NCBI GenBank assembly: GCA_012295275.1
Contig: CM022672.1
Span: forward strand, 15,686,001 to 15,750,000
From: Chrysomallon squamiferum
Taxonomy: Eukaryota > Animalia > Mollusca
DNA: 64,000 nucleotides
Reading direction: 5' to 3'
Part shown: positions 1-64,000 of the stretch, one piece after another
Position numbering within the stretch: the first letter of the stretch is position 1
Layout: the number at the start of each line of letters is the position of its first letter
The notes under the pieces: model-generated
Seen by the model: the letters and a program-made list of their open reading frames with translations, nothing else
Databases searched by the model: none
Told to the model about the DNA's origin: nothing
Made by a program: the position numbers and the translations under genes

Positions 1-348
1 ATAATAATAATAATAATAGAACATAATAACAGATAACAATAAAATACAATAAATGTTTGTTAAGCAATAAAATAAAAAAATAAAGAAATAAATAAATGTA
101 TCAATTTTCCCTTATGGTGATAACAGAATACATTTTGTGTAATGTATTATGCAAATATTCATTCGATGACAAAGAATGTAACTGCGTCTGTTGTAACTGT
201 AAATTACAAATTAAAATTCAGTATCAAATCTCTGCCTATATGTACATATATAATACATTATTAGTATTATTACTTGTCGTTGTTATTATTAATATTATTA
301 TTACTACCTTCATCATAATCATCATCGTCAACACTGAACTAGTATACT

Positions 349-1071
349 TTAATTTGAGCTAACATTTTCTTCATTTTTACGACCTGTTTCATTTTTCTCG
401 GAATCACTTGTTACATCCGACGCAGAAGAAGATAGGTTCGGTTCACATCCAGAATAATGTTTCTTCCAGTCAAAATGACTTTCAAATGCTTCCCCACAGT
501 TTTCACATTTGTATGGCTTAATTTTATAATGACCATTCATGTGCTCCTGGAGATGTTCTGTTTTCCAAAATGTCTGTCCACAGTTCGGCTCCTGACATCG
601 GTATCTTGGTAACGTCTCGTCTTCTTGGCGTCGTTTTTGTGATTCCGACTGTTCGGACTGCACTTGTTTGCCCTCTGCTGCCTTCACAGACGATTTCATC
701 CTGTTGACCGTGTTTGGATTTACCTGTTGAGGAGGAGAAGGGGGAGAGGAAGGAGTCAGTGAACAGCTGGAATAAACATTCTGATTATTGAGAACCTGGT
801 AGTACGGATATCCAATGTTCTGGTCATCTTTCATTTCTCCATGTTTCAGTCGCATGTGTCGAGTCAAGTTGGACTTCCACTTGCTGACGTATCCACATTT
901 ATCACAGGAAAATGTCTGACTCAGTGGCGACAACGTCCGCATTAAGGACATAGATGGCGCTGTTTGTATTCGTATCAGATTCTCCTGCTGGGCTTTGAAC
1001 ATTCTCTGTATGCTGCTGAAAGTTTCGTTTCTGCTGTTATCTGTATTCTTATCTGTATGTCTTTCCCTTTC
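349..1071 (-). CDS. Gene A alternative terminal exon A2: zinc-finger cassette (C2H2, then C2H2 + C2HC pair), 240 aa
   Basis: Acceptor tttctctgtag|GAA at 1071, phase 0, in frame with ORF 349..1002 (ERERHTDK...QRMFKAQ). Fingers CDKC..HMRLKH, CQEPNC..HMNGH and CENC..HYSGC. TAA stop at 351..349. Confidence 0.82.
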   Translation of the reverse strand, partial: ERERHTDKNTDNSRNETFSSIQRMFKAQQENLIRIQTAPSMSLMRTLSPLSQTFSCDKCGYVSKWKSNLTRHMRLKHGEMKDDQNIGYPYYQVLNNQNVYSSCSLTPSSPPSPPQQVNPNTVNRMKSSVKAAEGKQVQSEQSESQKRRQEDETLPRYRCQEPNCGQTFWKTEHLQEHMNGHYKIKPYKCENCGEAFESHFDWKKHYSGCEPNLSSSASDVTSDSEKNETGRKNEENVSSN

Positions 1072-1736
1072 CTACAGAGAAATATATATATATATATATA
1101 CAAACAGTGTTACATATATACATACATACATATATATATATATAAAACAGGCACATATATAAAAAAAAACCATTTTATTTCAATATAAAAATTAAGATAT
1201 TACGATGATCACAAAAATATAAATTGATGAGCAAAAATTAATCATTTTTCTGAAAGAACGCACACACAGATATAAGAAATTAACCATCTAGTAATAACAA
1301 TAATAATATATATATATATATATATATATTTTAGAATTATTGTTATATCATTCGATCCAAAATTACTGTGCAAAATATAAAACTGTTTCGAAAACCACTA
1401 TTTCTGTTTATTAAAAGAAGAAATGTAATCAATTATAATGAATCTTCTAAATGTAATAACGCACATTAAAGTTACATTTTTTTATCTTTCTTTATATTAT
1501 CCATCTAATTTTTAAATTATAACTGAAAAAAAAAAATTAAGTATTACATCCTTCTCTATGCTTATGTCACCATCTGGGTAAATTACCTTTTAAGAAATAT
1601 TAAAATCCACATAATATAGTTTCAGAATGCATATTAAGGAGAACAACAACAACAACGAATTTCTTTTTAAAATCTCCACCTTTCAGCGGGCACGTGTATA
1701 ACTTTCCTCTAAACCGTGAACTAATTAATACTTTTA

Positions 1737-2429
1737 CTAGTCGATCAAGTTTTGTATCCAAAGCTGGTCTCCGCTGTCATTTTTCTGAATTGTGACATTT
1801 CCGCTAACGTTTTTGGGTGCGTTGTGAGCACACTTTTTTTTGTGCCTCTCGAGTCCAGAACGCCACGAAAATACAGCACCACACATACACCGATAAGACC
1901 TGTTTATATGCTTTGAGTTTATGTGGTCCAGTAACATGGAGTTACAAGTGTATGATTTATCACACATATCACAGGAATAATTTTTGGGCACGCGATTGGC
2001 TTGAGGTAGCTTTGACAGAGGTAGCTTTGACAGACTTTCTTTTATGAATGACGTTTCACACACCTTTTCCCAGTCCGTTTCGGATATATTTTTGAAATCA
2101 TTGTTGTGTGCTGATTTCATGTGATTAATCAGCTCGGCCATTTGGGAAAACGTATCGTTGCAGTCAGTGCAGTTAATACTGAAATTCTCGTTGTTCGGAG
2201 CCGAAACATCCATCGATAAAGTTAGAACGCTGCTGCACTTAGAACAAAGATTTCCATACGGCTCCTTCTGCACTAGCGCCTGTCTCGGAAATATCTGACC
2301 GCAGTAAGAACATTTAGACTGTGCCAGTGATGCGGTTTGCTGCTGGTCACTCTTATCCCAACCCCACTGACCATCGTGGACCACACGGGTTCTTTCTCTC
2401 GTAGAACGACTTCCAGCCGAAATGTCAAT
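1737..2429 (-). CDS. Gene A alternative terminal exon A1: zinc-finger cassette, 230 aa
   Basis: Branch point CACTAAC, pyrimidine tract cttttcttcttcccag|ATT at 2429, phase 0, in frame with ORF 1737..2474. Fingers CTDC..HMKSAH, CDMC..HINSKH and CMC..HKKKC. TAG stop. Confidence 0.85.
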   Translation of the reverse strand: MDISAGSRSTRERTRVVHDGQWGWDKSDQQQTASLAQSKCSYCGQIFPRQALVQKEPYGNLCSKCSSVLTLSMDVSAPNNENFSINCTDCNDTFSQMAELINHMKSAHNNDFKNISETDWEKVCETSFIKESLSKLPLSKLPQANRVPKNYSCDMCDKSYTCNSMLLDHINSKHINRSYRCMCGAVFSWRSGLERHKKKCAHNAPKNVSGNVTIQKNDSGDQLWIQNLID

Positions 2430-2732
2430 CTGGGAAGAAGAAAAGTGACGTACGTTAGTGTAACCTCCCTCCATGGAGCCCTTTCACCGCTATCCTAAAG
2501 CTATTAACGAAACGCGAAGTTCGTCCGTTTGTCGATATTCGTTCTTTCAGACTTGTGACACAGCCATCTAGGATGGGTTTTGAAAATTATTGACTTTGGT
2601 AAAGATTCAGTCTAAAATTACCAATCCAAGAAGATGGATTTTCTTTTTCAAGGAGTGGGGTAAAAAGATCAACTCATCTTGTGTTCAGCTTTAATGGAAG
2701 CATGGTAAACAATGTTATTGTTATCGTTGTTG

Positions 2733-2776
<44 letters not shown>

Positions 2777-3153
2777 CGCCATTTTTCTTTCAAATAATAG
2801 GTGTATTGATGAATTATTCCAAAATTACTCTGAATCTATCTCAGAATGAAATGAATAATATAATAACCTAATCAGAAATTATAAAAAGGGAAAATATTTC
2901 TGGTTTGCTTTTTGTTGTTGTGATTGTTGTTTTAACTGTAATTCCCAATGGTGGCACAAGCAAAGAACTTCACTAAACTAATAAGATTAAACAGAAACTA
3001 TAACAATATGTAATTTTTTAGGACGATTCATAACAAGCACCATTTATAAGATTTACCAGTGCTGCAAATAATGACTAAATAACTAATTTATAACTTATAT
3101 TATCACGCGTAGTCTTATATATCTGAATAATCAAAATAAAAATCTTTACAGAC

Positions 3154-3437
3154 CTGCATTTGCCTTGACATCAATGCTGACCTTTCCGTACATTCTCGGG
3201 AATCTCCGTGACTGTTTCCTCGTGATGACGTAAGGCTGTCATTCCCGGCATTTCTTTCGGTGTTCTCAAACTGATCTTCTGGCAGGTCGTCTTCAGGGTT
3301 GTCGATCACCATATATGGAACATCATTTTCCTGCTTAATGGACACTGTAAGCGGCATGCGAATACTTTCTTTTTCCACCGAGTCCTGAGTGGCAGAGACT
3401 TCGTTTTCGACTGAGGCATTTGATGTGTTAAGTTTGT
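3154..3437 (-). CDS. Gene A constant coding exon 2 (low-complexity linker with IKQE motif)
   Basis: ttttcag|AC acceptor at 3437 (phase 1), in frame with ORF 3115..3378. Donor ATGCAG|gtctgt after 3154 (phase 0). Motif ESIRMPLTVSIKQEND matches gene B ETIRLPLNVKVKEEND. Confidence 0.8.
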
Positions 3438-3805
3438 CTGAAAATGTGACAGATCGTATAATTATCAGGTATAGAAAAATAGTTAAAATGTCCGGCGTAA
3501 TAATTTAATTCCATTGACATTATTTTCTTAACGTGTGTTGCGCGTATAAAATGTTCGTTATTATTATATAATTTATTTCATCTATTTACTATATATTGCA
3601 TTTATATATCGTTGTTCCTTGTGGCGATATTAAATAGTAATAATTTGTATACATACTAACTAGAATTTAATTAATCAATAAAGCAATTGTTATTATCATT
3701 ATTATTATTATGTTAACATAAAAATTAGAATAACATTTGAAATCAACAGAAAATGAACACAAATTTATATTAATAATACTGACATACATAATACTTTTAA
3801 ATTAC

Positions 3806-4328
3806 CTCGTTTATGTGGAGTTGTGGCATCTGCAATGGAACCGGTTCGTTTCAGAGACTTCGCCTCAGAATGCTGTACATTATGACTTCTACTGGAACCG
3901 AGATTAGTATCAAACAAGGTTGAATTTGAAGATGCGTACTGACGATCGCCAGCGTTCAGAAAGGACTGTTTTGAAACAAATGAATCAGTTTGTCCTCGCT
4001 GATGAATCGTACTCGATGGTGGTTCCTTCTGTCCCCGAAACGATCGATCACGAGGACTGATGTTTTCAACACCTCTGTACCCTGCTGATACTGCGGGACC
4101 TTTTCGGACTGTTTTGAATGCTTTGGTGCAGTAACTTTCACTGATGACGTCTCCTGAACTCTGGACCAGTTCACTAAGGACGTAGCGCTCCTTTTTGCTG
4201 TTATCTATCTCCAAACAAAGATATCCACTAAGTTCTACAGCCTGTTCAAAATTGAGATAATCACGACATAGTTTCTGTACAGAGTCAATGAAACAGGCGA
4301 AAAATTCCACAGAATACTGTTTTTCCAT
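3806..4328 (-). CDS. Gene A constant coding exon 1 (conserved uncharacterised ~76-aa N-terminal domain plus linker)
   Basis: ATG at 4328 just after a ttttttcag acceptor (exon start ~4333). Donor CGAG|gtaat after 3806 (phase 1). 55/76 residues identical to the gene B N-terminus by hand alignment. Confidence 0.88.
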
Positions 4329-4923
4329 ACTGACTGAAAAAAAAGGAATAAAAAAGGTGGGGGTAAATAATAATATCTGTAATAGTAATAATGTTTATAT
4401 ATGTGCTTAATTGTGCTGCACCAAATGTTTTTATCTCTACAATACACAAGATTTTGATACTGATTATTAATATAATATCAGTCAGTCACATTTTTTTTTG
4501 TCATTTTTAAAAAAACTTTTTATACTTTATTTTCAGTTCTTTCCTTTTTATTATTATTACTAATTTTTAAAAATTTTTTTTAAATTACCATCTGCTGCCA
4601 TTGAGAAAAATCAAAATATACGATAAACGACTTTTTATCGATCGTAATGTACATAACATATCACATCACACATACAAATCTGCTAAAACGGAATATCGAA
4701 TCATAGCGTAATAGTTTAATATTATTAGGATGTCAACCCTCTACCCATAAAAGAAATAAAAAGTAGAACAAACACCACTGAAGAAAAATCTCAATTAAAA
4801 AACAATAATAATAATAAAAAAAATAAAAATGGCCACTTACTAATTAAACAATTTAAACCAATATTAATTTGCATGGACGCTAATAAAACAGAAAGTCGAC
4901 CTCCATAATGGCTAAAATCAACA

Positions 4924-4970
<47 letters not shown>
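4924..4970. repeat. (AAT)n microsatellite
   Basis: Seen directly. Similar tracts near 2737-2773, 5917-5955, 23920-23963 and 26480-26520. Confidence 0.9.
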
Positions 4971-4973
<3 letters not shown>

Positions 4974-5147
4974 TTAGTGATGAAATGGAAATTATTATTA
5001 CATTATGTGTGTGTGACTGAAAGCGTCTATTCATTTTGACTTCAGCTAACTTAATGGAATTATATTTATTAGGTAAAACTCATTTACATGAGGTTTTTTC
5101 CCAGAAATATATAGCGTTTTTTGTTGTTGTTTTGTGTTTATTTATTT

Positions 5148-5178
<31 letters not shown>

Positions 5179-5467
5179 CGAAATGCATATTTTAATTTTA
5201 AAATTATAATAATAATAATTTAATTAAATTTAAAAAATTATTGATTAATTTATTTTTCGCATCATATTAAATTATTGACCTATTTAAGTATTTTATAGGA
5301 ATATCAGTCTTAAACAATTATACTTAGTCACCCATATATGATACAACTGCCAAAAAAGTAAAAGAGAATGCCAAAATAATATTAATAACTGTGAACTAAT
5401 TTCGATACATCTTAAAACTATGACATGACCTTTTTGTTTGTTCTAGACGATCATCAAAGAGGAAAAT

Positions 5468-5477
5468 CGCCATTTTG
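5468..5477 (-). promoter_or_regulatory. YY1-type motif CAAAATGGCG in the first intron of gene A
   Basis: Plus-strand cgccattttg, about 131 bp downstream of the putative exon-1 donor. The same motif lies at the equivalent position in gene B. Confidence 0.45.
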
Positions 5478-5607
5478 AATCGTGAATGATCTCCGCAGGC
5501 GTATCTTCTAATCCACTTTTGTTTATAAGTCGTATTACGCTGATACATTGTTACGATTGTACCAAGTCTCAGGTGTTAGGTATGAAATGAAATGATATGG
5601 TACTCAC

Positions 5608-5720
5608 GTATATGTTGTAGCTATACTGATAATCAAATGAAAACTGTTAAACGTAGCTCCAAAGAATACAATCGAGCAGCGATCACATTCCCGATCAGTC
5701 AGTCATACGATCTCCAGTAT
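5608..5720 (-). other. Putative non-coding first exon of gene A (5' end approximate)
   Basis: Consensus donor |gtgagta (plus-strand tactcac, 5601..5607) within a locally CpG-enriched stretch upstream of the 4333 acceptor. Confidence 0.45.
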
Positions 5721-5914
5721 CCATAAAAGTAGGTCACGACATATGGTCTGGGGCCTGTTTGAGGTTAACAACAAATTTTAATTATTTTGTCTGTTGTCTT
5801 CATATCGTTTTCAATTAATTATTAATTCGGTTAATTTACTGTGAATCACGGTAAAGTATTAAATATCTATACCGAGTAAAAACTGAAATGATTGAAGATA
5901 TGCATTTCCCCTCT

Positions 5915-5955
<41 letters not shown>

Positions 5956-8243
5956 TGTAATAATAATATTAATAATAAATTATGTAATTTATTAATTTAT
6001 TATTATTATTATTATTATTATTATACAAGTTAATGATTAATTTTACCATGATTCGTGGGAAAAAGTCTGACTGGTTAACCAATCAATTTAGAAAAAAAAA
6101 AAAAAAAAAATTAAAATCTCTTCTCGACCACCTCCGAACTTCTCTTCGTACTATATCATTATCAAGTAATATATAGCCCTAAAACTTGGATTTGTAATAG
6201 CAAGCTAATCAAATAACCACAGAATATAATCGCTGAGTTAGTGATTATTTATAAAGTATGATCGTAATATAAGAGTCTTCATTTAAAAACGAATACTATA
6301 TTACTAGGTTACAAACTATGTATGGTGCATACGTACGAGTATTACTACGAAACAATTTGAAACCAAATAATGAATAGACTAATGTAAAACAGTGTATCTC
6401 ATAAAACAAATACACATGAAAAACAACTGAAAGCTTTTAACCGAGGCATCGTTTCAATAAAATTCTTACTGACAAATGTTAATACTGTTTTCTCACGATA
6501 TATATTTTTAATAAACATCTTTTAATATAAACCTGATTTGTTAATTATAGAAATGTGATAAGAACGCTGATCTGGTAGGTTTCTAGATCGTTCCTCCTCT
6601 TTGACCTTGAACAATTTCCTACTCGTGTGATCGTTACAGAGTATAATATTATATATTCCTATCTGATTTATTCAGACACATTTTCACAATTCCAGTCAGT
6701 GTCTCTATGTATCGGTCTTGTTCCCTGAACATACATACATATATTGGTAGCTATATGGTTATCAGTCAAAATGAATATTAATACTTCATTATTTATTTCC
6801 CCCGTTTTCAGTTTAAGTTTATATACATATAGTTTTTATTTAATTATTCTCGCTGAAGTTTGATTTATTATATTGCTTGATTTTTAAAAGTGAAATTTCA
6901 GAATTTTATTTATTTTGATTTATTTCCTCCCTTTTGCATCTGATCAAATGTAGATCTTGATGGTTTTAGCAGTATAAATTAAAGTAAGTACAGAGAGAAA
7001 AAAAAACACCTTTTGACTTTCATATTTTACTGGTATGATAAATGGAAATAAGTTTTAAAATGTTTACTAGTAAAAAGAAAAATGAATGAATGAATAATAT
7101 TCAATAGCTCAGTCAATACTGACGTTTTTCCAGTTAATGTCTCATTGCTGATTTAAATAGATTTGAACTCATCAGTACTAATCGAAAATGTAGTCCATGT
7201 CTTACTTCACCATAATAAAATAAATGTTAAAAACAAAATATAAATTATATGTAGATTGGTAAACCTGTAACATGTATCTACACTTACCATTAAATTATCT
7301 TTATAATTACTGCTTAATTCTAGTAACAGTCATATCTGCAATTTCTACATAACATGATGGGAGTATACAAAGTTGTTCTCAACATCAAGCATATTTCCTT
7401 TGTGAGCAATCTCCAGGATCATCCATTTTCCACACTATTTATGAAAAACAATGGTTTCTGGTTGTTTGGTACAGATCACATGACTACTGATTTATAAAAC
7501 TGTCCATGAAATAACTGAAATGTTCTCTTCAGATAAAACAAAAAATGTACTATTGATAGCTAATAACAGTTAATATTAAATTGTGTTGTGTTGATATGAA
7601 TGCTGTTGTCTAGGTATCTTTTATAGCTCCATGCACTCTGAACAATATAAAACAAAGACAAAATGAGAATAAATCATTTATTTCATTTTTAAAAGTTTTC
7701 ATTATACCAACATTGGCAACACTCAAGATTGAAGTATGTATATAAATATATATTTGGAAATATTACAGCTGTACATGTTTAGAATTATTAATAACCAAGC
7801 ATAGTGTTTGTACATATTAAAAAAAAATGTGTGTGTATATTTATATATATATTTAATTTCATTTTATATGTATGCTGTACAAATATTTATAAAAATATAA
7901 AATCTACACAAAAAAATCTTGGATTTAATTTGTTTGCAATGATTTTATATCTGAGATTCGTTTTGATAAATGAAGTCAACTTCAAAATTTTGTGAATTCT
8001 TTTTAAATGATGAGATCAGCTGCCGACATTTTCTGTGAATAGGTAACCCTCATGAATCTATGTTGTTGAAAATAAACTATTATTAAACTGTTCTCGTTCT
8101 GAAGTGTTCTACAAAGACACCAGTTAAATGCACACCACTTTTGTGTTCAAGTCATTGTGCATCTAGATCACAGAATTAAACTGACTACTGTCCACATCCT
8201 CAAAACAATGCAGAAGTAATGTATCAGTGTAGTTCCTGAATTT

Positions 8244-11200
8244 TCAGCTATTTTCATGTTGTTCTACAAACTCGGAAAGAGTAGCTGTGTCCACTGGTAT
8301 AATCAAGTGTTCAGCTCCATCATAGTTCTGAAATAAACATTAAATTTTATTTATTTATTTATTTAAAAAAAAATTTTTAATGATTATTATTTTTTAGACT
8401 TGTATCAACTTCTATCTGTACTTTTAACACAGTTTATAATTCTTATACATTTCTAATACTGCAAACATTTTGAAACAGTTGAAGGAAACATTGTCTTACA
8501 TGATTTATTGTCAGACTGGGGAAATATCCATTCACTGCAACATTTTTATCACTAAGAAGCATGAGAAATGAAAGGACCCACTGTTCTCTTTGAAGGACTG
8601 GATTGGGAAATAGCAGAATAACCTAACTGATAGAATGTTTCAGGCCTATACCCTAAGCTCTGAACAACAGACAGTTACCTATTACCAGCACATTAATAAA
8701 TGACTACCTACCTTTTTAGATCTGACAAGTTTGTGGTCTCTGAATTCAGTGAGCTGAGCACGAAGTGTAAGATCACTGTTAACAAGAAATGCTTCCCCAC
8801 ATCTTTGATAGAGATCAGAGAAGGACATTCCTGTAACAAACATTATCATCTTATTAATTTTAAAATCTACATATATATCCATTCAGACCTCTATTTTTAC
8901 ATGCATATAACAACATTTTATTTCAGTAAATAAAACTTAATTGCTAAATTTGATTAATTAAATAATATTAATTTATATATTTATATGTCCCTAAATTTAT
9001 ACAAGCAGTAATATCTTTGATACCCAGATTTCAGCAGATAGAAAAGCACAACAACTAATATTATAACTGCAGGATACTGGAAAAAAATATAATCAAATAC
9101 AACACATCTCAGCCTTGCATTGTTACAGCAAAGCCACAGACCTCCCAGCCCTGATCAAACAACAAACCCAACAGAGGCAGCACAACAAGTTTGCCCTACC
9201 TACATACACAGGATTATCTTTATTTTCTAGCTGGTATTTGGCAAGCAGCATGAAGATTCCTTTAGCGTTTGGTGTCAGACTGCGCATGACATGGATGAGT
9301 GAACTCAACGCAAGGGCTCCTGTCTGCTGTACAAGCAGAGAGTTCTCGTACGACGTCTCTGATGTGTATGCAACATACGTCGTAACATCGTGCCAAATCC
9401 AGTTGAAACGACTGCATTTTGTATTATCCCAAACTGAAATGAAATAACAACACTTAACAAGATGTTTTACTGTTTGTTATTGAAATGTTTCTTAGAGAAC
9501 AGTTATACAAGAGAAAAGTCACTGTCACATGGACTACTCAAATTAATCAATGACGAGGTGTTTTCAGTAAACGTTTTGTTTTCTTACTGTGATCATCTGA
9601 GGTTACTTTATAATTACCTGGATAAGATACTGAAACAACTGTATTATTACCTGTACAAAATACTGAAGTTATTGCACTGTAACCAGTATAAAATTCTCTC
9701 ACCAAGAGGTGCATTAATGTGATCTATGGAAGCTATAATGTGAACTCCACGAATGTTGGCCAGCAGACTGAGAAGTGTTTGTGTCTTCTCTCCACGTAGT
9801 GTCACTCCGTCAATGTTGTGAATTATTAAAAAGAAATCTTCATATTCTGCAACAACACAAACATTAAAATGCTACAGTATTTACATGTTTATGTAGTAAA
9901 AATATTAAAACATAGCAATTGCAGAGTAAAAATATTATAACATATCACTAGCAAAAACTGTTTTAATCACAAGTAGTATAATTAAAGTTAAAATTCAGTT
10001 CATACTGTAAGTAAATGTAATACACACACTCTGACTTAGAAAAGGAAATCAGAATTTATTTTCTTTCTCTATTTAAAAAAAAAAAAAAAATCTGAAATGT
10101 TTTACTTTGATTAGTGTTAATTTAAATTACTTTATTCCTAAACATTTTTAAGGACAAACAGAAAAGATAAAGACAACCTAAACTATTCTAAATTCATCTG
10201 TTCAACATTTACCTCCATCTTCAAAGTGTTTTCTTATCAACTCATATTGCTCAGTTGGGTTTCTATGACTTCCATCGCAGTCAAGAATTTCATCTAATAT
10301 ACAACAGAAAATCTGAAATAATCAAATACTTTTTATCCTGAATACATTCTAAAATATACACTAATTAACAAATGTACGAATGTTGAAATTGGCTTCTAGT
10401 ATTTCTAATAGTCAAAAATTTCATCTATTGTACAACTACAAATCTGAAATAATCAAATAAACTTTATATGCTAAAAAAAAAAATGCTACATATCAAAATA
10501 AAAATTCTATTTGATAAAGATATCTAAAATAAAATATATATTGATAAAAGATAAATAAATAAAAAAACAAACAAACATGATGTAATATACAAAACTAAGC
10601 AATGGTTACATTAAGAATAAAATCAGTAAATTAATTAAATACAGTTGAGCATTCTAAAAATTCAAATGGTTTTGTCAGTCTCATGGTATTTTTTCCTCAC
10701 ATCACTTGAACACTTTTTACTTCAGCAGAGTAACTAATTTTAAACTATTAACTATAACATAACATTTAAATAAATCACAATTTTTCATAATTTCTTTTTT
10801 TTAAATACATACATGATCAATGAAGATAGCTGACTAAACAAATTATGACTTATACCTTTCTAATACAAGTTTATATCTCAATTCAACATTAAAATTTTTA
10901 AAGCAAATCACTGGATGAAGTGAATAAATTAAACATTGTCTTACATGTTTTATTGTCAGACTGGGGAAATATCCATTCACTACAACATGGGAGAAATCTT
11001 TGAGAAACTGTTTTCGAAAATCTTCTAGTAGACCTCGTTTTGATCCAAGGCCATAAAGCAGAATGTTAAAGTGATTGCTGGGGAAAAAGTTTAAAAAAAT
11101 TTAAAACTGGATGCTCATGAAGAATATTTTCCAATCAATTTATTCCCCAAGCATTACAGCAAGTACTAGTCAATATTAATGGCTATTAATGACTGATAAT

Positions 11201-13393
11201 ACCACAAGCAAATTCATAATTTTTGTATTTCAGAACACAAATTTAATTTCTGCATAATATAAAAAAAATGGAAATGCAATCAGAATAGCAAACTCATTTT
11301 TAATAGCCTAAATAATATATTTTAAGAAAGATTTAATGGTCTAGCAGTGATATAATATGTTAACAAATATGAAAATGCGTTAAATTGTAAATGGATTATA
11401 AAGTCACATTTTTTCTGTACACATCTTTGTGTGCATGCAGTTTGTACTAAGTAAATTTTGGAACTAAAAAACATCTTTATTATTGTAATGATACTCTTAC
11501 TGAGGACAGAAAAAAGCACCATCATTATATATGCAACATGATCTTAGGGTAATTGACATAAAATTTCTCTTACAAATATTTAACGAGATAGTACATACCA
11601 CATTAAGACCTGCAACCAATATTGAGAAACCTACCACATTAGAAACATCCAGTTAGAGAAAAAAGCTCTGTTTTCTGACAACACATCTTGCAGTTCCTTC
11701 CTGTGCCCACATGCTACATTCTTCAACAATGTTGTCAGAGATTCGTGATCCATTTTTGGAGTTTTCAGTTTTGACAGTGTATTTTCTGAAGTCTGTACAG
11801 CACCAGAGTGTAAATCAAAGTAATCTTCTGCATTGGTTGACTAAAAGATGATAATAAAATAAGCAATATGTAAATATTGTTTTCATTTAAAATGGTGATT
11901 TACAGAACCTCTTTGATCCACCATCACCACATTTAATGTGATATTTTTAATTACTGGCCTAATGCTATGTTTTCTTTTACAATACTTTAACATCTGTAAT
12001 TCAATAATAAAGGTAAGAGTAAATCAATAAAAATATGAAATTACATGTATATTATTATACTAATATTTAACAAAGAAAGCAGTATTTAAGTGTGAAACCA
12101 TTTAGAAAGTAGCAAAGAAGAATTGTGACTACAGAAACTTTGTCACTGCCCTTAGGCAGAGATAAAATCAAAACATTATCATTTTAGTTGACTTATGTGT
12201 TGATTATGTTTTGGGGAGGAGAAGCTGAATTTTTTTTTAAAATGCTGTGTCATGATGTATTAATCATAAACTAACATGTTCAAAGTCTTTAGCTGGTTTT
12301 CTTCTTGTTGGTGGTGTGTCACAAGCTTCATCACTGTCTGAGCTGAGTGAATCTTCACTCTCAGAAACACCATCATCATCTGACAAACATTTATATACAT
12401 CATCATCTGACAAACATTTATATACATCATCATCTGTCAAACTTTTACATACATCATCATCTGTCAAACGTTTATATAGATCATCATCTGCCAAACTTTT
12501 ATATACATCATCATCTGACAAACATTTATATACATCATCATCTGCCAAATATTTATATACATCATCATCTGCCAAACATTTATATATATCATCATCTGAC
12601 AAACTTTTATATAGATCATCATCTTATTTACAAACATTTTAAATCACAATAATATGTAAATAACTTTATTTTGGTATATTTTGTACTAATACACTGTTGA
12701 TTCTCAACAAAAAAATTATTATTTTTTTTTTTTAATAAAAAGCTTTTTCCATCAATTTTTGCATTACAACTTGAAATGAAATTAATAATACACACACACA
12801 TATATATTATTTACCAAATATAAAGACACATTATTATTATAACAGGTTTTGGGGTTTTAAAAAAAAACCTATCTCATGTGCAAAGTAAACCAAATCAAAC
12901 CTGACATGTTTCTTTTTCGTAAGCGGTAAGGTGTTGTGGTTTCAGGTTTTCTTTGTGATTTCCTTACAGGACTTATCTCCCTTTGCTCTTTTGCAGTCTT
13001 CTCCGATTCTAAAATACAATAAAACAAATGAAATAACCAATGAACATTTTTTTGTTGTTTTAACACATTTCAAGTATCCCTATAAACAATTATTAGATGT
13101 AGTTTTTGGTTCAACATTAGATTAACTGAACAGACAACTATTTCTATTTCTCATTATTTAACTGAATAGATTATTTATATCTATCTTTAGTACAGTGAAT
13201 CTGCTTGGACAGTAGATTACTTAACAGATTCTGCTAATAGCACTGTATTCTGCTAGTTTGCACTCTGTACTGTATTTGAGATATAATAATCAAAAATATA
13301 TATATATTTTTTTTTCATTACATAGAAAAAGGGTAAGAAAATATATAGAAATTTATTGCTAAATATCTGAATAACAAGCTCGAGATTCTATTC

Positions 13394-13424
<31 letters not shown>

Positions 13425-16400
13425 AGCAATATGAAAGTGGGTAAGCAACACAGTATCTAACTCTTTGATCTATAGTGAAACCTCTCCCATTAGGACTGTC
13501 ACCTAACTGGAATATCCTCACAACCAAATAATTCCTGTAGTTCCATGATTTATCAGGTACTAAAATCTCTTACTCGGTCACAACTCTATTTGGTTGTGAA
13601 AAGTTTCCTGTGAAATCTATGAGCATTTTGTTGAAAAATGTTCAGAAATTCTGTTACATATTCACTGGTTTGCATGTACCTAGATGAATAAATATGTCTG
13701 ATAACAATAAATTGAAGTTTACCTTTGGCTGTCTTATTAACTTTAGATTTCTTTGAAGATGATGATGTTCCTCTTGAAGATAATCTGTTTGGAGACCTGC
13801 ATTCTTCAGCTAATGTTTGAAAAAAAAAAAGTACCCATGTGAAATTATGTTAACGTGATATTTCTCAAAACTATTTTAAAGAGTACCTATAGCTATATGG
13901 ATAAATGGTTTGATAAAATAACATTTAAGTATCATACTTCCAAGTTATACTGCTTAGGATGACTTTTCATCACTCCTAACAAAGTATGACAGTAAAATGA
14001 TACTGCTATAAAAGATGTAAATGCAGCCACATTTGAGGCAGGCTGATAGCTGTATTTTTCTGACGAACTTTACAGCAAACTTTGTACCTAATGACATCTG
14101 AAATGGAAGCACCCAGATATTTTTTATATTGTAATCTTTCGTTGTTATCTTCCTTATTAATTAGAATTAGAAAGACAAAAAAAAGACACAAAAGAACCTA
14201 ACCTTAAAACATCTTGACAGTATGCAGAATAGGTTTCAGACTATTCCTTTCTAATATCATATGTAGATTTTAATGATCTGAAGAATAATTGCTTTTCTTC
14301 CCCCCTTTTTAATATACAGAACTTCTAATATTAATGAATTTAAAATTAGATGGTATTTTGTTTTTCATCAGAATTACAATCTATGAGGTTCAAAGATAAA
14401 CACTGAAATGCTTAGTATTTACCAATAAGCACAATAAAATAATATGCAAATGATAAATTTATTTCTCCATTTTGTTGTAAAACAAAGTGTTAGACCTAGT
14501 TTTTACCTTTGCTCTAATAATAACTTGTCCACTTTAAATATTTTACAGCATTTACAATTATAAAGATAATTTATTTTCTACTTAGAAATACAAAAGGTGA
14601 ATCAGGTCAACATCAAATGTAATTACATTTATAAAGGAATAACTAAAAATGCTGGTGCAGAATTTCAGTAGGTGTAAAGATACATGATGCTAATTCATTT
14701 AACAAATTAAGGTCACCAGAACAGCTATATATACCACAGATGAAACAAAACTTCCAGAAAAATGTTTGTACTTAAATAACAAAAGCATGAAATTGATGAA
14801 TAATTGATAAAATGTGGAAAGATGTCTTATTTTGGGGTTTTTTAAGGCAGCAACAATAAAACATAAATTGTACACTGAGATGTTTCAGGTAAGCTTGGTT
14901 ACGGACTACTCTATTATATCAATTTATAACTTATAACAATAAGAGAATGCTTACCTTTCAAAGCCATTAATCCAGATTTCTTTGGGGTTTTGAACTGGAA
15001 AACATTACATCCTAGTACAGCATTGTCAACCAAACTTCCGACATCCAGAACTGAAACAAAAACTAAATAATGAATAAGAATTTAAACGTAGCATTACCAG
15101 GCACCAGTTTAATTAAAATGGAAATATTTAAAAAACGGGATTTTTCCAATGACTTTTGGTTCAAATTAAATGAAAACAAAAAAATATCAGAACTAAAATG
15201 AAAAATTTATACTGAAAACATAACAGCAATAAGAAATGAATCCATGTTAAGATGTATAACTGGCAAGTTACTTGACGGATTACTTGCCTATATTGATGGT
15301 GTCACAGGCTACATACACAAATCAACTGTGCAAAGGCGTGTGAAAGCAGGTAGCCTTCACAACTATGCAAAAAACTTAAAAAGAAATTTTCACAAAACAG
15401 TTCAGACTCTCAAATTCAGCTTCTGATAGTGTGAAAGTAAATCGTAATGTTACATGTTTTAATTCCATTGGAAAATTTGAAAAAACCCCAGTAAAGAACA
15501 ATATAAGAATCATTGCAATACAGCATTGTGGTTGGTTATGCAGGAGAGACCTATGTCTGACTACCAGTCCCTGATTGCCTTACAGAAGAATGGGGTGCAG
15601 TTTATAAGTGGGAAGGACAATGACCACTCATGTAGGGACTTTGTTCACAATTCTGCCCAAGCAATGAGAGATGATATCAAACAGATGATACAATGTGCCA
15701 ACTTTATGTCAGTTGAACAAGATGGCAGAGAAGCTTGCAAAGTTAAGGACGAAAAAGAATGAATTTATGTGAAGATTATAGCAAGGGGCCAGCCTGTTGA
15801 ACTATTATTTAAATGTCAAAAAATGAGCAATTTCAGTGGAGTAATTGCATAGAGTGTCAAACCTGCTATAGATGATGCTTTCCATGATTATGACTTTACT
15901 GGTGAAAAGAACACATAATGTTTTATTTGTGCTTGTGCAGATGGAGAAAATGTTAATGTTGGTAAACTGAATGGTGCTCTAACTGTAATGAAAACTGAAG
16001 GCAGGGAATGGTTGCTAATAAATCATTGCTCTGCACACAGAATTGAACTGGCTGTCAAAGATGCATTAGTTGAAATTGGTGACTTTGTAAAAGTGGATGA
16101 CATGATGCTGAATCTGTTTATGTTTTTCAAGACTAGTGACATGTGTTGGAAAATATTGCTACTTATTGCAGAACAGTTAGGGGTTCTAGTACAACATATA
16201 CTGAAAGCTTCTGGTACACGATTTCAAATTCATAACTATAGAGCCATCAAATCTATGATCATAAACTTTTTGTTTCTATGTTTACTTGCAGAAAATATGA
16301 TACAGGCTTCAAGCAAAGTTTGCGAAAGGCTAAACTAATGGAGTACCTCAACACATGACTGACTTACGGGTATCTGGCATATATGCATCTTTACAGACTC

Positions 16401-19400
16401 ACTCTGAAACAAACTGCCCATTTGTCAGAATGCAACTCCATTAGATGAATTCAATACACTTGCTGCTGTTGATAGTGATCTGCCATTTCCAGTTCCTCTC
16501 AGCAAAGATGGTCTCGAGGCAACCAACCTTACAGCAAGTGTAAGATTCAAACAAGACAATCAGCTGAGTAACAAGCAAAAACAACAAGCTGAAAAAGTTG
16601 TTACTACAATAAAAGAAAAGTTTGTTCTCAACAATGTTCACCAGCAAAAAAAGACTGTGAAACATATAAGAACAAAACTGATCCCAGCAATTTTAACACA
16701 GCTGATTAAATGACTGGATTCTTTCAATGACCCTATCTTCAAGGCAATGAAAATAGCTGATCACATTCATTGGGATATATCTGATCTAAAATATGGCTTG
16801 GAACAAATTAAACTGTTATCTAAACATTTTGCTAAAAGCCTAGCTTACCACAACTTTGCCCTAGATATGGCTATTGCTTGATACAATGAGAACAGTGATA
16901 TGGATAAATAACAAATATTATACTGTTCACCATGCATATGAGAATTGGAGGATTCTTGTAAAAAACCCAAAGTTTTAACATTGAAATACTCCAGGTTCTT
17001 GAAAACAATAAGCTAGACAGACTTTCAGAAGCTCAACATCTATCAGTAGTGTCATCCAAGTTGTTTTACAATGGATACCATTTCACTGTGACATACCTGG
17101 AAATCAGAATGAAGACAGACTGGCAAAACTAGGTGCAGGTAATGAACAGGAAGATAACTGGGTGTCATATGAAGAATTGAAATCACATATTAAATCTCTC
17201 TATAGACTTACCAAATGAACCGATGACTATCACCTATGAACAAGTTACCATTTTCCAATTAAGGACTGGACATAACAGGCTCAACCAGCAATATGCATTA
17301 GAGATTTTGTATGGTATCTTCTTTTATGCAGTGTAAAATTTCGTCATCCAAGGGCCCATTAACATCTTGCCTAACAGGCCTAACACCTGCATTTCAACCT
17401 GCCCTGTTACTGACACAAAAATATTTCTTGAACAATGCACGATGCTGAGTATATATGCCACATATGTGAAACAGAACATGAAGACCATTACCCGAGGCAG
17501 GTTGTGATCATCAAGAAAAGTCTTGAACCCCTGGGGATCGCCCTTATTATCATTAAAGCGGAGTTTGTTCATCTATACAATGATGTTTGAAGCACAGCAA
17601 TCATTTCCCTTTGCACCTCCTTCATATTCCTTGAGTGCTGATCTAGCTTTTGTGGCTATGGAGTCCAAAGTGTGCAAATGACAGTTTAACTCGTTTAAAG
17701 TCTTGGCCCAGGAAACATTCACTAGCTGTATTGCAGCATGGTTTGCTGCACACCGATCAGTAAGACTGTTGGTTATGTTTGAAATTAATCCCTGGCATAT
17801 GGTTTGATAGTCTTAATCAAAGAAATGACAGTACACTATGGCAACGTTATCAACTGAATCACAGATAGTGATAGTCATTGGCTGTACCTTCAGGTAACTG
17901 ATCGGCAGCAACAACATAGCAATCAGCATGGGTGGTGATGTGTATGCTGTTTAAATGAATGCCATCTTGTGTCGTGACATCGAAGTCAGTTTATGAGTCG
18001 TTGTTTAAAATAGCTTCTGCAGTTTAAAGATCACTTATTGCCCCAAGTTCTCTTATTATTGCTTCTACTGTGGTCTTGTGTGGAACAACAGTTATGGTTG
18101 TTCCAGAGCGAATGGCAAACTTTCTAATCAGAGATGGTATATTGTTCATTGGTACTTGAACAACAATAGCATTGAAAACTTTCATTCTCATTTCAGGAGA
18201 ATAAGTCCTTCCATCAGATTTGGTTTGTTTAACAAAACCCTCCAGCTCTTTTACCCAGTCTTTTAGCTTTAGCTTGTCATCCTGGAGCTGGAGGATTTCC
18301 TCCTCCCTTTCTGCCAGTTTCGTTTCCAATGCTTCCACTCTTTCATCATCAGTCTGGGATGCAGTTTAATGCAGTTTTTATTTTATCGTATTTCTTAATT
18401 CACTGGTGTTTCTTTTTTAAAGTGGATATAATTTTTGTAGCTTTTCAGATCTTTGTCAAGAGCAGAAGAGTCCAACTGCAATTTTACTTTAGACAACTGC
18501 ACTTCTTTTCTCTTGATTTTTTTATTTAGTCTCTTTACTGATTCATACCTTCTCTGTTTGCGCTTGGCCATCATATTCCTTACCTTAATCCAGTTCTGAC
18601 ATTTTAAGAGATCCTGCTTGGATTGGGGGATATTCTTTTGCACTTCAAGCTAGGCTCCTGTCAGATTTCAATATAAATTCACATATAGCAAAATAAAATG
18701 TTGTTCTACCTTAGATTTTCCTCCGATATCGAAATTGACCAATTTTAACATGTTGAATACGAGAACATTTTTCGAACTGTCCTCTGAAACAAACCAATTG
18801 ACCGAACTGAAAAATTGGAAAATGAGTGAGTATACGGGAGTTTCCCACTAATTATACCATCAGGGATAACCGAAACTCCCAGCCCCTGACCAATGAGAAG
18901 CAATTTATGCAAAGACACCACTCGCCATTGGGAGACCCAGGTCACATGGATATAGCACAAAATGGCGGACGCAGTTCAGGCAGTAATACACATACCTACA
19001 GTTTAAAAATAGCATTGTCATAAATGTATGAACAATCCAGACATCTTCTGATGGTACAATACATCATGAGCAACACATTTACGACTAGTCTAACTATTTC
19101 TCAACTTTCCTAAATTTTGAATAACTAAACCAGTGGATCAATGGGGGTGCAAAATATCTATCTGCAACATCTACTCAATAAAAGCATGCAACTGAAACTT
19201 CTTTTAATATTATATTATTTTTATTATCTCTAAAATAAACTGCCTACAACAAACATTATTTTAAGTCCCACAGCGTGCCCAGTTTTAAAGAACAATCCAG
19301 ATACCTTCTGATGGTCCAATCACGTGATCTTCATCACTGCTGTCATCAACCACGTCAGTTTTTTTAGACCTGATTGCCTGTGTAGAGTAAGTAATCTTTT

Positions 19401-20069
19401 TTTTGTGATGCCTGACTAAAACAGAATAAAAATTAATATATAATTAAGAAATATTTGATATAATTTAATTTAAAAATAATTAATCACTTTCTCCACAGAT
19501 TCTGAAGGAAAAATACTGGCGAATTTTATTCAGATAAAATATCGTAACTTTTTTTTCATATTAATGCCACCAAAGACATTATTATTATATTTATTAAATT
19601 ATTATTTTACTTCTCTCTCTCTTTCTGACGATATATAATTTTTACAGGAAAATTATATTTTTGAAAATATTTGTCACGTACATAATTATGGTGTATTTAT
19701 TTAATAAATGAAACTGATTCCAAGACAGAAAATTTTAATAATTTAGAAAAAAAAGAAAGAAAGAAAAAGCCTAAGGTAACGTGAAATATCATTAGAAATT
19801 TATTTGACATCTATACATACAACAAGGAAAGAAAAAGAAAATCTGTGATTCTATCATGTCAAAATCATGAAAACATAAAGACGGCACATTAAATATGATA
19901 TTTTGCTTATGATTTTAAAATTTTAGTAACAAATGTCACACTATTTGGATCTGACACATCACCTGAACATACCTTGACTTTTACATTCCTGATAAATAAT
20001 ATGTTTAACAACATCGTCGTCTCCAGCAAACGTCACTTTAACATTGGACAACTTTCTCGCAGGTGGCAT
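8244..20069 (-). CDS. ORC2: Origin recognition complex subunit 2, 13 coding exons, 540 aa
   Basis: Exons 20069-19973, 19415-19305, 15050-14955, 13809-13723, 13008-12901, 12379-12276, 11840-11635, 11077-10945, 10312-10213, 9846-9703, 9433-9200, 8830-8712 and 8327-8244. All GT-AG and phase-consistent (1623 nt). ORC2 hallmarks: [76 protein letters not shown]. Confidence 0.96.
12371..12640. repeat. 27-bp tandem repeat (9 full units plus 1 partial) spanning the ORC2 exon-6 acceptor
   Basis: Unit catcatcatctgacaaacatttatata. The minus strand reads as DDDVYKCLS repeats, each containing an ag|ATGATGAT junction. Confidence 0.95.
15244..16880 (+). mobile_element. Decayed hAT-superfamily (ZNF862-like) transposase in ORC2 intron 2
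   Basis: Fragments [52 protein letters not shown] (CxxH motif) and KASGTRF, broken by stops and frameshifts. Confidence 0.8.
16983..17310 (+). mobile_element. Non-LTR retrotransposon fragment (RNase H C-terminus of an I-group-type LINE)
   Basis: From 17057 the frame reads [27 protein letters not shown] (cf. RNase H WIPxHxGIxGNExADxLAK). Downstream it reads [16 protein letters not shown]. Confidence 0.75.
17324..18760 (-). mobile_element. Decayed DDE-type DNA transposase (CxxH class; superfamily unassigned) in ORC2 intron 2
   Basis: ORF pieces 18395..18643, 18024..18338 and 17324..17572. Intervening frames read [24 protein letters not shown] and [13 protein letters not shown], with stops and frameshifts. 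Confidence 0.65.
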
Positions 20070-20079
20070 GTCGTTAGAA

Positions 20080-20087
20080 AATGGCGG
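20080..20087 (-). promoter_or_regulatory. YY1-like CCGCCATT motif just upstream of the ORC2 start codon
   Basis: Plus-strand aatggcgg about 10-20 bp 5' of the ATG. Confidence 0.35.
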
Positions 20088-21536
20088 GTTTTATGAAAAG
20101 CTCTTATTTGAAGAAGATATATAAAACCATACGGAAAACAATTACGGTTTCAGCTAAAACTCGGAATGTAATTTGAAACAATCCGTTGAAGGATAAAAAA
20201 AGCGAAATTAAATATTTGTAAATATAGTATTTTGTCTATTCCTTCTCGGCCGAGGTTTAACTCATATTCTTTTCTTGTTTTGTTACTATTATTTTTTTTT
20301 TTTTTAAAAAAAAAAAGGATGTAATATTCTGACATTAAAAAAAAAATTGACTTTCAAGAGAAAAATACTTTCATATATTTCTGTTGTAAAGTTTTTGTAT
20401 AACGTGAGGAAAAATCTGTCAGAAGTACTGTCATTACTTATTTTATAAAGTATAAATTGGTTTTCTTAAATTTTTTTTCTTAATACACTTTCTAGCTGCT
20501 AGAGCGATTGGTAGCGTTTCTCAGCTCATCATCAAGATAACCTGCAGTATTTTTAAAAAAATTATTTGTTTTTATTGCATTTCTGTTTTTAAAACTGTTT
20601 GAGGGTTTAAGGAAAATCATTAATTAATCTGTATTTAAGCATGAGATACCAGAATATATTTGTTATTGGCACAATCTTATCTGGACCCCAAGATACAGAT
20701 ATTTATTATGGTTCTTTACTTGATTTCTTCAGTTGTATGGACTGATTTGCTGTTCATCAGGTCTGTCCCAACCCATCTTGCAAAGACACCATGAAATTTG
20801 AAACAAGACTGGGCAAACAGAAGAGATGGGAAGACAATATCAGATTTGGAAAAAATGACACCCTATTTTTAATTTTTGTTTTGTATAGTTGCTTTGATAA
20901 AAAAAAAAAAAATTAAAAGTACTTTTGAAAATACGGTTTATTCATGCAATATTGTTACATAGATATATATTAACATATAGCATCACTCAATCACTTGGTT
21001 TTGCTTAACAAAGTACAGTATTATATCAGAGTTTAGTATTACACATATACACATACATACACACACATATACGTACATACATACATATATATGCACACAC
21101 ACAGAGTCAATTCAAACATAGCACAAGATACATATGTGTGTGTGTGAGTATATATATATATATATTGCGCAAGGACTTTAAGTCTAAACAAAGTGAAAGG
21201 AACCTGAGATACATTCATGGTGTTTAAGTATCTTTACATTATGCTTGATGATTTTTTATCAGTCCATTACAATAAGGTAATCAATTAAGTGCTGCTTACG
21301 AAAACAATTCGTAATTGAACCTGTGACTTCCCACTGAGCAGTTCTGTTACAAGCAGATATATTTCTTATAAATACCAGTGAAAATATCACTAACTTTCAT
21401 TAGAAAATTCTCCTGTCCCTGAACCCATCCCTGGCGATCCCAGAGATCGGATCCGAGATAGGCGTGCCTGAACCTTGAATTGGATGTGGGCACGTAAAAA
21501 GAGTTTCCATACCATACCATTAGAAAACTGTTCACG

Positions 21537-21850
21537 ATGGAAGTCATAACTAGCAACAAAGGTGGTCAACAGTTAATATTCAATGGTTTCATATACACGA
21601 AACAGATAACTAAGCCTCATAACATAAGGTGGCGATGTGTACAACGCACTACTGACTGTAAGGCAACCCTAACCACAACCTTGGTTATTGATGATCAAAA
21701 GTTAATTGCAGCTCATAACCATGATCCATCGGAAACAAAAGTGGCAGATGTCAAGTGCTGTTCTCAGATGAAGAGCAAGCCAAGAAAAGTTTCGACAAGC
21801 CAAGCCAGACAGTAACTGAAGCCATGAGTCAAACTGAAGGAATTGCCAGG
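21537..21850 (+). mobile_element. MULE/Mutator-like transposase 5' remnant with FLYWCH zinc finger
   Basis: MEVITSNKGGQQLIFNGFIYTK...RWRCVQR..CKATL....HNHD fits the FLYWCH pattern. The frame shifts and truncates shortly after. Confidence 0.78.
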
Positions 21851-22122
21851 GGGTAAATGCCCTAGAATTTCATCTTTCACTCTGAAGTGTTTGCGCGCAT
21901 TTCAAAACACAAGAGTAACCATTGGTATGTTCTGGTATTCTTCAATTTTGTCGAAGAATTGTTTATTAATAAAAATTAATGATAATCTACTGTGAATTAT
22001 TATGTCGACATTTTACATTTTCTTAACTAAAATGTTAAATTATTATTATTAGTACTAATTATCGTTTTCATATTTTGCAGTTTATTTTGTATATTTTTAT
22101 TGATTTGATTTGATTTTATTCC

Positions 22123-22124
<2 letters not shown>

Positions 22125-22160
<36 letters not shown>
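22125..22160. repeat. (CA)n microsatellite
   Basis: Seen directly. Confidence 0.9.
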
Positions 22161-22163
<3 letters not shown>

Positions 22164-23921
22164 GATTCATCTTCGATATACCGAAATAACAATATTATTT
22201 ACTCAATATTTAGAGAATAAAATATTTTTAGTTTCCTTTTTGTCATCCTTTTTCTCCAGTTCATATCTGGAGTTAAGAACCTTTTACTAATATTTTATTA
22301 TCTCGTTAATCAGCTCTTCAGTAATTACTCTTTGTATTTTTATGGCTATTTACATATACGTGCTTGTGAGGTTTCGTCAATGGCGAAACCTACAAATAAA
22401 TATTTAAGATTTAGAAAATAAAATATTCTTAGTTGCTTTTTGTCCAGTTGACAAAATGTGTGTATAAGGTAATTACTTTCTTGTTGGAGATAACTCGTTT
22501 TAACGTGAGCTTTGAACTGTTTCAGCCTTTTCAAACTGGAGAATATAATTAATTTTTCTTTTTTTGCATGCTCACTGACTATGATGTTTCGCTGTAAATA
22601 TATTTCTTTTTACAATAAGTCATATATAAGAGAAAAAGGAAATTAAGTATAAAAAAAACACACCATTAACATAATGTTTTTAATGTTATTAACGTGCAAG
22701 TCTAAATTTAACTTCACTTTTTATGATTTATTTTTTTCTTCTTATTTTTTAAATTAACAATATTAATTTACAACTGTTGTAAAAGCACAAAAAATACGTT
22801 TGGATCCACTGAAACAGAGAATGACCCTTTACCCAGATTGAACTAGTAATAAGTTATTCAATTTCCCTAAATTTTCTAACGCATTTGGGTAATTTCATTT
22901 AAGTATTTGAACTGCCACTTTCAAATGCACCTATCTACGTTTTCTACTTGTCTGAGACTCTTATCTTTTTAGTTTCTTCTCTGTTGAAGCAAACATCAGG
23001 GGACAAACACATCTGCCGATATTTAAAATAAAACAGTTCATAAATCGTGCTAACAAAATAAAGACAGTTATTACAGTTATTGTGTTAGTATCAGAGTGAA
23101 TGTATTTATCTTTTAATTCATTGTAGATGTCAGTATTTAACTAGTACTTTTTGAAAAAACGATAAGAAATAATAATAATAATAATAAATAAATAAATAAT
23201 AAAAAATAAAAAATAATAATAAAAAAATAAAAAATAAATAATTATATATTGACATAACTGTTACCTGGATTGCTAAAATTTGTTTAAAAAGACCCCCACG
23301 AATTATATAAAATTCAGATTAATTTGTTATAATGCTCTAGTGACTATAACCAGCCTTTTGAACCTGGAGGAAATCACACACATGTGAACTGTTATATAAT
23401 TATCGTTACCTTGTATTCTTTACATTGTTATTACTGTTGGTGTTGTTGTTGTTGTTATTCTTTTAGCCAATGTTATTATCGAGAAAAAAAATGTATGATT
23501 TTGTGTAGAGACTGCAGATAGTAAATGTTTCTGTTTGATAAGTATAAGCAGGATAAACGGATAGAACACTGAATAGATCGGTAGGTGTAGATAGAATAGA
23601 CGTGCAGATAAATATAATAGATAAAGAAAGAAAGATAATAGATAAAGTTTCTGAAGCTCACAACCTATTCTGTATTTCCGATGATACTGCTGGCTCCTAT
23701 AAAATAAAATAAAAATTCCCCCATTTTCTTAAACGTTCTTGGGATGTTCCACCAGAATATGGAGACATTCCACTTCGAAAATTTGATACCATTTGTTTTG
23801 TAACTTTCTTCTTTTTGTTTCTTTGTTGTTTTGTTTCATCTTGTAAATAGATTTTTATCTGTGCATTTTTGTTTGTTTGTTGTTTTTGTTTTTTTAAATT
23901 TATTTATTTATTGAATTATTA

Positions 23922-23978
<57 letters not shown>

Positions 23979-24587
23979 TTTATTTTATTTTATTTTATTT
24001 TTGTGAATTGAAATAAATATTAATTTAATCTTGCCTCAAAGATTTATTCGGAATTACAAATTACTTCCCGGCTTTCTAAAATTTTATGATTAAAATTTAT
24101 TATTATAATTATTAATGACGAAATTATTAATATATACAGAAATCTATTTTTATCGAACTAATGTCGTAATCGAGATCTGTGCGTGTGCAGTTTGGATGCT
24201 GCAGTTGAAATAAATGGTTTCTGAAAAAAAAAAAAAAAAACAAATAAAAAACAGAACAACAAACAAAACGCTCTCGTCGCACGCTTCGCACGCGCCCGGA
24301 CAGGATACACCATTACAAATTATCTTTTTTTTTTTTTTTTTTCTTCCCCCCCCCCACGCATTTAATTCAACAGATTACTTTCATCGCGAACAATAATAGA
24401 AATGCGGTCTATCTATCGATATCTGTATATAAATATTCCATCTCCTTTGATTTTCAAATTAATTCAGGATAGTTAGACTGAGATATCACTATACAAAGTA
24501 CTATCATCACCCCACCCCCTTTGCAACAAGAGGGATTAAGAACTTGAAAATAAACAACAGTAAACAGTTCTTGTTTTGTAAATGCGG

Positions 24588-24750
24588 CACGTGGTTCAAA
24601 CATTGACGTCAGTTAGGTTTTACGTGACGTATATTTAACACTGACAACGTGTATGGGCATATAACTATCGGTCAGAAATTCTCAGTCAATGTCAGTCAGT
24701 TTATAATATCTACAAATGTTATTTGAGTCTTATAATGTGAGATCTGTAAG
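24588..24750 (+). promoter_or_regulatory. Orphan promoter-like motif cluster
   Basis: E-box CACGTG at 24588, perfect CRE TGACGTCA at 24604, TGACGTA near 24625, repeated TCAGT initiator-like motifs at 24682-24700, and a gtaag donor at 24746. Confidence 0.35.
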
Positions 24751-26477
24751 AAGTGATGAAAATAAACGGATGAGCTGTGATGAATTTCATTCGCCCTGAC
24801 GCTTTTTCGGAACGGCAGCGACTCATTCCGGATGTGTGCGTGTTTTATGCTAATACTTTTTATTGTTAGCATTTTGTTACTGCTAAATTTGTTTTAATTC
24901 TTTAATCAAAATTGTGGTTGTAAATCTACAAATTGAGTGGATGTTTTAATGCATTATTTTTAATATGTGGCTATTACTAGTAATTTGTTTACTCTTATTA
25001 TATTATAAAACAATAAATATCTGAATAAAGTATATAACTGAATTTATCATTTGTTTTACTATATTTAATTTTCAAGGTTTGTAATTCTTACATATTATGT
25101 CTAGTTATGGTGCTAAAAATATAACAGAGGACAATTTGATAATAATCCACGACAGCAAACTTCCTCTAAAGAATTTAAAAATTACATACTAATCTCAGTT
25201 ATAAGGATCATTTAATAACGTTTCTGTTTTACGTTTTATCTCAAAATATTAATACCCAGATTACGTCAGACATCAACCATTCTTGTGAGAATCATTCCTA
25301 GCACATTCATTCAGAATGATTTTTGAAAGCAACATCTTCTTCCTAATTTGAATTTAAAGATAATCAGAAATTATGTTATTGTTTTATAAGTGATTAATAA
25401 GATCTTTTTTGAAATAAAGTATATGAAAGACATTATTTTAAAAGTAAAAGCCATTATGGCATTTTTGCTGAATTTTTATTTGATGAAAATGAAGAATGTC
25501 AATTTCAAAACCTGTTTTCCCATGTTCTCAGTTTTTTGTTAGTCATATGGCAAAATAAAATACAACTACATAATTGCCAAAGAAAATAGTATTCATGAAA
25601 CAGTTTTCAGGAAAATTCTTTAGGTTTATATGACTGGAGCTGGTGATCAACGTCCATATACATGGGTGTGTAAAATCCAGGTATTGATAACTGCCAGTTT
25701 ATTGAAGAATTCTTATTTTAACCACAAAGCTTTCCCCAAGATGTGTGGGGATCACTTAAATTATTAATACGAATTCTGTCGATTGGCAGGAGAACCATCT
25801 ATAGAGACAAGAAGTATTGTAGGGGTTTACCGATCACTATTAGCTAAAGGGAATTGTGAAACCTGGCTACTGATTTGACATACAGCTACTTAATTATAAC
25901 CAATTATGGAAAGAAATGTTATTAAGATTTATGCTGCACACACTATTTGACAGAAGGATAATTTAAATCTGGTAAATGATTTTAATCCAAATTTATCTAG
26001 CAATAAGGTATGTGTACTGATTCAGAGAATGAGGAATCACCGTAGCATCTTCACTGGGAAGAAAGAAAATAGTTTTATTATTGAAAAGAACTGACCCTCA
26101 TCAGAAAACAAACTGTGAACATATTGAGAAACATTAGCAAGCAGTGCTAATAATAAATTGATCTATAAAATCATGATGATGATGATGAAGCCAGAAAATA
26201 TAGGTAAAGTAATAAGATTAACATACATGAAGCTTGGTGATTGATTTATTGTAAAACAAAGTGGAAACTCTAGCCTGAGCGTTTGTAGTTTGTCTACTAA
26301 ACCTCTTTATTATTCTTTGGCTTGGCTGTTATTTAGTGTGAATACAGTAACCATTAAAACTGAACAATTATTCTTACAGTCAGTTAAACAGAGAAAAATA
26401 AAATCAGATGTCTCTTTCAGATCACAACGCACACACATTAATATTTATTAGTGAAACGTTTACCATCATTCAGTTTA

Positions 26478-26523
<46 letters not shown>

Positions 26524-28329
26524 TATGTAATTTAATTTCTATGTTGCTAAGTGTATAAAGCCTTGAAATACATCTGCTGTAGCTTTTCTCATATAAATAA
26601 ATCAATAAAATTAATAATGTTGCACAGATTGATATTTGTAAGTAAACACATTCATCTCGACCAACTGATTTGGTTTTTACTAAAATATATAAAATGTGCC
26701 TTTTTTAATTATTTAATTTATTATTATTATTATTAGTAGTAGTAGTAGTAGTAGTAGTAGTAAATTAGTTTTTAATTCTAATTTCAATTTTACTGCTACT
26801 AATAATACAAGACCAACAACTACTACTACTATTATCATTATTATTGTTAATATCATTTTGTACTAAAACTTAAAATCACATCATTGCAATCGAATTAATA
26901 ATGAAAATAAAGCACAATCTCTGTTCAGGTTTGCAAAGATTGATTACTTCCCCTTTCTTTATATATAAATATATAATGAAATAACCAAAAAATCATATCA
27001 AATCAAATAATAAAATAATAATAATAATAATAATAATAAACATGTTTCTGAGTATTCTGTAACTAATTTACACATTTTAAAATGTGTTCAATGAAAAAGA
27101 CAAAAGCCTTCAAGCAAATTTGATCGTCACGCGCGTGCATCACATGATAGTCTTGGGAGAGACGCCATGAAAGAGATATTACCTTTTGTAAGTATGGTCG
27201 CTGTTTCGTTGTTATAAAATGTTAAATTTTAATAATTTAACTTCTCAGATTTACTTTTGTCTATAAAATAGCTGTTTTTAACATCGATTGGTTGGTTTTT
27301 GTAAATGTTTAAGTAATTAGCCAAAATTGATGTCTTGTTTACCGATGTAAATATGGACATGTATCATTCTGAAGACAGCAGTCGGGAGTACACTCATTTC
27401 GTTCTGGAATATTTTTGATAATCGTTTTTTGAATAGAACTGAAACTTCTTGGACGTTTATTTTTTACAATGTATATGTTTCTAACGTGTAAAGCGGAGAA
27501 TATGTTCGCTATGTATTAACATATTCCAAGTAGGTTTTCAGTGTTTGATGACAAAGTGACCAATTAAACAGATAAATGCTAGTTACTATTTCAGTGGAAG
27601 TTAGTAACAAGTCTGGTGTTTAACCGTTCATTGTTTTCTTAAAGTTAATTTCTTATCGACTGCTTTGTGAAATTTGCTTCTTTCAGGAGTTGAATTCTCT
27701 TGAAAACGTAACATCAAAAACAATTAACTAATAATAAGTAGTGTAGTAGTAGTAGTAGTGGTCGTGGTAATAATACAAATAATAATAATAACAGCAACAA
27801 CAACTGCAATTTAGTCAACATTTACATCGAGTAAAGAACTAAACTCATTTATACCTCAGTTGTTATTTACACTTTTATTTAAATCTCTCACAATAAAACT
27901 GTATTTTGTTTTTTAATTCAAGGGAAACTGAAAAACATTACACTTTTGAAACAGTCTGTGTATAAATTGGAGAATAAAAAACAAAAGTTCATGTATATAA
28001 AATCATAATATTTTCAGTGAAATATTAAATTTTCAATAATATATATATATATATATATAAAAACACACACACACACACATATATATACAGATTATATAAC
28101 GTTCAGGGAGCTTGCTAATCAGGAATGTGTTTTCATTTTCTTTAGAGTTGCCGGTATTTGGGTTGTTAGTGTATTATATGCATTTTAATGTTGTCGTAAG
28201 ATTCTTAATAATGTTCTGCTTTATAATCCGTAGGAGAGGAAGGGAAAAGACTACCAGGAGAGGAAGACATAAGCTAAATGGTTAGCAAGAATGTCCTTAG
28301 GATTTTTTTGAAGAAATTAATAAAATGTA

Positions 28330-28773
28330 TGTGAAAAAATAAAATCTACATGGCCCAACAACAAAGATAGGACAGGCGTATCAAGCTATAAGAACTGAGA
28401 AAAGAAGAAAACGTGAGTCAGGTTGAGAAGCTCCAGGCAAAGAAGACCAGGTACAGCAACAGATTGAAGGAAAAACTGAAAAATTTAGACATGGACAGCC
28501 TCTGTGGAATTTTCAGTTCTCTCTGATTACAAATTGGAAAAGATAACCGAACGTTTATCTGGGAATTCAGGCGGTAGTATCATATGGCATACATGGATTG
28601 AGGATGGTGAAAGAACAATATATAATGGAATGATAGAGAAGATTACATACAAGGGGAAGAAATATGTTGCAGCCTGCTGGGGTACAAATGAATCGTATGC
28701 AGATACAGCAGACCACTGTATGAACATTCATGCTCTTTCTGCTGATCTAACTGAGGTTGATCTGACGGTTTAA
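28330..28773 (+). pseudogene. Decayed coding remnant, probably the C-terminal beta-rich domain of a DNA transposase
   Basis: Basic helical stretch EKLQAKKTRYSNRLKEKLK, then a frameshift, then IIWHTWIEDGERTIYNGMIEK...YVAACW....LSADL. The family call is by resemblance only. Confidence 0.45.
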
Positions 28774-31009
28774 TATTTAGTTTTATGAACTCTAGTAGTT
28801 TTGGATTTATATCCCATTTGAAATTTCGAGTAGACACTTCATTTTTATTTCATAACAATTTGCATAACGTTCACCATTTCTGGATGGAAGTTTTGATGAT
28901 TTCGGTTTTAGTTTTATTTAAATCTTTAAGAGATTTTCATTCGGTGGAACATATAATATTTATTGTTATGAACAGCGGCATGCACAGGTTTTGTGAATTC
29001 TGTTGGAAAAATAAGTTAGACTTTTTGGTTTATCTTTCCTTCTCTGCAAGTGTTCTGCTAAGATAAAATTGTATTTGACCACAAGTCTGATTATTCTTTA
29101 AGTTTACTGCATTTCATTAATTGTTTCCTCAATGTTAGAAAAAAAAAAAACATATTTCTTTGTTTTGCACCTTGAGTTCCAAAACTTTGAGAAAACAGGG
29201 TTAGGTAGTTTCAACAACACTTAATTAGATTTTGACAATTATTTGTTGTTTTATGGTTTGAAGAACAGTAAATCTGCCACTGTTGCAATCTTTGATGAAT
29301 TTTTTTATTTTTTTTTATTTTTTATTTTTTTAATATCCTAACATGTTAGAATTTCAAATGCATTTCACTTTGGTTACATTGCATTTGAAGGTAGATAAAT
29401 AACATGGTTGCCCATTTAACACACAAACACACAAAAAAATCACTTTGAAGTAAAACTATGAGCCAGTGCAAAAACTGAACTAGTGTTGTTAACAATTTGT
29501 CGACATCTTTCAAATAACATTTTTGATATAATATTGTGATGTGTATGTATATATGTGTGCATTTTAATTTTGTTATTATACATTTGTAATACATGAAAAT
29601 AAAGTGATTGTCATTATTATCGTTATTGTCATGTATTATATATGTGTTACTTAAAAAGACTACAAGCATTCGATGTTTAACAGTAATCGTTTGTTTAACA
29701 ATACATAAACTCAGATAATCCTTTGAGTCTGCTCCAGAAAGGTGTTGCCGGTGTTGATTAGGAGCAATACAATGTGTATGTAAATCATGAGACTAAAGAC
29801 AGTTAAAGGCACAGCTGTGATAAGTGTCATTTGGAAGCAGACAAAAGAATTTTCTTGGCTTTGGGTTTGTACTACTTGTGATTTGACACCAAACAAAAGT
29901 TACCTATCACATCACCATTGTTAATGTTTTCTCCGATGGAGCAAATCAACACTTGAAACAAAAATAGCCTATGTTTTAAATCTGAAAACTTGATGGTTTT
30001 ACGATAAAAAAGTGATACTGGTACTTAGATTCACAGAATACACTGCACTGTTTTGTAGCACAGTTTGTTATGTTTACGATTTTTAATTCGCCATTTACCT
30101 TAAAATCAAAACACGAGTTAATTCGTATATTTCTGAACGTATTCATATTATAATTTACATACAGTAGCAACCAGAACACAGGAGAAAACCCTGCATCCTA
30201 CAAGTTATTAAAAAAATATAAACAACACGGAAACATAATCATTTTAAATAGCGACAGTTTTTTTTAGTTGAACATAAAATATACGGCGATTCGGCCCGGA
30301 TTGAGGGATAGGAAACAATTTACAGCGATTTCGCTACGCACGTGCTATTTATGTTATGTAAACTGTACTATACACTAAAAGTAGGAACATTGAAGAAAAA
30401 GTAGTTAAAATATAAAAAACATACAAATATAAACGGAGCTAGACCTTTCTAGTTGTATTGTTTTTTATGGTATGGTCATATGGGATGAAAAATCTTTCAT
30501 ACAGCATTCGTGTTATTTTATTGCTTTAAACAATAGATAGAAAATTTCAAAATTTGTAACAGTCAGCCAGGGAACAATCATAGTGATGTCGTCAGATACA
30601 AAAAGCATGGACCAACAGGAACAGTAACTCGTAACGGCACAAACCGGTGTCTGCTCAGAAAATGGCTCCAGATTTCTACAATTTAATGGTTACAAACTAC
30701 GCCTGAATGTTCCTTTCTCACTGGTTCTGACACGAGAAACACTGCCAATTAGAAAAATTAATACATTAATATTATAAAAAAAATGTATAATTTCAGTTTA
30801 TTATGCATGCATTTGCACAATATTAATCCAGTTTGAAAAGTTTGATTAAGTTGAAAACGTAGTTAGAAAAGGTGTTGTACATCTTGGTTTAGTAACAACC
30901 ATCCTTACCTTTATTAGTGTAAATCATAAAAAAAGAAAGAAAAGAAAATGGACGTAAAATATTTGAATTTGATAGTTTTAAAACCCCTATGTGACGCTTT
31001 CCGTCTCTA

Positions 31010-31973
31010 TCTGAACTTTCCAAAGGATTGGCCTTTATATAAGTGGTTGACAGTAGGCCAAATTTATGGCATTGTAACATGACTGAATATCAGTGGTATG
31101 TCTAACGAATGCTCAGTGGCCGAGGATTGAGTTTTTCCATGCGTCTTAATAAATGACAGTAAAAGGAAGAGGTTTCAGCAAAACGTTGTCAATATTAATT
31201 AAATGTACTGAGTTACCATTAAACAAATATTCACTCACAACTTCACAAAAAGAATTTTTTTTTTTTTAAACTGTATTGTATACATAATTGTGATTATTTT
31301 TAAAGTTCACTGGCAACTGTTTTAGCTATTCAGATATTTTAAAATTAATCTTTTTCTTTTTTCTTGTCTTTCGTAAACTGATAAGTTATTTTGTCGTATA
31401 AAAAATGTTAACTATAAATTTTATATCATATTTATATTCAGTAGTTACTGAATTCTGATCTGCTTTAAACTGATTGTTATAAGCTCGAGGTATTTGCAAC
31501 GAATCTGACAAACTAAGCTAATAATGAACTGTCCTTTCCATTTATTATATATTGTTACCTATATGTTCTGCACAACTGATAATATAATTAGGACTATTAG
31601 AAAACAAATCTTTTCTAAAATTAATTGTTTTATTAAGCGATTTTTTAATTGAATGGCGCCCCCAGTTTTCTAAGAGATACATTTTATTTAATCATAGTGC
31701 ATCTGCCTACGGGCGCCACTAAGTTTTTGTATTTTACTGCATAATCTATCCTCGATATGGGAAAGTAAACAAATTGCAAAGACATATGTAGTCGTCTTCC
31801 AAGTCGAAAGTCGAATACATGTAAAGACGAAAACTATATTTAGTCAAAACTAATTCAACTTCGAGGCAAAAGATTAAGTCTACATCAGAAAGATATTGAT
31901 TTAAAAAGAGCATTTTGCTGAAACAGAAACGCATTTTTACTTTTACACAAGTAAGTCAAAGGGGTGAAAAAGC
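31010..31973. repeat. Left arm of a ~950-bp inverted duplication
   Basis: Reverse complement of 34817..35757 along its whole length apart from scattered substitutions and a few short indels. Confidence 0.93.
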
Positions 31974-34816
31974 CTATGTTAATTATATATATATATCAAA
32001 TAATGAACATAGGCAAATAATTAAAATTTTCAGATTTATTAATCCTGAAATCAGAAAGCTTCTAAGTTTTTATTTCATACAGATAATTACAAATAAATAA
32101 AAAATGCTTGACTAATACTGATAAAAACAATTCATTCACTGGCATTTTCGCAAGTCAGCGTTACTTCAGATGGAATGAAAAAACATATATTACACTTGCG
32201 TACTGCCTATGTTTCATTTATCTCCAGTCATCTTTGTGAAATGAAACCCTGTCAACTAATAGTACTACTGATAACAATTTTAAATATTCAATTAATAACA
32301 AAATCCCCAAAAAAAAAAAAAAAAAGAAAGAAAAAAAGAAAACAAATAATTTAAAAAATATAATACAAAATAAATACGAAGAAGTAGTTAAACAAAAATT
32401 ATATAAATAAATAAAATATTAAAGTGATAATTACAAATAGGTTTTGTAGCTCTGAATATTTGGAAGATGAACTGATTTCGTTTAGTATATCCTCCATAAG
32501 ACACCAACCATCCATATTTATTTTGGGGCTAAGTGGTTCACCAACTGAACTGTAATTATCAGATACAAAACGCTCAGATTTATAATAATGATTTCCAACA
32601 TTAAAATGATTAACTAGTAATAATGGCATAAACTCAATTATACAATTATTAAAACTGATAATTAAATAATAAATTATAGAAATATTTGTAAAAATCATAT
32701 GAATATTTAAAATATTTATAAATTAATTGTTTTACAATTTTAAATAAAAACTGAGATCTGTATGTAAGGAAATGTCACTAAAATCAAATAATGAAATAGT
32801 CCTTAAATATTTGTAATGTTGCTCAAATCATCTGAAATTAATTTTCCTCGAAAAATTATAATTTTCTACCTACCATAAATGATAAATATTTTAGAACTGA
32901 AAGCAATTTGTTGTTATAGAGATAACGTCACGATGTTTGTAAAACCATTACTTTCGGCTTTAATCGGAACTCGTCGGCAAAAACTAAATTCGCTCTGCTA
33001 GTACTCATATTAATAATTGTACTGCTATATCTACTACCTCTACTACTGCTACTACTGATATTTATGTAATTATTTTATTTTTTTCACACACATTAATAAT
33101 ATAAACTGTAAAGAATCTACCTATAGTCTGTAATCATTATAAAAACCGAAAACCTCTACATAACATTTTAACACGTGGTTTACTTATTTCTGTTTCTTTA
33201 TTGCTTTAGTGTTTTATTTAATGCTTATTTGATTTTTATAATTAATATAATAATAACAACTCGATATAGTCACCAGGTACATCTCATCCCAATGAACAAA
33301 AATGGTTGTAACTAGAAAATCCCAACACTCATATTATAAGAAATCCCTCTTTTCAACCTGTCATCACTGTTAAAGCAAAATTGCATATAGGTACCCGCCC
33401 AGACATACATAAACACGCAAACGCAAACACAAACACACACACACGAACACGAACATATGTACATGGAAACAGTCATATAGCTTATCTACATATACATACT
33501 TGTATATACATACATACGTTTATTTGAATTGTCTTTTGAATATATTTTTTGAGAACCTGTTTGAATGTAAGAATGGACTTCATTAAGCAAATATTAAAAC
33601 AAAGAGTAGACTGAATAAGGAAATTCGTACTGAGTGACCTACTGTGTTATTATTGATTATGTATGTAATATAATTTGAACCAAGTTTAAAACATAACAAG
33701 CTTAAGTTTTCCTACTAATTAAACACTTGTTCCATCATCAGTTCAAATATTCTTTCCAAGGCATTGCCACAACCACTGAAAAACACTCACAAATAAGCCT
33801 GTTTTTAGATCAAAGCAATTGTTGAGAAACATAAATCACGTTACTGTAGATATTTCGCATTTTCGGCCATCAAAAATGAATAAACTTGCCAAAACCATCA
33901 CAGACTTTGTGCTTAATGTCTCCAACACAGTATGTAGCTAACACTGCGTCGAGAAGTAATATGCCTAAATAAACTTGATATTAACCAAGGTGATATTATT
34001 TGATATTAACACAGTCAGACAATCTGTACGTAACCGGCTCCGATATCATTTAAACTCAGATTTAATCATTTAAATTGACAAACAAAAACCTTCAAACAGA
34101 ATTCATCAGATTCTGGTTGCGGAGAATAGGTCTGATCAGTCGCTTTCTGACTCGGCAGTGACTTAACGCGAAGTTCGGCTGGTGAAGTCTCTGTGACGTC
34201 TGGTGAGTGATCGTATAGTTGCTTTAAAGTTCTAGTGGGATATTCTTTCTTTCCGATGAAATCATTTGGAAATAGTCAAGCTACTTTCCATAAGCTTTTC
34301 GTGAAGGTCTCCTACCGCTTTCGCATGGAAAACACTTTTATATGGATGAAACTAAGATACTGAACGTTTGTTTATTTGTGTGAAGAAAGCTCCGTAGTCG
34401 TAGATCCATAACGAGATGGCGAATACTCTAAAGCACTTCTAATTGAGATTTTTTTTTTTTTTTTTTTTTTGCTCTACGAGGTCAAATTCGTTCAATAAAT
34501 ACAAAGCAATACTTCAGATACACCATTCATGCAGTTTTTATTTAGATGGGACCTCAGAGAATAAATTAATCACTGAACAGTCAGCAAAATTTTGTCAAAA
34601 CAGCAAAGCGTACCACAAATACACGTGCTTTATAGTACTTGAGTAAACTCCTGAGAACATGGATATTATAGATTTTTTTTTTTTTTAATTTCTTTTAATT
34701 TAAACATTTACAGATTGTTTATAAGTTCAAAATATGATTTTGCTTATCTTCCTGATTATAATTTGGATTCATGTTTTTAACTTAATTATTAAAAAAAAAA
34801 AAAAAAAAATGGTTTA

Positions 34817-35757
34817 GCTTTTTCACCCCTTTGACTTACTTATGTAAAAGTAAAAATACGTTTCTGTTTCAGCAAAATGCTCTTTTTAAATCAATATCTT
34901 TCTGATGTAGACTTAATCTTTTGAAGTTGAATCAGTTTTGACGAAATATAGTTTTCGTCTTTACATATGGAAGACGACTACATATGTCTTTGCAATTTGT
35001 TTACTTTCCCATATCGAGGATAGATTATGCAGTAAAATAGAAAAACTTAGTGGCGCCCGTAGGCAGATGCACTATGATTAAATAAAATGTATCTCTTAGA
35101 AAACTGGGGGCGCCATTCTCTTCAAAAATCGCTTAATAAAACAATTAATTTTAGAAAAGATTTGTTTTCTAATAGTCCTAATTATATTATCAGTTGTGCA
35201 GAACATACGGGTAACAATATATAATAAATGGAAAGGACAGTTCATTATTAGCTTAGTTTGTCAGATTCGTTGCAAATACCTCGAGCTTATAACAATCAGT
35301 TTAAAGCAGATCAGAATTCAGTAACTACTGAATATAAATATGGTATAAATGCTGCTATGATTTATCCGTAAAATAACTTATCAGTTTACGAAAGAAAGAA
35401 AGAAAGAAAAAGATTAATTTAAAAATATTTGAATAGCTAAAACAGTTGCCAGTGAACTTTAAAAATAATCATAATTATGTATACAATATAGTTTAAAAAA
35501 AAAAAAAATTCTTTCTTTTTGTGAAGTTGTGAGTGAACATTTGTTTAATGGTAACTCAGTACATTTAATTAATATTGACAACGTTTTCCTGAAACCTCCT
35601 CCTTTTACTGTCATTTATTAAGACGCATGGAAAAACTCAATCCTCGGCCACTGAGCATTCGTTAGACATACCACTGATATTCAGTCATGTTACAATGCCA
35701 TAAATTTGGCCTACTGTCAACCACTTATATAAAGGCCAATCCTTTGGAAAGTACAGA
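34817..35757. repeat. Right arm of the inverted duplication; contains the likely gene B core promoter
   Basis: Matches 31010..31973 in reverse. TATATAAA at 35726..35733. Confidence 0.93.
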
Positions 35758-35892
35758 CGTGCCATTAGTGGTTACAGTTTATGCCTATAAAGCGCGTTTC
35801 ATTCTCGAAGGGAAATAACTCTATATGAAATATATCGCGCAAATTGTTGTCTGACGACGCCTCTTGCCATTCGATTTTCTTTCTTTCTGGAG
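35758..35892 (+). other. Putative non-coding first exon of gene B
   Basis: Begins ~25 bp after TATATAAA and ends at GGAG|gtaatt (35892). The next acceptor is tttctgtttcag at 36780, 6 nt before the ATG. Confidence 0.5.
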
Positions 35893-36015
35893 GTAATTGT
35901 TGTTTTAAATGATATCTTTAAACGAGTAATGTTAACTGGCTTTAAAAATCAAAAGCGATTTGGATCAGTTACAGATAGAAGTATTCTATGGTAAAATGTA
36001 ACCACTGACAGTAAT

Positions 36016-36025
36016 CAAAATGGCG
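36016..36025 (+). promoter_or_regulatory. YY1-type motif CAAAATGGCG in the first intron of gene B
   Basis: 124 bp downstream of the putative exon-1 donor. Confidence 0.45.
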
Positions 36026-36786
36026 CAGGCTCTAACATTGGAATGCGTAAATAGAGGCCCCATTTAGGTGGATAGCGTAAATAAAATACAGATACCTATT
36101 TGACATTTGTTTTTAAACCTAATTATTGTTTAATCAGTAATACAATTATATTTTACCATAACGACGTACATATGCAAACGCATTCATTAAATTAAATATA
36201 ATAATTAATCAAAATTTAAATTTATGAAACCATGGAAATGCTTTGTATTCTAGTATTTGTATTTTGTATTTGAAAAGGACATTTTGAAACAGATTTCTCT
36301 ATTTATTTTTATCATCTAATTTAAACAATTTATGAATTTTAATGTTTTATACATCTGTTGTATGTTGTTGTTCCGAGATCACAACCTGTGGCATTAAAAA
36401 AAGCACATTACAGTTGGTTAGTTTGTTTACGTAACAGTGTTATTCACTTAAGGTAATGAGTAATTATACATCTGAGAAATATTTCCCCACAATCTGTGCA
36501 ACTTACAAATAATCCTACCCCTATCACTAACTTCATCACAACCCAAACCATAACTAATCACAGGTATAACCAAAAGAAAACCCTAACTCTAACCATAATC
36601 CTAACCCTGATATTGTTCTCTAAAATTTAAATCATAACTCTCACCCTATATCTGAAGTTGCTATTATGATTATGCTGTTGTATGTTCAAAATGTTAAAAC
36701 ATTTGTGCATGATATGTTATCTTTATTCGATTTATAATAATAAATGATATTAAGTATGGATTATTGTATTTCTGTTTCAGGAGACA

Positions 36787-37255
36787 ATGGACAAACAATA
36801 TTCTGTGAAATTTTTTGCCTCCCTCATAGAAAGTATACAGAAAGTGTGCAGAGATTATCTTGACTTTGAACAGGCAGTAGACATCAGTGGCTACCTGTGT
36901 GTTGAGATAGACAGCTATCGGAAAGAGAGATATGTTCTTAGTGAACTTATTCAAAACACAGGAGACATTGTCAGTGAAAGCTACTGCACGAAAGCTTTTA
37001 AAACATTGAAAAAGTTTCCCAGTGATGTTGGAGGAATTGAAAACAGTGAACTCACACGGTTGTCAGCATCAGCAGAGACCTCAAACATCAGCAGGATAAA
37101 CTCGCGTAGATGTGAATCTTCCAGCAGAACATCTGGATACAATACAAGCAACACAGAGTCTGGTTTCTGTACTAATCAAAGGAATCCTTATAAGTTGTTA
37201 CCACCAGGCCTAAAAAGAACGATACCGTGGCAGAATCGGTCATCACCAAAAAGAG
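36787..37255 (+). CDS. Gene B constant coding exon 1 (conserved uncharacterised N-terminal domain plus linker)
   Basis: ORF 36787... Acceptor at 36780. Donor AAGAG|gtatat after 37255 (phase 1), at the same KR-G position as in gene A. Confidence 0.88.
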
Positions 37256-37545
37256 GTATATCTTCACTTTAGACTAAATTATTATTTTTTAAATCATGTA
37301 AAAAAAGAAATAAACCAGTGAATTGGATATTTGTTCTGGAAATTTGTACTTAAAATAGAAGATTTTTAATTTGTTTTGTTATTGTGGGGTTTTTTAATTG
37401 AAAAAAAAAAAAAGAACATTTCAAAAGAATCTTATTTGAATTAATCTCTTAAATGTAATATACATCCATTTTTATTTAATATTTACAAGAATATGTTCAC
37501 AATATAGTGGTGCAAAAGAATTCATTTCTAAAAAATTTATTTCAG

Positions 37546-37976
37546 AGAGAAATGAATCATACAGAATCAGCCAGGAAAATAGTGAAGACTATTCCAATGT
37601 TCATCATTCCGGCAGCAATAATTATTTACCCGAGCCAGCTTCTGACAGTATTGTGCTACCTGTAAATACACTGGATAACACCAGTTCATCAGCATCAGTT
37701 GCAGAAAACAGTACTTGTAACACTGTTCCCAGTGTGAATGAAACTATTCGCTTACCTCTCAATGTCAAAGTTAAAGAAGAGAATGATAGTTCTTTTATGG
37801 ATGAGCAGGGTTATGAAAATACTAGGATGTACAGTGATAAAAATTCACAAAATTCATATATTCATGCACAGACTGAAAACAACGAAACATTGCCAACGTC
37901 ATCATCATTATCGCCAGGGGACCAAGAAAATGCTCACACTGCCAGAAAGATGAAAGGTCATGTGAAACTGTTTCAG
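37546..37976 (+). CDS. Gene B constant coding exon 2 (S/N/E-rich linker, VKEE motif)
   Basis: Acceptor tttatttcag|AG (phase 1), open and in frame with ORF 37653... Donor TTTCAG|gtaatt after 37976 (phase 0). The constant region totals 300 aa. Confidence 0.85.
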
Positions 37977-39047
37977 GTAATTATACATTCAAAACAAATA
38001 ATAGATAATTTTTAGTAATGGTTATAATGAATAAGTATCCAGACAGCATAGATACCTTTGGGGAAAAATAATGTAGCTGGTACAAAACCATTGCCTTGTT
38101 TTTCCAGCTAAGAGAGTGAAAATGTGTCATTTTTTTATTAAACAGAAATAATAATAACATACAATTTTGACTGAGTTACGGTACAAGAATGCAGGGTGGA
38201 TATTTCTTCTCGCCCCACTGTTTTTTGAAGGAGTTAGTTGGTTTATGTTGAAAGAATATGTGTAAATACAAACATGTTCATCAAACTATTGCTTGAAAGA
38301 GGAGAATTCTAAAAGACTTCATTACTTACACTTTTATAAGTATAACATAAATATGTTTGGTTTGAGTAAATCATGGTATGGAATTCTGTACTTATTATTA
38401 AACAGTAAATGTTCTATAGTCATTAATACCCCAAAAATAAATTGAATTTCAATGACAATTTTAGGAGATGTTTAAAAATAAAATATTAACACATATTTAA
38501 ATAAATAGTAATATTTTCTAAGACTTTTACTCTTAGGAATTAACTATATTACATGCTAATGGCAAAATAATTAATAAAATTTGTATTGGTTTATTCACAT
38601 CTTATTGCATGTATGTATGTGCGCACACTATGATATTCGAAGATATTCTTTGCTAATATAAAAAATAAATGTATTAAATTTTTGGTCATTGTAAGTTAAC
38701 AAACAGGTTAAAGCTTGAACTTGAATAAGCTAATTATGCCTCATGAATACAATAAATTGAAAAATTGAATATGGAGTCATGTACAAAATAACATGCATTA
38801 TTCACTGCTCATTATTAATAGATTCCATTTTAGCATTTTAGCATTTTATTACGGCTTTAAAAGTATATTCACTATGGAATTAGAATTAAAAGCTTAATTT
38901 AATACTGTCTGCAGAAACATTTTTCTTCAGCATTAGAACATTTAAATACATTTTTTATCCTGTCTATATTCCAGGAATATAATAATAGTACTGGTACTTT
39001 TCTGAAAACAAAAACTTGATAGATATCATTTGTAGTTTATTTTAACT

Positions 39048-39048
<1 letters not shown>

Positions 39049-39092
<44 letters not shown>
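39049..39092. repeat. (CT)n microsatellite
   Basis: Seen directly. A (TG)n tract also lies at about 39823-39856. Confidence 0.9.
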
Positions 39093-39104
<12 letters not shown>

Positions 39105-39820
39105 CAAAATAACAACAATAATGAAAAGATTTAATACCAGTCTGTAATATTGGAGTAAGCTGATTTCAGTGTGTTTGTGTGTGTTAATAGTTTCTGATGT
39201 ACATATTGGAAAGTTAATAGCATACTAAATGAAGATACACTTCATTTTAAATTAAACTGCATATTTTGTTTGGTTGTTTACTTCACAAAGTAAACAAAAT
39301 ATAGATATATTTATTATATTCTAGTGTTTCCAAATTACCTTGTGAGTGAAATGACTTGTATAATAATATTAAACATATTTTCAAACTGAATATACAGAAA
39401 CACACACAGTTCCCAAATGATTATTTATAATTACATACAATATTAATCTTTTCTTTTTTTATTAATAAAACACTAGATTATTATTTAAATATGAAGATAT
39501 ATCAAGACTTAAAAAGAAACCATTTTAAAAATAGAATGTATTATTTTACCAATACTTTTAAGTATTTGGGATGTGACTGTGATTGTACTTAAGGGATACA
39601 CGAAAGTCACCTGACCAGTTTTATCAATGATCATGGTTTGGGTTTTCTGTCAACATTAATCAAAGCTCTTAAGTTTAAACTGTATTAGTAACTCGGAGGG
39701 ATTAATTTGGGGATTTTTATAGACGGGAATTCATATGCCTTTAAATGTAAAACAACACATCACAAATCCAAATACTCTATGAGGAGGGTATAAATGAACA
39801 ATTTTAGCACTACTGTAATT

Positions 39821-39871
<51 letters not shown>

Positions 39872-41213
39872 TATAATATTTTTGAATACTTATTTCCTAC
39901 ATCTGAATTAGATACTTACATACATTCCTACATTAGAATTATATATATTTTTATTTCTTAACTTATAGCAGTGAAATAAACATGATAGATTATGCACTAC
40001 ATTTACCCAGTAACAAATAACAGTAGATTACATTGCTGATGTAATAAACATAAAGAATATTTTTTTTGTACCAGTTAAAAATATTCTTGCTTGTCATCCT
40101 TTTAAACTTTTTTCTGTTTCTGGGTTCTTGTGTTGTTTTGAGGGGGGGGGGGTTATGTTTTTTTCTCTGCACTATCCTTTTGTACTTTATTCTACTTTGT
40201 TTGTCTCTTTCCTTTTCACCTTTTCTTTCCTTTTGTACTTTTTTCTAAGTAAAATTTATAGTTATCATTTTTTTATACCACAAAATGTGTCCAAAGGTTT
40301 CTCTTTGTTGCATGTTTCTTTATTTCTTGAAGTATTTTCAATACTCTAATATCATAGATATTTTAGATGTAGAGAAGTATCAAGTTTCATTAATTTCAAA
40401 CTACATGTTTTAAAATGAAGTTAAGAAATTACTCAGTATCTAATATTTATATGAAAGATAATTTTGAATAAATGGAAAAGGTTATTATAAGGATTGTGTG
40501 TTTAAGTTTATCCGACATCAAAAACACTAAGGAATGCATCTTCTTAGACATTTTGTCCTTAAATTTTGTACTTAAATATATCTTAGTTAGGGAAAATAAT
40601 CTATAAACAAAATTAATTTTCACAAAAGACACTTAGCTTTTTTTAACATTTTTACTTTTTAGATAATTAATATATTCAATATTGCCATAATGTTTGGTAG
40701 CGTTACACAGTAAAAAAAAAACCCCAAAATGTATATATTTTCCATGATTGAACATCATCTTTTTATACATATTTCTTTAAGTACCATCACTTCATTGGTT
40801 ACTTGTTCAATACTGCAAAATGCAGTTCAGTAAAAGCAGTTTCTGTTTTCCTTTTTAGACACATGGCTGTTGTGCAAAGTACTGTAAGCAACTCATAAAA
40901 AATAACTAAAACTGTTACTGTTTTATGTTTCAATCATTCTATTAATTAGCATTAGCTAAAGAGGAAAGAAAGAAGGAAATGTTTATATTGTGTGTTATTT
41001 TTTCACCTGTTGCAATCATTCTAATTTCTAATACTAATACAGAAAATACTGGTTAAAGAAAAAAAAAAAATAAAAAAAAAATAAAAGGAGAAAGAAAAAG
41101 AAAAACTGTCAACTTAAGAATTGTGACATGGGCACTTTTTGCATGCTAAAATGTGTTGTTGTTTGCACAGAGTGTGGGACTGGATACTGACATTCTTAAA
41201 TTCTCCCATGCAG

Positions 41214-41714
41214 GTCACCACAGATTCCCAGATGATTTCTTCAGACTCACATACACCACCACCACCTTCAGGTATTACACCCCAGGGCTCTCAGGTAATA
41301 CAACAGATGATGCTGAGCAGTGAAGGAGAGACAGTTGTCAGTAAAACGAGAAGTTGTTTCGAATGCCAGAAATGTTTTTATACATTTAGAGACTTGGCCC
41401 GGTACAAAGAACATCTGCAGATATATCATCCAGAAATCTTTTACTGCGAAATCTGTGGCAGGAGTTTTGATGATGAGCAGTGTTTTTCAGACCACATCTG
41501 TGTTGTGAACCATGAAGGAAAGAGAAAGTTTCCTTGTCCTTACGGAGCTTGTTGCAGAAGCTTTGCCAGACAATCTCATTTGATGGACCATGTGAACACT
41601 CATTCAGGCCTCAAACCATATATTTGTCCCAACTGCCATAAGCATTTCACAGGAAAGTATATTTTTAACCGCCATTCGAAGACTTGTTGCAAGAAAGAGG
41701 AGAATAATGAATAA
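41214..41714 (+). CDS. Gene B alternative terminal exon B1: four zinc fingers, 166 aa
   Basis: Branch TACTGAC plus ttctcccatgcag|GTC, phase 0. Fingers CQKC..HLQIYH, CEIC..H, CPYGAC..HVNTH-SGLKPY and CPNC..HSKTC. TAA stop. Confidence 0.85.
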   Translation, partial: VTTDSQMISSDSHTPPPPSGITPQGSQVIQQMMLSSEGETVVSKTRSCFECQKCFYTFRDLARYKEHLQIYHPEIFYCEICGRSFDDEQCFSDHICVVNHEGKRKFPCPYGACCRSFARQSHLMDHVNTHSGLKPYICPNCHKHFTGKYIFNRHSKTCCKKEENNE

Positions 41715-43739
41715 GTGACTGCTTTTCTCTGTGACTGGTGTCAGCTGTTGCTGTGTACATGCAATTTAAAACACAAGTCAGAGATGAATAAGAAATAAGT
41801 GAATTCTTTTCGCTGCACCTTTTAAACAGTTGTTATTCATGTAACACGAACTCATTTGAGATGTATATTGGAAGAGGTGAATACAAGTGAATAATTTTCT
41901 GTGGCATGCGTAAACAGTTATTTACATGGAATCTAAAACACATCAAAAACAGGTGAATTACAAATAAGGTTTAAAATTCTCAGTGACTAGTATTAACAGT
42001 TCTTTTTTCTTTTTCTTTTTTAGTGTATGTTTTGACTATTATCATTTACATGTCAAAAATCTAAAACATTTCTTCAAGAAAGTGAATAATAGAAAAAAAA
42101 AAAAATGGCTTCTGAGCTATTGCAGTTTATATGTTATCAACTGATCAAGTAATCTAAACTAAATCTTGAAAGAAATGAATAACAAATAAGAGAATACTTT
42201 TTACCATGTTACACGTAGTCTTGTTACTTATATGGCATAATCTGAAACCCTTATCCTGAAGATAAAACTTATTTCAAGTTACAAAATTACCTCAGGGCAT
42301 TATTTTATTAATTTAAGTTACATACATACATACATCTGATGAAAGATTTAACAAAAACTTGTTGTTAACGTATTGTTTAATCAAAGTTGTTTGTTTAGTG
42401 CACTGTTCTAAAATATTTGATGTATTTTATACTCGGTAATCTCTGTATGTGTGTATTGTTGTTCTAAATAGATATTCATATTTATGTGGGTTTTTTTTTT
42501 TCTTTGTTTGTTTACTGTAAGTGATGTTTAGTTAATTATTAAACTAATTGGCCAGCTCTTGTTCATTTTTATATTTATTTTGTTACTTATGTAAGGTTAA
42601 AATTTTGTCATTAATTTTATGAAATGTCCATGAAATGTGAAGTGCAATGAACTGATAATGTAATAGTTCTAATACAGTTCTTCATGTAAATTATAATTTA
42701 CGGGTATGCAGTGAATGATTCCTTTTGGTATATTTAACTCTAAGATGTTTAAAAACATATTTACAAACTGAATTCACATTCATATCATTAAATATAATAT
42801 TCTCGATTTTTATTTTTATGATTGTTAGTATTATGATGATGATAATGTAACTTTCCAGTAAATATTCTTTCCATTTCTCATTAGAATAAACATCAATCAC
42901 ATACAGTGCATTCCTATTTAATTTTTTTTTAAATGTTTTTTTTTTATATATATATATATAACATGTTAGAGTGCCTACATTCTCTTTCTCACTAAAATCA
43001 TACACTTATTTATGTAATACAACCTAGTAAATGGTTAGAATCTTGGAAAATAAGTACATTCTACAGGACAAATAAGTGCATCCATCTTTACTTTGTTTCA
43101 TACCTTGGCCTGCCATGCATGTTATAAAAGTCTTATACAAAAACATTGACACTTAGTAGTGTATGTGAGAGTAAAGCCTGCAAAATTTTAGTTATTTTTT
43201 CAAGTTGTGATTTATTTTGTCTACATTTGTAACTTTAAAATTTGTTGCATAAAAGTAAGTAAATAATTCTGTGCAAGGTTAATGTCAAACTTTTACTCTA
43301 CAGTCATTGTTTAGTTGTAAAAAAAAGCCATTAATTACATATGGTTGAAGATATTTCTAGTTTTTTATTTTGAAGACAACTTCTATTTTGTGTTGTATTC
43401 TTGGAATAAAATAGAAAACACAAATTGCTGAAAGATGCCAGTTAGCCCTGTTTGCTTTTTTATATTGTGTTGAGATGAGAAGAAAAAAATACTGGAAAAT
43501 TAATCATTCTATAATGAATCATATTTTTTTATTATTATTATTAAAAGTCACTGAACCACTCAAGTACAAAAATAAATAAATAAATAAATAACAAAATTTA
43601 AAAAAAAGAAGAAAAAAAGTTTGGGTTGTTTTTGGGTTGACCTATAATTGTTGATTCATCAAAGCTGCTTATTGTTTTCGGCAGGGATTAATGGAGGCCA
43701 TATGTATTAACTAAAAGATTTTCACCTTCTCCCATGCAG

Positions 43740-44192
43740 GTATCTTTGGAGCCCCAAAAGTCACCTTCGTCAGAAACCTTACCAAACTGCAACAAACTTG
43801 CAAGTCCCTTGCCCAACATTGGCAGCACAACTGAAGAACAAAGAGGTTGTTTTCAGTGCAAGAAATGTGTGTCTGTTTTCAAATACAGGCAGGAACGTAA
43901 AGAACACATGGAAATGTGCCATCAGGAGACTTGTTACTGTAACATTTGTGGCCGACAGTACAAGTACAAACGGTCACTGTGGGAACACACACTGATCCAC
44001 CAGGGAAAGAAAAAATTCATTTGTCCTTACAAAGACTGCGGAAGAAGGTTTGCCAGAAGGGTTCACATGGTGGATCATTTGAACACCCACTCGGGCGTAA
44101 AGCCTTACGTGTGTCAACAGTGCACTAAACAATTTGGAAACAAATACACTTTGCTGAAACATGTAAAAGTGTGCGAAGGGAGAATAAACTGA
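43740..44192 (+). CDS. Gene B alternative terminal exon B2: four zinc fingers, 150 aa
   Basis: ccttctcccatgcag|GTA, phase 0. Fingers CKKC..HMEMCH, CNIC..HTLIH, CPYKDC..HLNTH-SGVKPY and CQQC..HVKVC. TGA stop. Confidence 0.85.
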   Translation, partial: VSLEPQKSPSSETLPNCNKLASPLPNIGSTTEEQRGCFQCKKCVSVFKYRQERKEHMEMCHQETCYCNICGRQYKYKRSLWEHTLIHQGKKKFICPYKDCGRRFARRVHMVDHLNTHSGVKPYVCQQCTKQFGNKYTLLKHVKVCEGRIN

Positions 44193-44983
44193 AATATAAG
44201 GTTTACTGTTAGAAAATCTGTCAGGGATAGTTAGAGAATTTCATTATTAAAGTTTGGATACAAACTGTGGCTGTGTGATGATACATTTTAATGATTAGAA
44301 ATAAAAAGTATGTCCTGTATTTGCTTCCATGTTTTTTTTCTGCTCAATGTGGAAAAACTACACATTTTATTCATTTATTCTGTTTTTTGCAGAAATGGTT
44401 ATAATTAACAAGAGTATGGTTATTAAAACCTTCTTAAAATAGCTGCTTCATTTTTATTTTATTATTATATTTGCTTATGTTGTTTATTATATTATATTAT
44501 ATTTACTTTTATATTCAAATGAAGGTTTCAAGAATGTCAAAAATTATAATTTCCTTTGTATCTTTTCATACCAGGACTACTGGTTGAATAAACTGAACAA
44601 CTGATCACAAGTGATACTTGTGTGATATTTATTTAGTACTTAAAAGCTTTGCATGATATAAAATGTCTGAAGTGTTGATGCATTGGTGTGTTAATTGGAC
44701 ATGTAGGCTATTTGACATTGAATGGCTGAGTTCTTTTTAAAAAGCACTGGCATGGCTTCTGTTTTAAATTTGAAAATCCAAAACCAAAATCAAAATAGGA
44801 GAAGAAGACAGTGTCTTGTAGATCTCTTAAATAACGACAAATGTTACTTACTGATTTAAATACAAAATAATTTTAACCAAAAAAAATCCGAAAAATAAAA
44901 CACTCAAGAAAGTGAGATTAAAAATAGAAGGAAAAAAACAGAAAGCTTATTTGAATCTTAAAGATTTTCTTTTGGTTTCGCAG

Positions 44984-45154
44984 GTTTCAAAAGGCCGAAG
45001 CCACTTTCGCAGGATGTATTCCCGCTCGGCCCTGCATTATGCCTGTTTGGCCATCAGGGACGAAGGGATTTCCATTCGAGCAGCTGGACGCAGGTTCAAT
45101 GTTCCTGAAGCTACTCTGCGATATTATCGAAAAAGACAGAAACATGATAGCTGA
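44984..45154 (+). CDS. Gene B alternative terminal exon B3: pipsqueak-type helix-turn-helix, 56 aa
   Basis: ttttcttttggtttcgcag|GTT, phase 0. YSRSALHYACLAIRDEGISIRAAGRRFNVPEATLRYY fits the psq/CENP-B N-terminal HTH pattern. GC-rich island in AT-rich DNA. TGA stop. Confidence 0.82.
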   Translation, partial: VSKGRSHFRRMYSRSALHYACLAIRDEGISIRAAGRRFNVPEATLRYYRKRQKHDS

Positions 45155-46759
45155 ACTTTAAAAAAAAAAAAAAATTCAGTTAGCAAAAAGTAAACACTGT
45201 AAGAAATTAAAATCAACCCACAGAAGAAAAAAATTGAAAAAAAAAAAATTTAAATGAATACGGTAAAAGCAAAGACTCAGGAACCAAATCAACCAAAGAT
45301 CTACTTCTATGTCAGTGCCCATGTTACTGGTTCCAAAAATTATTTAATTATTATTAGAAACTTGTTGATATTATTATTATAAACCATTTCATTCTATTAA
45401 ACCATAAATTATTTACACACACATAAGAAATAAAAAAAACATGAAAAAACAATTGGATCTTTGTCCAGAAATGTTTTTTCACTCTAAAATGATTGTATAA
45501 GATTGAAACTGGGTAAATAATCAAAAGTAAAACAGATCTGTGGTGTATTAGTCTGCAGTATTGTTATCAATAACAACAAACAAGTTGGCAGTGTTACAGT
45601 GATGTTAAATAAATTTCTTGATCAAATGCAAGTTTTCACCTGTTATTTGTTGATGTTAACATAATTTTCATAACTGATCAAAGGAACAGATGTGTTTTTG
45701 TAGGTACTTATAAACAAATATGTTTATTTAGCTGTAATTTGCATGTATCAGGTTTATTCAACTTTTGATTATCAATTATTTAATATTTATTCTTTTATGA
45801 ATGGTTTGTATATAATATTTGTCAATATAGCTATTTTTCTTTTCTTTTGTTCTTGAATAATAATTCTAAAAAAAATAATCAATATTTACAATAATTCTGA
45901 ATCAGTATTTTTATTTTATCAATGGTTTATGTAATAACAGTTTTCCAAAATCAGTATTTTACTTATTGATAATCTACCAACTCTTAAGTGGAACACAGAA
46001 CTAAAATTAATGGAGCTGAATCTTTTAATTATAGTGCAGTTCCTTGGTTACATGTGGGTTTCTTTCTTGGATGACACTTATAATGTACTTGCACACATGG
46101 AATATTGTATGTTTGTATATGTATTAGAACAACTTTCAATACTTCATCAATACTTTAATGATAGAAAAAACAAAATTAGAAACAGAATACAACACTGTAC
46201 ACTTACTAGAAAGTTTTGAATACTTTATTTATGTTTTAATTGTAGTTTAAACTCTACAGCTAGAAAAAACTAACTAGACTTCACAGAACAGCTGTTATAA
46301 ATACAGAGTATTACACAAGATTGAAAAAGATTCCCATATTTGAAATACACCATTCAAATTTTATGTGACTTACATCTTGAAAATTATGATTATTAATAAC
46401 TGAGAGTTGTGAAATTGCTCCCATTATAATAAAAAACAATGGAGATTAAATGTCAAGACACATCAATTTTTGGAATAGGGCAATTAAAAATATTCCCCAG
46501 TTTAAAATACACAAAGATAGTACTTTAAAATTGTAATAATAATAACTGAGAATATTATTGTGAAAAAGTTCATATGATGAAAAATTCATGGAATACATGT
46601 ATATGTGTTGATAAATATGACTGAAAAGAAGTATACACCCGAAAGATGTGACATTGTAATTTATTTTGATATTGTAAAATCCTTCTGTGTATCTATCCTT
46701 TAAGAACACAAGTAAACATTACTCACACTGAGAAACATAATACTGCAGAAAACTCAGTT

Positions 46760-47065
46760 CAAATTGTGATTATGTGAAATATTCATTAAAATATCAATTC
46801 TGAATATAGTCTTTTACCTAAAGTAAGTCAGTATTCATTTAACTGCTGAAAGCTTTGTTTTATTTCCAGAAATGTGAAACGGTCTTTAAAATATCAATTC
46901 TGAAAACAGTAAATCAGTATTCAGAAGAAGGCTGAAGACTTTAAATTGTTGATGTGTGAAATATTGATCAATTCTCAATACAGAATGTTAAAACGATATT
47001 CAGATGACTGCTGAAAGCTTTGTTTTAAATTGTCCATGTATGAAATGTTTGTTAAAATATCAAAC
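46760..47065. repeat. Degenerate tandem repeat, about 3 copies of ~100 bp
   Basis: Recurring tgtgaaa..aaaatatcaattctgaa..tcagtattca..ctgctgaaagctttgtttt. Confidence 0.6.
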
Positions 47066-47095
47066 AAAAACCTGAACTGCTCCCATTATTTGTAG

Positions 47096-47323
47096 AACCT
47101 TGGCTTGAGAGAGAAGATGAGAAAGCCCAAGCGAGACAGAGCTGCATACATGAGGATGTACAGATGGCGAATTCGACAGAAACAAATGAAACAAAGTGAC
47201 TGTTTGTGTGAAAGTCAGAGTTTCCCAGTGAACGAGGATGTTCTGTACACAGATTTACAACAAGTCAGTCAGGACAGTTTGCATGCAGACATTGTGTGGG
47301 TCAATGTAGAAAAAAAATCTTGA
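47096..47323 (+). CDS. Gene B alternative terminal exon B4: basic helix, 75 aa
   Basis: ctcccattatttgtag|AAC, phase 0, in frame with ORF 47105..47323 (KPKRDRAAYMRMYRWRIRQKQ). Confidence 0.62.
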   Translation, partial: NLGLREKMRKPKRDRAAYMRMYRWRIRQKQMKQSDCLCESQSFPVNEDVLYTDLQQVSQDSLHADIVWVNVEKKS

Positions 47324-48639
47324 ACTCAGTAATTTTTTTAAGAAGAGACACCAACTTGTCAATTTCGAAAGTGACTACAAACAATTTTCATAAAAATACA
47401 GTGCTTAAAATATATTAATTATGGTGTAACATTTTGCAGAATACAAGGACTAAAATGTGTATCTGAATGAACATGGTTATTATGCTTATAAATATGACAA
47501 CAAAATTTTATATATATATGTATATATATATATTAGTTAAGATACTGTCCTTCAAATATATTTATTTGACCTTAAACATTTTGGTAAAAAAGAAAAGTCT
47601 TTGTGAATTCATGTGATATACAACTGACAGCTAATTAAGTTTCTTTTTTTTTAAATACAAATGAAGGCTCTGAAGTTTTTCAAATGTAGATGATATTTAT
47701 TTTTATTTAAAATAAATAATAATAATAATAATAAAAGCAGAAATAAGTAATAATGAAAGTATGTCTGTTTTGATATAGATATTCCTATAATAATTATATA
47801 ACCTGAGTAATTTTATTCATGTATAATGCATGTTATATGTTTGTGTTATGTAGATCATATGACTATACATATTATGTATGTATACTAAAACATGTTTAAA
47901 CTCATAAAAAATGTATTATTTTGTAATGTGACAGTACATTATTTTCTTACCAAATCTATTTGTTATGAAACATCATTTAAAATTGTTAAAATAGGTGCAC
48001 AACAATAAATTTTGGAAAACAACGGTGACTCAGTCTTTCAAAGATATTAACTTGGAAAGTAACAGTAACTTTTATTTTATTTTTTTATTATTATTTTTTT
48101 TTTTTATTTGGGTAAAGAATCATTTCTCAACCTTTTTACCCTTGTGGAACCCTTGAAATTTTTTCATGTCTCAGGGAACACCTGCATAAAAATTATTATA
48201 TATCATTATTATTATTGTTCTCTTTTATATTTTTATCGTAGTTCACATGATAAACATAATATATTGTTTTGGATAACTGGTTAAGGACAAAAATTACTCC
48301 TTTTTTTTTTTTTTTTTTTATTGATAATGACAACAACAAAAAACAAAACTTTTCAGTCAAAAAAAAAAAAAAAAAAAATCTGATAGCATATATAAAATAA
48401 ACATAAATAACCAGCATTACATTACATATATATAACACACACAATCAGAACAAAAGCAGGTGATTATTACAGTAACTCATTGCTTATTGACAATGTTGAA
48501 AAAGAATAAGATGTCTTAGAAATAAACACCAAGGATGACCAGAAGATTCAGAGTATGGATCCCTCATTTAATCAAATATGTGAATCTGTCATTATACAGG
48601 GTCAGATCACTGACCACTGACCAATAAAGGCGGTTTCTC

Positions 48640-48950
48640 AAGATGATTATTCTTATTTGTAAAATGTGGACTAAATACAACTTCATGATTGTTGTTCATA
48701 AAATGTGGACAGTATACAACTTCATGATTGTTGTTCATAAAATGTATACAGTACAAAAGGTGATGATTCTTGTTTGTAAAGTATGCATAGTAGACAAGTT
48801 GATGATTCTTGTGTAAAAAGTGTACTGCAGACAAGGTGATGTTTCTTGTTTGTAAAATATGCAAAGTATGTTAATTGATTCCTGTCTGTAAAATGTGGAC
48901 TAAGTACAAACTGATGATTATTTTTGTTTATAAAATTTGTATAGTACACT
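48640..48950. repeat. 39-bp minisatellite, about 8 degenerate copies
   Basis: Unit ttcatgattgttgttcataaaatgtggacagtatacaac (48682..48720), repeated from 48721. Confidence 0.8.
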
Positions 48951-49929
48951 AATCTACTAGTTTCATTGCATATAAACCAGTACATGAATTTTATTATAAT
49001 TATTTTTATTATATAATCAGTTATTGTATCTCTGAAAATCTCTTTTCTCGTGGTTATTGGAAAAATAATGTATTCTGTCTCCAGGCTTTAGTCATTTCAC
49101 ATGCATATGTATATATTGTTCCATTGTCATAAGACAGTAACTGAACATTCCATTTAAGTTAAATGTGAATGTAACAAGTTATCAAACAAACTGCACAGAA
49201 TACAATGAAAACAATATTCATTTGTTGTGGAATATTACAAAACAAAAGCATTCTTGTCTATTCACAATCAGTTAAACACATGCTGTAGTCTTTTTGGTTA
49301 TCTCCCTCTTTATATATATATATATATATATATAGAGGTAATGCATGTGTGTGTGTGTGTGTGGGTGTTTGTATATGCACTCGTGTGTGTGTATATGTGT
49401 GATATTTCCATTATTATTTCATTAGTTAAATTAATTCAGCATGGCTTTATGGCTTTTCTTGTTATGCAGAAATAAATTGACAAAAAAAAACAACCAGAAA
49501 CCAATCTTTTCATTATTTATTTCTTTAATATTTGTTTTTTGTTGTGTTTATTTATTTATTCATTTATTATTATTATTTTATTACTACTACCACTACTATT
49601 ACTAGCACCACCATCACCACTATTACCATCATTATTCATTCACTACTACCACCAGTATTATACTCCACTACTATCACTATTAGCAACATCACCAGTACTA
49701 CTTCTACTACCATTAATACTACTAGAACTTATACTATCACTACCACTACTACAACAACTACCACCATCAACATTACTTATACTACCACTACATCAAAACC
49801 TTCTACTACTACTGCTGCTGCCAGTACTATGCTAACTACAACTACTACTGTCATTGAACTCCACCATTACTATTATCATCAACATTATTCCTTCACCAGT
49901 GATTTCTTAATGTACAAAATTTATTTCAG

Positions 49930-50220
49930 GAATTCCTGCATTCCAAAAAAGAATTTCGACCAATGCTAGAGATCCCACCAGGTGAGCTGGATCCATTACT
50001 AGGATTGTTTTTTCTCAGCCTTCAGAAGGAAAATGGTAAAGAATATGAGCCGTACTACCTGAAAAACATTTGTTCCATACTTGGCCGTTACTTTCGCCTC
50101 AATAATTACAAACCAAGTCTGAAAAGTGAAGCTTTCTCACGATCTCGTCAAATTCTGCAAGCCAAAGTGAATCGTCTTATACAAATAAGAAGAGCTGAGA
50201 CACTGGAGAGAAAGCAGTAG
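49930..50220 (+). CDS. Gene B alternative terminal exon B5: Crypton/DUF3504-type (ZMYM/QRICH1/KIAA1958-like) N-terminal helical region, 96 aa
   Basis: tttatttcag|GAA, phase 0. EIPPGELDPLLGLFFLSLQKENGKEYEP..LK....LGRYF....F..SRQILQAK resembles the conserved ELD.LL..FF..VRK.DG.EYEP.SL block. No catalytic recombinase half follows. TAG stop. Confidence 0.8.
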   Translation, partial: EFLHSKKEFRPMLEIPPGELDPLLGLFFLSLQKENGKEYEPYYLKNICSILGRYFRLNNYKPSLKSEAFSRSRQILQAKVNRLIQIRRAETLERKQ

Positions 50221-50456
50221 AAAATGTAACAAAATTTTTATTATTATTATTATTATTTAAAAAAAAAAAATTCATATTATCATTCACTTATTTTATTATT
50301 CTTTTTTTTTTCCTTTCATTTTATTTGATTTTTTTCACATTTTGGGAAATCCAAATAGCTGCTATTTATTTTTTCATCATTCCCCATTTATTTATTCATT
50401 CATTTATTCTTGACATTATTATTTCAACTTATTTTTTTTCTGTTTTTCTTTATCAG

Positions 50457-50546
50457 ACAACACAAATACATACAGAGAACAATACAGTTTCACGTTTTGG
50501 GAAATCCAGAATCTGGAAGGTTTATTTCTTAAACCCACGTAATTAA
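50457..50546 (+). CDS. Possible short gene B terminal exon B6 (29 aa, no recognisable domain)
   Basis: Very strong acceptor ttttttttctgtttttctttatcag|ACA. The phase-0 reading is TTQIHTENNTVSRFGKSRIWKVYFLNPRN*. Confidence 0.3.
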   Translation, partial: TTQIHTENNTVSRFGKSRIWKVYFLNPRN

Positions 50547-53500
50547 AATGTAGCTGTTCTTATTGAAATATTTTCGTAAACTGAAAATTATTTTTTTAGT
50601 ATGTCTGAATGTGTTTGTTTAATAAGGAATCTATTTTGTTTTATCATGCTGTATGTCATGTAATCCAGCAACAATTGTCTTTTTCTCTTAGAAATTCAAA
50701 GTTATTATTTGCACTTATACACAGTTCAAATTTGCTTAAAAATAATTTTGCACTTGACTGTCAAAGATTTTGAATTTTTAAAAATTTACTCAACAGTATG
50801 ATGATTGTGTAAACTCAAAATTTACTGATAGATATCATTAGATTGTCAGTACACCACAGGATCAGTATTGAGACCAAATGGCAATTTCCAGGTACCAGGC
50901 AACAAAATACATACACAGAAAAAGGCAGCAACAAATGAAAATACTGCTCAGTAGTCCAACTCCTTCCCAGCAAACATTACATAATAAAATATACATCTCC
51001 AAAAATAAATAAATAAATAAAATAAACTATTAAACTGTAATTTTTATTTTTTTATTTTTTATTTTTTGTTATTCTGAAAAAAGTAAGTAGGTGATTATAT
51101 TCATTACTGTATATAATGTATATATATATATATTTTTTTTTTTTTAATTCACATTTAGTAAATAAATGAGAAACATATTTATTAAACTATCAAGTTTTAT
51201 TGGGTTTTTTTATGTCTATATATATATTTTTTGTTTAATCACATTTAATAGATAAATAAAATATGTACCTGTTTTTTGGTTGTGGATATCTTGAGAAAAA
51301 AAATAACCACACAATTATATTTATTATTATATATTATTTACATATTTTTTTTCCCCTTTTTTTAATTTAATCACATTTTGTGAATAAATGAAAAAAAAAA
51401 TATATATAAAATATACATATGTATGTATATATGCATTAATAAATATTATTTATTTATGTATTTCATTTTAAATATATATTTTTTTAAACACACATTCATT
51501 AAATATAAAATATTTACTTTAGTTTTATATTTATATTGTTTTGCTAAAAAATATCTTACAAAATACATTTATGAGAAATAAGCTATCTCCTTTAAATTCC
51601 CGAAAAGACAACAACTTATTTATCTATCATATTAAAAATTTCTATAAATCACAAATTTATTAATTATAATTGATTTTATTAATAATAAAAATGTAAGTAA
51701 AAATAAATAAAAACAACAACAAAATAACTAAAAAAACAAAAACAATTTGTTCTTTCATTTGTCCTTTTCTGAAATAGAAAGAAATGATTTGATTTAAATT
51801 TAAGTTTAATGATATCATAATAACAATGGTTATTAGATGTGAGAATGATATTTGTATTTATTAAAGATTATATCAAGAGAGAAAAGAACTGTTATAACAC
51901 TATGAGTTACTCTTAACAAGTACAGAGATCTTTTATATGCACCTGCTCACAAACAGTAATTTTTGCAGCAAGCTGAAACATGAAATAAAAGGGTAGATCT
52001 TTGACCATATTTTGTCAAAATGAACAGTGATATACATTTTTATGACCCAAAATACTTGGAACATTCAATACATTTTTGACAAAGAGTATGAAGTGTTGGA
52101 AGTATTACATGTACATGCCTATATTTCTATATCACATTCAATAAGAGTAAGGAATTTTTATTTACATTGCACTCTGAGTGAAAGAATGGAGAAATGTCAA
52201 AGGAATTTTCTTTAATGCCTTTCAAACAAATGGCTATTGCCCCCAAGAGGACAGCATCACCCACTGTGGTGATCACTGGTTTAGACTGTCTGCATTTCAC
52301 AGTGGCTATAACATCATGTAACTACAAGTATTCATTTCTTTATGCATAACTTACAGCATATTTTCATGAAGAGATGACCCAGCCAATAAATTCCTTTTTT
52401 GATTTTCTTTTTTTTGCTCTTTGATCTTTGAAAGAAAATTTACATAATAAATAACAATATACTCAAACAGAATTTAGCTCTGCTAATGTAGTGAAGTAAG
52501 TACTGTTCATCTATATTTATTACTGCCTTCTTTTTTAATGAAACAATTTTAGTTTGCAAATTAACTACCATTAAAATGTTGAGGATTTTTGAAGTTTCTG
52601 GATTTCAGAATTTCTGACAACAGGTTATCCAAGTGTGTTTTTTCTTTCATCAAATCCTAACAGTATTTTATCAATTACATTTTATTTTATCTTTACATGT
52701 AAAATATTTCTGATTAATTTACTTCAACTGCTTAAAGATGGTTGTATCTTAACTAAATGAATGATTCTGAAAGAGCAACATGAGAAAATAACACAAGGGA
52801 AAATTTTAAATGTCACACAATGATTTCTAAATGACCAAGTAATGTGTTTTCATATTTTAATAACTCTATGAAGTATTAAAAGTTACTCACTTGGGTGTTT
52901 GAGTTTGTACCTGCAGAATCAACAAAATTTCTAATTAAAATGTGCCTGTGTAATGTTAAATTTGAGAATAAAAAAAAATTGACATTTTGTTTACTTCCAA
53001 ATTATTTGTTTTTAGAAACCATCTCTTGTGAAACATAACAATAATTAAAAAAAGTACACCTCTATGGCAATTCATGGAAGATGTAATTCTACCTTTTAAA
53101 TAACGATCTTGTTTATTTAATGATTACATATAACCATCAGCAAGAATACGTAAAGTATCTTATTTTTATTAACAAGTCTCAAGCCAGAAGTCCAATGACC
53201 ATCTAGAACACTCTCTGAAGACTCACTGATATTAGATACAATCCAAACACTTGTTTTTCTACTCATGAGATTTTAAAAATATCTTTGCAGTGATCTGTTG
53301 AAGGTTAAAATGACTGTTTTTATTAATAGAAAAAATAACTATGCAAATATTAACAAGTATTAAACCTTGTTTATACTTGATCCACTTACCTCTGACATTT
53401 TATCATCAGCCTCACATTCAAATATCCACTTAAACCGAGAAAGATCTTTTTAAAAAGAATAAAAAACAACCAGAAGTGAATAATGAACGAGTTAATGGAC

Positions 53501-53851
53501 AAACATTTTTATTACAAAATATCAAATCAGTTGTTTCGTTTTTGTTTTTTTCAGTTTTTTCTTATAGTTAAAAACATTAAAGTTAAATTATAGACTAAAG
53601 ATGTCAGTTAAGAGTTAATTTTTTTGTCACTACTCAATGAATAAGAAACAAAAATCTATACATAAAAAAAACCCACCCAGATATGATAACAGAGAGGATA
53701 TATAATTATGTAGTTTTAAGTTGTTTGTTGTTTTGTTTTTTTGTTTGTTCAAGGGTTATTTGTTGTTTTTTTACTGACACTCACCATTATTATTATCCTC
53801 CAACTGAAAAGAGAATTTAATTATATTATTTAATTTTTTTTATTTTACTAC

Positions 53852-53884
<33 letters not shown>

Positions 53885-55767
53885 TTAATCTGGAAATATG
53901 ATTTTGATAAGGTTTCTTTTCTGACATATATAGTGACAGTAATAGTGATGTAAATGTGTGACAGGTTTTGTATAAAGCTTGTTTGATTTGTGTTAGTATA
54001 AATGGAAGATTTCAGGGGAGGCAATGATGAATAAAAAATTAGGCAAAATAGTAACATAATTAGGAATAAGAGAGATTTTGTTTTTTCATCAAAGTAAAAT
54101 AAGAATGAAATTTAAATTACTTCATTGTGATACTTTGGCAACTGTCGGTCAATGGTTTGGTTGAAATTATGGTTCTGAATACATAATTATGTATCACATA
54201 ACAAATGGCTTTCTGGGGATTTCTTTAAGTGATACTTCAAAGGGAAAGAAACAAAAGAAAATATATATATACCATGGTGTTGTTACTTAAGTTTGATTTA
54301 TTTCCAGTCATCTTTCTGACATGAAATTCTGTCAGCTAATAGTGATAAAAATATTCAATTAAAAATAAAATATACCTACCCAAAGAAAAAATGTAAGTAA
54401 ATAAAAATAAATTAACAAAAAATTATTTAGAAGAAGAAGAAGAAGAAATGAAAGAAAAATTCATTAAATAAATAAAATAGTAAATTGATAATTACAGATG
54501 GATTGGCTAACTCAACATAATTTGGACTGTTTGAAATTTAAATTACCCAATTATCAGATTGTTTGGTTGGAGACCAGTGTTACCAAGAAAACTGTTCTTC
54601 TGAGAAAATAAGCATGTATCCAATAATTAACACAGGCATAAATAATTAAAATGTTCATTTTTATTCATCCAGAATAAGAGATTTTTTTGTGGGGGTTTTT
54701 GTGTTAGTCGTTTTTTCATCATAGTAAAATAAAAGTTTGTAATTTAAATTACCTCATCTTTTATTTTCGGTGATAGGCCAATACTATCCAGGTAATTTTC
54801 ATTCTGAAAATATAATTATATATATATGTGTGTGTGTGTTTGATTTTTCTCTTTGGGAAATACAAGACTTTAATCTTTACCCTGATTTCAGTGATAAAAC
54901 ACATTCAAGGCTGTCAGTCAAACAGTTCCAAAGATGTGAATTTAATTTGTAGGGGCCATTTGCAGGGGACATTTTGAAGAAATATAAATTAAAGGCCAAT
55001 TCTGAAGATGAGATTGTCTCTGACAAAGCTTAGTTCATAATGTTATGCGTTGGAAATATTCAGTTTAACTTTTTTCACAACTCTGCAATGTATATTTACA
55101 TTAATATAAAAAGCCAAAGCTGGCAAAATCATACATTTGCACTAGAAAAAAAAAAAAAAAAAAAAGCTTATAAAATTTGTAACTTCAGAGCTGTCCTACA
55201 AATATAGATTTCATTCCAAATTAATCAGAGTGAAAAGATCAAGACAATGAAGGGATAAATTAGAAAATCTGAAACGTTAATTTTTAGAGGGTTCATCTTT
55301 TATCTTTTGACAAATTGCAGTTTTCTTCACAATCTCTTAGTGCTAGTGAAGACTGTATAAAAATAAAAATGATGTGTTGAGTGCCCTTTCCTCCTGAGAG
55401 AGGGGCTCAGAGCAGTCTTCAAAGAGTATGTTGAGGACACACGGACAAAAATCAGGGTGGGATTTACCTACTTGCAGGCCAAACTCTAATCAATGGGCCA
55501 CCAAATTTATAGAAATGTTGTATCCAATACTATATATATATATATATTTTTAACTGTAATTTTTTTTATTGAAATGGCCAAATGTCAACAAATGCTACAT
55601 AATACTATAATGTAAATAATATGAATCATTACTTTTAATCAGTTTTATATCATGGACATCTTATATATGGGAATATAGATTCACTGGCATGTACATATGT
55701 TTCTGAATACATTTTAATGGGAAACCGTTTTAATGTGGCAGTCGATTTTATGAGACAAATATCCACC

Positions 55768-57160
55768 AAAGAGTAGATTAAATAATGAAGTTTGTACTGA
55801 GTGACCTATATAATTATTTAGTATATATGTAGTATGTTTTGAACCAAGTTTCAAATACAACAAGCTTATTTTTTTTACAGCTAACACTAACTGAACACAT
55901 TTATTCCAGCATCAGAACAAGTATTATTGCCACAAAGCAGAAGAATAAAATAAAAAGCTAAATACTTCTGAATAAACAATCACAGCATCAAATGAGAAAC
56001 TGATCTGAAATAAATTAAGGTCTCCAACACACAGTCTGTAATGAACAGTGTGAAGAGGTGATGTGCCTAAATAAGTTTGACATCTGTTAACTAAGGTGGA
56101 GGTACAGTCAGACAATGTTGAATGTATATGAAAAGAATGATCATTTTGCTGACAAAAAAAATGATATATAAATGTAAAATATAGTGTATCAACGTGTTTA
56201 GCGATACACGTTTGTAGAAATATAGCTAGGTGCGGCTTCCCAATTCTGACTGAAATTAAATGTTCCCTCCCTGTACGAGGTCAAATTTGTGCAATAAACA
56301 CAAAAATAAGACTTCAGATTTTCTTTTTTAGCAGTTTTTATTCAGAGAAAACCTCAAACAGAAAATAAATCAGAATTCAATAAAAAACAACAAAAAAAAC
56401 AACAACAATAGGTCAAAACAGTATGGCGGACCAAAAAATAAAAGCACTTTTGAGTATACATAACCACATAGAGACACACACACACACACATCATAGTGTT
56501 GCTGCACAAGTTTCAATTCATTTCAGTGAAATGGAACTTTAATCCTTGTCAACTAGTAGTAAAACTAATTTAAATATTAATAACAAATTCCCTTGGCAAA
56601 AGTAAAGAAAGAAAGAAAGAATAAATAAATAAATAAATTGATAGTTACAAATAGTTTAGCTATTTCGAGATATTTATCTTCTGATCGAAATTCTGTCAGA
56701 ATGTCTTCCAATAATGACCAGCTGGTGCTTCCTTCCATTTTCTTTTTTTTTTTTTTTTTTTTGCTTGTGGTGGAGGATTAAGTGCAGCGCAGAACTATCT
56801 GTAATTATCAAATACAAAACTCTTAGAGTTATAATTATTATTTCAAGCATTAAATGATAAATAGGTAATAATTATTTAAACCCTATATGTCAAAAATAAT
56901 TTATAAATTATTTGTTTTATAATTCTTAAGCAAGAACGAAATTCAATGTTTATGTCTCATATTAGATAACAATTACCTCCCTAACTACTTAAAACGCTGT
57001 TCACTTAGAAAATAATTGTTTTCATAAAATTAAAATTTTATACTTACTAGACAAGCTTTAAAAATTATAAAATAATTTGTAGTTATGGACATTACGTCAC
57101 GACAATTACCTTTTTGAAAAACCATGTTACTTTCGGCTATAATCGGAACTAATCGGAGGC
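55768..57160. repeat. Diverged direct copy of blocks from 32200..34620
   Basis: Shared anchors: gtactgagtgaccta (~33627/~55795), acagtcagacaat (~34010/~56104), tacgaggtcaaatt (~34475/~56274), ttactttcggct..aatcggaact (~32948/~57127). Confidence 0.75.
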
Positions 57161-58296
57161 ACCGGCGGCCGAACTGGGCAGCTGTCTGCAAAATCTGATA
57201 ACGTGAAAATTGCTGTCTTTCCTCAGATAAACTTTTTATTCAAAGAAACATGTAATGTGTACCACAATAAAGAGAAACATTCCCTCTTTAAAAAGCAGTG
57301 CTTGTTTTTGTTTTAGTGAAAGTGTGCGATGTTTTTTTTTTTTTTTTTTTTCGAAGAATCGTGCTATTTCACCCATTTAAGCCTACACAGCGTGGCGTGC
57401 TTTCCTTTACACACTGGAACGTACACGTGGTTTTGTTTCTGCCATTTCGCGGTTTCCCCATTAACACAGGAAAGCTAAAAGTAGTCTCTTCGGAAAGATC
57501 AAAATGATGTTTTTGATTCATAAATCGAACATAACTTTATTTCGAAACCATAAAAAAAAAAATAATAATAATAATAATAAATAAATAAATAAACAAATAA
57601 TAATAATAAAAGAAACAAAAGAAAATATTATTTAGAAAGAAAATTCTCTATCTTTTCATAAAAAAAAAAAAAAAATCATCGATCAAATATACTTTTTGGA
57701 AAAGAGAAGTCTGCACTTTTTAATGACTACGGAGATTATTCTGATGGCATCACCCGTTTAAAGTCGGAAAGTCATACAGGAACTTCGAAGGCGATCAACG
57801 CTGTCCCTAAGCAAGTGTCTGGGAATGGTCTATCGATGAAACTAAGCGCGTTGAACTTGTATTGCATGACTTATCTCGAAAATAACTCTGCCAAATTAGT
57901 TTAGCAATTACGTAGAAAATGTGAAATACAGACAAGCTGATTGGATGTTGAATTTATTTGAATTAAACGTGGAACTCTTTCGAATCTGTGACGTCGAGAT
58001 GACTTATCTTCCCTTGGAGTAGTTAATCGTAATCTACCAGAACGAGGTCGATCTCGCAGTTACCCAGTCGTGATGGGGTGCTGTCATGAATACGAACGTT
58101 ATGAGTGACGTCGTGTACGTGTGGATGGCATTAAGACGTTGATTTTCCTTTAAGCCTGGTCGGCGATAGATTATAACGGGATAAATTCTTCCTTTGTTTT
58201 TTGGATAACGTTGGTTCAGTGCATAAAAATTTGATTTGAATACATCCGGATTGCACGCGCTTCTGCGACAGAACGTGCAGTACATATAGCGGCATA

Positions 58297-58327
<31 letters not shown>

Positions 58328-59019
58328 TTTTGTATTATTTTTTTACTTTAAAATTAATTTTAAAAAGGCCGCACATATCAACCTATCATCACTTTAACAA
58401 GTACAATCGGCGCGATCATAAAAGAAAAATAACTTTCAAGGCATCGTTAACCTGTGCATATGAATTCAAAACAAGAGAATAAATCATATATAGACTTAAG
58501 ATATTTTATCTTATAAACTAAAAGTAAAATAAAATTTAAACTTTTCTTGAAATACACAGTAATAGAAATAGTTAACTGTTTAATGATTGAAAGAAATTTC
58601 AAGGTTCAGTTAATCAAAAGTCACTGTATACAGATATATAAAACAATATAGAAGCATTCTGCAAATATGACAGCGTCTATAAAAACAACCATAGACTAAT
58701 ACATCTATCGGCATATATTCAATTATACATTCATAGGTAAATATATATAAAATCTATAATAGAGGTCATTTTATATTGTTCACAAAGTATTCATAGATGT
58801 ATACAAACATTCACATACACACACATTCAGACATATATCATACATACATACATTTTGATGCTGGACTGGTACAGTAGAGCCCCAGCTTTCTGCTTTATAA
58901 TAACAATAAACTCACAAAAACATGTGACAAATGTCAAGATATTTGATTTAACATCCATTGCAAAAAGTCTCCTCTGATTTGATTTCTGTATTGTCTGACA
59001 TCTTCTCCTCTCTGAAACT

Positions 59020-59203
59020 GTATTGTAATAGTTGTGACCTAGCATGTTCATAGGTAATGCTGGATATCAGAGCACCTTAACATCTACTGGAATGTTGTTT
59101 TGTTGCAGACTCAGCAAATCCAGTCTTTCTTGATGGTCTGCACCTGCCTGTGGCCAATGCAGCACAGCTTGTCTTTGCCCCTGTTGGATTCGATAATCTC
59201 CAT
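59020..59203 (-). mobile_element. Highly decayed FLYWCH/MULE remnant
   Basis: ATG at 59203 reads MEIIESNRGKDKLCCIGH...WIC*VC, resembling the 21537 element's MEVITSNKGG...WRCV. Contains in-frame stops. Confidence 0.5.
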
Positions 59204-60139
59204 ATTGTTTTAGAATTTAGAAATGATCTCAAGTCATGTTGTGTCTGTGACTTTGTAGTTCTCCCAAAGCAATCCAAATTTGGAATAGCTCTGATTGAGT
59301 ACATACCTCAGAGAACTTTAAACATTTGAATTAGTTGGACAGGAGTTACTTTATGAGCTTTTGGGACTTTTGATTATGGTTTTCTGATCACTTAGAATAA
59401 TCCAATCCTATTTACTTGAACAAAAAAAAAGAAAGAAATACACTAGTGATGGGCAGTTGTCATTTGGGCAACACACAGATTAAGTAAATGTTCTAGAGTC
59501 TGACAGACATCCATCTCTATAGTACTTGTTTGTAGATACAGTCTGTTTCAATTAATGAAGGGCATAAAAAGGAGATGTATGTTGATTGTCCTCAAAAAAA
59601 TTGCAGTGAGGCTCATAGAGAATCAAGGCCTATTAATGATTTTTATACCAGTTTCTTTGTGGTTGAAAGTGATGAAACTGGAAAAGTTGGCAAAATTATT
59701 TTTCAAGTTATTTTTGTTTGTGATTTATTTATTCAGTTCTTTCTTTCTGTTAATAAAATTATTAGTAACAGATGAAAACAAATAAAAAATAGTTTTCCCC
59801 TTATGTTTTATTAATAAAAATAATTTGATGGAAATAACAGACATCTGCTGACCAATTGCAAAATACAGTATACAGCTGAATTATGTCAGTGACATGCTTT
59901 TATAGTCTGTGTGCTCCTCTCACTCAGTATCTCAATGTGTATATGTATATTTATGTATGTATGTATGTGTTTATATACATGCACGTATTTGCTCTTTTGT
60001 TAAAGTTAATTAATGGCTCACACAATTATTTGTTGTAAAAAATAAATATATTAAATATAAACAGAGACATACAAAGAATATTAAACACCAGTAATCATCA
60101 TCATCATCTCTCTCTCTCTCTATATATATTTGTATATAT

Positions 60140-60190
<51 letters not shown>

Positions 60191-60549
60191 ACAAATAAAT
60201 ACACAATTAAAACTTTTATTAAACATCCTTTTAATTTCCAAAGAAATATTACAGCAGTTCATTTTATCCTGGATGTTTTAGGTTTCATTTCAATTCATTT
60301 TAATATGCACCAGATTTTGTAATCACAATCTAAGTCTTTATTACTTTTCAGTTTAATAACAAATCATAAATAATTTTTTTTAAATTCAGTTAAAATTATA
60401 TAATGTGACTTTCATCACACAATTTATAAATATATATAAACCATTAAAAAGGATTAAAAAAAAAAAAAAATCATCACAATTTAATTCACTGATCCAGACT
60501 CGTAGACATCCACCACGAGACTTACACACACACACTTCACTACAGACAC

Positions 60550-60871
60550 TCACACAGTGCCATAGTCTGTGAATTTTTCATAGTGGTTCATTTTATCTGA
60601 CTGGTGTCGTGTTTTTGCATGGTAGATAAAACCAAAAGAAATGAAGATGAAGAGGATGAATAAAATAACTAGCACTGAGAATGTAAAGGTGTTTAGTGAA
60701 TCCTGTGGCTTCACAGCAGGAATTTCATTACTCTCTTCCAGTATGAAGCCTAAAGACCAGCCAACCTTCGTACCAGCAACCTGGAAATCGAAAACACACT
60801 GTCTGTGTTATTTTTACTGTTATCATTTATTAGTATCATTATTATTATTATTATTATTATTATCATTATCA

Positions 60872-60921
<50 letters not shown>

Positions 60922-60939
60922 ATTATTATTATCATTATC

Positions 60940-60972
<33 letters not shown>

Positions 60973-63783
60973 TTTATTACTACTGATGGTTATTATTTTT
61001 GATGCTACTACTAGTATTTCAACTACAGCCACTGTTTTTATTAACACTTTTAATTTTATTAATTACTACTACTATCACTACTATTCTACCACTTCTACTA
61101 TCACCACTACCACTGGTACTACTACTACTACTACAACTAATCCTGTTGCTACTAGTACTACTATTTAGAAGTATCTGTTTCAGGCTTTACCCCATACCAT
61201 GACAAATACCAAAAGTAGAGATAAGTTCTTTCCAGTCTATGGCAATGTTCACACAAAAACCTGTTACTGCTAATAAAAGACTAACATATTGCACAAAGGC
61301 ATCTAGTTTCCCGTTTTTCATTGTTTATATTTAATATATTATCATAACTGCAGGAATGAAATGTATAGTTTGCATTGTAAAATATTTATAGTTAGAAGAT
61401 AAAATGTATTTTCTTGTTTACCATTATTAATTTTAACATCTAATACTACTATTAATATTAATATTTAGAAAAGATAATTAATGGAAGTACTTAAATTTTG
61501 GCCTTTTAAACATTCATTAAAAAATAATAATAATAATAAATTTTTAAAAAATTGAAGCACAATAAATAAACTTTTATTATTCTACCTTTTCAACAAACTT
61601 GAGAGTTTTCCAGTTGCTGGAATTGAACTTGTAACCCTTCACCAACAGAATGTTAATGAAGGTGGCTTGGAAACAGTAAAATGGTTTTGTTTTGTTTTCA
61701 ACTGCTGGAATGGTCTTGATCTGAAAAATACATTTTATAATGCACATAAAAACACAAAAGACATATGGACATATGTAAATATCAAGCAAATGAATTAATA
61801 TCCTAACAGAGACAACACACATGCTAACAAAAAAACAAATGACCTACTGAGAAAGTTACATTCATTTTCTAAATTCCAAAAATACTTAATCAGCAGAAAA
61901 CTGTTACTGAGGACATTTCTCAATGTAAATCATTTGTTTGCAAAGAAACATTAGGGCTTTCTTTTGAAAGTTAATTTATGAAAGCAGGACACTTGAATAA
62001 ATATTAAGAAAATAATTTTTGTAATATTTATGTTTTGTATACAAGTGAGAAATCATGGAGATGTGTCGTAAAAGAACAGAAATAAATATATAGCATATTT
62101 GCCAAGGAAAAAGTTCTGGAACTAGGAATACTCAGTTGTTTTTCTATGTGTGGTTGCTTCATTGTTTTTAGATTTATGGTGGATTTTGTTTTTAATGAGC
62201 TGTAATTAAATTAGCTCATTATAATTGTTTATATTACTTTGTTACACTTATTTATAGTGTTTCTTTTTCACTTATTTATATATTTGTTATTTATGTCATT
62301 TTATATTTATTATTTTTCAATTATATACATTTATTGTGTTATTTAATTATTTTTTATGTTTTATTAATTATTTTATTTAATTTTTGTTGTTTATTTTTGT
62401 TTATTTTTTTTATGAGGCAAGTTTTTTTATTTTGTTTTAGAAAAAGACAAATTCTGTTACCTCTGCCCATGTTTTGTTACAAAATGATGTCACATTCTTC
62501 TGAAAATCTTCAAGACTAAACTGTCTCTTTCCATCAGTGAGGTTGAGAAAGTGTGTCACATAGTAGAATGATGAAAATGCCTGGAAAATGGAAAATAAAA
62601 AATAGACACAAAAATATAGACAGATAGAAGAATAATGAAATCAGTAGGAAAATGGAATAAGTTAACTTTAAAAAAAAAAAAAAAAAAAAAAAAAATTATG
62701 AATAAATAAGTAAAGAAAAAAAAAAAAAAAAATAAAATGAAATGAAAATGAATAAAACATAGATCACTAGTAATAGGAATGGATACATGGATAATAAAGA
62801 AAATAGAAAAATGAAATGAGAAAACTATGAAAAGAAAAGAAATTATTAACAATAATAAAAATAAAGATTAAAAATAAAACAAAAGAACATCCAAAATAAA
62901 TAAATAAATAAAAACCAGTTTCCTTTTGCATTAGACTTTATAGTTCACATACTGAATATTAAAGTATATCTATCTATCATATTATCATTCAAAAATGAAA
63001 ATAATATTAAAACATAAATTAAATATATGAAATGAAACAAATTTAAAAACTAAATTAATACCTTTTTTATTATTAAAATACATGTATCTAGCACATTTAA
63101 AAAAACCTATATATATATATAAAATAATAATAAAATTAAATCATTAATTTTAATTAAATAAGATATAATAAAATGTAGATAAAATGAAGATACAAAAAAG
63201 AAATAAGATAAGTAAATTGGTAACTTTTATTGAATTAAAGCTCAATTATTTAATTTTAATTATTATTATTTTTTTTTTTTTTATTATTTTGCCTATAATT
63301 TTGTTAAAATAAACAAAACAAAAATGCAGGTAACAAAATAGCAAATTAAATGAAAATGGAAGGACATGAAAGAAAACTAATTATAATATTAATAAATAAA
63401 ATTAAATAATATAAATAAAATAATACTGGAGAACCCCCCCCCAAAAAAAAAAAACCATCCACAACAAATTACCAAATTACAATACTGCAGAACATTTATA
63501 AAAAAACCCCACAAAAAAACCCACAAAAAACTTGCAGAATTTTTTCTATTATTTAGGATATATCCTGTGCATTTTTAAAAATAAATATTACAACCTTAAT
63601 TAAGATATTAAAAAGGAACAAAAATGTGGGACTCACATAAAACTGGCCATGCACAGGAGGCTGGTACTGGTTGTTGAACGAACAAGATGAAAACGTACAG
63701 TTGTTGAAATTAAACAGATACTTGGACACAAGAGTTTCACACTTTGCTGAATCACTCTTGCCTTTAAACAGATACGTCATGTT
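60550..63783 (-). CDS. Ectonucleoside triphosphate diphosphohydrolase (GDA1/CD39 NTPDase family), last four coding exons; 5' part lies outside the window
   Basis: Phase-0 exons 63783-63637 (CTFSSCSFNNQYQPPVHGQFY), 62580-62461 (AFSSFYY..FCNKTW), 61720-61586 (YCFQATFINILLVKGYKF) and 60780-60550 (ACR5 GWSLG, C-terminal transmembrane helix, ..DYGTV*). Confidence 0.92.
60835..60975. repeat. (ATT)n/(CAT)n compound microsatellite in the last NTPDase intron
   Basis: Seen directly. It is the source of the poly-I/H/M spurious ORFs. Confidence 0.9.
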
Positions 63784-64000
63784 CTGAAAAGTGTAGAAAC
63801 AAAACAAAAAACATTTATTATTTTTAACAAGTGTAGCACTGTGGCAAACATTATGAATTGTTATCTCCCTTGCATAAATTCACATTGGTATTTTATTTTT
63901 ATGTAAACTTAAAAAATTAATTTAAATAAAATAAAAAATAAAAATTAATAATTATTAAAAAATATTTCCAATAAAACATGAATATAAAAAATTTATTATA

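Follow-up and report, generated by a model that had tools for sequence, protein, structure and literature searches.

A lola-like layout of alternative DNA-binding last exons behind a non-BTB domain in a gastropod gene family

The ZAD-, KRAB- and SCAN-zinc-finger genes form expanded, clustered families of C2H2 proteins, each with a small N-terminal module restricted to its lineage. In lola and mod(mdg4), a large set of alternative 3' exons, which encode DNA-binding domains of C2H2 or other type, is joined to common N-terminal exons (PMC11426971; PMC6237743), and the TTK-type BTB domain is reported to be absent from molluscs (PMC11426971). The domesticated Crypton genes, which encode DUF3504, include KIAA1958, KCTD1, ZMYM2-4, QRICH1 and WOC, and in KIAA1958 two isoforms arise from alternative DUF3504 exons (PMC3212892). 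Such genes are also treated in PMC13465315.

The window analyzed here is a stretch of 64,000 nucleotides from Chrysomallon squamiferum (GCA_012295275.1 CM022672.1:15686001-15750000). A six-frame profile scan of the window found only two copies of an N-terminal domain of about 75 residues, one in each of two genes, A and B, whose features are collected in Table 1. Gene A splices one constant front end onto either of two zinc-finger last exons. The original prediction for this gene consisted of an ATG just after an acceptor, a phase-1 intron, a linker exon and a phase-0 donor at 3154, and all of these elements are present in the sequence. The ATG lies 5 nt downstream of the acceptor at 4333 (TTTCAG/TCAGT-ATG, minus strand), and the coding exon that follows (4328..3806, 523 nt) ends in phase 1 at a GT donor. 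The linker exon of 284 nt brings the upstream coding length to 807 nt, and the donor at 3154 is therefore in phase 0. The unnamed N-terminal domain occupies about 4101-4328, inside the first coding exon. The phase-1 intron had been placed at KR/G. It does follow KR, the proteins reading HKR in gene A and PKR in gene B, but the glycine does not stand: in both genes it is a read-through into the intron, and the split codon encodes Asp in gene A and Glu in gene B. The KR and IKQE motifs may be nuclear-import and SUMO sites, judged by the consensus for each. Two phase-0, stop-terminated zinc-finger cassettes had also been predicted, and both are borne out by frames open through 230 and 240 aa plus stop (2429..1737 and 1071..349), by Pfam zf-C2H2 matches (E 3.2e-8 and 2.7e-10, respectively) and by pyrimidine-rich AG acceptors upstream. 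A 5' non-coding exon is located by RNA loose ends behind 4333 of 81, 101 and 30 letters (runs X1-X3), whose first letters lead to 5608, where a GTGAGT donor adjoins.

Table 1. Coordinates of genes A and B in the window, counted from its first letter
Feature	Position	Strand	Description
Gene A 5' non-coding exon	5608..5708	-	3' end exact, 5' extent approximate; from RNA loose ends
Gene A first coding exon	3806..4333	-	ATG 4328; ends at KR motif with a phase-1 donor
Gene A linker exon	3154..3437	-	family motif IRMPL..IKQE; phase-0 donor 3154
Cassette A1	1737..2429	-	C2H2 alternative last exon, 230 aa; AATAAA 325 nt past the stop
Cassette A2	349..1071	-	C2H2 alternative last exon, 240 aa; RNA reaches position 108 or beyond
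Gene B first coding exon	36781..37255	+	same N-terminal domain as gene A; phase-1 donor after KR; predicted from sequence
Gene B linker exon	37546..37976	+	terminates within the first half of the Crypton core-binding helix; phase-0 donor
Cassette B1	41214..41714	+	C2H2, 166 aa; predicted last exon
Cassette B2	43740..44192	+	C2H2, 150 aa; predicted last exon
Cassette B3	44984..45154	+	pipsqueak-type helix-turn-helix, 56 aa; HTH_psq E 9e-6; predicted last exon
Cassette B4	47096..47323	+	basic helix, 75 aa; weakest candidate
Cassette B5	49930..50220	+	remainder of the Crypton-type core-binding domain (96 aa), ending ahead of DUF3504

The RNA evidence consists of contigs from four runs (X1-X4) of one study, aligned to positions 1-5050; two joints and one loose end at repeats in X4 were left out of the tabulation. 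The joint 3806>3437 occurs in all four runs. The junctions 3154>2429 and 3154>1071, which the two-cassette layout calls for, were sought and both were found, in two and three of the four runs, respectively. The second is bridged by contigs X2-8, X3-14 and X4-18, which pass from the linker exon to 1070 at consecutive record positions; the shift of one base from 1071 arises because both sides offer G. Contig X3-14 holds the first coding exon, the linker and A2 in one piece, with A1 skipped. Support for 3154>2429 (runs X1 and X2) is weaker because its short side amounts to 30 letters, and what lies between is recorded as "not known." In these contigs, which can document presence rather than absence, nothing places A1 and A2 in one mRNA: no joint links them, and 1184-1521 has no cover. 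Likewise, as a record of presence and not absence, the four runs contain no loose end at the 3154 donor, which extra cassettes or A-to-B chimeras would leave. The suggestion that the array of gene A continues past the left edge of the window thus finds no support, and isoforms X1 and X2 were the only ones found for the orthologue described below. Loose-end letters that are absent from the window show that another paralogue is expressed. The linker exon also has sequence variants, such as those at 3241 and 3262.

The nearest named proteins are those of the vent snail Gigantopelta aegis, whose RefSeq isoforms are computed models. The gene A orthologue, LOC121384052, has isoforms X1 and X2 that share 284 residues and then diverge exactly at the gene A junction, the X1 tail being 61% identical to A2 and the X2 tail 55% identical to A1. 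Its N-terminal domain is 97% identical to that of gene A and its linker 45%. The gene B orthologue, LOC121383525, shares 83% identity in the N-terminal domain and has identical junction residues, with a single DUF3504 ending in the only model found. The domains of A and B are 72% identical, below the value for either gene with its own orthologue, and the divergence of A from B, like the two intron positions that they share, therefore predates the split from the G. aegis lineage. As regards the shared intron positions, this agrees with the proposal that the architecture is older than the A/B duplication. Between the cassettes of A and B there is no orthologous pair, only 24-31% identity over the fingers.

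Membership in a gene family, as had been suggested, is evident from G. aegis, where 95 proteins (93 assigned by name and two through an identical constant region) fall into 22 constant-region groups, 15 of which have alternative tails, with 2-19 proteins each. The last constant residue is Q, K or E in all 15 of these groups, which fits a phase-0 NAG/GT donor. Among unnamed genomic ORFs of close relatives, 13 of 16 end soon after K-K-G or K-R-G and the other three after a variant, which is consistent with conservation of the phase-1 intron; in all relatives, intron phases were deduced from proteins, and a metagenome scan yielded no genomic loci of relatives. A profile search of 1.84 billion representatives returned 276 matches at E<=0.001, and when 30 were looked up among the matches listed (150 of the 276), every named one was a mollusc. 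The genera matched were Pomacea, Littorina, Babylonia, Nucella, Batillaria, Lymnaea, Patella, Lottia, Haliotis, Gigantopelta and the bivalve Solemya, and relatives also occur in Aplysia, Physella, Bulinus, Bradybaena and Plakobranchus. Sets with a common front and different tails were found in Pomacea, Littorina, Babylonia, Aplysia, Patella and Haliotis, one Pomacea locus reaching isoform X26. Family tails include C2H2, HTH_psq, BEN, Tc5-HTH, CENP-B, DUF3504 and, in a Pomacea member, FLYWCH. The layout of gene A is real, expressed and conserved. A literature search, with sparse coverage of subscription journals and supplements outside its range, found no account of this family. For the terms used, passage searches of a cephalopod C2H2 paper (PMC12513265) and a scaly-foot snail genome paper (PMC7142155) turned up neither such a domain nor such splicing.

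The N-terminal domain has no consistent Pfam family in either 24 or 67 aligned members, and BTB is absent among the Pfam matches of both sets at E<=1. ZAD, KRAB and SCAN gave no Pfam match in the cassettes or in the aligned members. From the 67-row alignment, AlphaFold2 predicts one helix (residues 5-24) followed by strands at 30-41, 45-56 and 61-72 of antiparallel type, with a mean pLDDT of 84 and a pTM of 0.70. Searches with this domain returned no match among PDB sequences at E<=10, none by Foldseek at E<=0.001 and no convincing match in the ESM Atlas; by VIA-align the best Z was 4.7 (rmsd 3.2 over 65 residues), with none at Z>=5 among 48,161 chains. The fold searches, which also bear on remote kinship to BTB, gave no clear match to any family; this is not the same as establishing a new fold, and a family outside those listed may still match. 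Judged by its position and conservation, the domain likely serves as a multimerization or cofactor module, as BTB does in lola.

Gene B repeats the arrangement of gene A on the plus strand. Its ATG at 36787 lies 6 nt past an acceptor, a phase-1 intron follows PKR, and downstream of the phase-0 donor at 37976 are five candidate last exons, to which the front end is likely joined as that of gene A is to its two. B1 and B2 are 44% identical and are likely a tandem duplicate; with B1 as the query, there was no match at E 1e-25 among proteins of 91-291 residues. For B3, a tail from G. aegis shows 49% identity over 43 aa. B4 has no Pfam match and no BLAST match among the 277 proteins gathered; G. 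aegis has basic tails that look similar by eye. B5 likewise has no Pfam match but is 46% identical to DUF3504 proteins of other molluscs.

In gene B the junction falls within the first helix of a Crypton-derived domain, and B5 supplies the remainder. This domain corresponds to the region upstream of DUF3504, called core-binding, and in B it is 38% identical over 95 aa to the relative P0080 (E 1e-17). A profile built from eight other Crypton core-binding regions spans the junction, scoring 101.8 bits on the joined sequence and 77.9 on B5 alone, and the last 14 constant residues of gene B score above all 182 background windows. The constant end of gene A lacks this helix, with 12 of 151 background windows scoring as high. 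Among all constant ends scored, the helix is clear in only three and weak in about four more. DUF3504 itself (PF12012) has no match in any cassette of the window but is present in the relatives P0007, P0011, P0080 and P0240. The G. aegis orthologue of gene B breaks at the same residues as the B junction. In a tree of the N-terminal domain (60 rows, 78 columns), where the bootstrap had not settled and support values are rough, gene B groups with its orthologue at 100/85, gene A with its own at 98/71 and, less firmly, with abalone DUF3504 genes at 91/89; A and B do not form a sister pair. In the abalone genes closest to A, the ending is DUF3504. It seems likely that the ancestral gene of the A/B subfamily fused the N-terminal domain to a domesticated Crypton recombinase, and the position of the junction suggests that a phase-0 intron inside the first Crypton helix became the site at which new last exons were gained.

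Another history, in which the cassette layout was ancestral for the whole domain family, the Crypton part was one captured cassette and the split of the helix was secondary, is possible but unlikely. Distant members with alternative tails, lacking the Crypton helix at the junction, occur in all gastropod groups sampled, and the tail of the G. aegis gene B orthologue contains a complete helix of its own, both of which would fit this order of events. However, relatives from abalone, Pomacea and the bivalve Solemya have the N-terminal domain fused to an unbroken Crypton helix. In addition, the first tail residues in several distant sets are G, D and V, a protein-level hint of a phase-1 junction and thus a pointer to separate origins. 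This alternative bears on history alone and can stand alongside the splicing mechanism proposed here.

It is improbable that gene A is as described while the downstream ORFs of gene B are remnants or independent small genes, with B yielding only one or two products. Such a reading would draw on the predicted nature of the five-cassette layout, on the single ending in the G. aegis model of the orthologue, on B4, which has no homologue, and on the truncation of B5 before DUF3504. Against it, each of the five cassettes has its best acceptor in phase 0 and a frame open to the stop, B5 carries on the helix begun in the constant exon, and a G. aegis paralogue with the constant ending of gene B has three tails, namely DUF3504, C2H2 and another.

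All seven cassettes of the two genes had been predicted to be in phase 0, and the best-scoring upstream AG is the phase-0 one in every case; with an ad hoc acceptor score and cassettes picked beforehand, the probability of this by chance is 0.0005 at equal phases and about 0.005 if phase 0 makes up about half of all introns. Zinc fingers are found in only four of the seven, alongside the HTH_psq of B3 and the two cassettes with no Pfam match, B4 and B5. Within the window, every cassette lies downstream of its own constant exons on the same strand, and none of the seven is an opposite-strand variable exon. An AATAAA lies 325 nt after the A1 stop and such signals follow each B cassette, although in AT-rich DNA they are only weak evidence of polyadenylation there. 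In B1-B3 the AG is followed directly by GT. Recursive splicing was rejected because AG/GT is common as an acceptor context and the other four cassettes have no GT start. A FLYWCH ORF at 21498-21815 was also considered as an opposite-strand cassette and set aside, since it carries an ATG of its own and lacks a good acceptor; it is more likely a transposon fragment.

Very probably, then, a constant front end with one phase-0 donor is joined in gene A to either of two zinc-finger last exons and in gene B, likely, to one of five endings, so that each gene would make several predicted DNA-binding regulators by ordinary cis-splicing. Which last exon is used would likely depend on acceptors competing with one another, in a process coupled to polyadenylation after each cassette, and the products would have the front domain in common but different predicted DNA-reading ends. 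DNA binding and a regulatory function of these products are suggested by their domain content. Joining of variable exons by trans-splicing, either within a gene or between A and B, as in mod(mdg4) and lola, is highly improbable and finds no support. In its favor, all seven acceptors are phase-compatible with the donors of both genes, the paralogues are clustered, the same longest contig being given for every named G. aegis member, and the layout resembles loci at which trans-splicing is established (PMC6237743; PMC11426971). Against it, the collinearity of all seven cassettes with their own constant exons makes cis-splicing sufficient, A and B have no similar DNA at E<0.005 beyond the exon of the N-terminal domain, and each constant region in the G. 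aegis models has its own tails (genome-based models cannot show chimeras). The RNA contigs at gene A contain collinear junctions only, which could come from either cis- or trans-splicing, and contigs would miss rare chimeras.

A broader scenario can be put forward tentatively, although the balance leans somewhat against it. Gastropods may have independently built a lola-type system on an undescribed multimerization domain, with an intron of a domesticated Crypton recombinase serving as the socket into which unrelated DNA-binding exons were taken up. About twenty duplications of this unit would have followed in vent snails, and heteromers of paralogues and isoforms would form a combinatorial DNA-reading code of more than 100 products from one gene cluster. 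A constant domain with swappable DNA-binding exons has so far been described mainly for arthropod BTB genes, and a non-BTB version across gastropods makes convergence testable, that is, whether a multimerizing front end favors such arrays. The family also defines a new protein domain for annotation, its members now carrying unrelated names such as "KRAB and SCAN-like" and "BTB-like." Moreover, counts of one isoform per gene understate the diversity of mollusc transcription factors, and the Crypton-containing relatives offer a traceable path from transposon domestication to exon arrays.

Compared with the ZAD-, KRAB- and SCAN-zinc-finger genes, the snail family similarly has a small N-terminal module on an expanded, clustered C2H2 family, but it owes most of its diversity to the choice of last exon in each gene. 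As in the domesticated Crypton genes, many family members end in DUF3504. In contrast to those genes, the N-terminal domain is a different one, gene A has no Crypton part, the core-binding helix is interrupted by the B junction, and the choice is among unrelated DNA-binding folds. The closest resemblance is to lola and mod(mdg4), in that the constant exons of gene A lead to mutually exclusive last exons with DNA-binding domains, an arrangement that for gene B is predicted only, and the repertoire of tails overlaps in C2H2, pipsqueak HTH and FLYWCH. Unlike those loci, the snail genes have a front domain with no BTB match, the window has no sign of opposite-strand variable exons or of trans-splicing, and the layout is common to about twenty paralogues in one genome. 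Because its front domain has no BTB match, the family is not grouped with lola and mod(mdg4). Overall, it is a lola-like layout on a non-BTB domain, a known kind of layout built from different parts.

Another paralogue of genes A and B is expressed and is absent from the window. It is represented by contigs of 1.0-1.6 kb in X2-X4, from a single study with four RNA runs (X1-X4), and by loose ends, or unplaced contig letters, at window positions 4108-4148 in 4 of the 4 runs. Among the RNA contigs over gene A, one leaves positions 4401-4649 unspliced, and none contains a splice joint for the candidate optional exon upstream of the start codon (see table).

Genes A and B also share an identical 10-mer, CAAAATGGCG, a YY1-like motif. 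It is found at three window sites, two of which (5477, minus strand; 36016, plus strand) lie close to the 5' ends of A and B, respectively, in the orientation of the gene, while one further copy (18958, plus strand) lies elsewhere. The ORC2 gene is located between the two paralogues. The isolated FLYWCH ORF is probably a transposon fragment, and several other ORF fragments look like decayed DNA-transposon sequence when judged by eye; a Pfam scan of one of these returned no match. The exon-like ORF resembles an ectonucleotidase, and no Pfam match to it was found at E 0.001.

Other features of the window
Feature	Position	Strand	Evidence
Possible optional exon of gene A, with upstream ATG	4681-4590	minus	predicted in-frame join to 4333 acceptor, would give +6 residues
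ORC2 gene	about 7000-14200	minus	WHD_ORC2, E 2.5e-18; RecA-like_ORC2, E 2.2e-22
Tandem peptide repeat inside ORC2 gene	12264-12623	minus	
Several ORF fragments	15400-18700		by eye
Isolated FLYWCH ORF, own ATG	21498-21815	plus	FLYWCH, E 1.1e-12
Exon-like ORF	63553-63879	minus	

In the Gigantopelta aegis group P0064-P0073, about 89 extra residues past the junction between the constant region and the alternative C-terminal tail are common to seven of nine isoforms before the sequences diverge. This suggests either that a single cassette was recently duplicated in tandem or that splicing involves a second level of choice. In the more distant members P0159/P0162, P0166/P0169/P0177, P0168/P0271 and P0190/P0198, the tails start with G, D or V. 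Because the codons for these residues begin with G, the protein sequences hint that the junction may be phase 1 in these other subfamilies.

Follow-up and report, generated by a model that had tools for sequence, protein, structure and literature searches.

A gastropod gene that joins one constant N-terminal region to a psq last exon and likely to other alternative endings with predicted DNA-binding modules

The closest described systems are the genes lola, mod(mdg4), broad, tramtrack and fruitless, in which constant N-terminal exons are joined to alternative last exons with DNA-binding modules, and the gene of the snail Chrysomallon squamiferum described here has a similar layout. In the available text of PMC11426971, at least 30 isoforms are given for mod(mdg4) and 20 for lola, and the TTK-type BTB is described as confined to arthropods. 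Many modules are short, with about two fingers, in the Tramtrack-group BTB genes and in the snail family alike. Unlike the Tramtrack-group genes, the snail gene displays a front domain without BTB by Pfam, predicted to consist of one helix and four strands; moreover, in contrast to the arthropod TTK-BTB genes, the matches of its family are molluscan and many loci per genome carry arrays. The snail gene works like lola and mod(mdg4) and is not a member of the TTK-BTB genes. The first-pass annotation had proposed an independent version of the design on a different N-terminal domain, in agreement with the non-BTB domain and the molluscan hosts.

Gene duplication is the main source of diversity in the KRAB-, SCAN- and ZAD-zinc-finger families, which likewise have a lineage-restricted N-terminal domain that expanded ahead of C2H2 fingers. 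The snail family differs from these in its front domain, as a Pfam scan of 81 members matched 23 families, with none of KRAB, SCAN and ZAD among them. KRAB-transposase fusions, an example of transposase capture by host effector domains, were reportedly described by Cosby et al. in 2021. Like such fusions, the snail genes combine a host front domain with transposon-type modules (psq, Tc5/CENP-B, piggyBac-type finger, BED, Crypton), but several modules serve as alternatives in one gene; the comparison with transposons is one of domain types. With the Crypton-derived DUF3504 genes (KIAA1958, KCTD1, ZMYM2-4/WOC, QRICH1) the gene shares homology to the lobe preceding DUF3504; unlike them, it retains the N-terminal lobe alone, interrupted by an intron, and carries unrelated endings in addition. 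In the available text of PMC3212892, KIAA1958 has two isoforms with different DUF3504 exons and the molluscan family is not mentioned. A literature search on the design, the domain, the species and DUF3504/Crypton, with most subscription journals outside its scope, found no description of the family.

Constant region, front domain and candidate last exons

The window, i.e. the whole stretch of 64,000 nucleotides that was analysed, contains the features collected in Table 1. The two constant exons encode 300 aa and end at a phase-0 donor (GT at 37977), as the first-pass annotation had it. Its five coding islands were likewise confirmed, each frame being open from the acceptor to its own stop (5/5), and recomputation returned the same isoform lengths of 466, 450, 356, 375 and 396 aa. 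The first coding exon aligns to residues 1-159 of Gigantopelta aegis P0002, in which the last 18 residues of the constant region are identical and the exon switches at the same residue as the donor of the window gene.

Table 1. Positions of the gene, its candidate last exons and its paralogue in the window
Feature	Position	Strand	Remarks
First coding exon	36787..37255	+	acceptor just upstream, ATG at 36787, phase-1 donor at 37256
Unnamed N-terminal domain, 76 aa	36787..37014	+	96 relatives at E<=0.001
Last constant exon	37546..37976	+	low-complexity linker, then first helix of Crypton-type lobe, phase-0 donor
Last exon 1, four C2H2-type fingers, 166 aa	41214..41714	+	Pfam zf-C2H2 E 5e-9; GC island
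Last exon 2, four C2H2-type fingers, 150 aa	43740..44192	+	Pfam E 4e-13
Last exon 3, psq helix-turn-helix, 56 aa	44984..45154	+	Pfam HTH_psq 25.7 bits, cut-off 20.4; spliced to 37976
Candidate last exon 4, Arg/Lys-rich stretch, 75 aa	47096..47323	+	GC island; use inferred only
Last exon 5, rest of Crypton-type N-terminal lobe, 96 aa	49930..50220	+	stops before DUF3504
Sixth candidate, 29 aa, unsupported	50457..50546	+	no GC island, no Pfam match
Paralogue constant exons, 4328-3806 and 3437-3154	3154..4328	-	269 aa, same front domain, same intron phases (1, then 0)
Paralogue last exon A, C2H2, 230 aa	1737..2429	-	53% identical to tail of G. aegis isoform X2; Pfam
Paralogue last exon B, C2H2, 240 aa	349..1071	-	62% identical to tail of G. 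aegis isoform X1; Pfam

The five islands are the sole 150-nt intervals with a GC content of at least 0.40 between 37977 and 50800 (0.40-0.49, as against 0.26-0.27 in the introns). Little can be concluded from the shape of the acceptors alone, since a scan downstream of the donor for phase-0 YAG sites with frames of at least 40 aa returned 66 sites, of which 25 pass a loose pyrimidine cut-off. The zinc fingers read in islands 1 and 2 and the psq module in island 3 all pass Pfam. The island at 49930, described as Crypton-type, holds the N-terminal lobe of such a region but not DUF3504 itself. The label 'basic helix' for 47096 reflects sequence appearance and finds no Pfam match; exon 4 was also not among the best 10 of 1107 frames with a profile built from seven basic tails of the family. 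The proposed ending at 50457 was not upheld, as it is not a GC island and no homologue of it was found. AATAAA is present after every last exon, as expected in AT-rich DNA, so poly(A) sites are not fixed by it, and an Rfam search of 35000-52000 gave no match.

On sequence comparison, exon 2 is best described as an old duplicate of exon 1, with the same residue in 52 of 117 codons, a dN of 0.41-0.60 and a dS of 1.4-1.6 or saturated. The two exons, with dN well below dS, differ at finger positions -1, 2, 3 and 6 in all four fingers (in finger 3 at one position only), while the Cys/His pattern is kept despite a dS near saturation.

The AlphaFold2 model of the front domain (pLDDT 83.9) displays a helix at residues 7-24 followed by strands at 30-41, 45-56, 61-63 and 66-72. 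No Pfam family matches the domain, and the observation of no recognisable BTB is borne out, as none appears even at E 5 in the window domain or at E 0.01 in a Pfam scan of 81 family members. Foldseek with the model gave no match at E<=0.001, and the best hit of a PDB sequence search had an E of 0.88. VIA-align reached at best a Z of 4.5 (rmsd 3.8, 66 aligned), with none at Z>=5 among 48,161 chains, a result that excludes no family. A search of the ESM Atlas by features found no match for the domain; by structure it returned four mollusc-only clusters (TM 0.77, scores below the acceptance bar) with no Pfam family over their aligned part. Homodimer prediction scored 0.02 against a mark of 0.32, which is evidence neither way as the alignment was unused and the fold is uncertain. 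By analogy, the front domain may be a protein-interaction module taking the role that BTB has in lola.

RNA contigs and the proposed choice of last exon

RNA contigs of four runs (X1-X4) from one study were viewed over 43630-45160, which covers exons 2 and 3. The junction from the donor at 37976 to the psq exon at 44984 is present in two of the four runs, in one contig of X1 (depth 36) and one of X4 (depth 2.4). In these contigs 26 (X1) or 27 (X4) loose letters and a shared CAG precede 44984, and the loose ends correspond to 37948-37976 and 37947-37976 of the window, respectively, i.e. to the end of the constant exon. The 29-30 letters on the constant-exon side are fewer than the 31 required for a bridge. 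These assemblies are taken to have used k=31, which fits the 30-letter overlaps seen between contigs. If it is colinear, the end of the X1 contig would fall near 45513. The first-pass annotation had suggested a search for junctions from 37976; the one to 44984 was found, whereas the one to 43740 was seen in none of the four runs, though contigs cover exon 2 in three of them. The start of the X4 contig also argues that the 43740 junction is absent from that assembly graph.

Contig starts were simulated for 64 exon sets at k=31. A gene using the psq exon only gave no contig break; the 29 exon letters of the X1 start were obtained only in 4 of 64 sets, which include 49930 but neither 41214 nor 43740 nor the intron, and the 30 letters of the X4 start only in 3 of 64, with 47096 and/or 50457. 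The psq-exon contig starts thus require a rival continuation from the donor, which we infer to fit 49930 in X1 and 47096 or 50457 in X4. The X4 start cannot separate exon 4 from 50457, and the branching would fit any other exon with the same first letters.

Unspliced contigs run across the acceptors in X2, X3 and X4, hence part of the RNA cover may be pre-mRNA or DNA. Contigs extending upstream through the acceptors of exons 2 and 3 are also what exon-specific transcripts would give, if the variable exons had their own promoters and were joined in trans to the constant exons, as mod(mdg4) works according to the available text of PMC6237743. Such an arrangement is very unlikely here, as pre-mRNA or DNA would give the same unspliced contigs, all candidate exons lie in order on the strand of the gene within 13 kb, and a search of the opposite strand near the gene revealed no family-type tail. 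Splicing would occur most simply in cis, because all the exons lie in order on one strand.

The missing 43740 junction also bears on whether the gene has just one or two working endings, the psq exon and perhaps the Crypton lobe, with the remaining islands being relics or rarely spliced passengers although relatives use full arrays. The single isoform annotated for the G. aegis orthologue and the lack of DUF3504 in exon 5 point the same way. This is nevertheless improbable, as all five frames are open from acceptor to stop, exons 1 and 2 have retained their Cys/His pattern through near-saturated synonymous change, the contig starts of X1 and X4 call for two distinct rival continuations, and the relative P0143 terminates close to where exon 5 does.

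The gene is therefore read as splicing its last constant exon to the psq exon and, in separate transcripts, likely also to each of four other last exons, so that one front domain would reach different predicted DNA targets (probability about 0.85). The first-pass interpretation is supported to the extent of one junction and the same layout in the gene models of relatives, while the other four endings are likely but not each seen. Competing 3' acceptors would choose the last exon, coupled to a separate RNA end after each.

The split Crypton-type lobe

The donor cuts a Crypton-type helix, which begins in the constant exon and is completed by exon 5. The fifth island displays 46% identity to a DUF3504 protein (E 6e-23), whereas Pfam QRICH1 is matched at E 0.13 only, and DUF3504 (PF12012) is absent from the window gene by Pfam. 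The constant tail and 49930 together rebuild the lobe without a gap, as evident from a match of 108 bits, against 85 for 49930 alone, to a profile built from 18 of the 19 relatives tried. The lobe of exon 5 matches 18 of the 19 relatives tried (E 5.7e-23 to 1.6e-5), and nearly identical motifs span the position of the junction in Haliotis P0127, Solemya P0141 and Pomacea P0191. In G. aegis P0002 the same donor residue is joined to a different, complete DUF3504 exon (E 1e-24). As the donor and 49930 rebuild the split lobe without a gap, 49930 is likely the ancestral ending.

The completed helix also bears on the least credible account, in which each island would be a small gene of its own or a piece of a transposon, and the array only an apparent one. 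Psq and Crypton modules do derive from transposons, according to the available text of PMC10027918 and PMC3212892. The window holds just two copies of the front domain, none of them belonging to the islands; for exon 3 the account is contradicted by the splice to the constant exon, and the helix begun there argues against it for exon 5. Presumed transposase-like fragments elsewhere in the window speak in its favour.

Under the favoured reading of alternative last exons, the ancestor would have comprised the front domain and a domesticated Crypton-type region. The intron cutting the first helix of that region may then have gained new phase-0 last exons (duplicated zinc-finger, psq, basic), and the old Crypton ending would survive, shortened, at 49930.

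The family in gastropods

The front domain heads a gastropod-wide family; all named matches are molluscs, the closest being the snail Gigantopelta aegis. In Gigantopelta, Aplysia, Biomphalaria and Physella, 13 to 18 retrieved C-termini stand on one constant region, with isoform labels up to X37, the RefSeq X-isoforms being computed gene models. Retrieved isoform proteins number 18 in Aplysia, 14 in Physella and 13 in Biomphalaria, and G. aegis has loci with at least 13, 16, 15, 13, 13 and 8 proteins diverging at one point. The C-termini include C2H2, psq, BEN, Tc5, piggyBac-type and BED fingers; piggyBac-type, BED and Tc5 modules occur in Littorina, Bradybaena and G. aegis LOC121382984. The mixing of unrelated domain classes in one array, which had been considered unusual, recurs in the gene models of relatives, e.g. 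G. aegis LOC121383526 with BEN, psq and C2H2 endings. DUF3504 is carried by 17 of the 81 members, including the G. aegis orthologue P0002, itself a one-member cluster without isoform label.

Single last exons are kept between species: all nine hand-picked pairs (9/9) share 49-87% identity, and among six Physella tails three match a Biomphalaria counterpart at 76-82%. No clear counterpart of exons 1-4 was found among the G. aegis tails listed. The paralogue in the window pairs with G. aegis LOC121384052, and the domain tree, built from 39 rows and 75 columns and with 4 of its 35 branches starred and an unsettled bootstrap, agrees with both G. aegis orthologue pairings, though it is too weak to order events. 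The first-pass annotation had missed the gastropod family, this second member and the helix split by the donor.

A broader proposal, for which the odds are about even, is that a lola/mod(mdg4)-type system arose separately in molluscs, and perhaps in other lophotrochozoans, on a domain without a named family or clear structural match. It would have begun as the partner of a domesticated Crypton recombinase, with the last intron as a landing site capturing zinc-finger and transposon-type DNA-binding exons, and would comprise a dozen or more loci and well over 100 isoforms in one snail genome. The finding suggests that the 'one scaffold, many DNA-binding ends' design arose independently outside arthropods, and the split Crypton helix offers an uncommon look at the possible beginnings of such an array. 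Public annotations list the family as ZBTB-like or KRAB/SCAN-like, which is misleading; among the snails and slugs concerned are Aplysia, Biomphalaria, Lymnaea and Pomacea, in which isoform use is testable in neurons and development. Gene-level counts would understate the variety of molluscan transcription factors, and if the shared domain oligomerises, isoforms across loci could assemble with one another, yielding an extensive combinatorial code in the control of transcription or in chromatin architecture.

Exon anatomy and RNA evidence

The first-pass annotation had described the main gene as a 300-aa constant region closed by a phase-0 donor and followed by five self-terminating islands, and this anatomy is confirmed in both coordinates and frames. 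Pfam recovers the zinc-finger and psq assignments made for the islands at 41214, 43740 and 44984, and no Pfam family passes for exons 4 and 5. Exons 1-5 account for all GC islands from the donor to 50800; a sixth proposed acceptor, 50457, has no GC island and is unsupported. Three more weak GC islands lie 3' of exon 5 (50827-50976, 52157-52386 and 55297-55536); they contain no long frame in phase 0 and match none of the family tails. A donor-like site near 35893 (window 35870-35900, +) may close a non-coding 5' exon of the main gene.

Features of the main gene and its paralogue in the window
Feature	Position	Strand	Description
Constant exons	36787-37255 and 37546-37976	+	300 aa; phase-0 GT donor at end
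Last exon 1	acceptor 41214	+	open frame 166 aa, own stop; C2H2 fingers pass Pfam
Last exon 2	acceptor 43740	+	open frame 150 aa, own stop; C2H2 fingers pass Pfam
Last exon 3	acceptor 44984	+	open frame 56 aa, own stop; HTH_psq passes Pfam
Candidate last exon 4	acceptor 47096	+	open frame 75 aa, own stop
Last exon 5	acceptor 49930	+	open frame 96 aa, own stop
Second family member	4328-349	-	two alternative C2H2 last exons; match to G. aegis isoforms

Between 36700 and 45200, a fraction of 0.29-0.33 of sampled words is present in four RNA-library runs of one study (X1-X4), whose assembled contigs were aligned to 43630-45160 (exons 2 and 3). X1 and X4 each have one contig whose unaligned 5' letters at 44981, read with the shared CAG, reproduce the 3' end of the constant exon, over 29 bases in X1 and 30 in X4. 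These contigs are the junction 37976 to 44984, found in two of the four runs, and their anchors narrowly miss the tool's bridge criterion of 31. The assemblies presumably used k=31, in agreement with the overlaps seen in the contigs. When 64 exon sets were simulated, no break arose for a gene with psq alone, a length of 29 letters needed 49930, and 30 letters needed 47096 or 50457; the contig starts would thus imply these rival continuations, or any exon with equal first letters. Among the junctions proposed from 37976, that to 44984 is borne out, whereas 43740 shows none in the contigs of X1-X4 over 43630-45160, although contigs from X2, X3 and X4 cover exon 2. An X4 contig beginning exactly at the exon 2 acceptor CAG is a hint only. 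Unspliced contigs spanning acceptors (X2, X3, X4) may be pre-mRNA or DNA. At window 44072, inside exon 2, one X3 contig has G>A, an allele or an error.

Splicing in cis is the simplest reading, because the exons all lie in order on one strand. Less probably, constant and variable exons are joined by trans-splicing in the manner of Drosophila mod(mdg4), as described for that gene in PMC6237743.

Origin of the last exons and the Gigantopelta orthologue

The end of the constant region encodes half of a Crypton-type helix. Together with exon 5 it aligns gap-free to a profile built from 18 relatives at 108 bits, as compared to 85 for exon 5 alone and 7-12 for the constant end before any other exon, and Haliotis P0127, Solemya P0141 and Pomacea P0191 carry nearly identical residues continuously across the junction point. 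Since the profile is thus rebuilt, exon 5 is likely the ancestral ending, and exons 1-4 are likely additions within its intron. The Crypton-type assignment of 49930 holds for the N-terminal lobe; the exon today stops before DUF3504. According to PMC3212892, DUF3504 genes derive from Crypton recombinases that were domesticated and lack a full catalytic site.

Exons 1 and 2 go back to an old duplication; the two methods that returned values put their dN/dS at about 0.28-0.37, and their predicted base-contact residues differ. An identical 13-base acceptor sequence (41201-41215, 43727-43741) is consistent with duplication of the exon along with its splice site.

The closest named relative, Gigantopelta aegis LOC121383525 (P0002; one isoform annotated), is 83% identical over the 76-aa N-terminal front domain (36787-37014) and has both constant exons in common with the main gene, including the final 18 residues before the donor. 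Beyond it lies a complete DUF3504 exon that encodes a first helix of its own and shares only 36% identity with exon 5; therefore, the same donor leads to a different ending in G. aegis.

The two isoforms annotated for G. aegis LOC121384052 are matched at 62% and 53% by the paralogue's last exons. Elsewhere in the window, exon-like frames at 9123-13849 (-), among them a ten-residue repeat frame (12264-12623), presumably belong to an ORC2-like gene, and broken frames at 15202-16713 (+) and 17324-18649 (-) resemble two decayed transposases. A 105-aa frame with a FLYWCH-like stretch (21498-21815, +), probably a transposon fragment, has no link to either family gene.

The front-domain family and its isoform arrays

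The AlphaFold2 model of the front domain has one helix and four strands (pLDDT 83.9), and no Pfam family covers it. A Pfam scan of 81 members finds no BTB, KRAB, SCAN or ZAD, in agreement with the earlier reading of no recognisable BTB. Position and conservation suggest an interaction module.

Searching with the front domain gives 96 representatives at E<=0.001, and the profile gives 217 proteins, 120 of them listed. Among the matches listed in these searches, the named ones come from gastropods in several lineages, Gigantopelta, Haliotis, Pomacea, Littorina, Batillaria, Babylonia, Nucella, Aplysia, Elysia, Biomphalaria, Physella, Lymnaea, Arion and Bradybaena, and from one bivalve, Solemya; no other phylum appears among them. 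The domain is present in 320 of 322 collected proteins, which form 34 groups with a common constant region and 112 singletons; in P0150 and P0153 (about 1650 aa) it lies ~100 residues in, with other regions present.

Family isoforms are computed gene models; three Arion entries are, we assume, transcriptome-derived. Six G. aegis loci have 13, 16, 15, 13, 13 and 8 retrieved proteins, those of each locus diverging at one point, and a few of these proteins share part of a tail (variable C-terminus). One cluster comprises 25 members. Groups reach 18 proteins in Aplysia, 14 in Physella and 13 in Biomphalaria, with isoform labels up to X28 (Pomacea) and X37 (Physella). The majority of tails are two-finger C2H2 modules; piggyBac-type fingers (Littorina) and a BED finger (Bradybaena) also occur, and classes are mixed within one locus (BEN, psq and C2H2 in LOC121383526; Tc5 and C2H2 in LOC121382984). 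Individual tails are conserved between genera. Of the 18 groups with at least four proteins, 10 (including one mixed-species group that should not count) have only V, A, D, E or G as first variable residue, as would be expected from a phase-1 junction after G.

DUF3504-type and many-isoform members have adjacent locus numbers in Pomacea (LOC112564034, P0191; LOC112564035, P0172) and G. aegis (LOC121383525, P0002; LOC121383526, P0036-P0043), and every named G. aegis match is on a contig of one size, 91.7 Mb, which suggests clustering of family loci in two distant snails.

Proposed mechanism and comparison with known systems

The proposal of a lola/mod(mdg4)-like design on a different N-terminal domain is supported: the working principle is alike, but those genes, according to PMC11426971, are BTB and arthropod, whereas the main gene has no BTB and a non-arthropod host, and therefore falls outside their membership. 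Transposon-derived psq and CENP-B factors are described for molluscs in PMC10027918, in whose main text 'isoform', 'Crypton' and 'DUF3504' are absent. No description of the front-domain family was found in the part of the literature searched, most subscription journals being outside its scope.

With a probability of roughly 0.85, competing phase-0 acceptors join the shared front part to varied predicted DNA-binding modules. The 37976 donor would choose among these acceptors, each last exon brings a stop of its own and probably also a separate RNA end, and one common front part would thus be attached to different modules, giving isoforms predicted to have different DNA targets.

Follow-up and report, generated by a model that had tools for sequence, protein, structure and literature searches.

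The analysed sequence, a 64-kb stretch of the Chrysomallon squamiferum genome called the window below, carries two paralogous genes, A and B, which lie 32 kb apart and are transcribed divergently. Each gene begins with the same type of N-terminal domain, encoded as follows:

36787..37014, plus strand: N-terminal domain of gene B (translated; folded core approximately residues 1-72)
4101..4328, minus strand: N-terminal domain of the paralogous gene A (translated; tblastn match to the gene B domain)

Exons of ORC2 (9126-11840, minus strand; PF04084, E 2e-22 and 9e-5) are present between the two genes. Positions 12264-12650, just upstream of the ORC2 exons found, are occupied by a tandem repeat whose unit measures about 27 bases and in which several frames are open. 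Broken frames which look transposase-like by eye, with no convincing Pfam match, were seen at 15568-16713 (plus strand) and 18024-18365 (minus strand). Just upstream of gene B, an inverted repeat of about 970 bases (31010-31973 / 34817-35757, 93% identical) possibly corresponds to DNA transposon ends; the sequence between its arms matches pieces at 54288-57156.

Similarity and selection in the two copies

An initial annotation of the window had described the domain as a pair of copies. Both copies are real, in that the two stretches translate as annotated and 55 of 76 residues are identical in an ungapped alignment; the annotation had not seen that they belong to a large gastropod family. The match between them is unambiguous (tblastn E 9e-39, against E 2.9 for the next match), and no third copy was found by tblastn in the 64-kb window. 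Substitutions are, as had been claimed, mostly conservative: 18 of the 21 differences are BLOSUM62-positive. DNA identity at the first, second and third codon positions is 58/76, 69/76 and 40/76 respectively. The strong constraint proposed for the domain was also recovered, with a pN of 0.15 against a pS of about 0.75. Synonymous sites are saturated while pN is low, and A and B therefore derive from an old duplication under purifying selection.

Sequences beyond the domain had been reported as impossible to align. This goes too far: in the linkers of the first exon only 22/80 residues are identical between A and B, but in the second exon the paralogues have a short motif in common. The motif is located at 37680-37800 (plus strand) and 3289-3429 (minus strand) and includes a VKEE/IKQE-type site, which we take to be a SUMO consensus.

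Conservation was also compared between species. Gene A and its Gigantopelta orthologue are identical at 74/76 positions in the domain, 42/97 in the linker, and 125/223 and 146/238 in the two tails. For gene B the corresponding values are 63/76 in the domain, 30/80 in the linker and 77/141 in exon 2. In the vent snail Gigantopelta aegis, the closest gene differs for the A and B copies, the B grouping being weakly supported in a tree of 48 chosen rows and 73 columns with many unresolved forks; these separate neighbours place the A/B split before the species split.

A gastropod domain family

A single-sequence search yielded 51 domain proteins from 79 candidates, including Gigantopelta and Haliotis proteins. 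With a profile of 20 close domains, 258 representatives were recovered at E<=1e-3 among 1.84 billion (at least 150 matches listed), and a wider domain profile gave 279 representatives, of which the best 120 were listed. When 30 domain representatives were looked up, all of the 17 named clusters were from gastropods. The family is named in at least 22 gastropod species, and genera with the domain include Lottia, Patella, Haliotis, Pomacea, Littorina, Aplysia, Biomphalaria and Lymnaea. Among the matches listed, which were obtained with profiles built from snail-type sequences, names from bivalves, cephalopods or annelids do not occur. Viral contigs were searched and gave no relatives, and a stand-alone short form of the domain having words in common with the query was not found. 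One hit (L003), a 21-residue chance match in bacterial-looking DNA, was rejected as a domain relative.

The domain is present as one copy in 315/315 fetched proteins, which had been picked by the domain search itself, and begins within the first 25 residues in 305 of them. In P0109, P0118 and P0132, proteins of 1600-1770 aa which include Lymnaea and Lottia members, it starts near residue 95-113; the very long Lottia member is called vertnin by one source. Three residues, G35, D42 and E53, are invariant in all 126 aligned rows, and F9, C21, F27 and E32 are nearly so (C21 in 123/126). The family is divided into two main subfamilies, which are about 30% identical and have a common hydrophobic pattern. 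Paralogues are clustered: at least nine Gigantopelta locus numbers share a record of 91.7 Mb, three loci of Haliotis rufescens one of 4.15 Mb, and four distinct family proteins one of 668 kb (records of equal length being counted as one).

A literature search, in which subscription journals were largely outside coverage, returned no description of this domain or of a mollusc cassette locus, and the domain is not discussed in the available part of the Gigantopelta genome paper (PMC7895826). We consider the domain family to be real and apparently undescribed.

Predicted fold and comparison with described domains

The 76-residue stretch is almost certainly a folded domain. The arrangement guessed in the initial annotation, a helix followed by strands, was borne out by two predicted models. 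In the gene B domain the model contains a helix at 7-24 and strands at 30-41, 45-56 and 62-68 (pLDDT 77, the last strand being weak). A relative from the other subfamily, modelled as a lone chain, contains the same elements with a pLDDT of 92.8 and a pTM of 0.76.

Profile searches gave no match to a described domain. For the two window domains, Pfam returned nothing above cut-off and no BTB family at E<=1; a PH_34 row at E 0.14, under its cut-off, was discarded. Among 25 diverse members, again none had a match above cut-off or to a BTB family at E<=1, and no Pfam family matched more than one member at E<=1. Weak NCBIfam rows of CobB type in 5/25 members (best E 0.0028) were read as chance. In 80 full-length relatives, Pfam matches at E<=1e-5 were present in 33, all of them beyond residue 270. 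PDB sequences gave 0 matches to the domain profile at E<=10.

Structural searches had a similar outcome: Foldseek of both models gave 0 PDB matches at E<=0.001, the viral structure library gave 0 matches to the domain model, and the ESM Atlas held no usable match for the window domain or for an Aplysia domain. In a VIA search of 48,161 chains the window model reached at best a Z of 3.9 and the relative a Z of 5.8, where 7-8 is the typical best Z of unmatched models. Neither novelty of the fold nor a lack of related structures can be concluded from these fold searches. The best structural row was the type II secretion minor pseudopilin GspI/XcpV (5bw0_B; Z 5.8, rmsd 2.8, 66 aligned residues), which resembles the relative's model in having a helix and then a three-stranded meander; at 8% identity and with a Z below 7-8, the likeness was taken for a common arrangement rather than for kinship.

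The domain had been judged to be none of BTB, KRAB, SCAN or ZAD, and we agree on both profiles and predicted fold. A BTB/POZ core of some 100-120 aa is built of about five helices and a short sheet of three strands, compared with a single helix and three strands, in 72-76 aa, for both domain models, and no BTB was found among the structural matches listed. ZAD has two CxxC pairs which bind zinc. The snail domain has no zf-AD profile match and a single cysteine conserved across the family, C21, so that a ZAD zinc site is impossible. KRAB and SCAN folds are all-helical; neither profile matched, and the domain models are not all-helical.

Candidate last exons in the window

In gene A, two constant exons and two last exons were predicted:

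3806..4333, minus strand: first coding exon (predicted; phase-1 donor as in gene B)
3154..3437, minus strand: second constant exon (predicted; ends in phase 0)
1737..2429, minus strand: last exon A1 (encodes C2H2 fingers; its Gigantopelta orthologue is the tail of isoform P0015)
349..1071, minus strand: last exon A2 (encodes C2H2 fingers; its Gigantopelta orthologue is the tail of isoform P0016)

Both tails thus match separate Gigantopelta isoforms, starting at the same points. The exon phases, at predicted joints, are those of gene B, for which two constant exons and five candidate last exons were found:

36781..37255, plus strand: first coding exon, domain and linker (predicted; ATG at 36787, GT donor in phase 1)
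37546..37976, plus strand: second constant exon (predicted; ends in phase 0, giving a constant part of 300 codons)
41214..41714, plus strand: candidate last exon B1 (encodes four fingers of C2H2 type; acceptor in phase 0)
43740..44192, plus strand: candidate last exon B2 (encodes four fingers of C2H2 type; acceptor in phase 0; B1 paralogue)
44984..45154, plus strand: candidate last exon B3 (encodes a Pipsqueak helix-turn-helix; PF05225 above cut-off at E 2.3e-6; acceptor in phase 0)
47096..47323, plus strand: candidate last exon B4 (encodes a short segment rich in Arg/Lys, unmatched in Pfam; acceptor in phase 0)
49930..50220, plus strand: candidate last exon B5 (Crypton/ZMYM-type continuation; phase-0 acceptor; stops after 96 codons)

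All seven candidate last exons of the two genes are downstream and on the sense strand. The first coding exon of gene B is colinear with its Gigantopelta orthologue P0004, which carries a DUF3504 tail (PF12012); this tail was looked for in the window and not found, and no Gigantopelta isoform among the fetched proteins matched B1-B5. B1 and B2 are identical at 60/150 positions. B4, the weakest candidate, resembles by eye the basic tails of the relatives P0204, P0212 and P0290. Near each acceptor there are also AG sites in other phases; at three of the five gene B acceptors, the best pyrimidine tract belongs to the phase-0 site.

Exon B5 is informative in another respect. The last 18 or so codons of exon 2 are similar to the start of a Crypton/ZMYM-type helical domain, and the exon end aligns to residues 375-408 of the relative P0084 (E 9e-5); B5 aligns to residues 410-494 of the same protein (46%, E 4e-19). 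B5 has no match to PF12012 or to any other Pfam family: it ends before the DUF3504 part and corresponds to the region just upstream of it in relatives. Abutting parts of P0084 are thus encoded on either side of a 12-kb interval which holds the four other candidate exons. Since a continuous Crypton-type domain is split by an exon-bearing interval, this constitutes independent evidence for a choice between last exons. It also suggests that the gene B cassette may have grown inside an intron of a Crypton-derived gene. Alternative last exons are very probably used in the window.

A FLYWCH domain, a type that the family uses as tail, is encoded at 21498-21815 (plus strand, E 1e-12). It has its own ATG, no open frame beyond, and no phase-0 acceptor in the scan; it is probably a decayed Mutator-type element.

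Cassette layout in relatives

The idea that one head could be combined with different DNA-binding tails is annotated throughout the family in database gene models, which we take to be RNA-guided. In relatives a constant head of about 300 aa is joined to unrelated tails. We observed that 144/313 proteins fall into 35 groups with identical first residues over at least 240 positions, and that in 32 of the 35 groups at least two members have tails less than 50% identical. This count follows a crude rule: at least one group (P0144/P0147) corresponds to a shifted splice site and not to a separate exon. One Aplysia gene was seen with 18 tails and one Physella gene with 16, divergence occurring at residue 316-318, and database isoform numbers for the family run to X37. 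A contig of 1357 bases (L001) is intron-free and encodes head, linker and C2H2 tail within a single frame, which is what would be expected of a spliced transcript.

The initial annotation had treated the genes as a zinc-finger family with a shared head. C2H2 tails are indeed present, but the tails are not only zinc fingers: we found C2H2, Psq, BEN, DUF3504, FLYWCH, CENP-B, Tc5, piggyBac-type finger and BED tails. For many members, the one tail known is of DUF3504 type. Several of these tail classes are described as transposon-derived in molluscs in the available text of a report (PMC10027918) in which the word 'isoform' is not used. Tails common to different heads were not found among 303 proteins, one pair being explained as alleles, and there is no sign of trans-splicing in the seven window exons or the 303 proteins.

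In the Aplysia gene LOC101845285, the tails P0195, P0200-P0203, P0205-P0209 and P0218 combine a first finger of atypical form with a single C2H2 finger and a conserved end. This repeated type, of which P0195 is without a Pfam match, is possibly an unnamed DNA-binding module.

Proposed function

We favour, with somewhat more confidence than reserve, a reading in which a conserved domain heads a gastropod family, one head being likely spliced to several last exons and the domain likely oligomerising the resulting isoforms. At the predicted joints, the constant head would be spliced to one or another of the DNA-binding last exons. A self-association surface could be formed by the helix together with the two long strands, and through it isoforms with an end of one to four fingers, or with a Psq, BEN or FLYWCH end, would gain avidity as oligomers. 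Hetero-oligomers could mix specificities, in the manner of the Tramtrack-type BTB proteins of insects. Further ends might be gained by insertion or duplication of phase-0 terminal exons, many of them of transposon type, behind the constant exons.

Several observations point to such an oligomer role: the domain occurs as a single N-terminal copy, it is followed by a long variable linker, and the tail repertoire is TTK-like. Short tails (one to four fingers or one helix-turn-helix) would moreover gain from multivalency. The 12-residue hairpin has hydrophobic residues on both faces, with a hydrophobic fraction of 0.99/0.93/1.0 at positions 49/50/51 and of 0.5/0.74/0.46 at positions 34/36/38. Since the one helix of a monomer covers only one of these faces, the other may serve as a self-association surface. 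On these grounds, and by analogy, we consider it quite probable that the domain self-associates; for functional mixing of isoforms or paralogues we see the balance as even. In a mutual information analysis of 119 rows (effective number 59), hairpin pairs were not in the top 25, so that covariation is uninformative on oligomer contacts.

The alternative that survives best, although we think it unlikely, is a monomeric KRAB-like docking module which recruits one conserved cofactor and is aimed by the tails at different DNA sites. The confident lone-chain model of the relative makes a monomer possible, the invariant polar or charged positions E32, D42, K46, E53 and Q/R18 could form a partner surface, and the very slow evolution of the gene A domain (74/76) fits a fixed partner. 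A hydrophobic pattern kept at about 30% identity between subfamilies would, however, fit co-evolving self-contacts better. The two functions are not exclusive, as BTB domains both oligomerise and dock cofactors.

It is improbable, to a greater degree, that the domain is a diverged member of a described family or fold, perhaps one acquired along with a Crypton-type transposon protein, whose name lies outside the libraries searched. Such an origin would be in line with the many members that pair the domain with DUF3504, a domesticated Crypton recombinase according to the available text of PMC3212892, but the Pfam, PDB-sequence and viral-contig searches reported above all argue against it. Still less probable is direct contact of the domain with DNA, RNA or chromatin, as a constant element beside the variable tail. 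Helix-plus-sheet modules can bind nucleic acid, and K46 is conserved, as is a basic residue near position 57; the B domain is nevertheless about neutral (11 K/R, 12 D/E), the invariant residues are Gly and acidic, and some 230 poorly conserved, Ser/Thr-rich residues separate domain and tails. Finally, recent duplication or gene conversion, which the 32-kb spacing of A and B and the clustering of family members on shared contigs might have suggested as the source of their likeness, is refuted by the saturated pS (0.75, with pN 0.15) and by the separate Gigantopelta orthologues, which place the A/B split before that of the species.

Comparison with known systems

The favoured reading, a spliced and oligomerising head, was compared with three groups of known genes. 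ZAD, SCAN and KRAB families combine a small lineage-restricted N-terminal domain in one copy with a long variable linker and zinc fingers. The snail domain is likewise single, N-terminal and lineage-restricted, with a long poorly conserved linker and an expanded family, whereas its tails are short (one to four fingers) and interchangeable instead of forming long fixed arrays.

In the Drosophila genes lola and mod(mdg4), constant N-terminal exons are followed by many alternative 3' DNA-binding exons, 31 in the case of mod(mdg4), according to the available part of PMC13490949. TTK factors are described, in the available text of PMC11426971, as combining with C2H2, Psq/HTH and FLYWCH, their isoforms differing in the DNA-binding domain; TTK-type BTB domains form hexamers, pair widely with family members and are reported there only in arthropods. 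The isoform models of relatives and the exon anatomy of the window, with predicted joints, reproduce the layout of constant 5' exons and many alternative 3' exons. There are also differences: the snail head is not BTB but a domain of about 72 aa with a predicted helix and three strands; many clustered paralogues have the layout, and DUF3504 tails occur in it; and, where mod(mdg4)-type loci use trans-splicing and have some exons on the opposite strand, all candidate exons in the window are downstream and on the same strand, without sign of trans-splicing. As no TTK-type BTB profile matches, the snail genes would work like lola and mod(mdg4) without being members of that group. The family thus appears to vary the lola/mod(mdg4) design, with an oligomer function that we infer by analogy.

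The third comparison concerns DUF3504 proteins (ZMYM2-4, QRICH1, KCTD1 isoform b, KIAA1958, WOC), to which many snail members are similar in having a Crypton-derived C-terminal part. In KIAA1958, two isoforms each encode a DUF3504 domain, as given in the part of PMC3212892 available. Unlike in these proteins, the snail DUF3504 part is one of several tails that can follow a head without a name, and in gene B the start of the domain is split by an intron holding four other last exons.

A more ambitious reading can be offered tentatively. The genes might constitute a BTB-free lola/mod(mdg4) system which evolved independently in gastropods, with an undescribed multimerising domain and clustered paralogues, each having up to dozens of alternative, largely transposon-type DNA-binding last exons. 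Its hetero-oligomers would provide a combinatorial regulatory or insulator code, and gene B would show the origin of a cassette in an intron of a domesticated Crypton domain.

The combination of a single multimerising head with a range of spliced DNA-binding ends is known chiefly from the Tramtrack-type BTB genes of arthropods; if an unrelated domain were confirmed to be used in the same way across gastropods, the design would be convergent. Through such genes, DNA-binding domains of transposons (Psq, CENP-B, FLYWCH, BED, Crypton) could be taken up as plug-in exons and become host factors, and the 72-residue domain is a target for structure determination. The proposal, if true, would also give a name to many uncharacterised regulators in model or medically relevant snails such as Aplysia, Biomphalaria and Lymnaea. 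Database labels for these proteins at present read 'ZBTB-like' or 'KRAB and SCAN-like', neither of which describes the head correctly.
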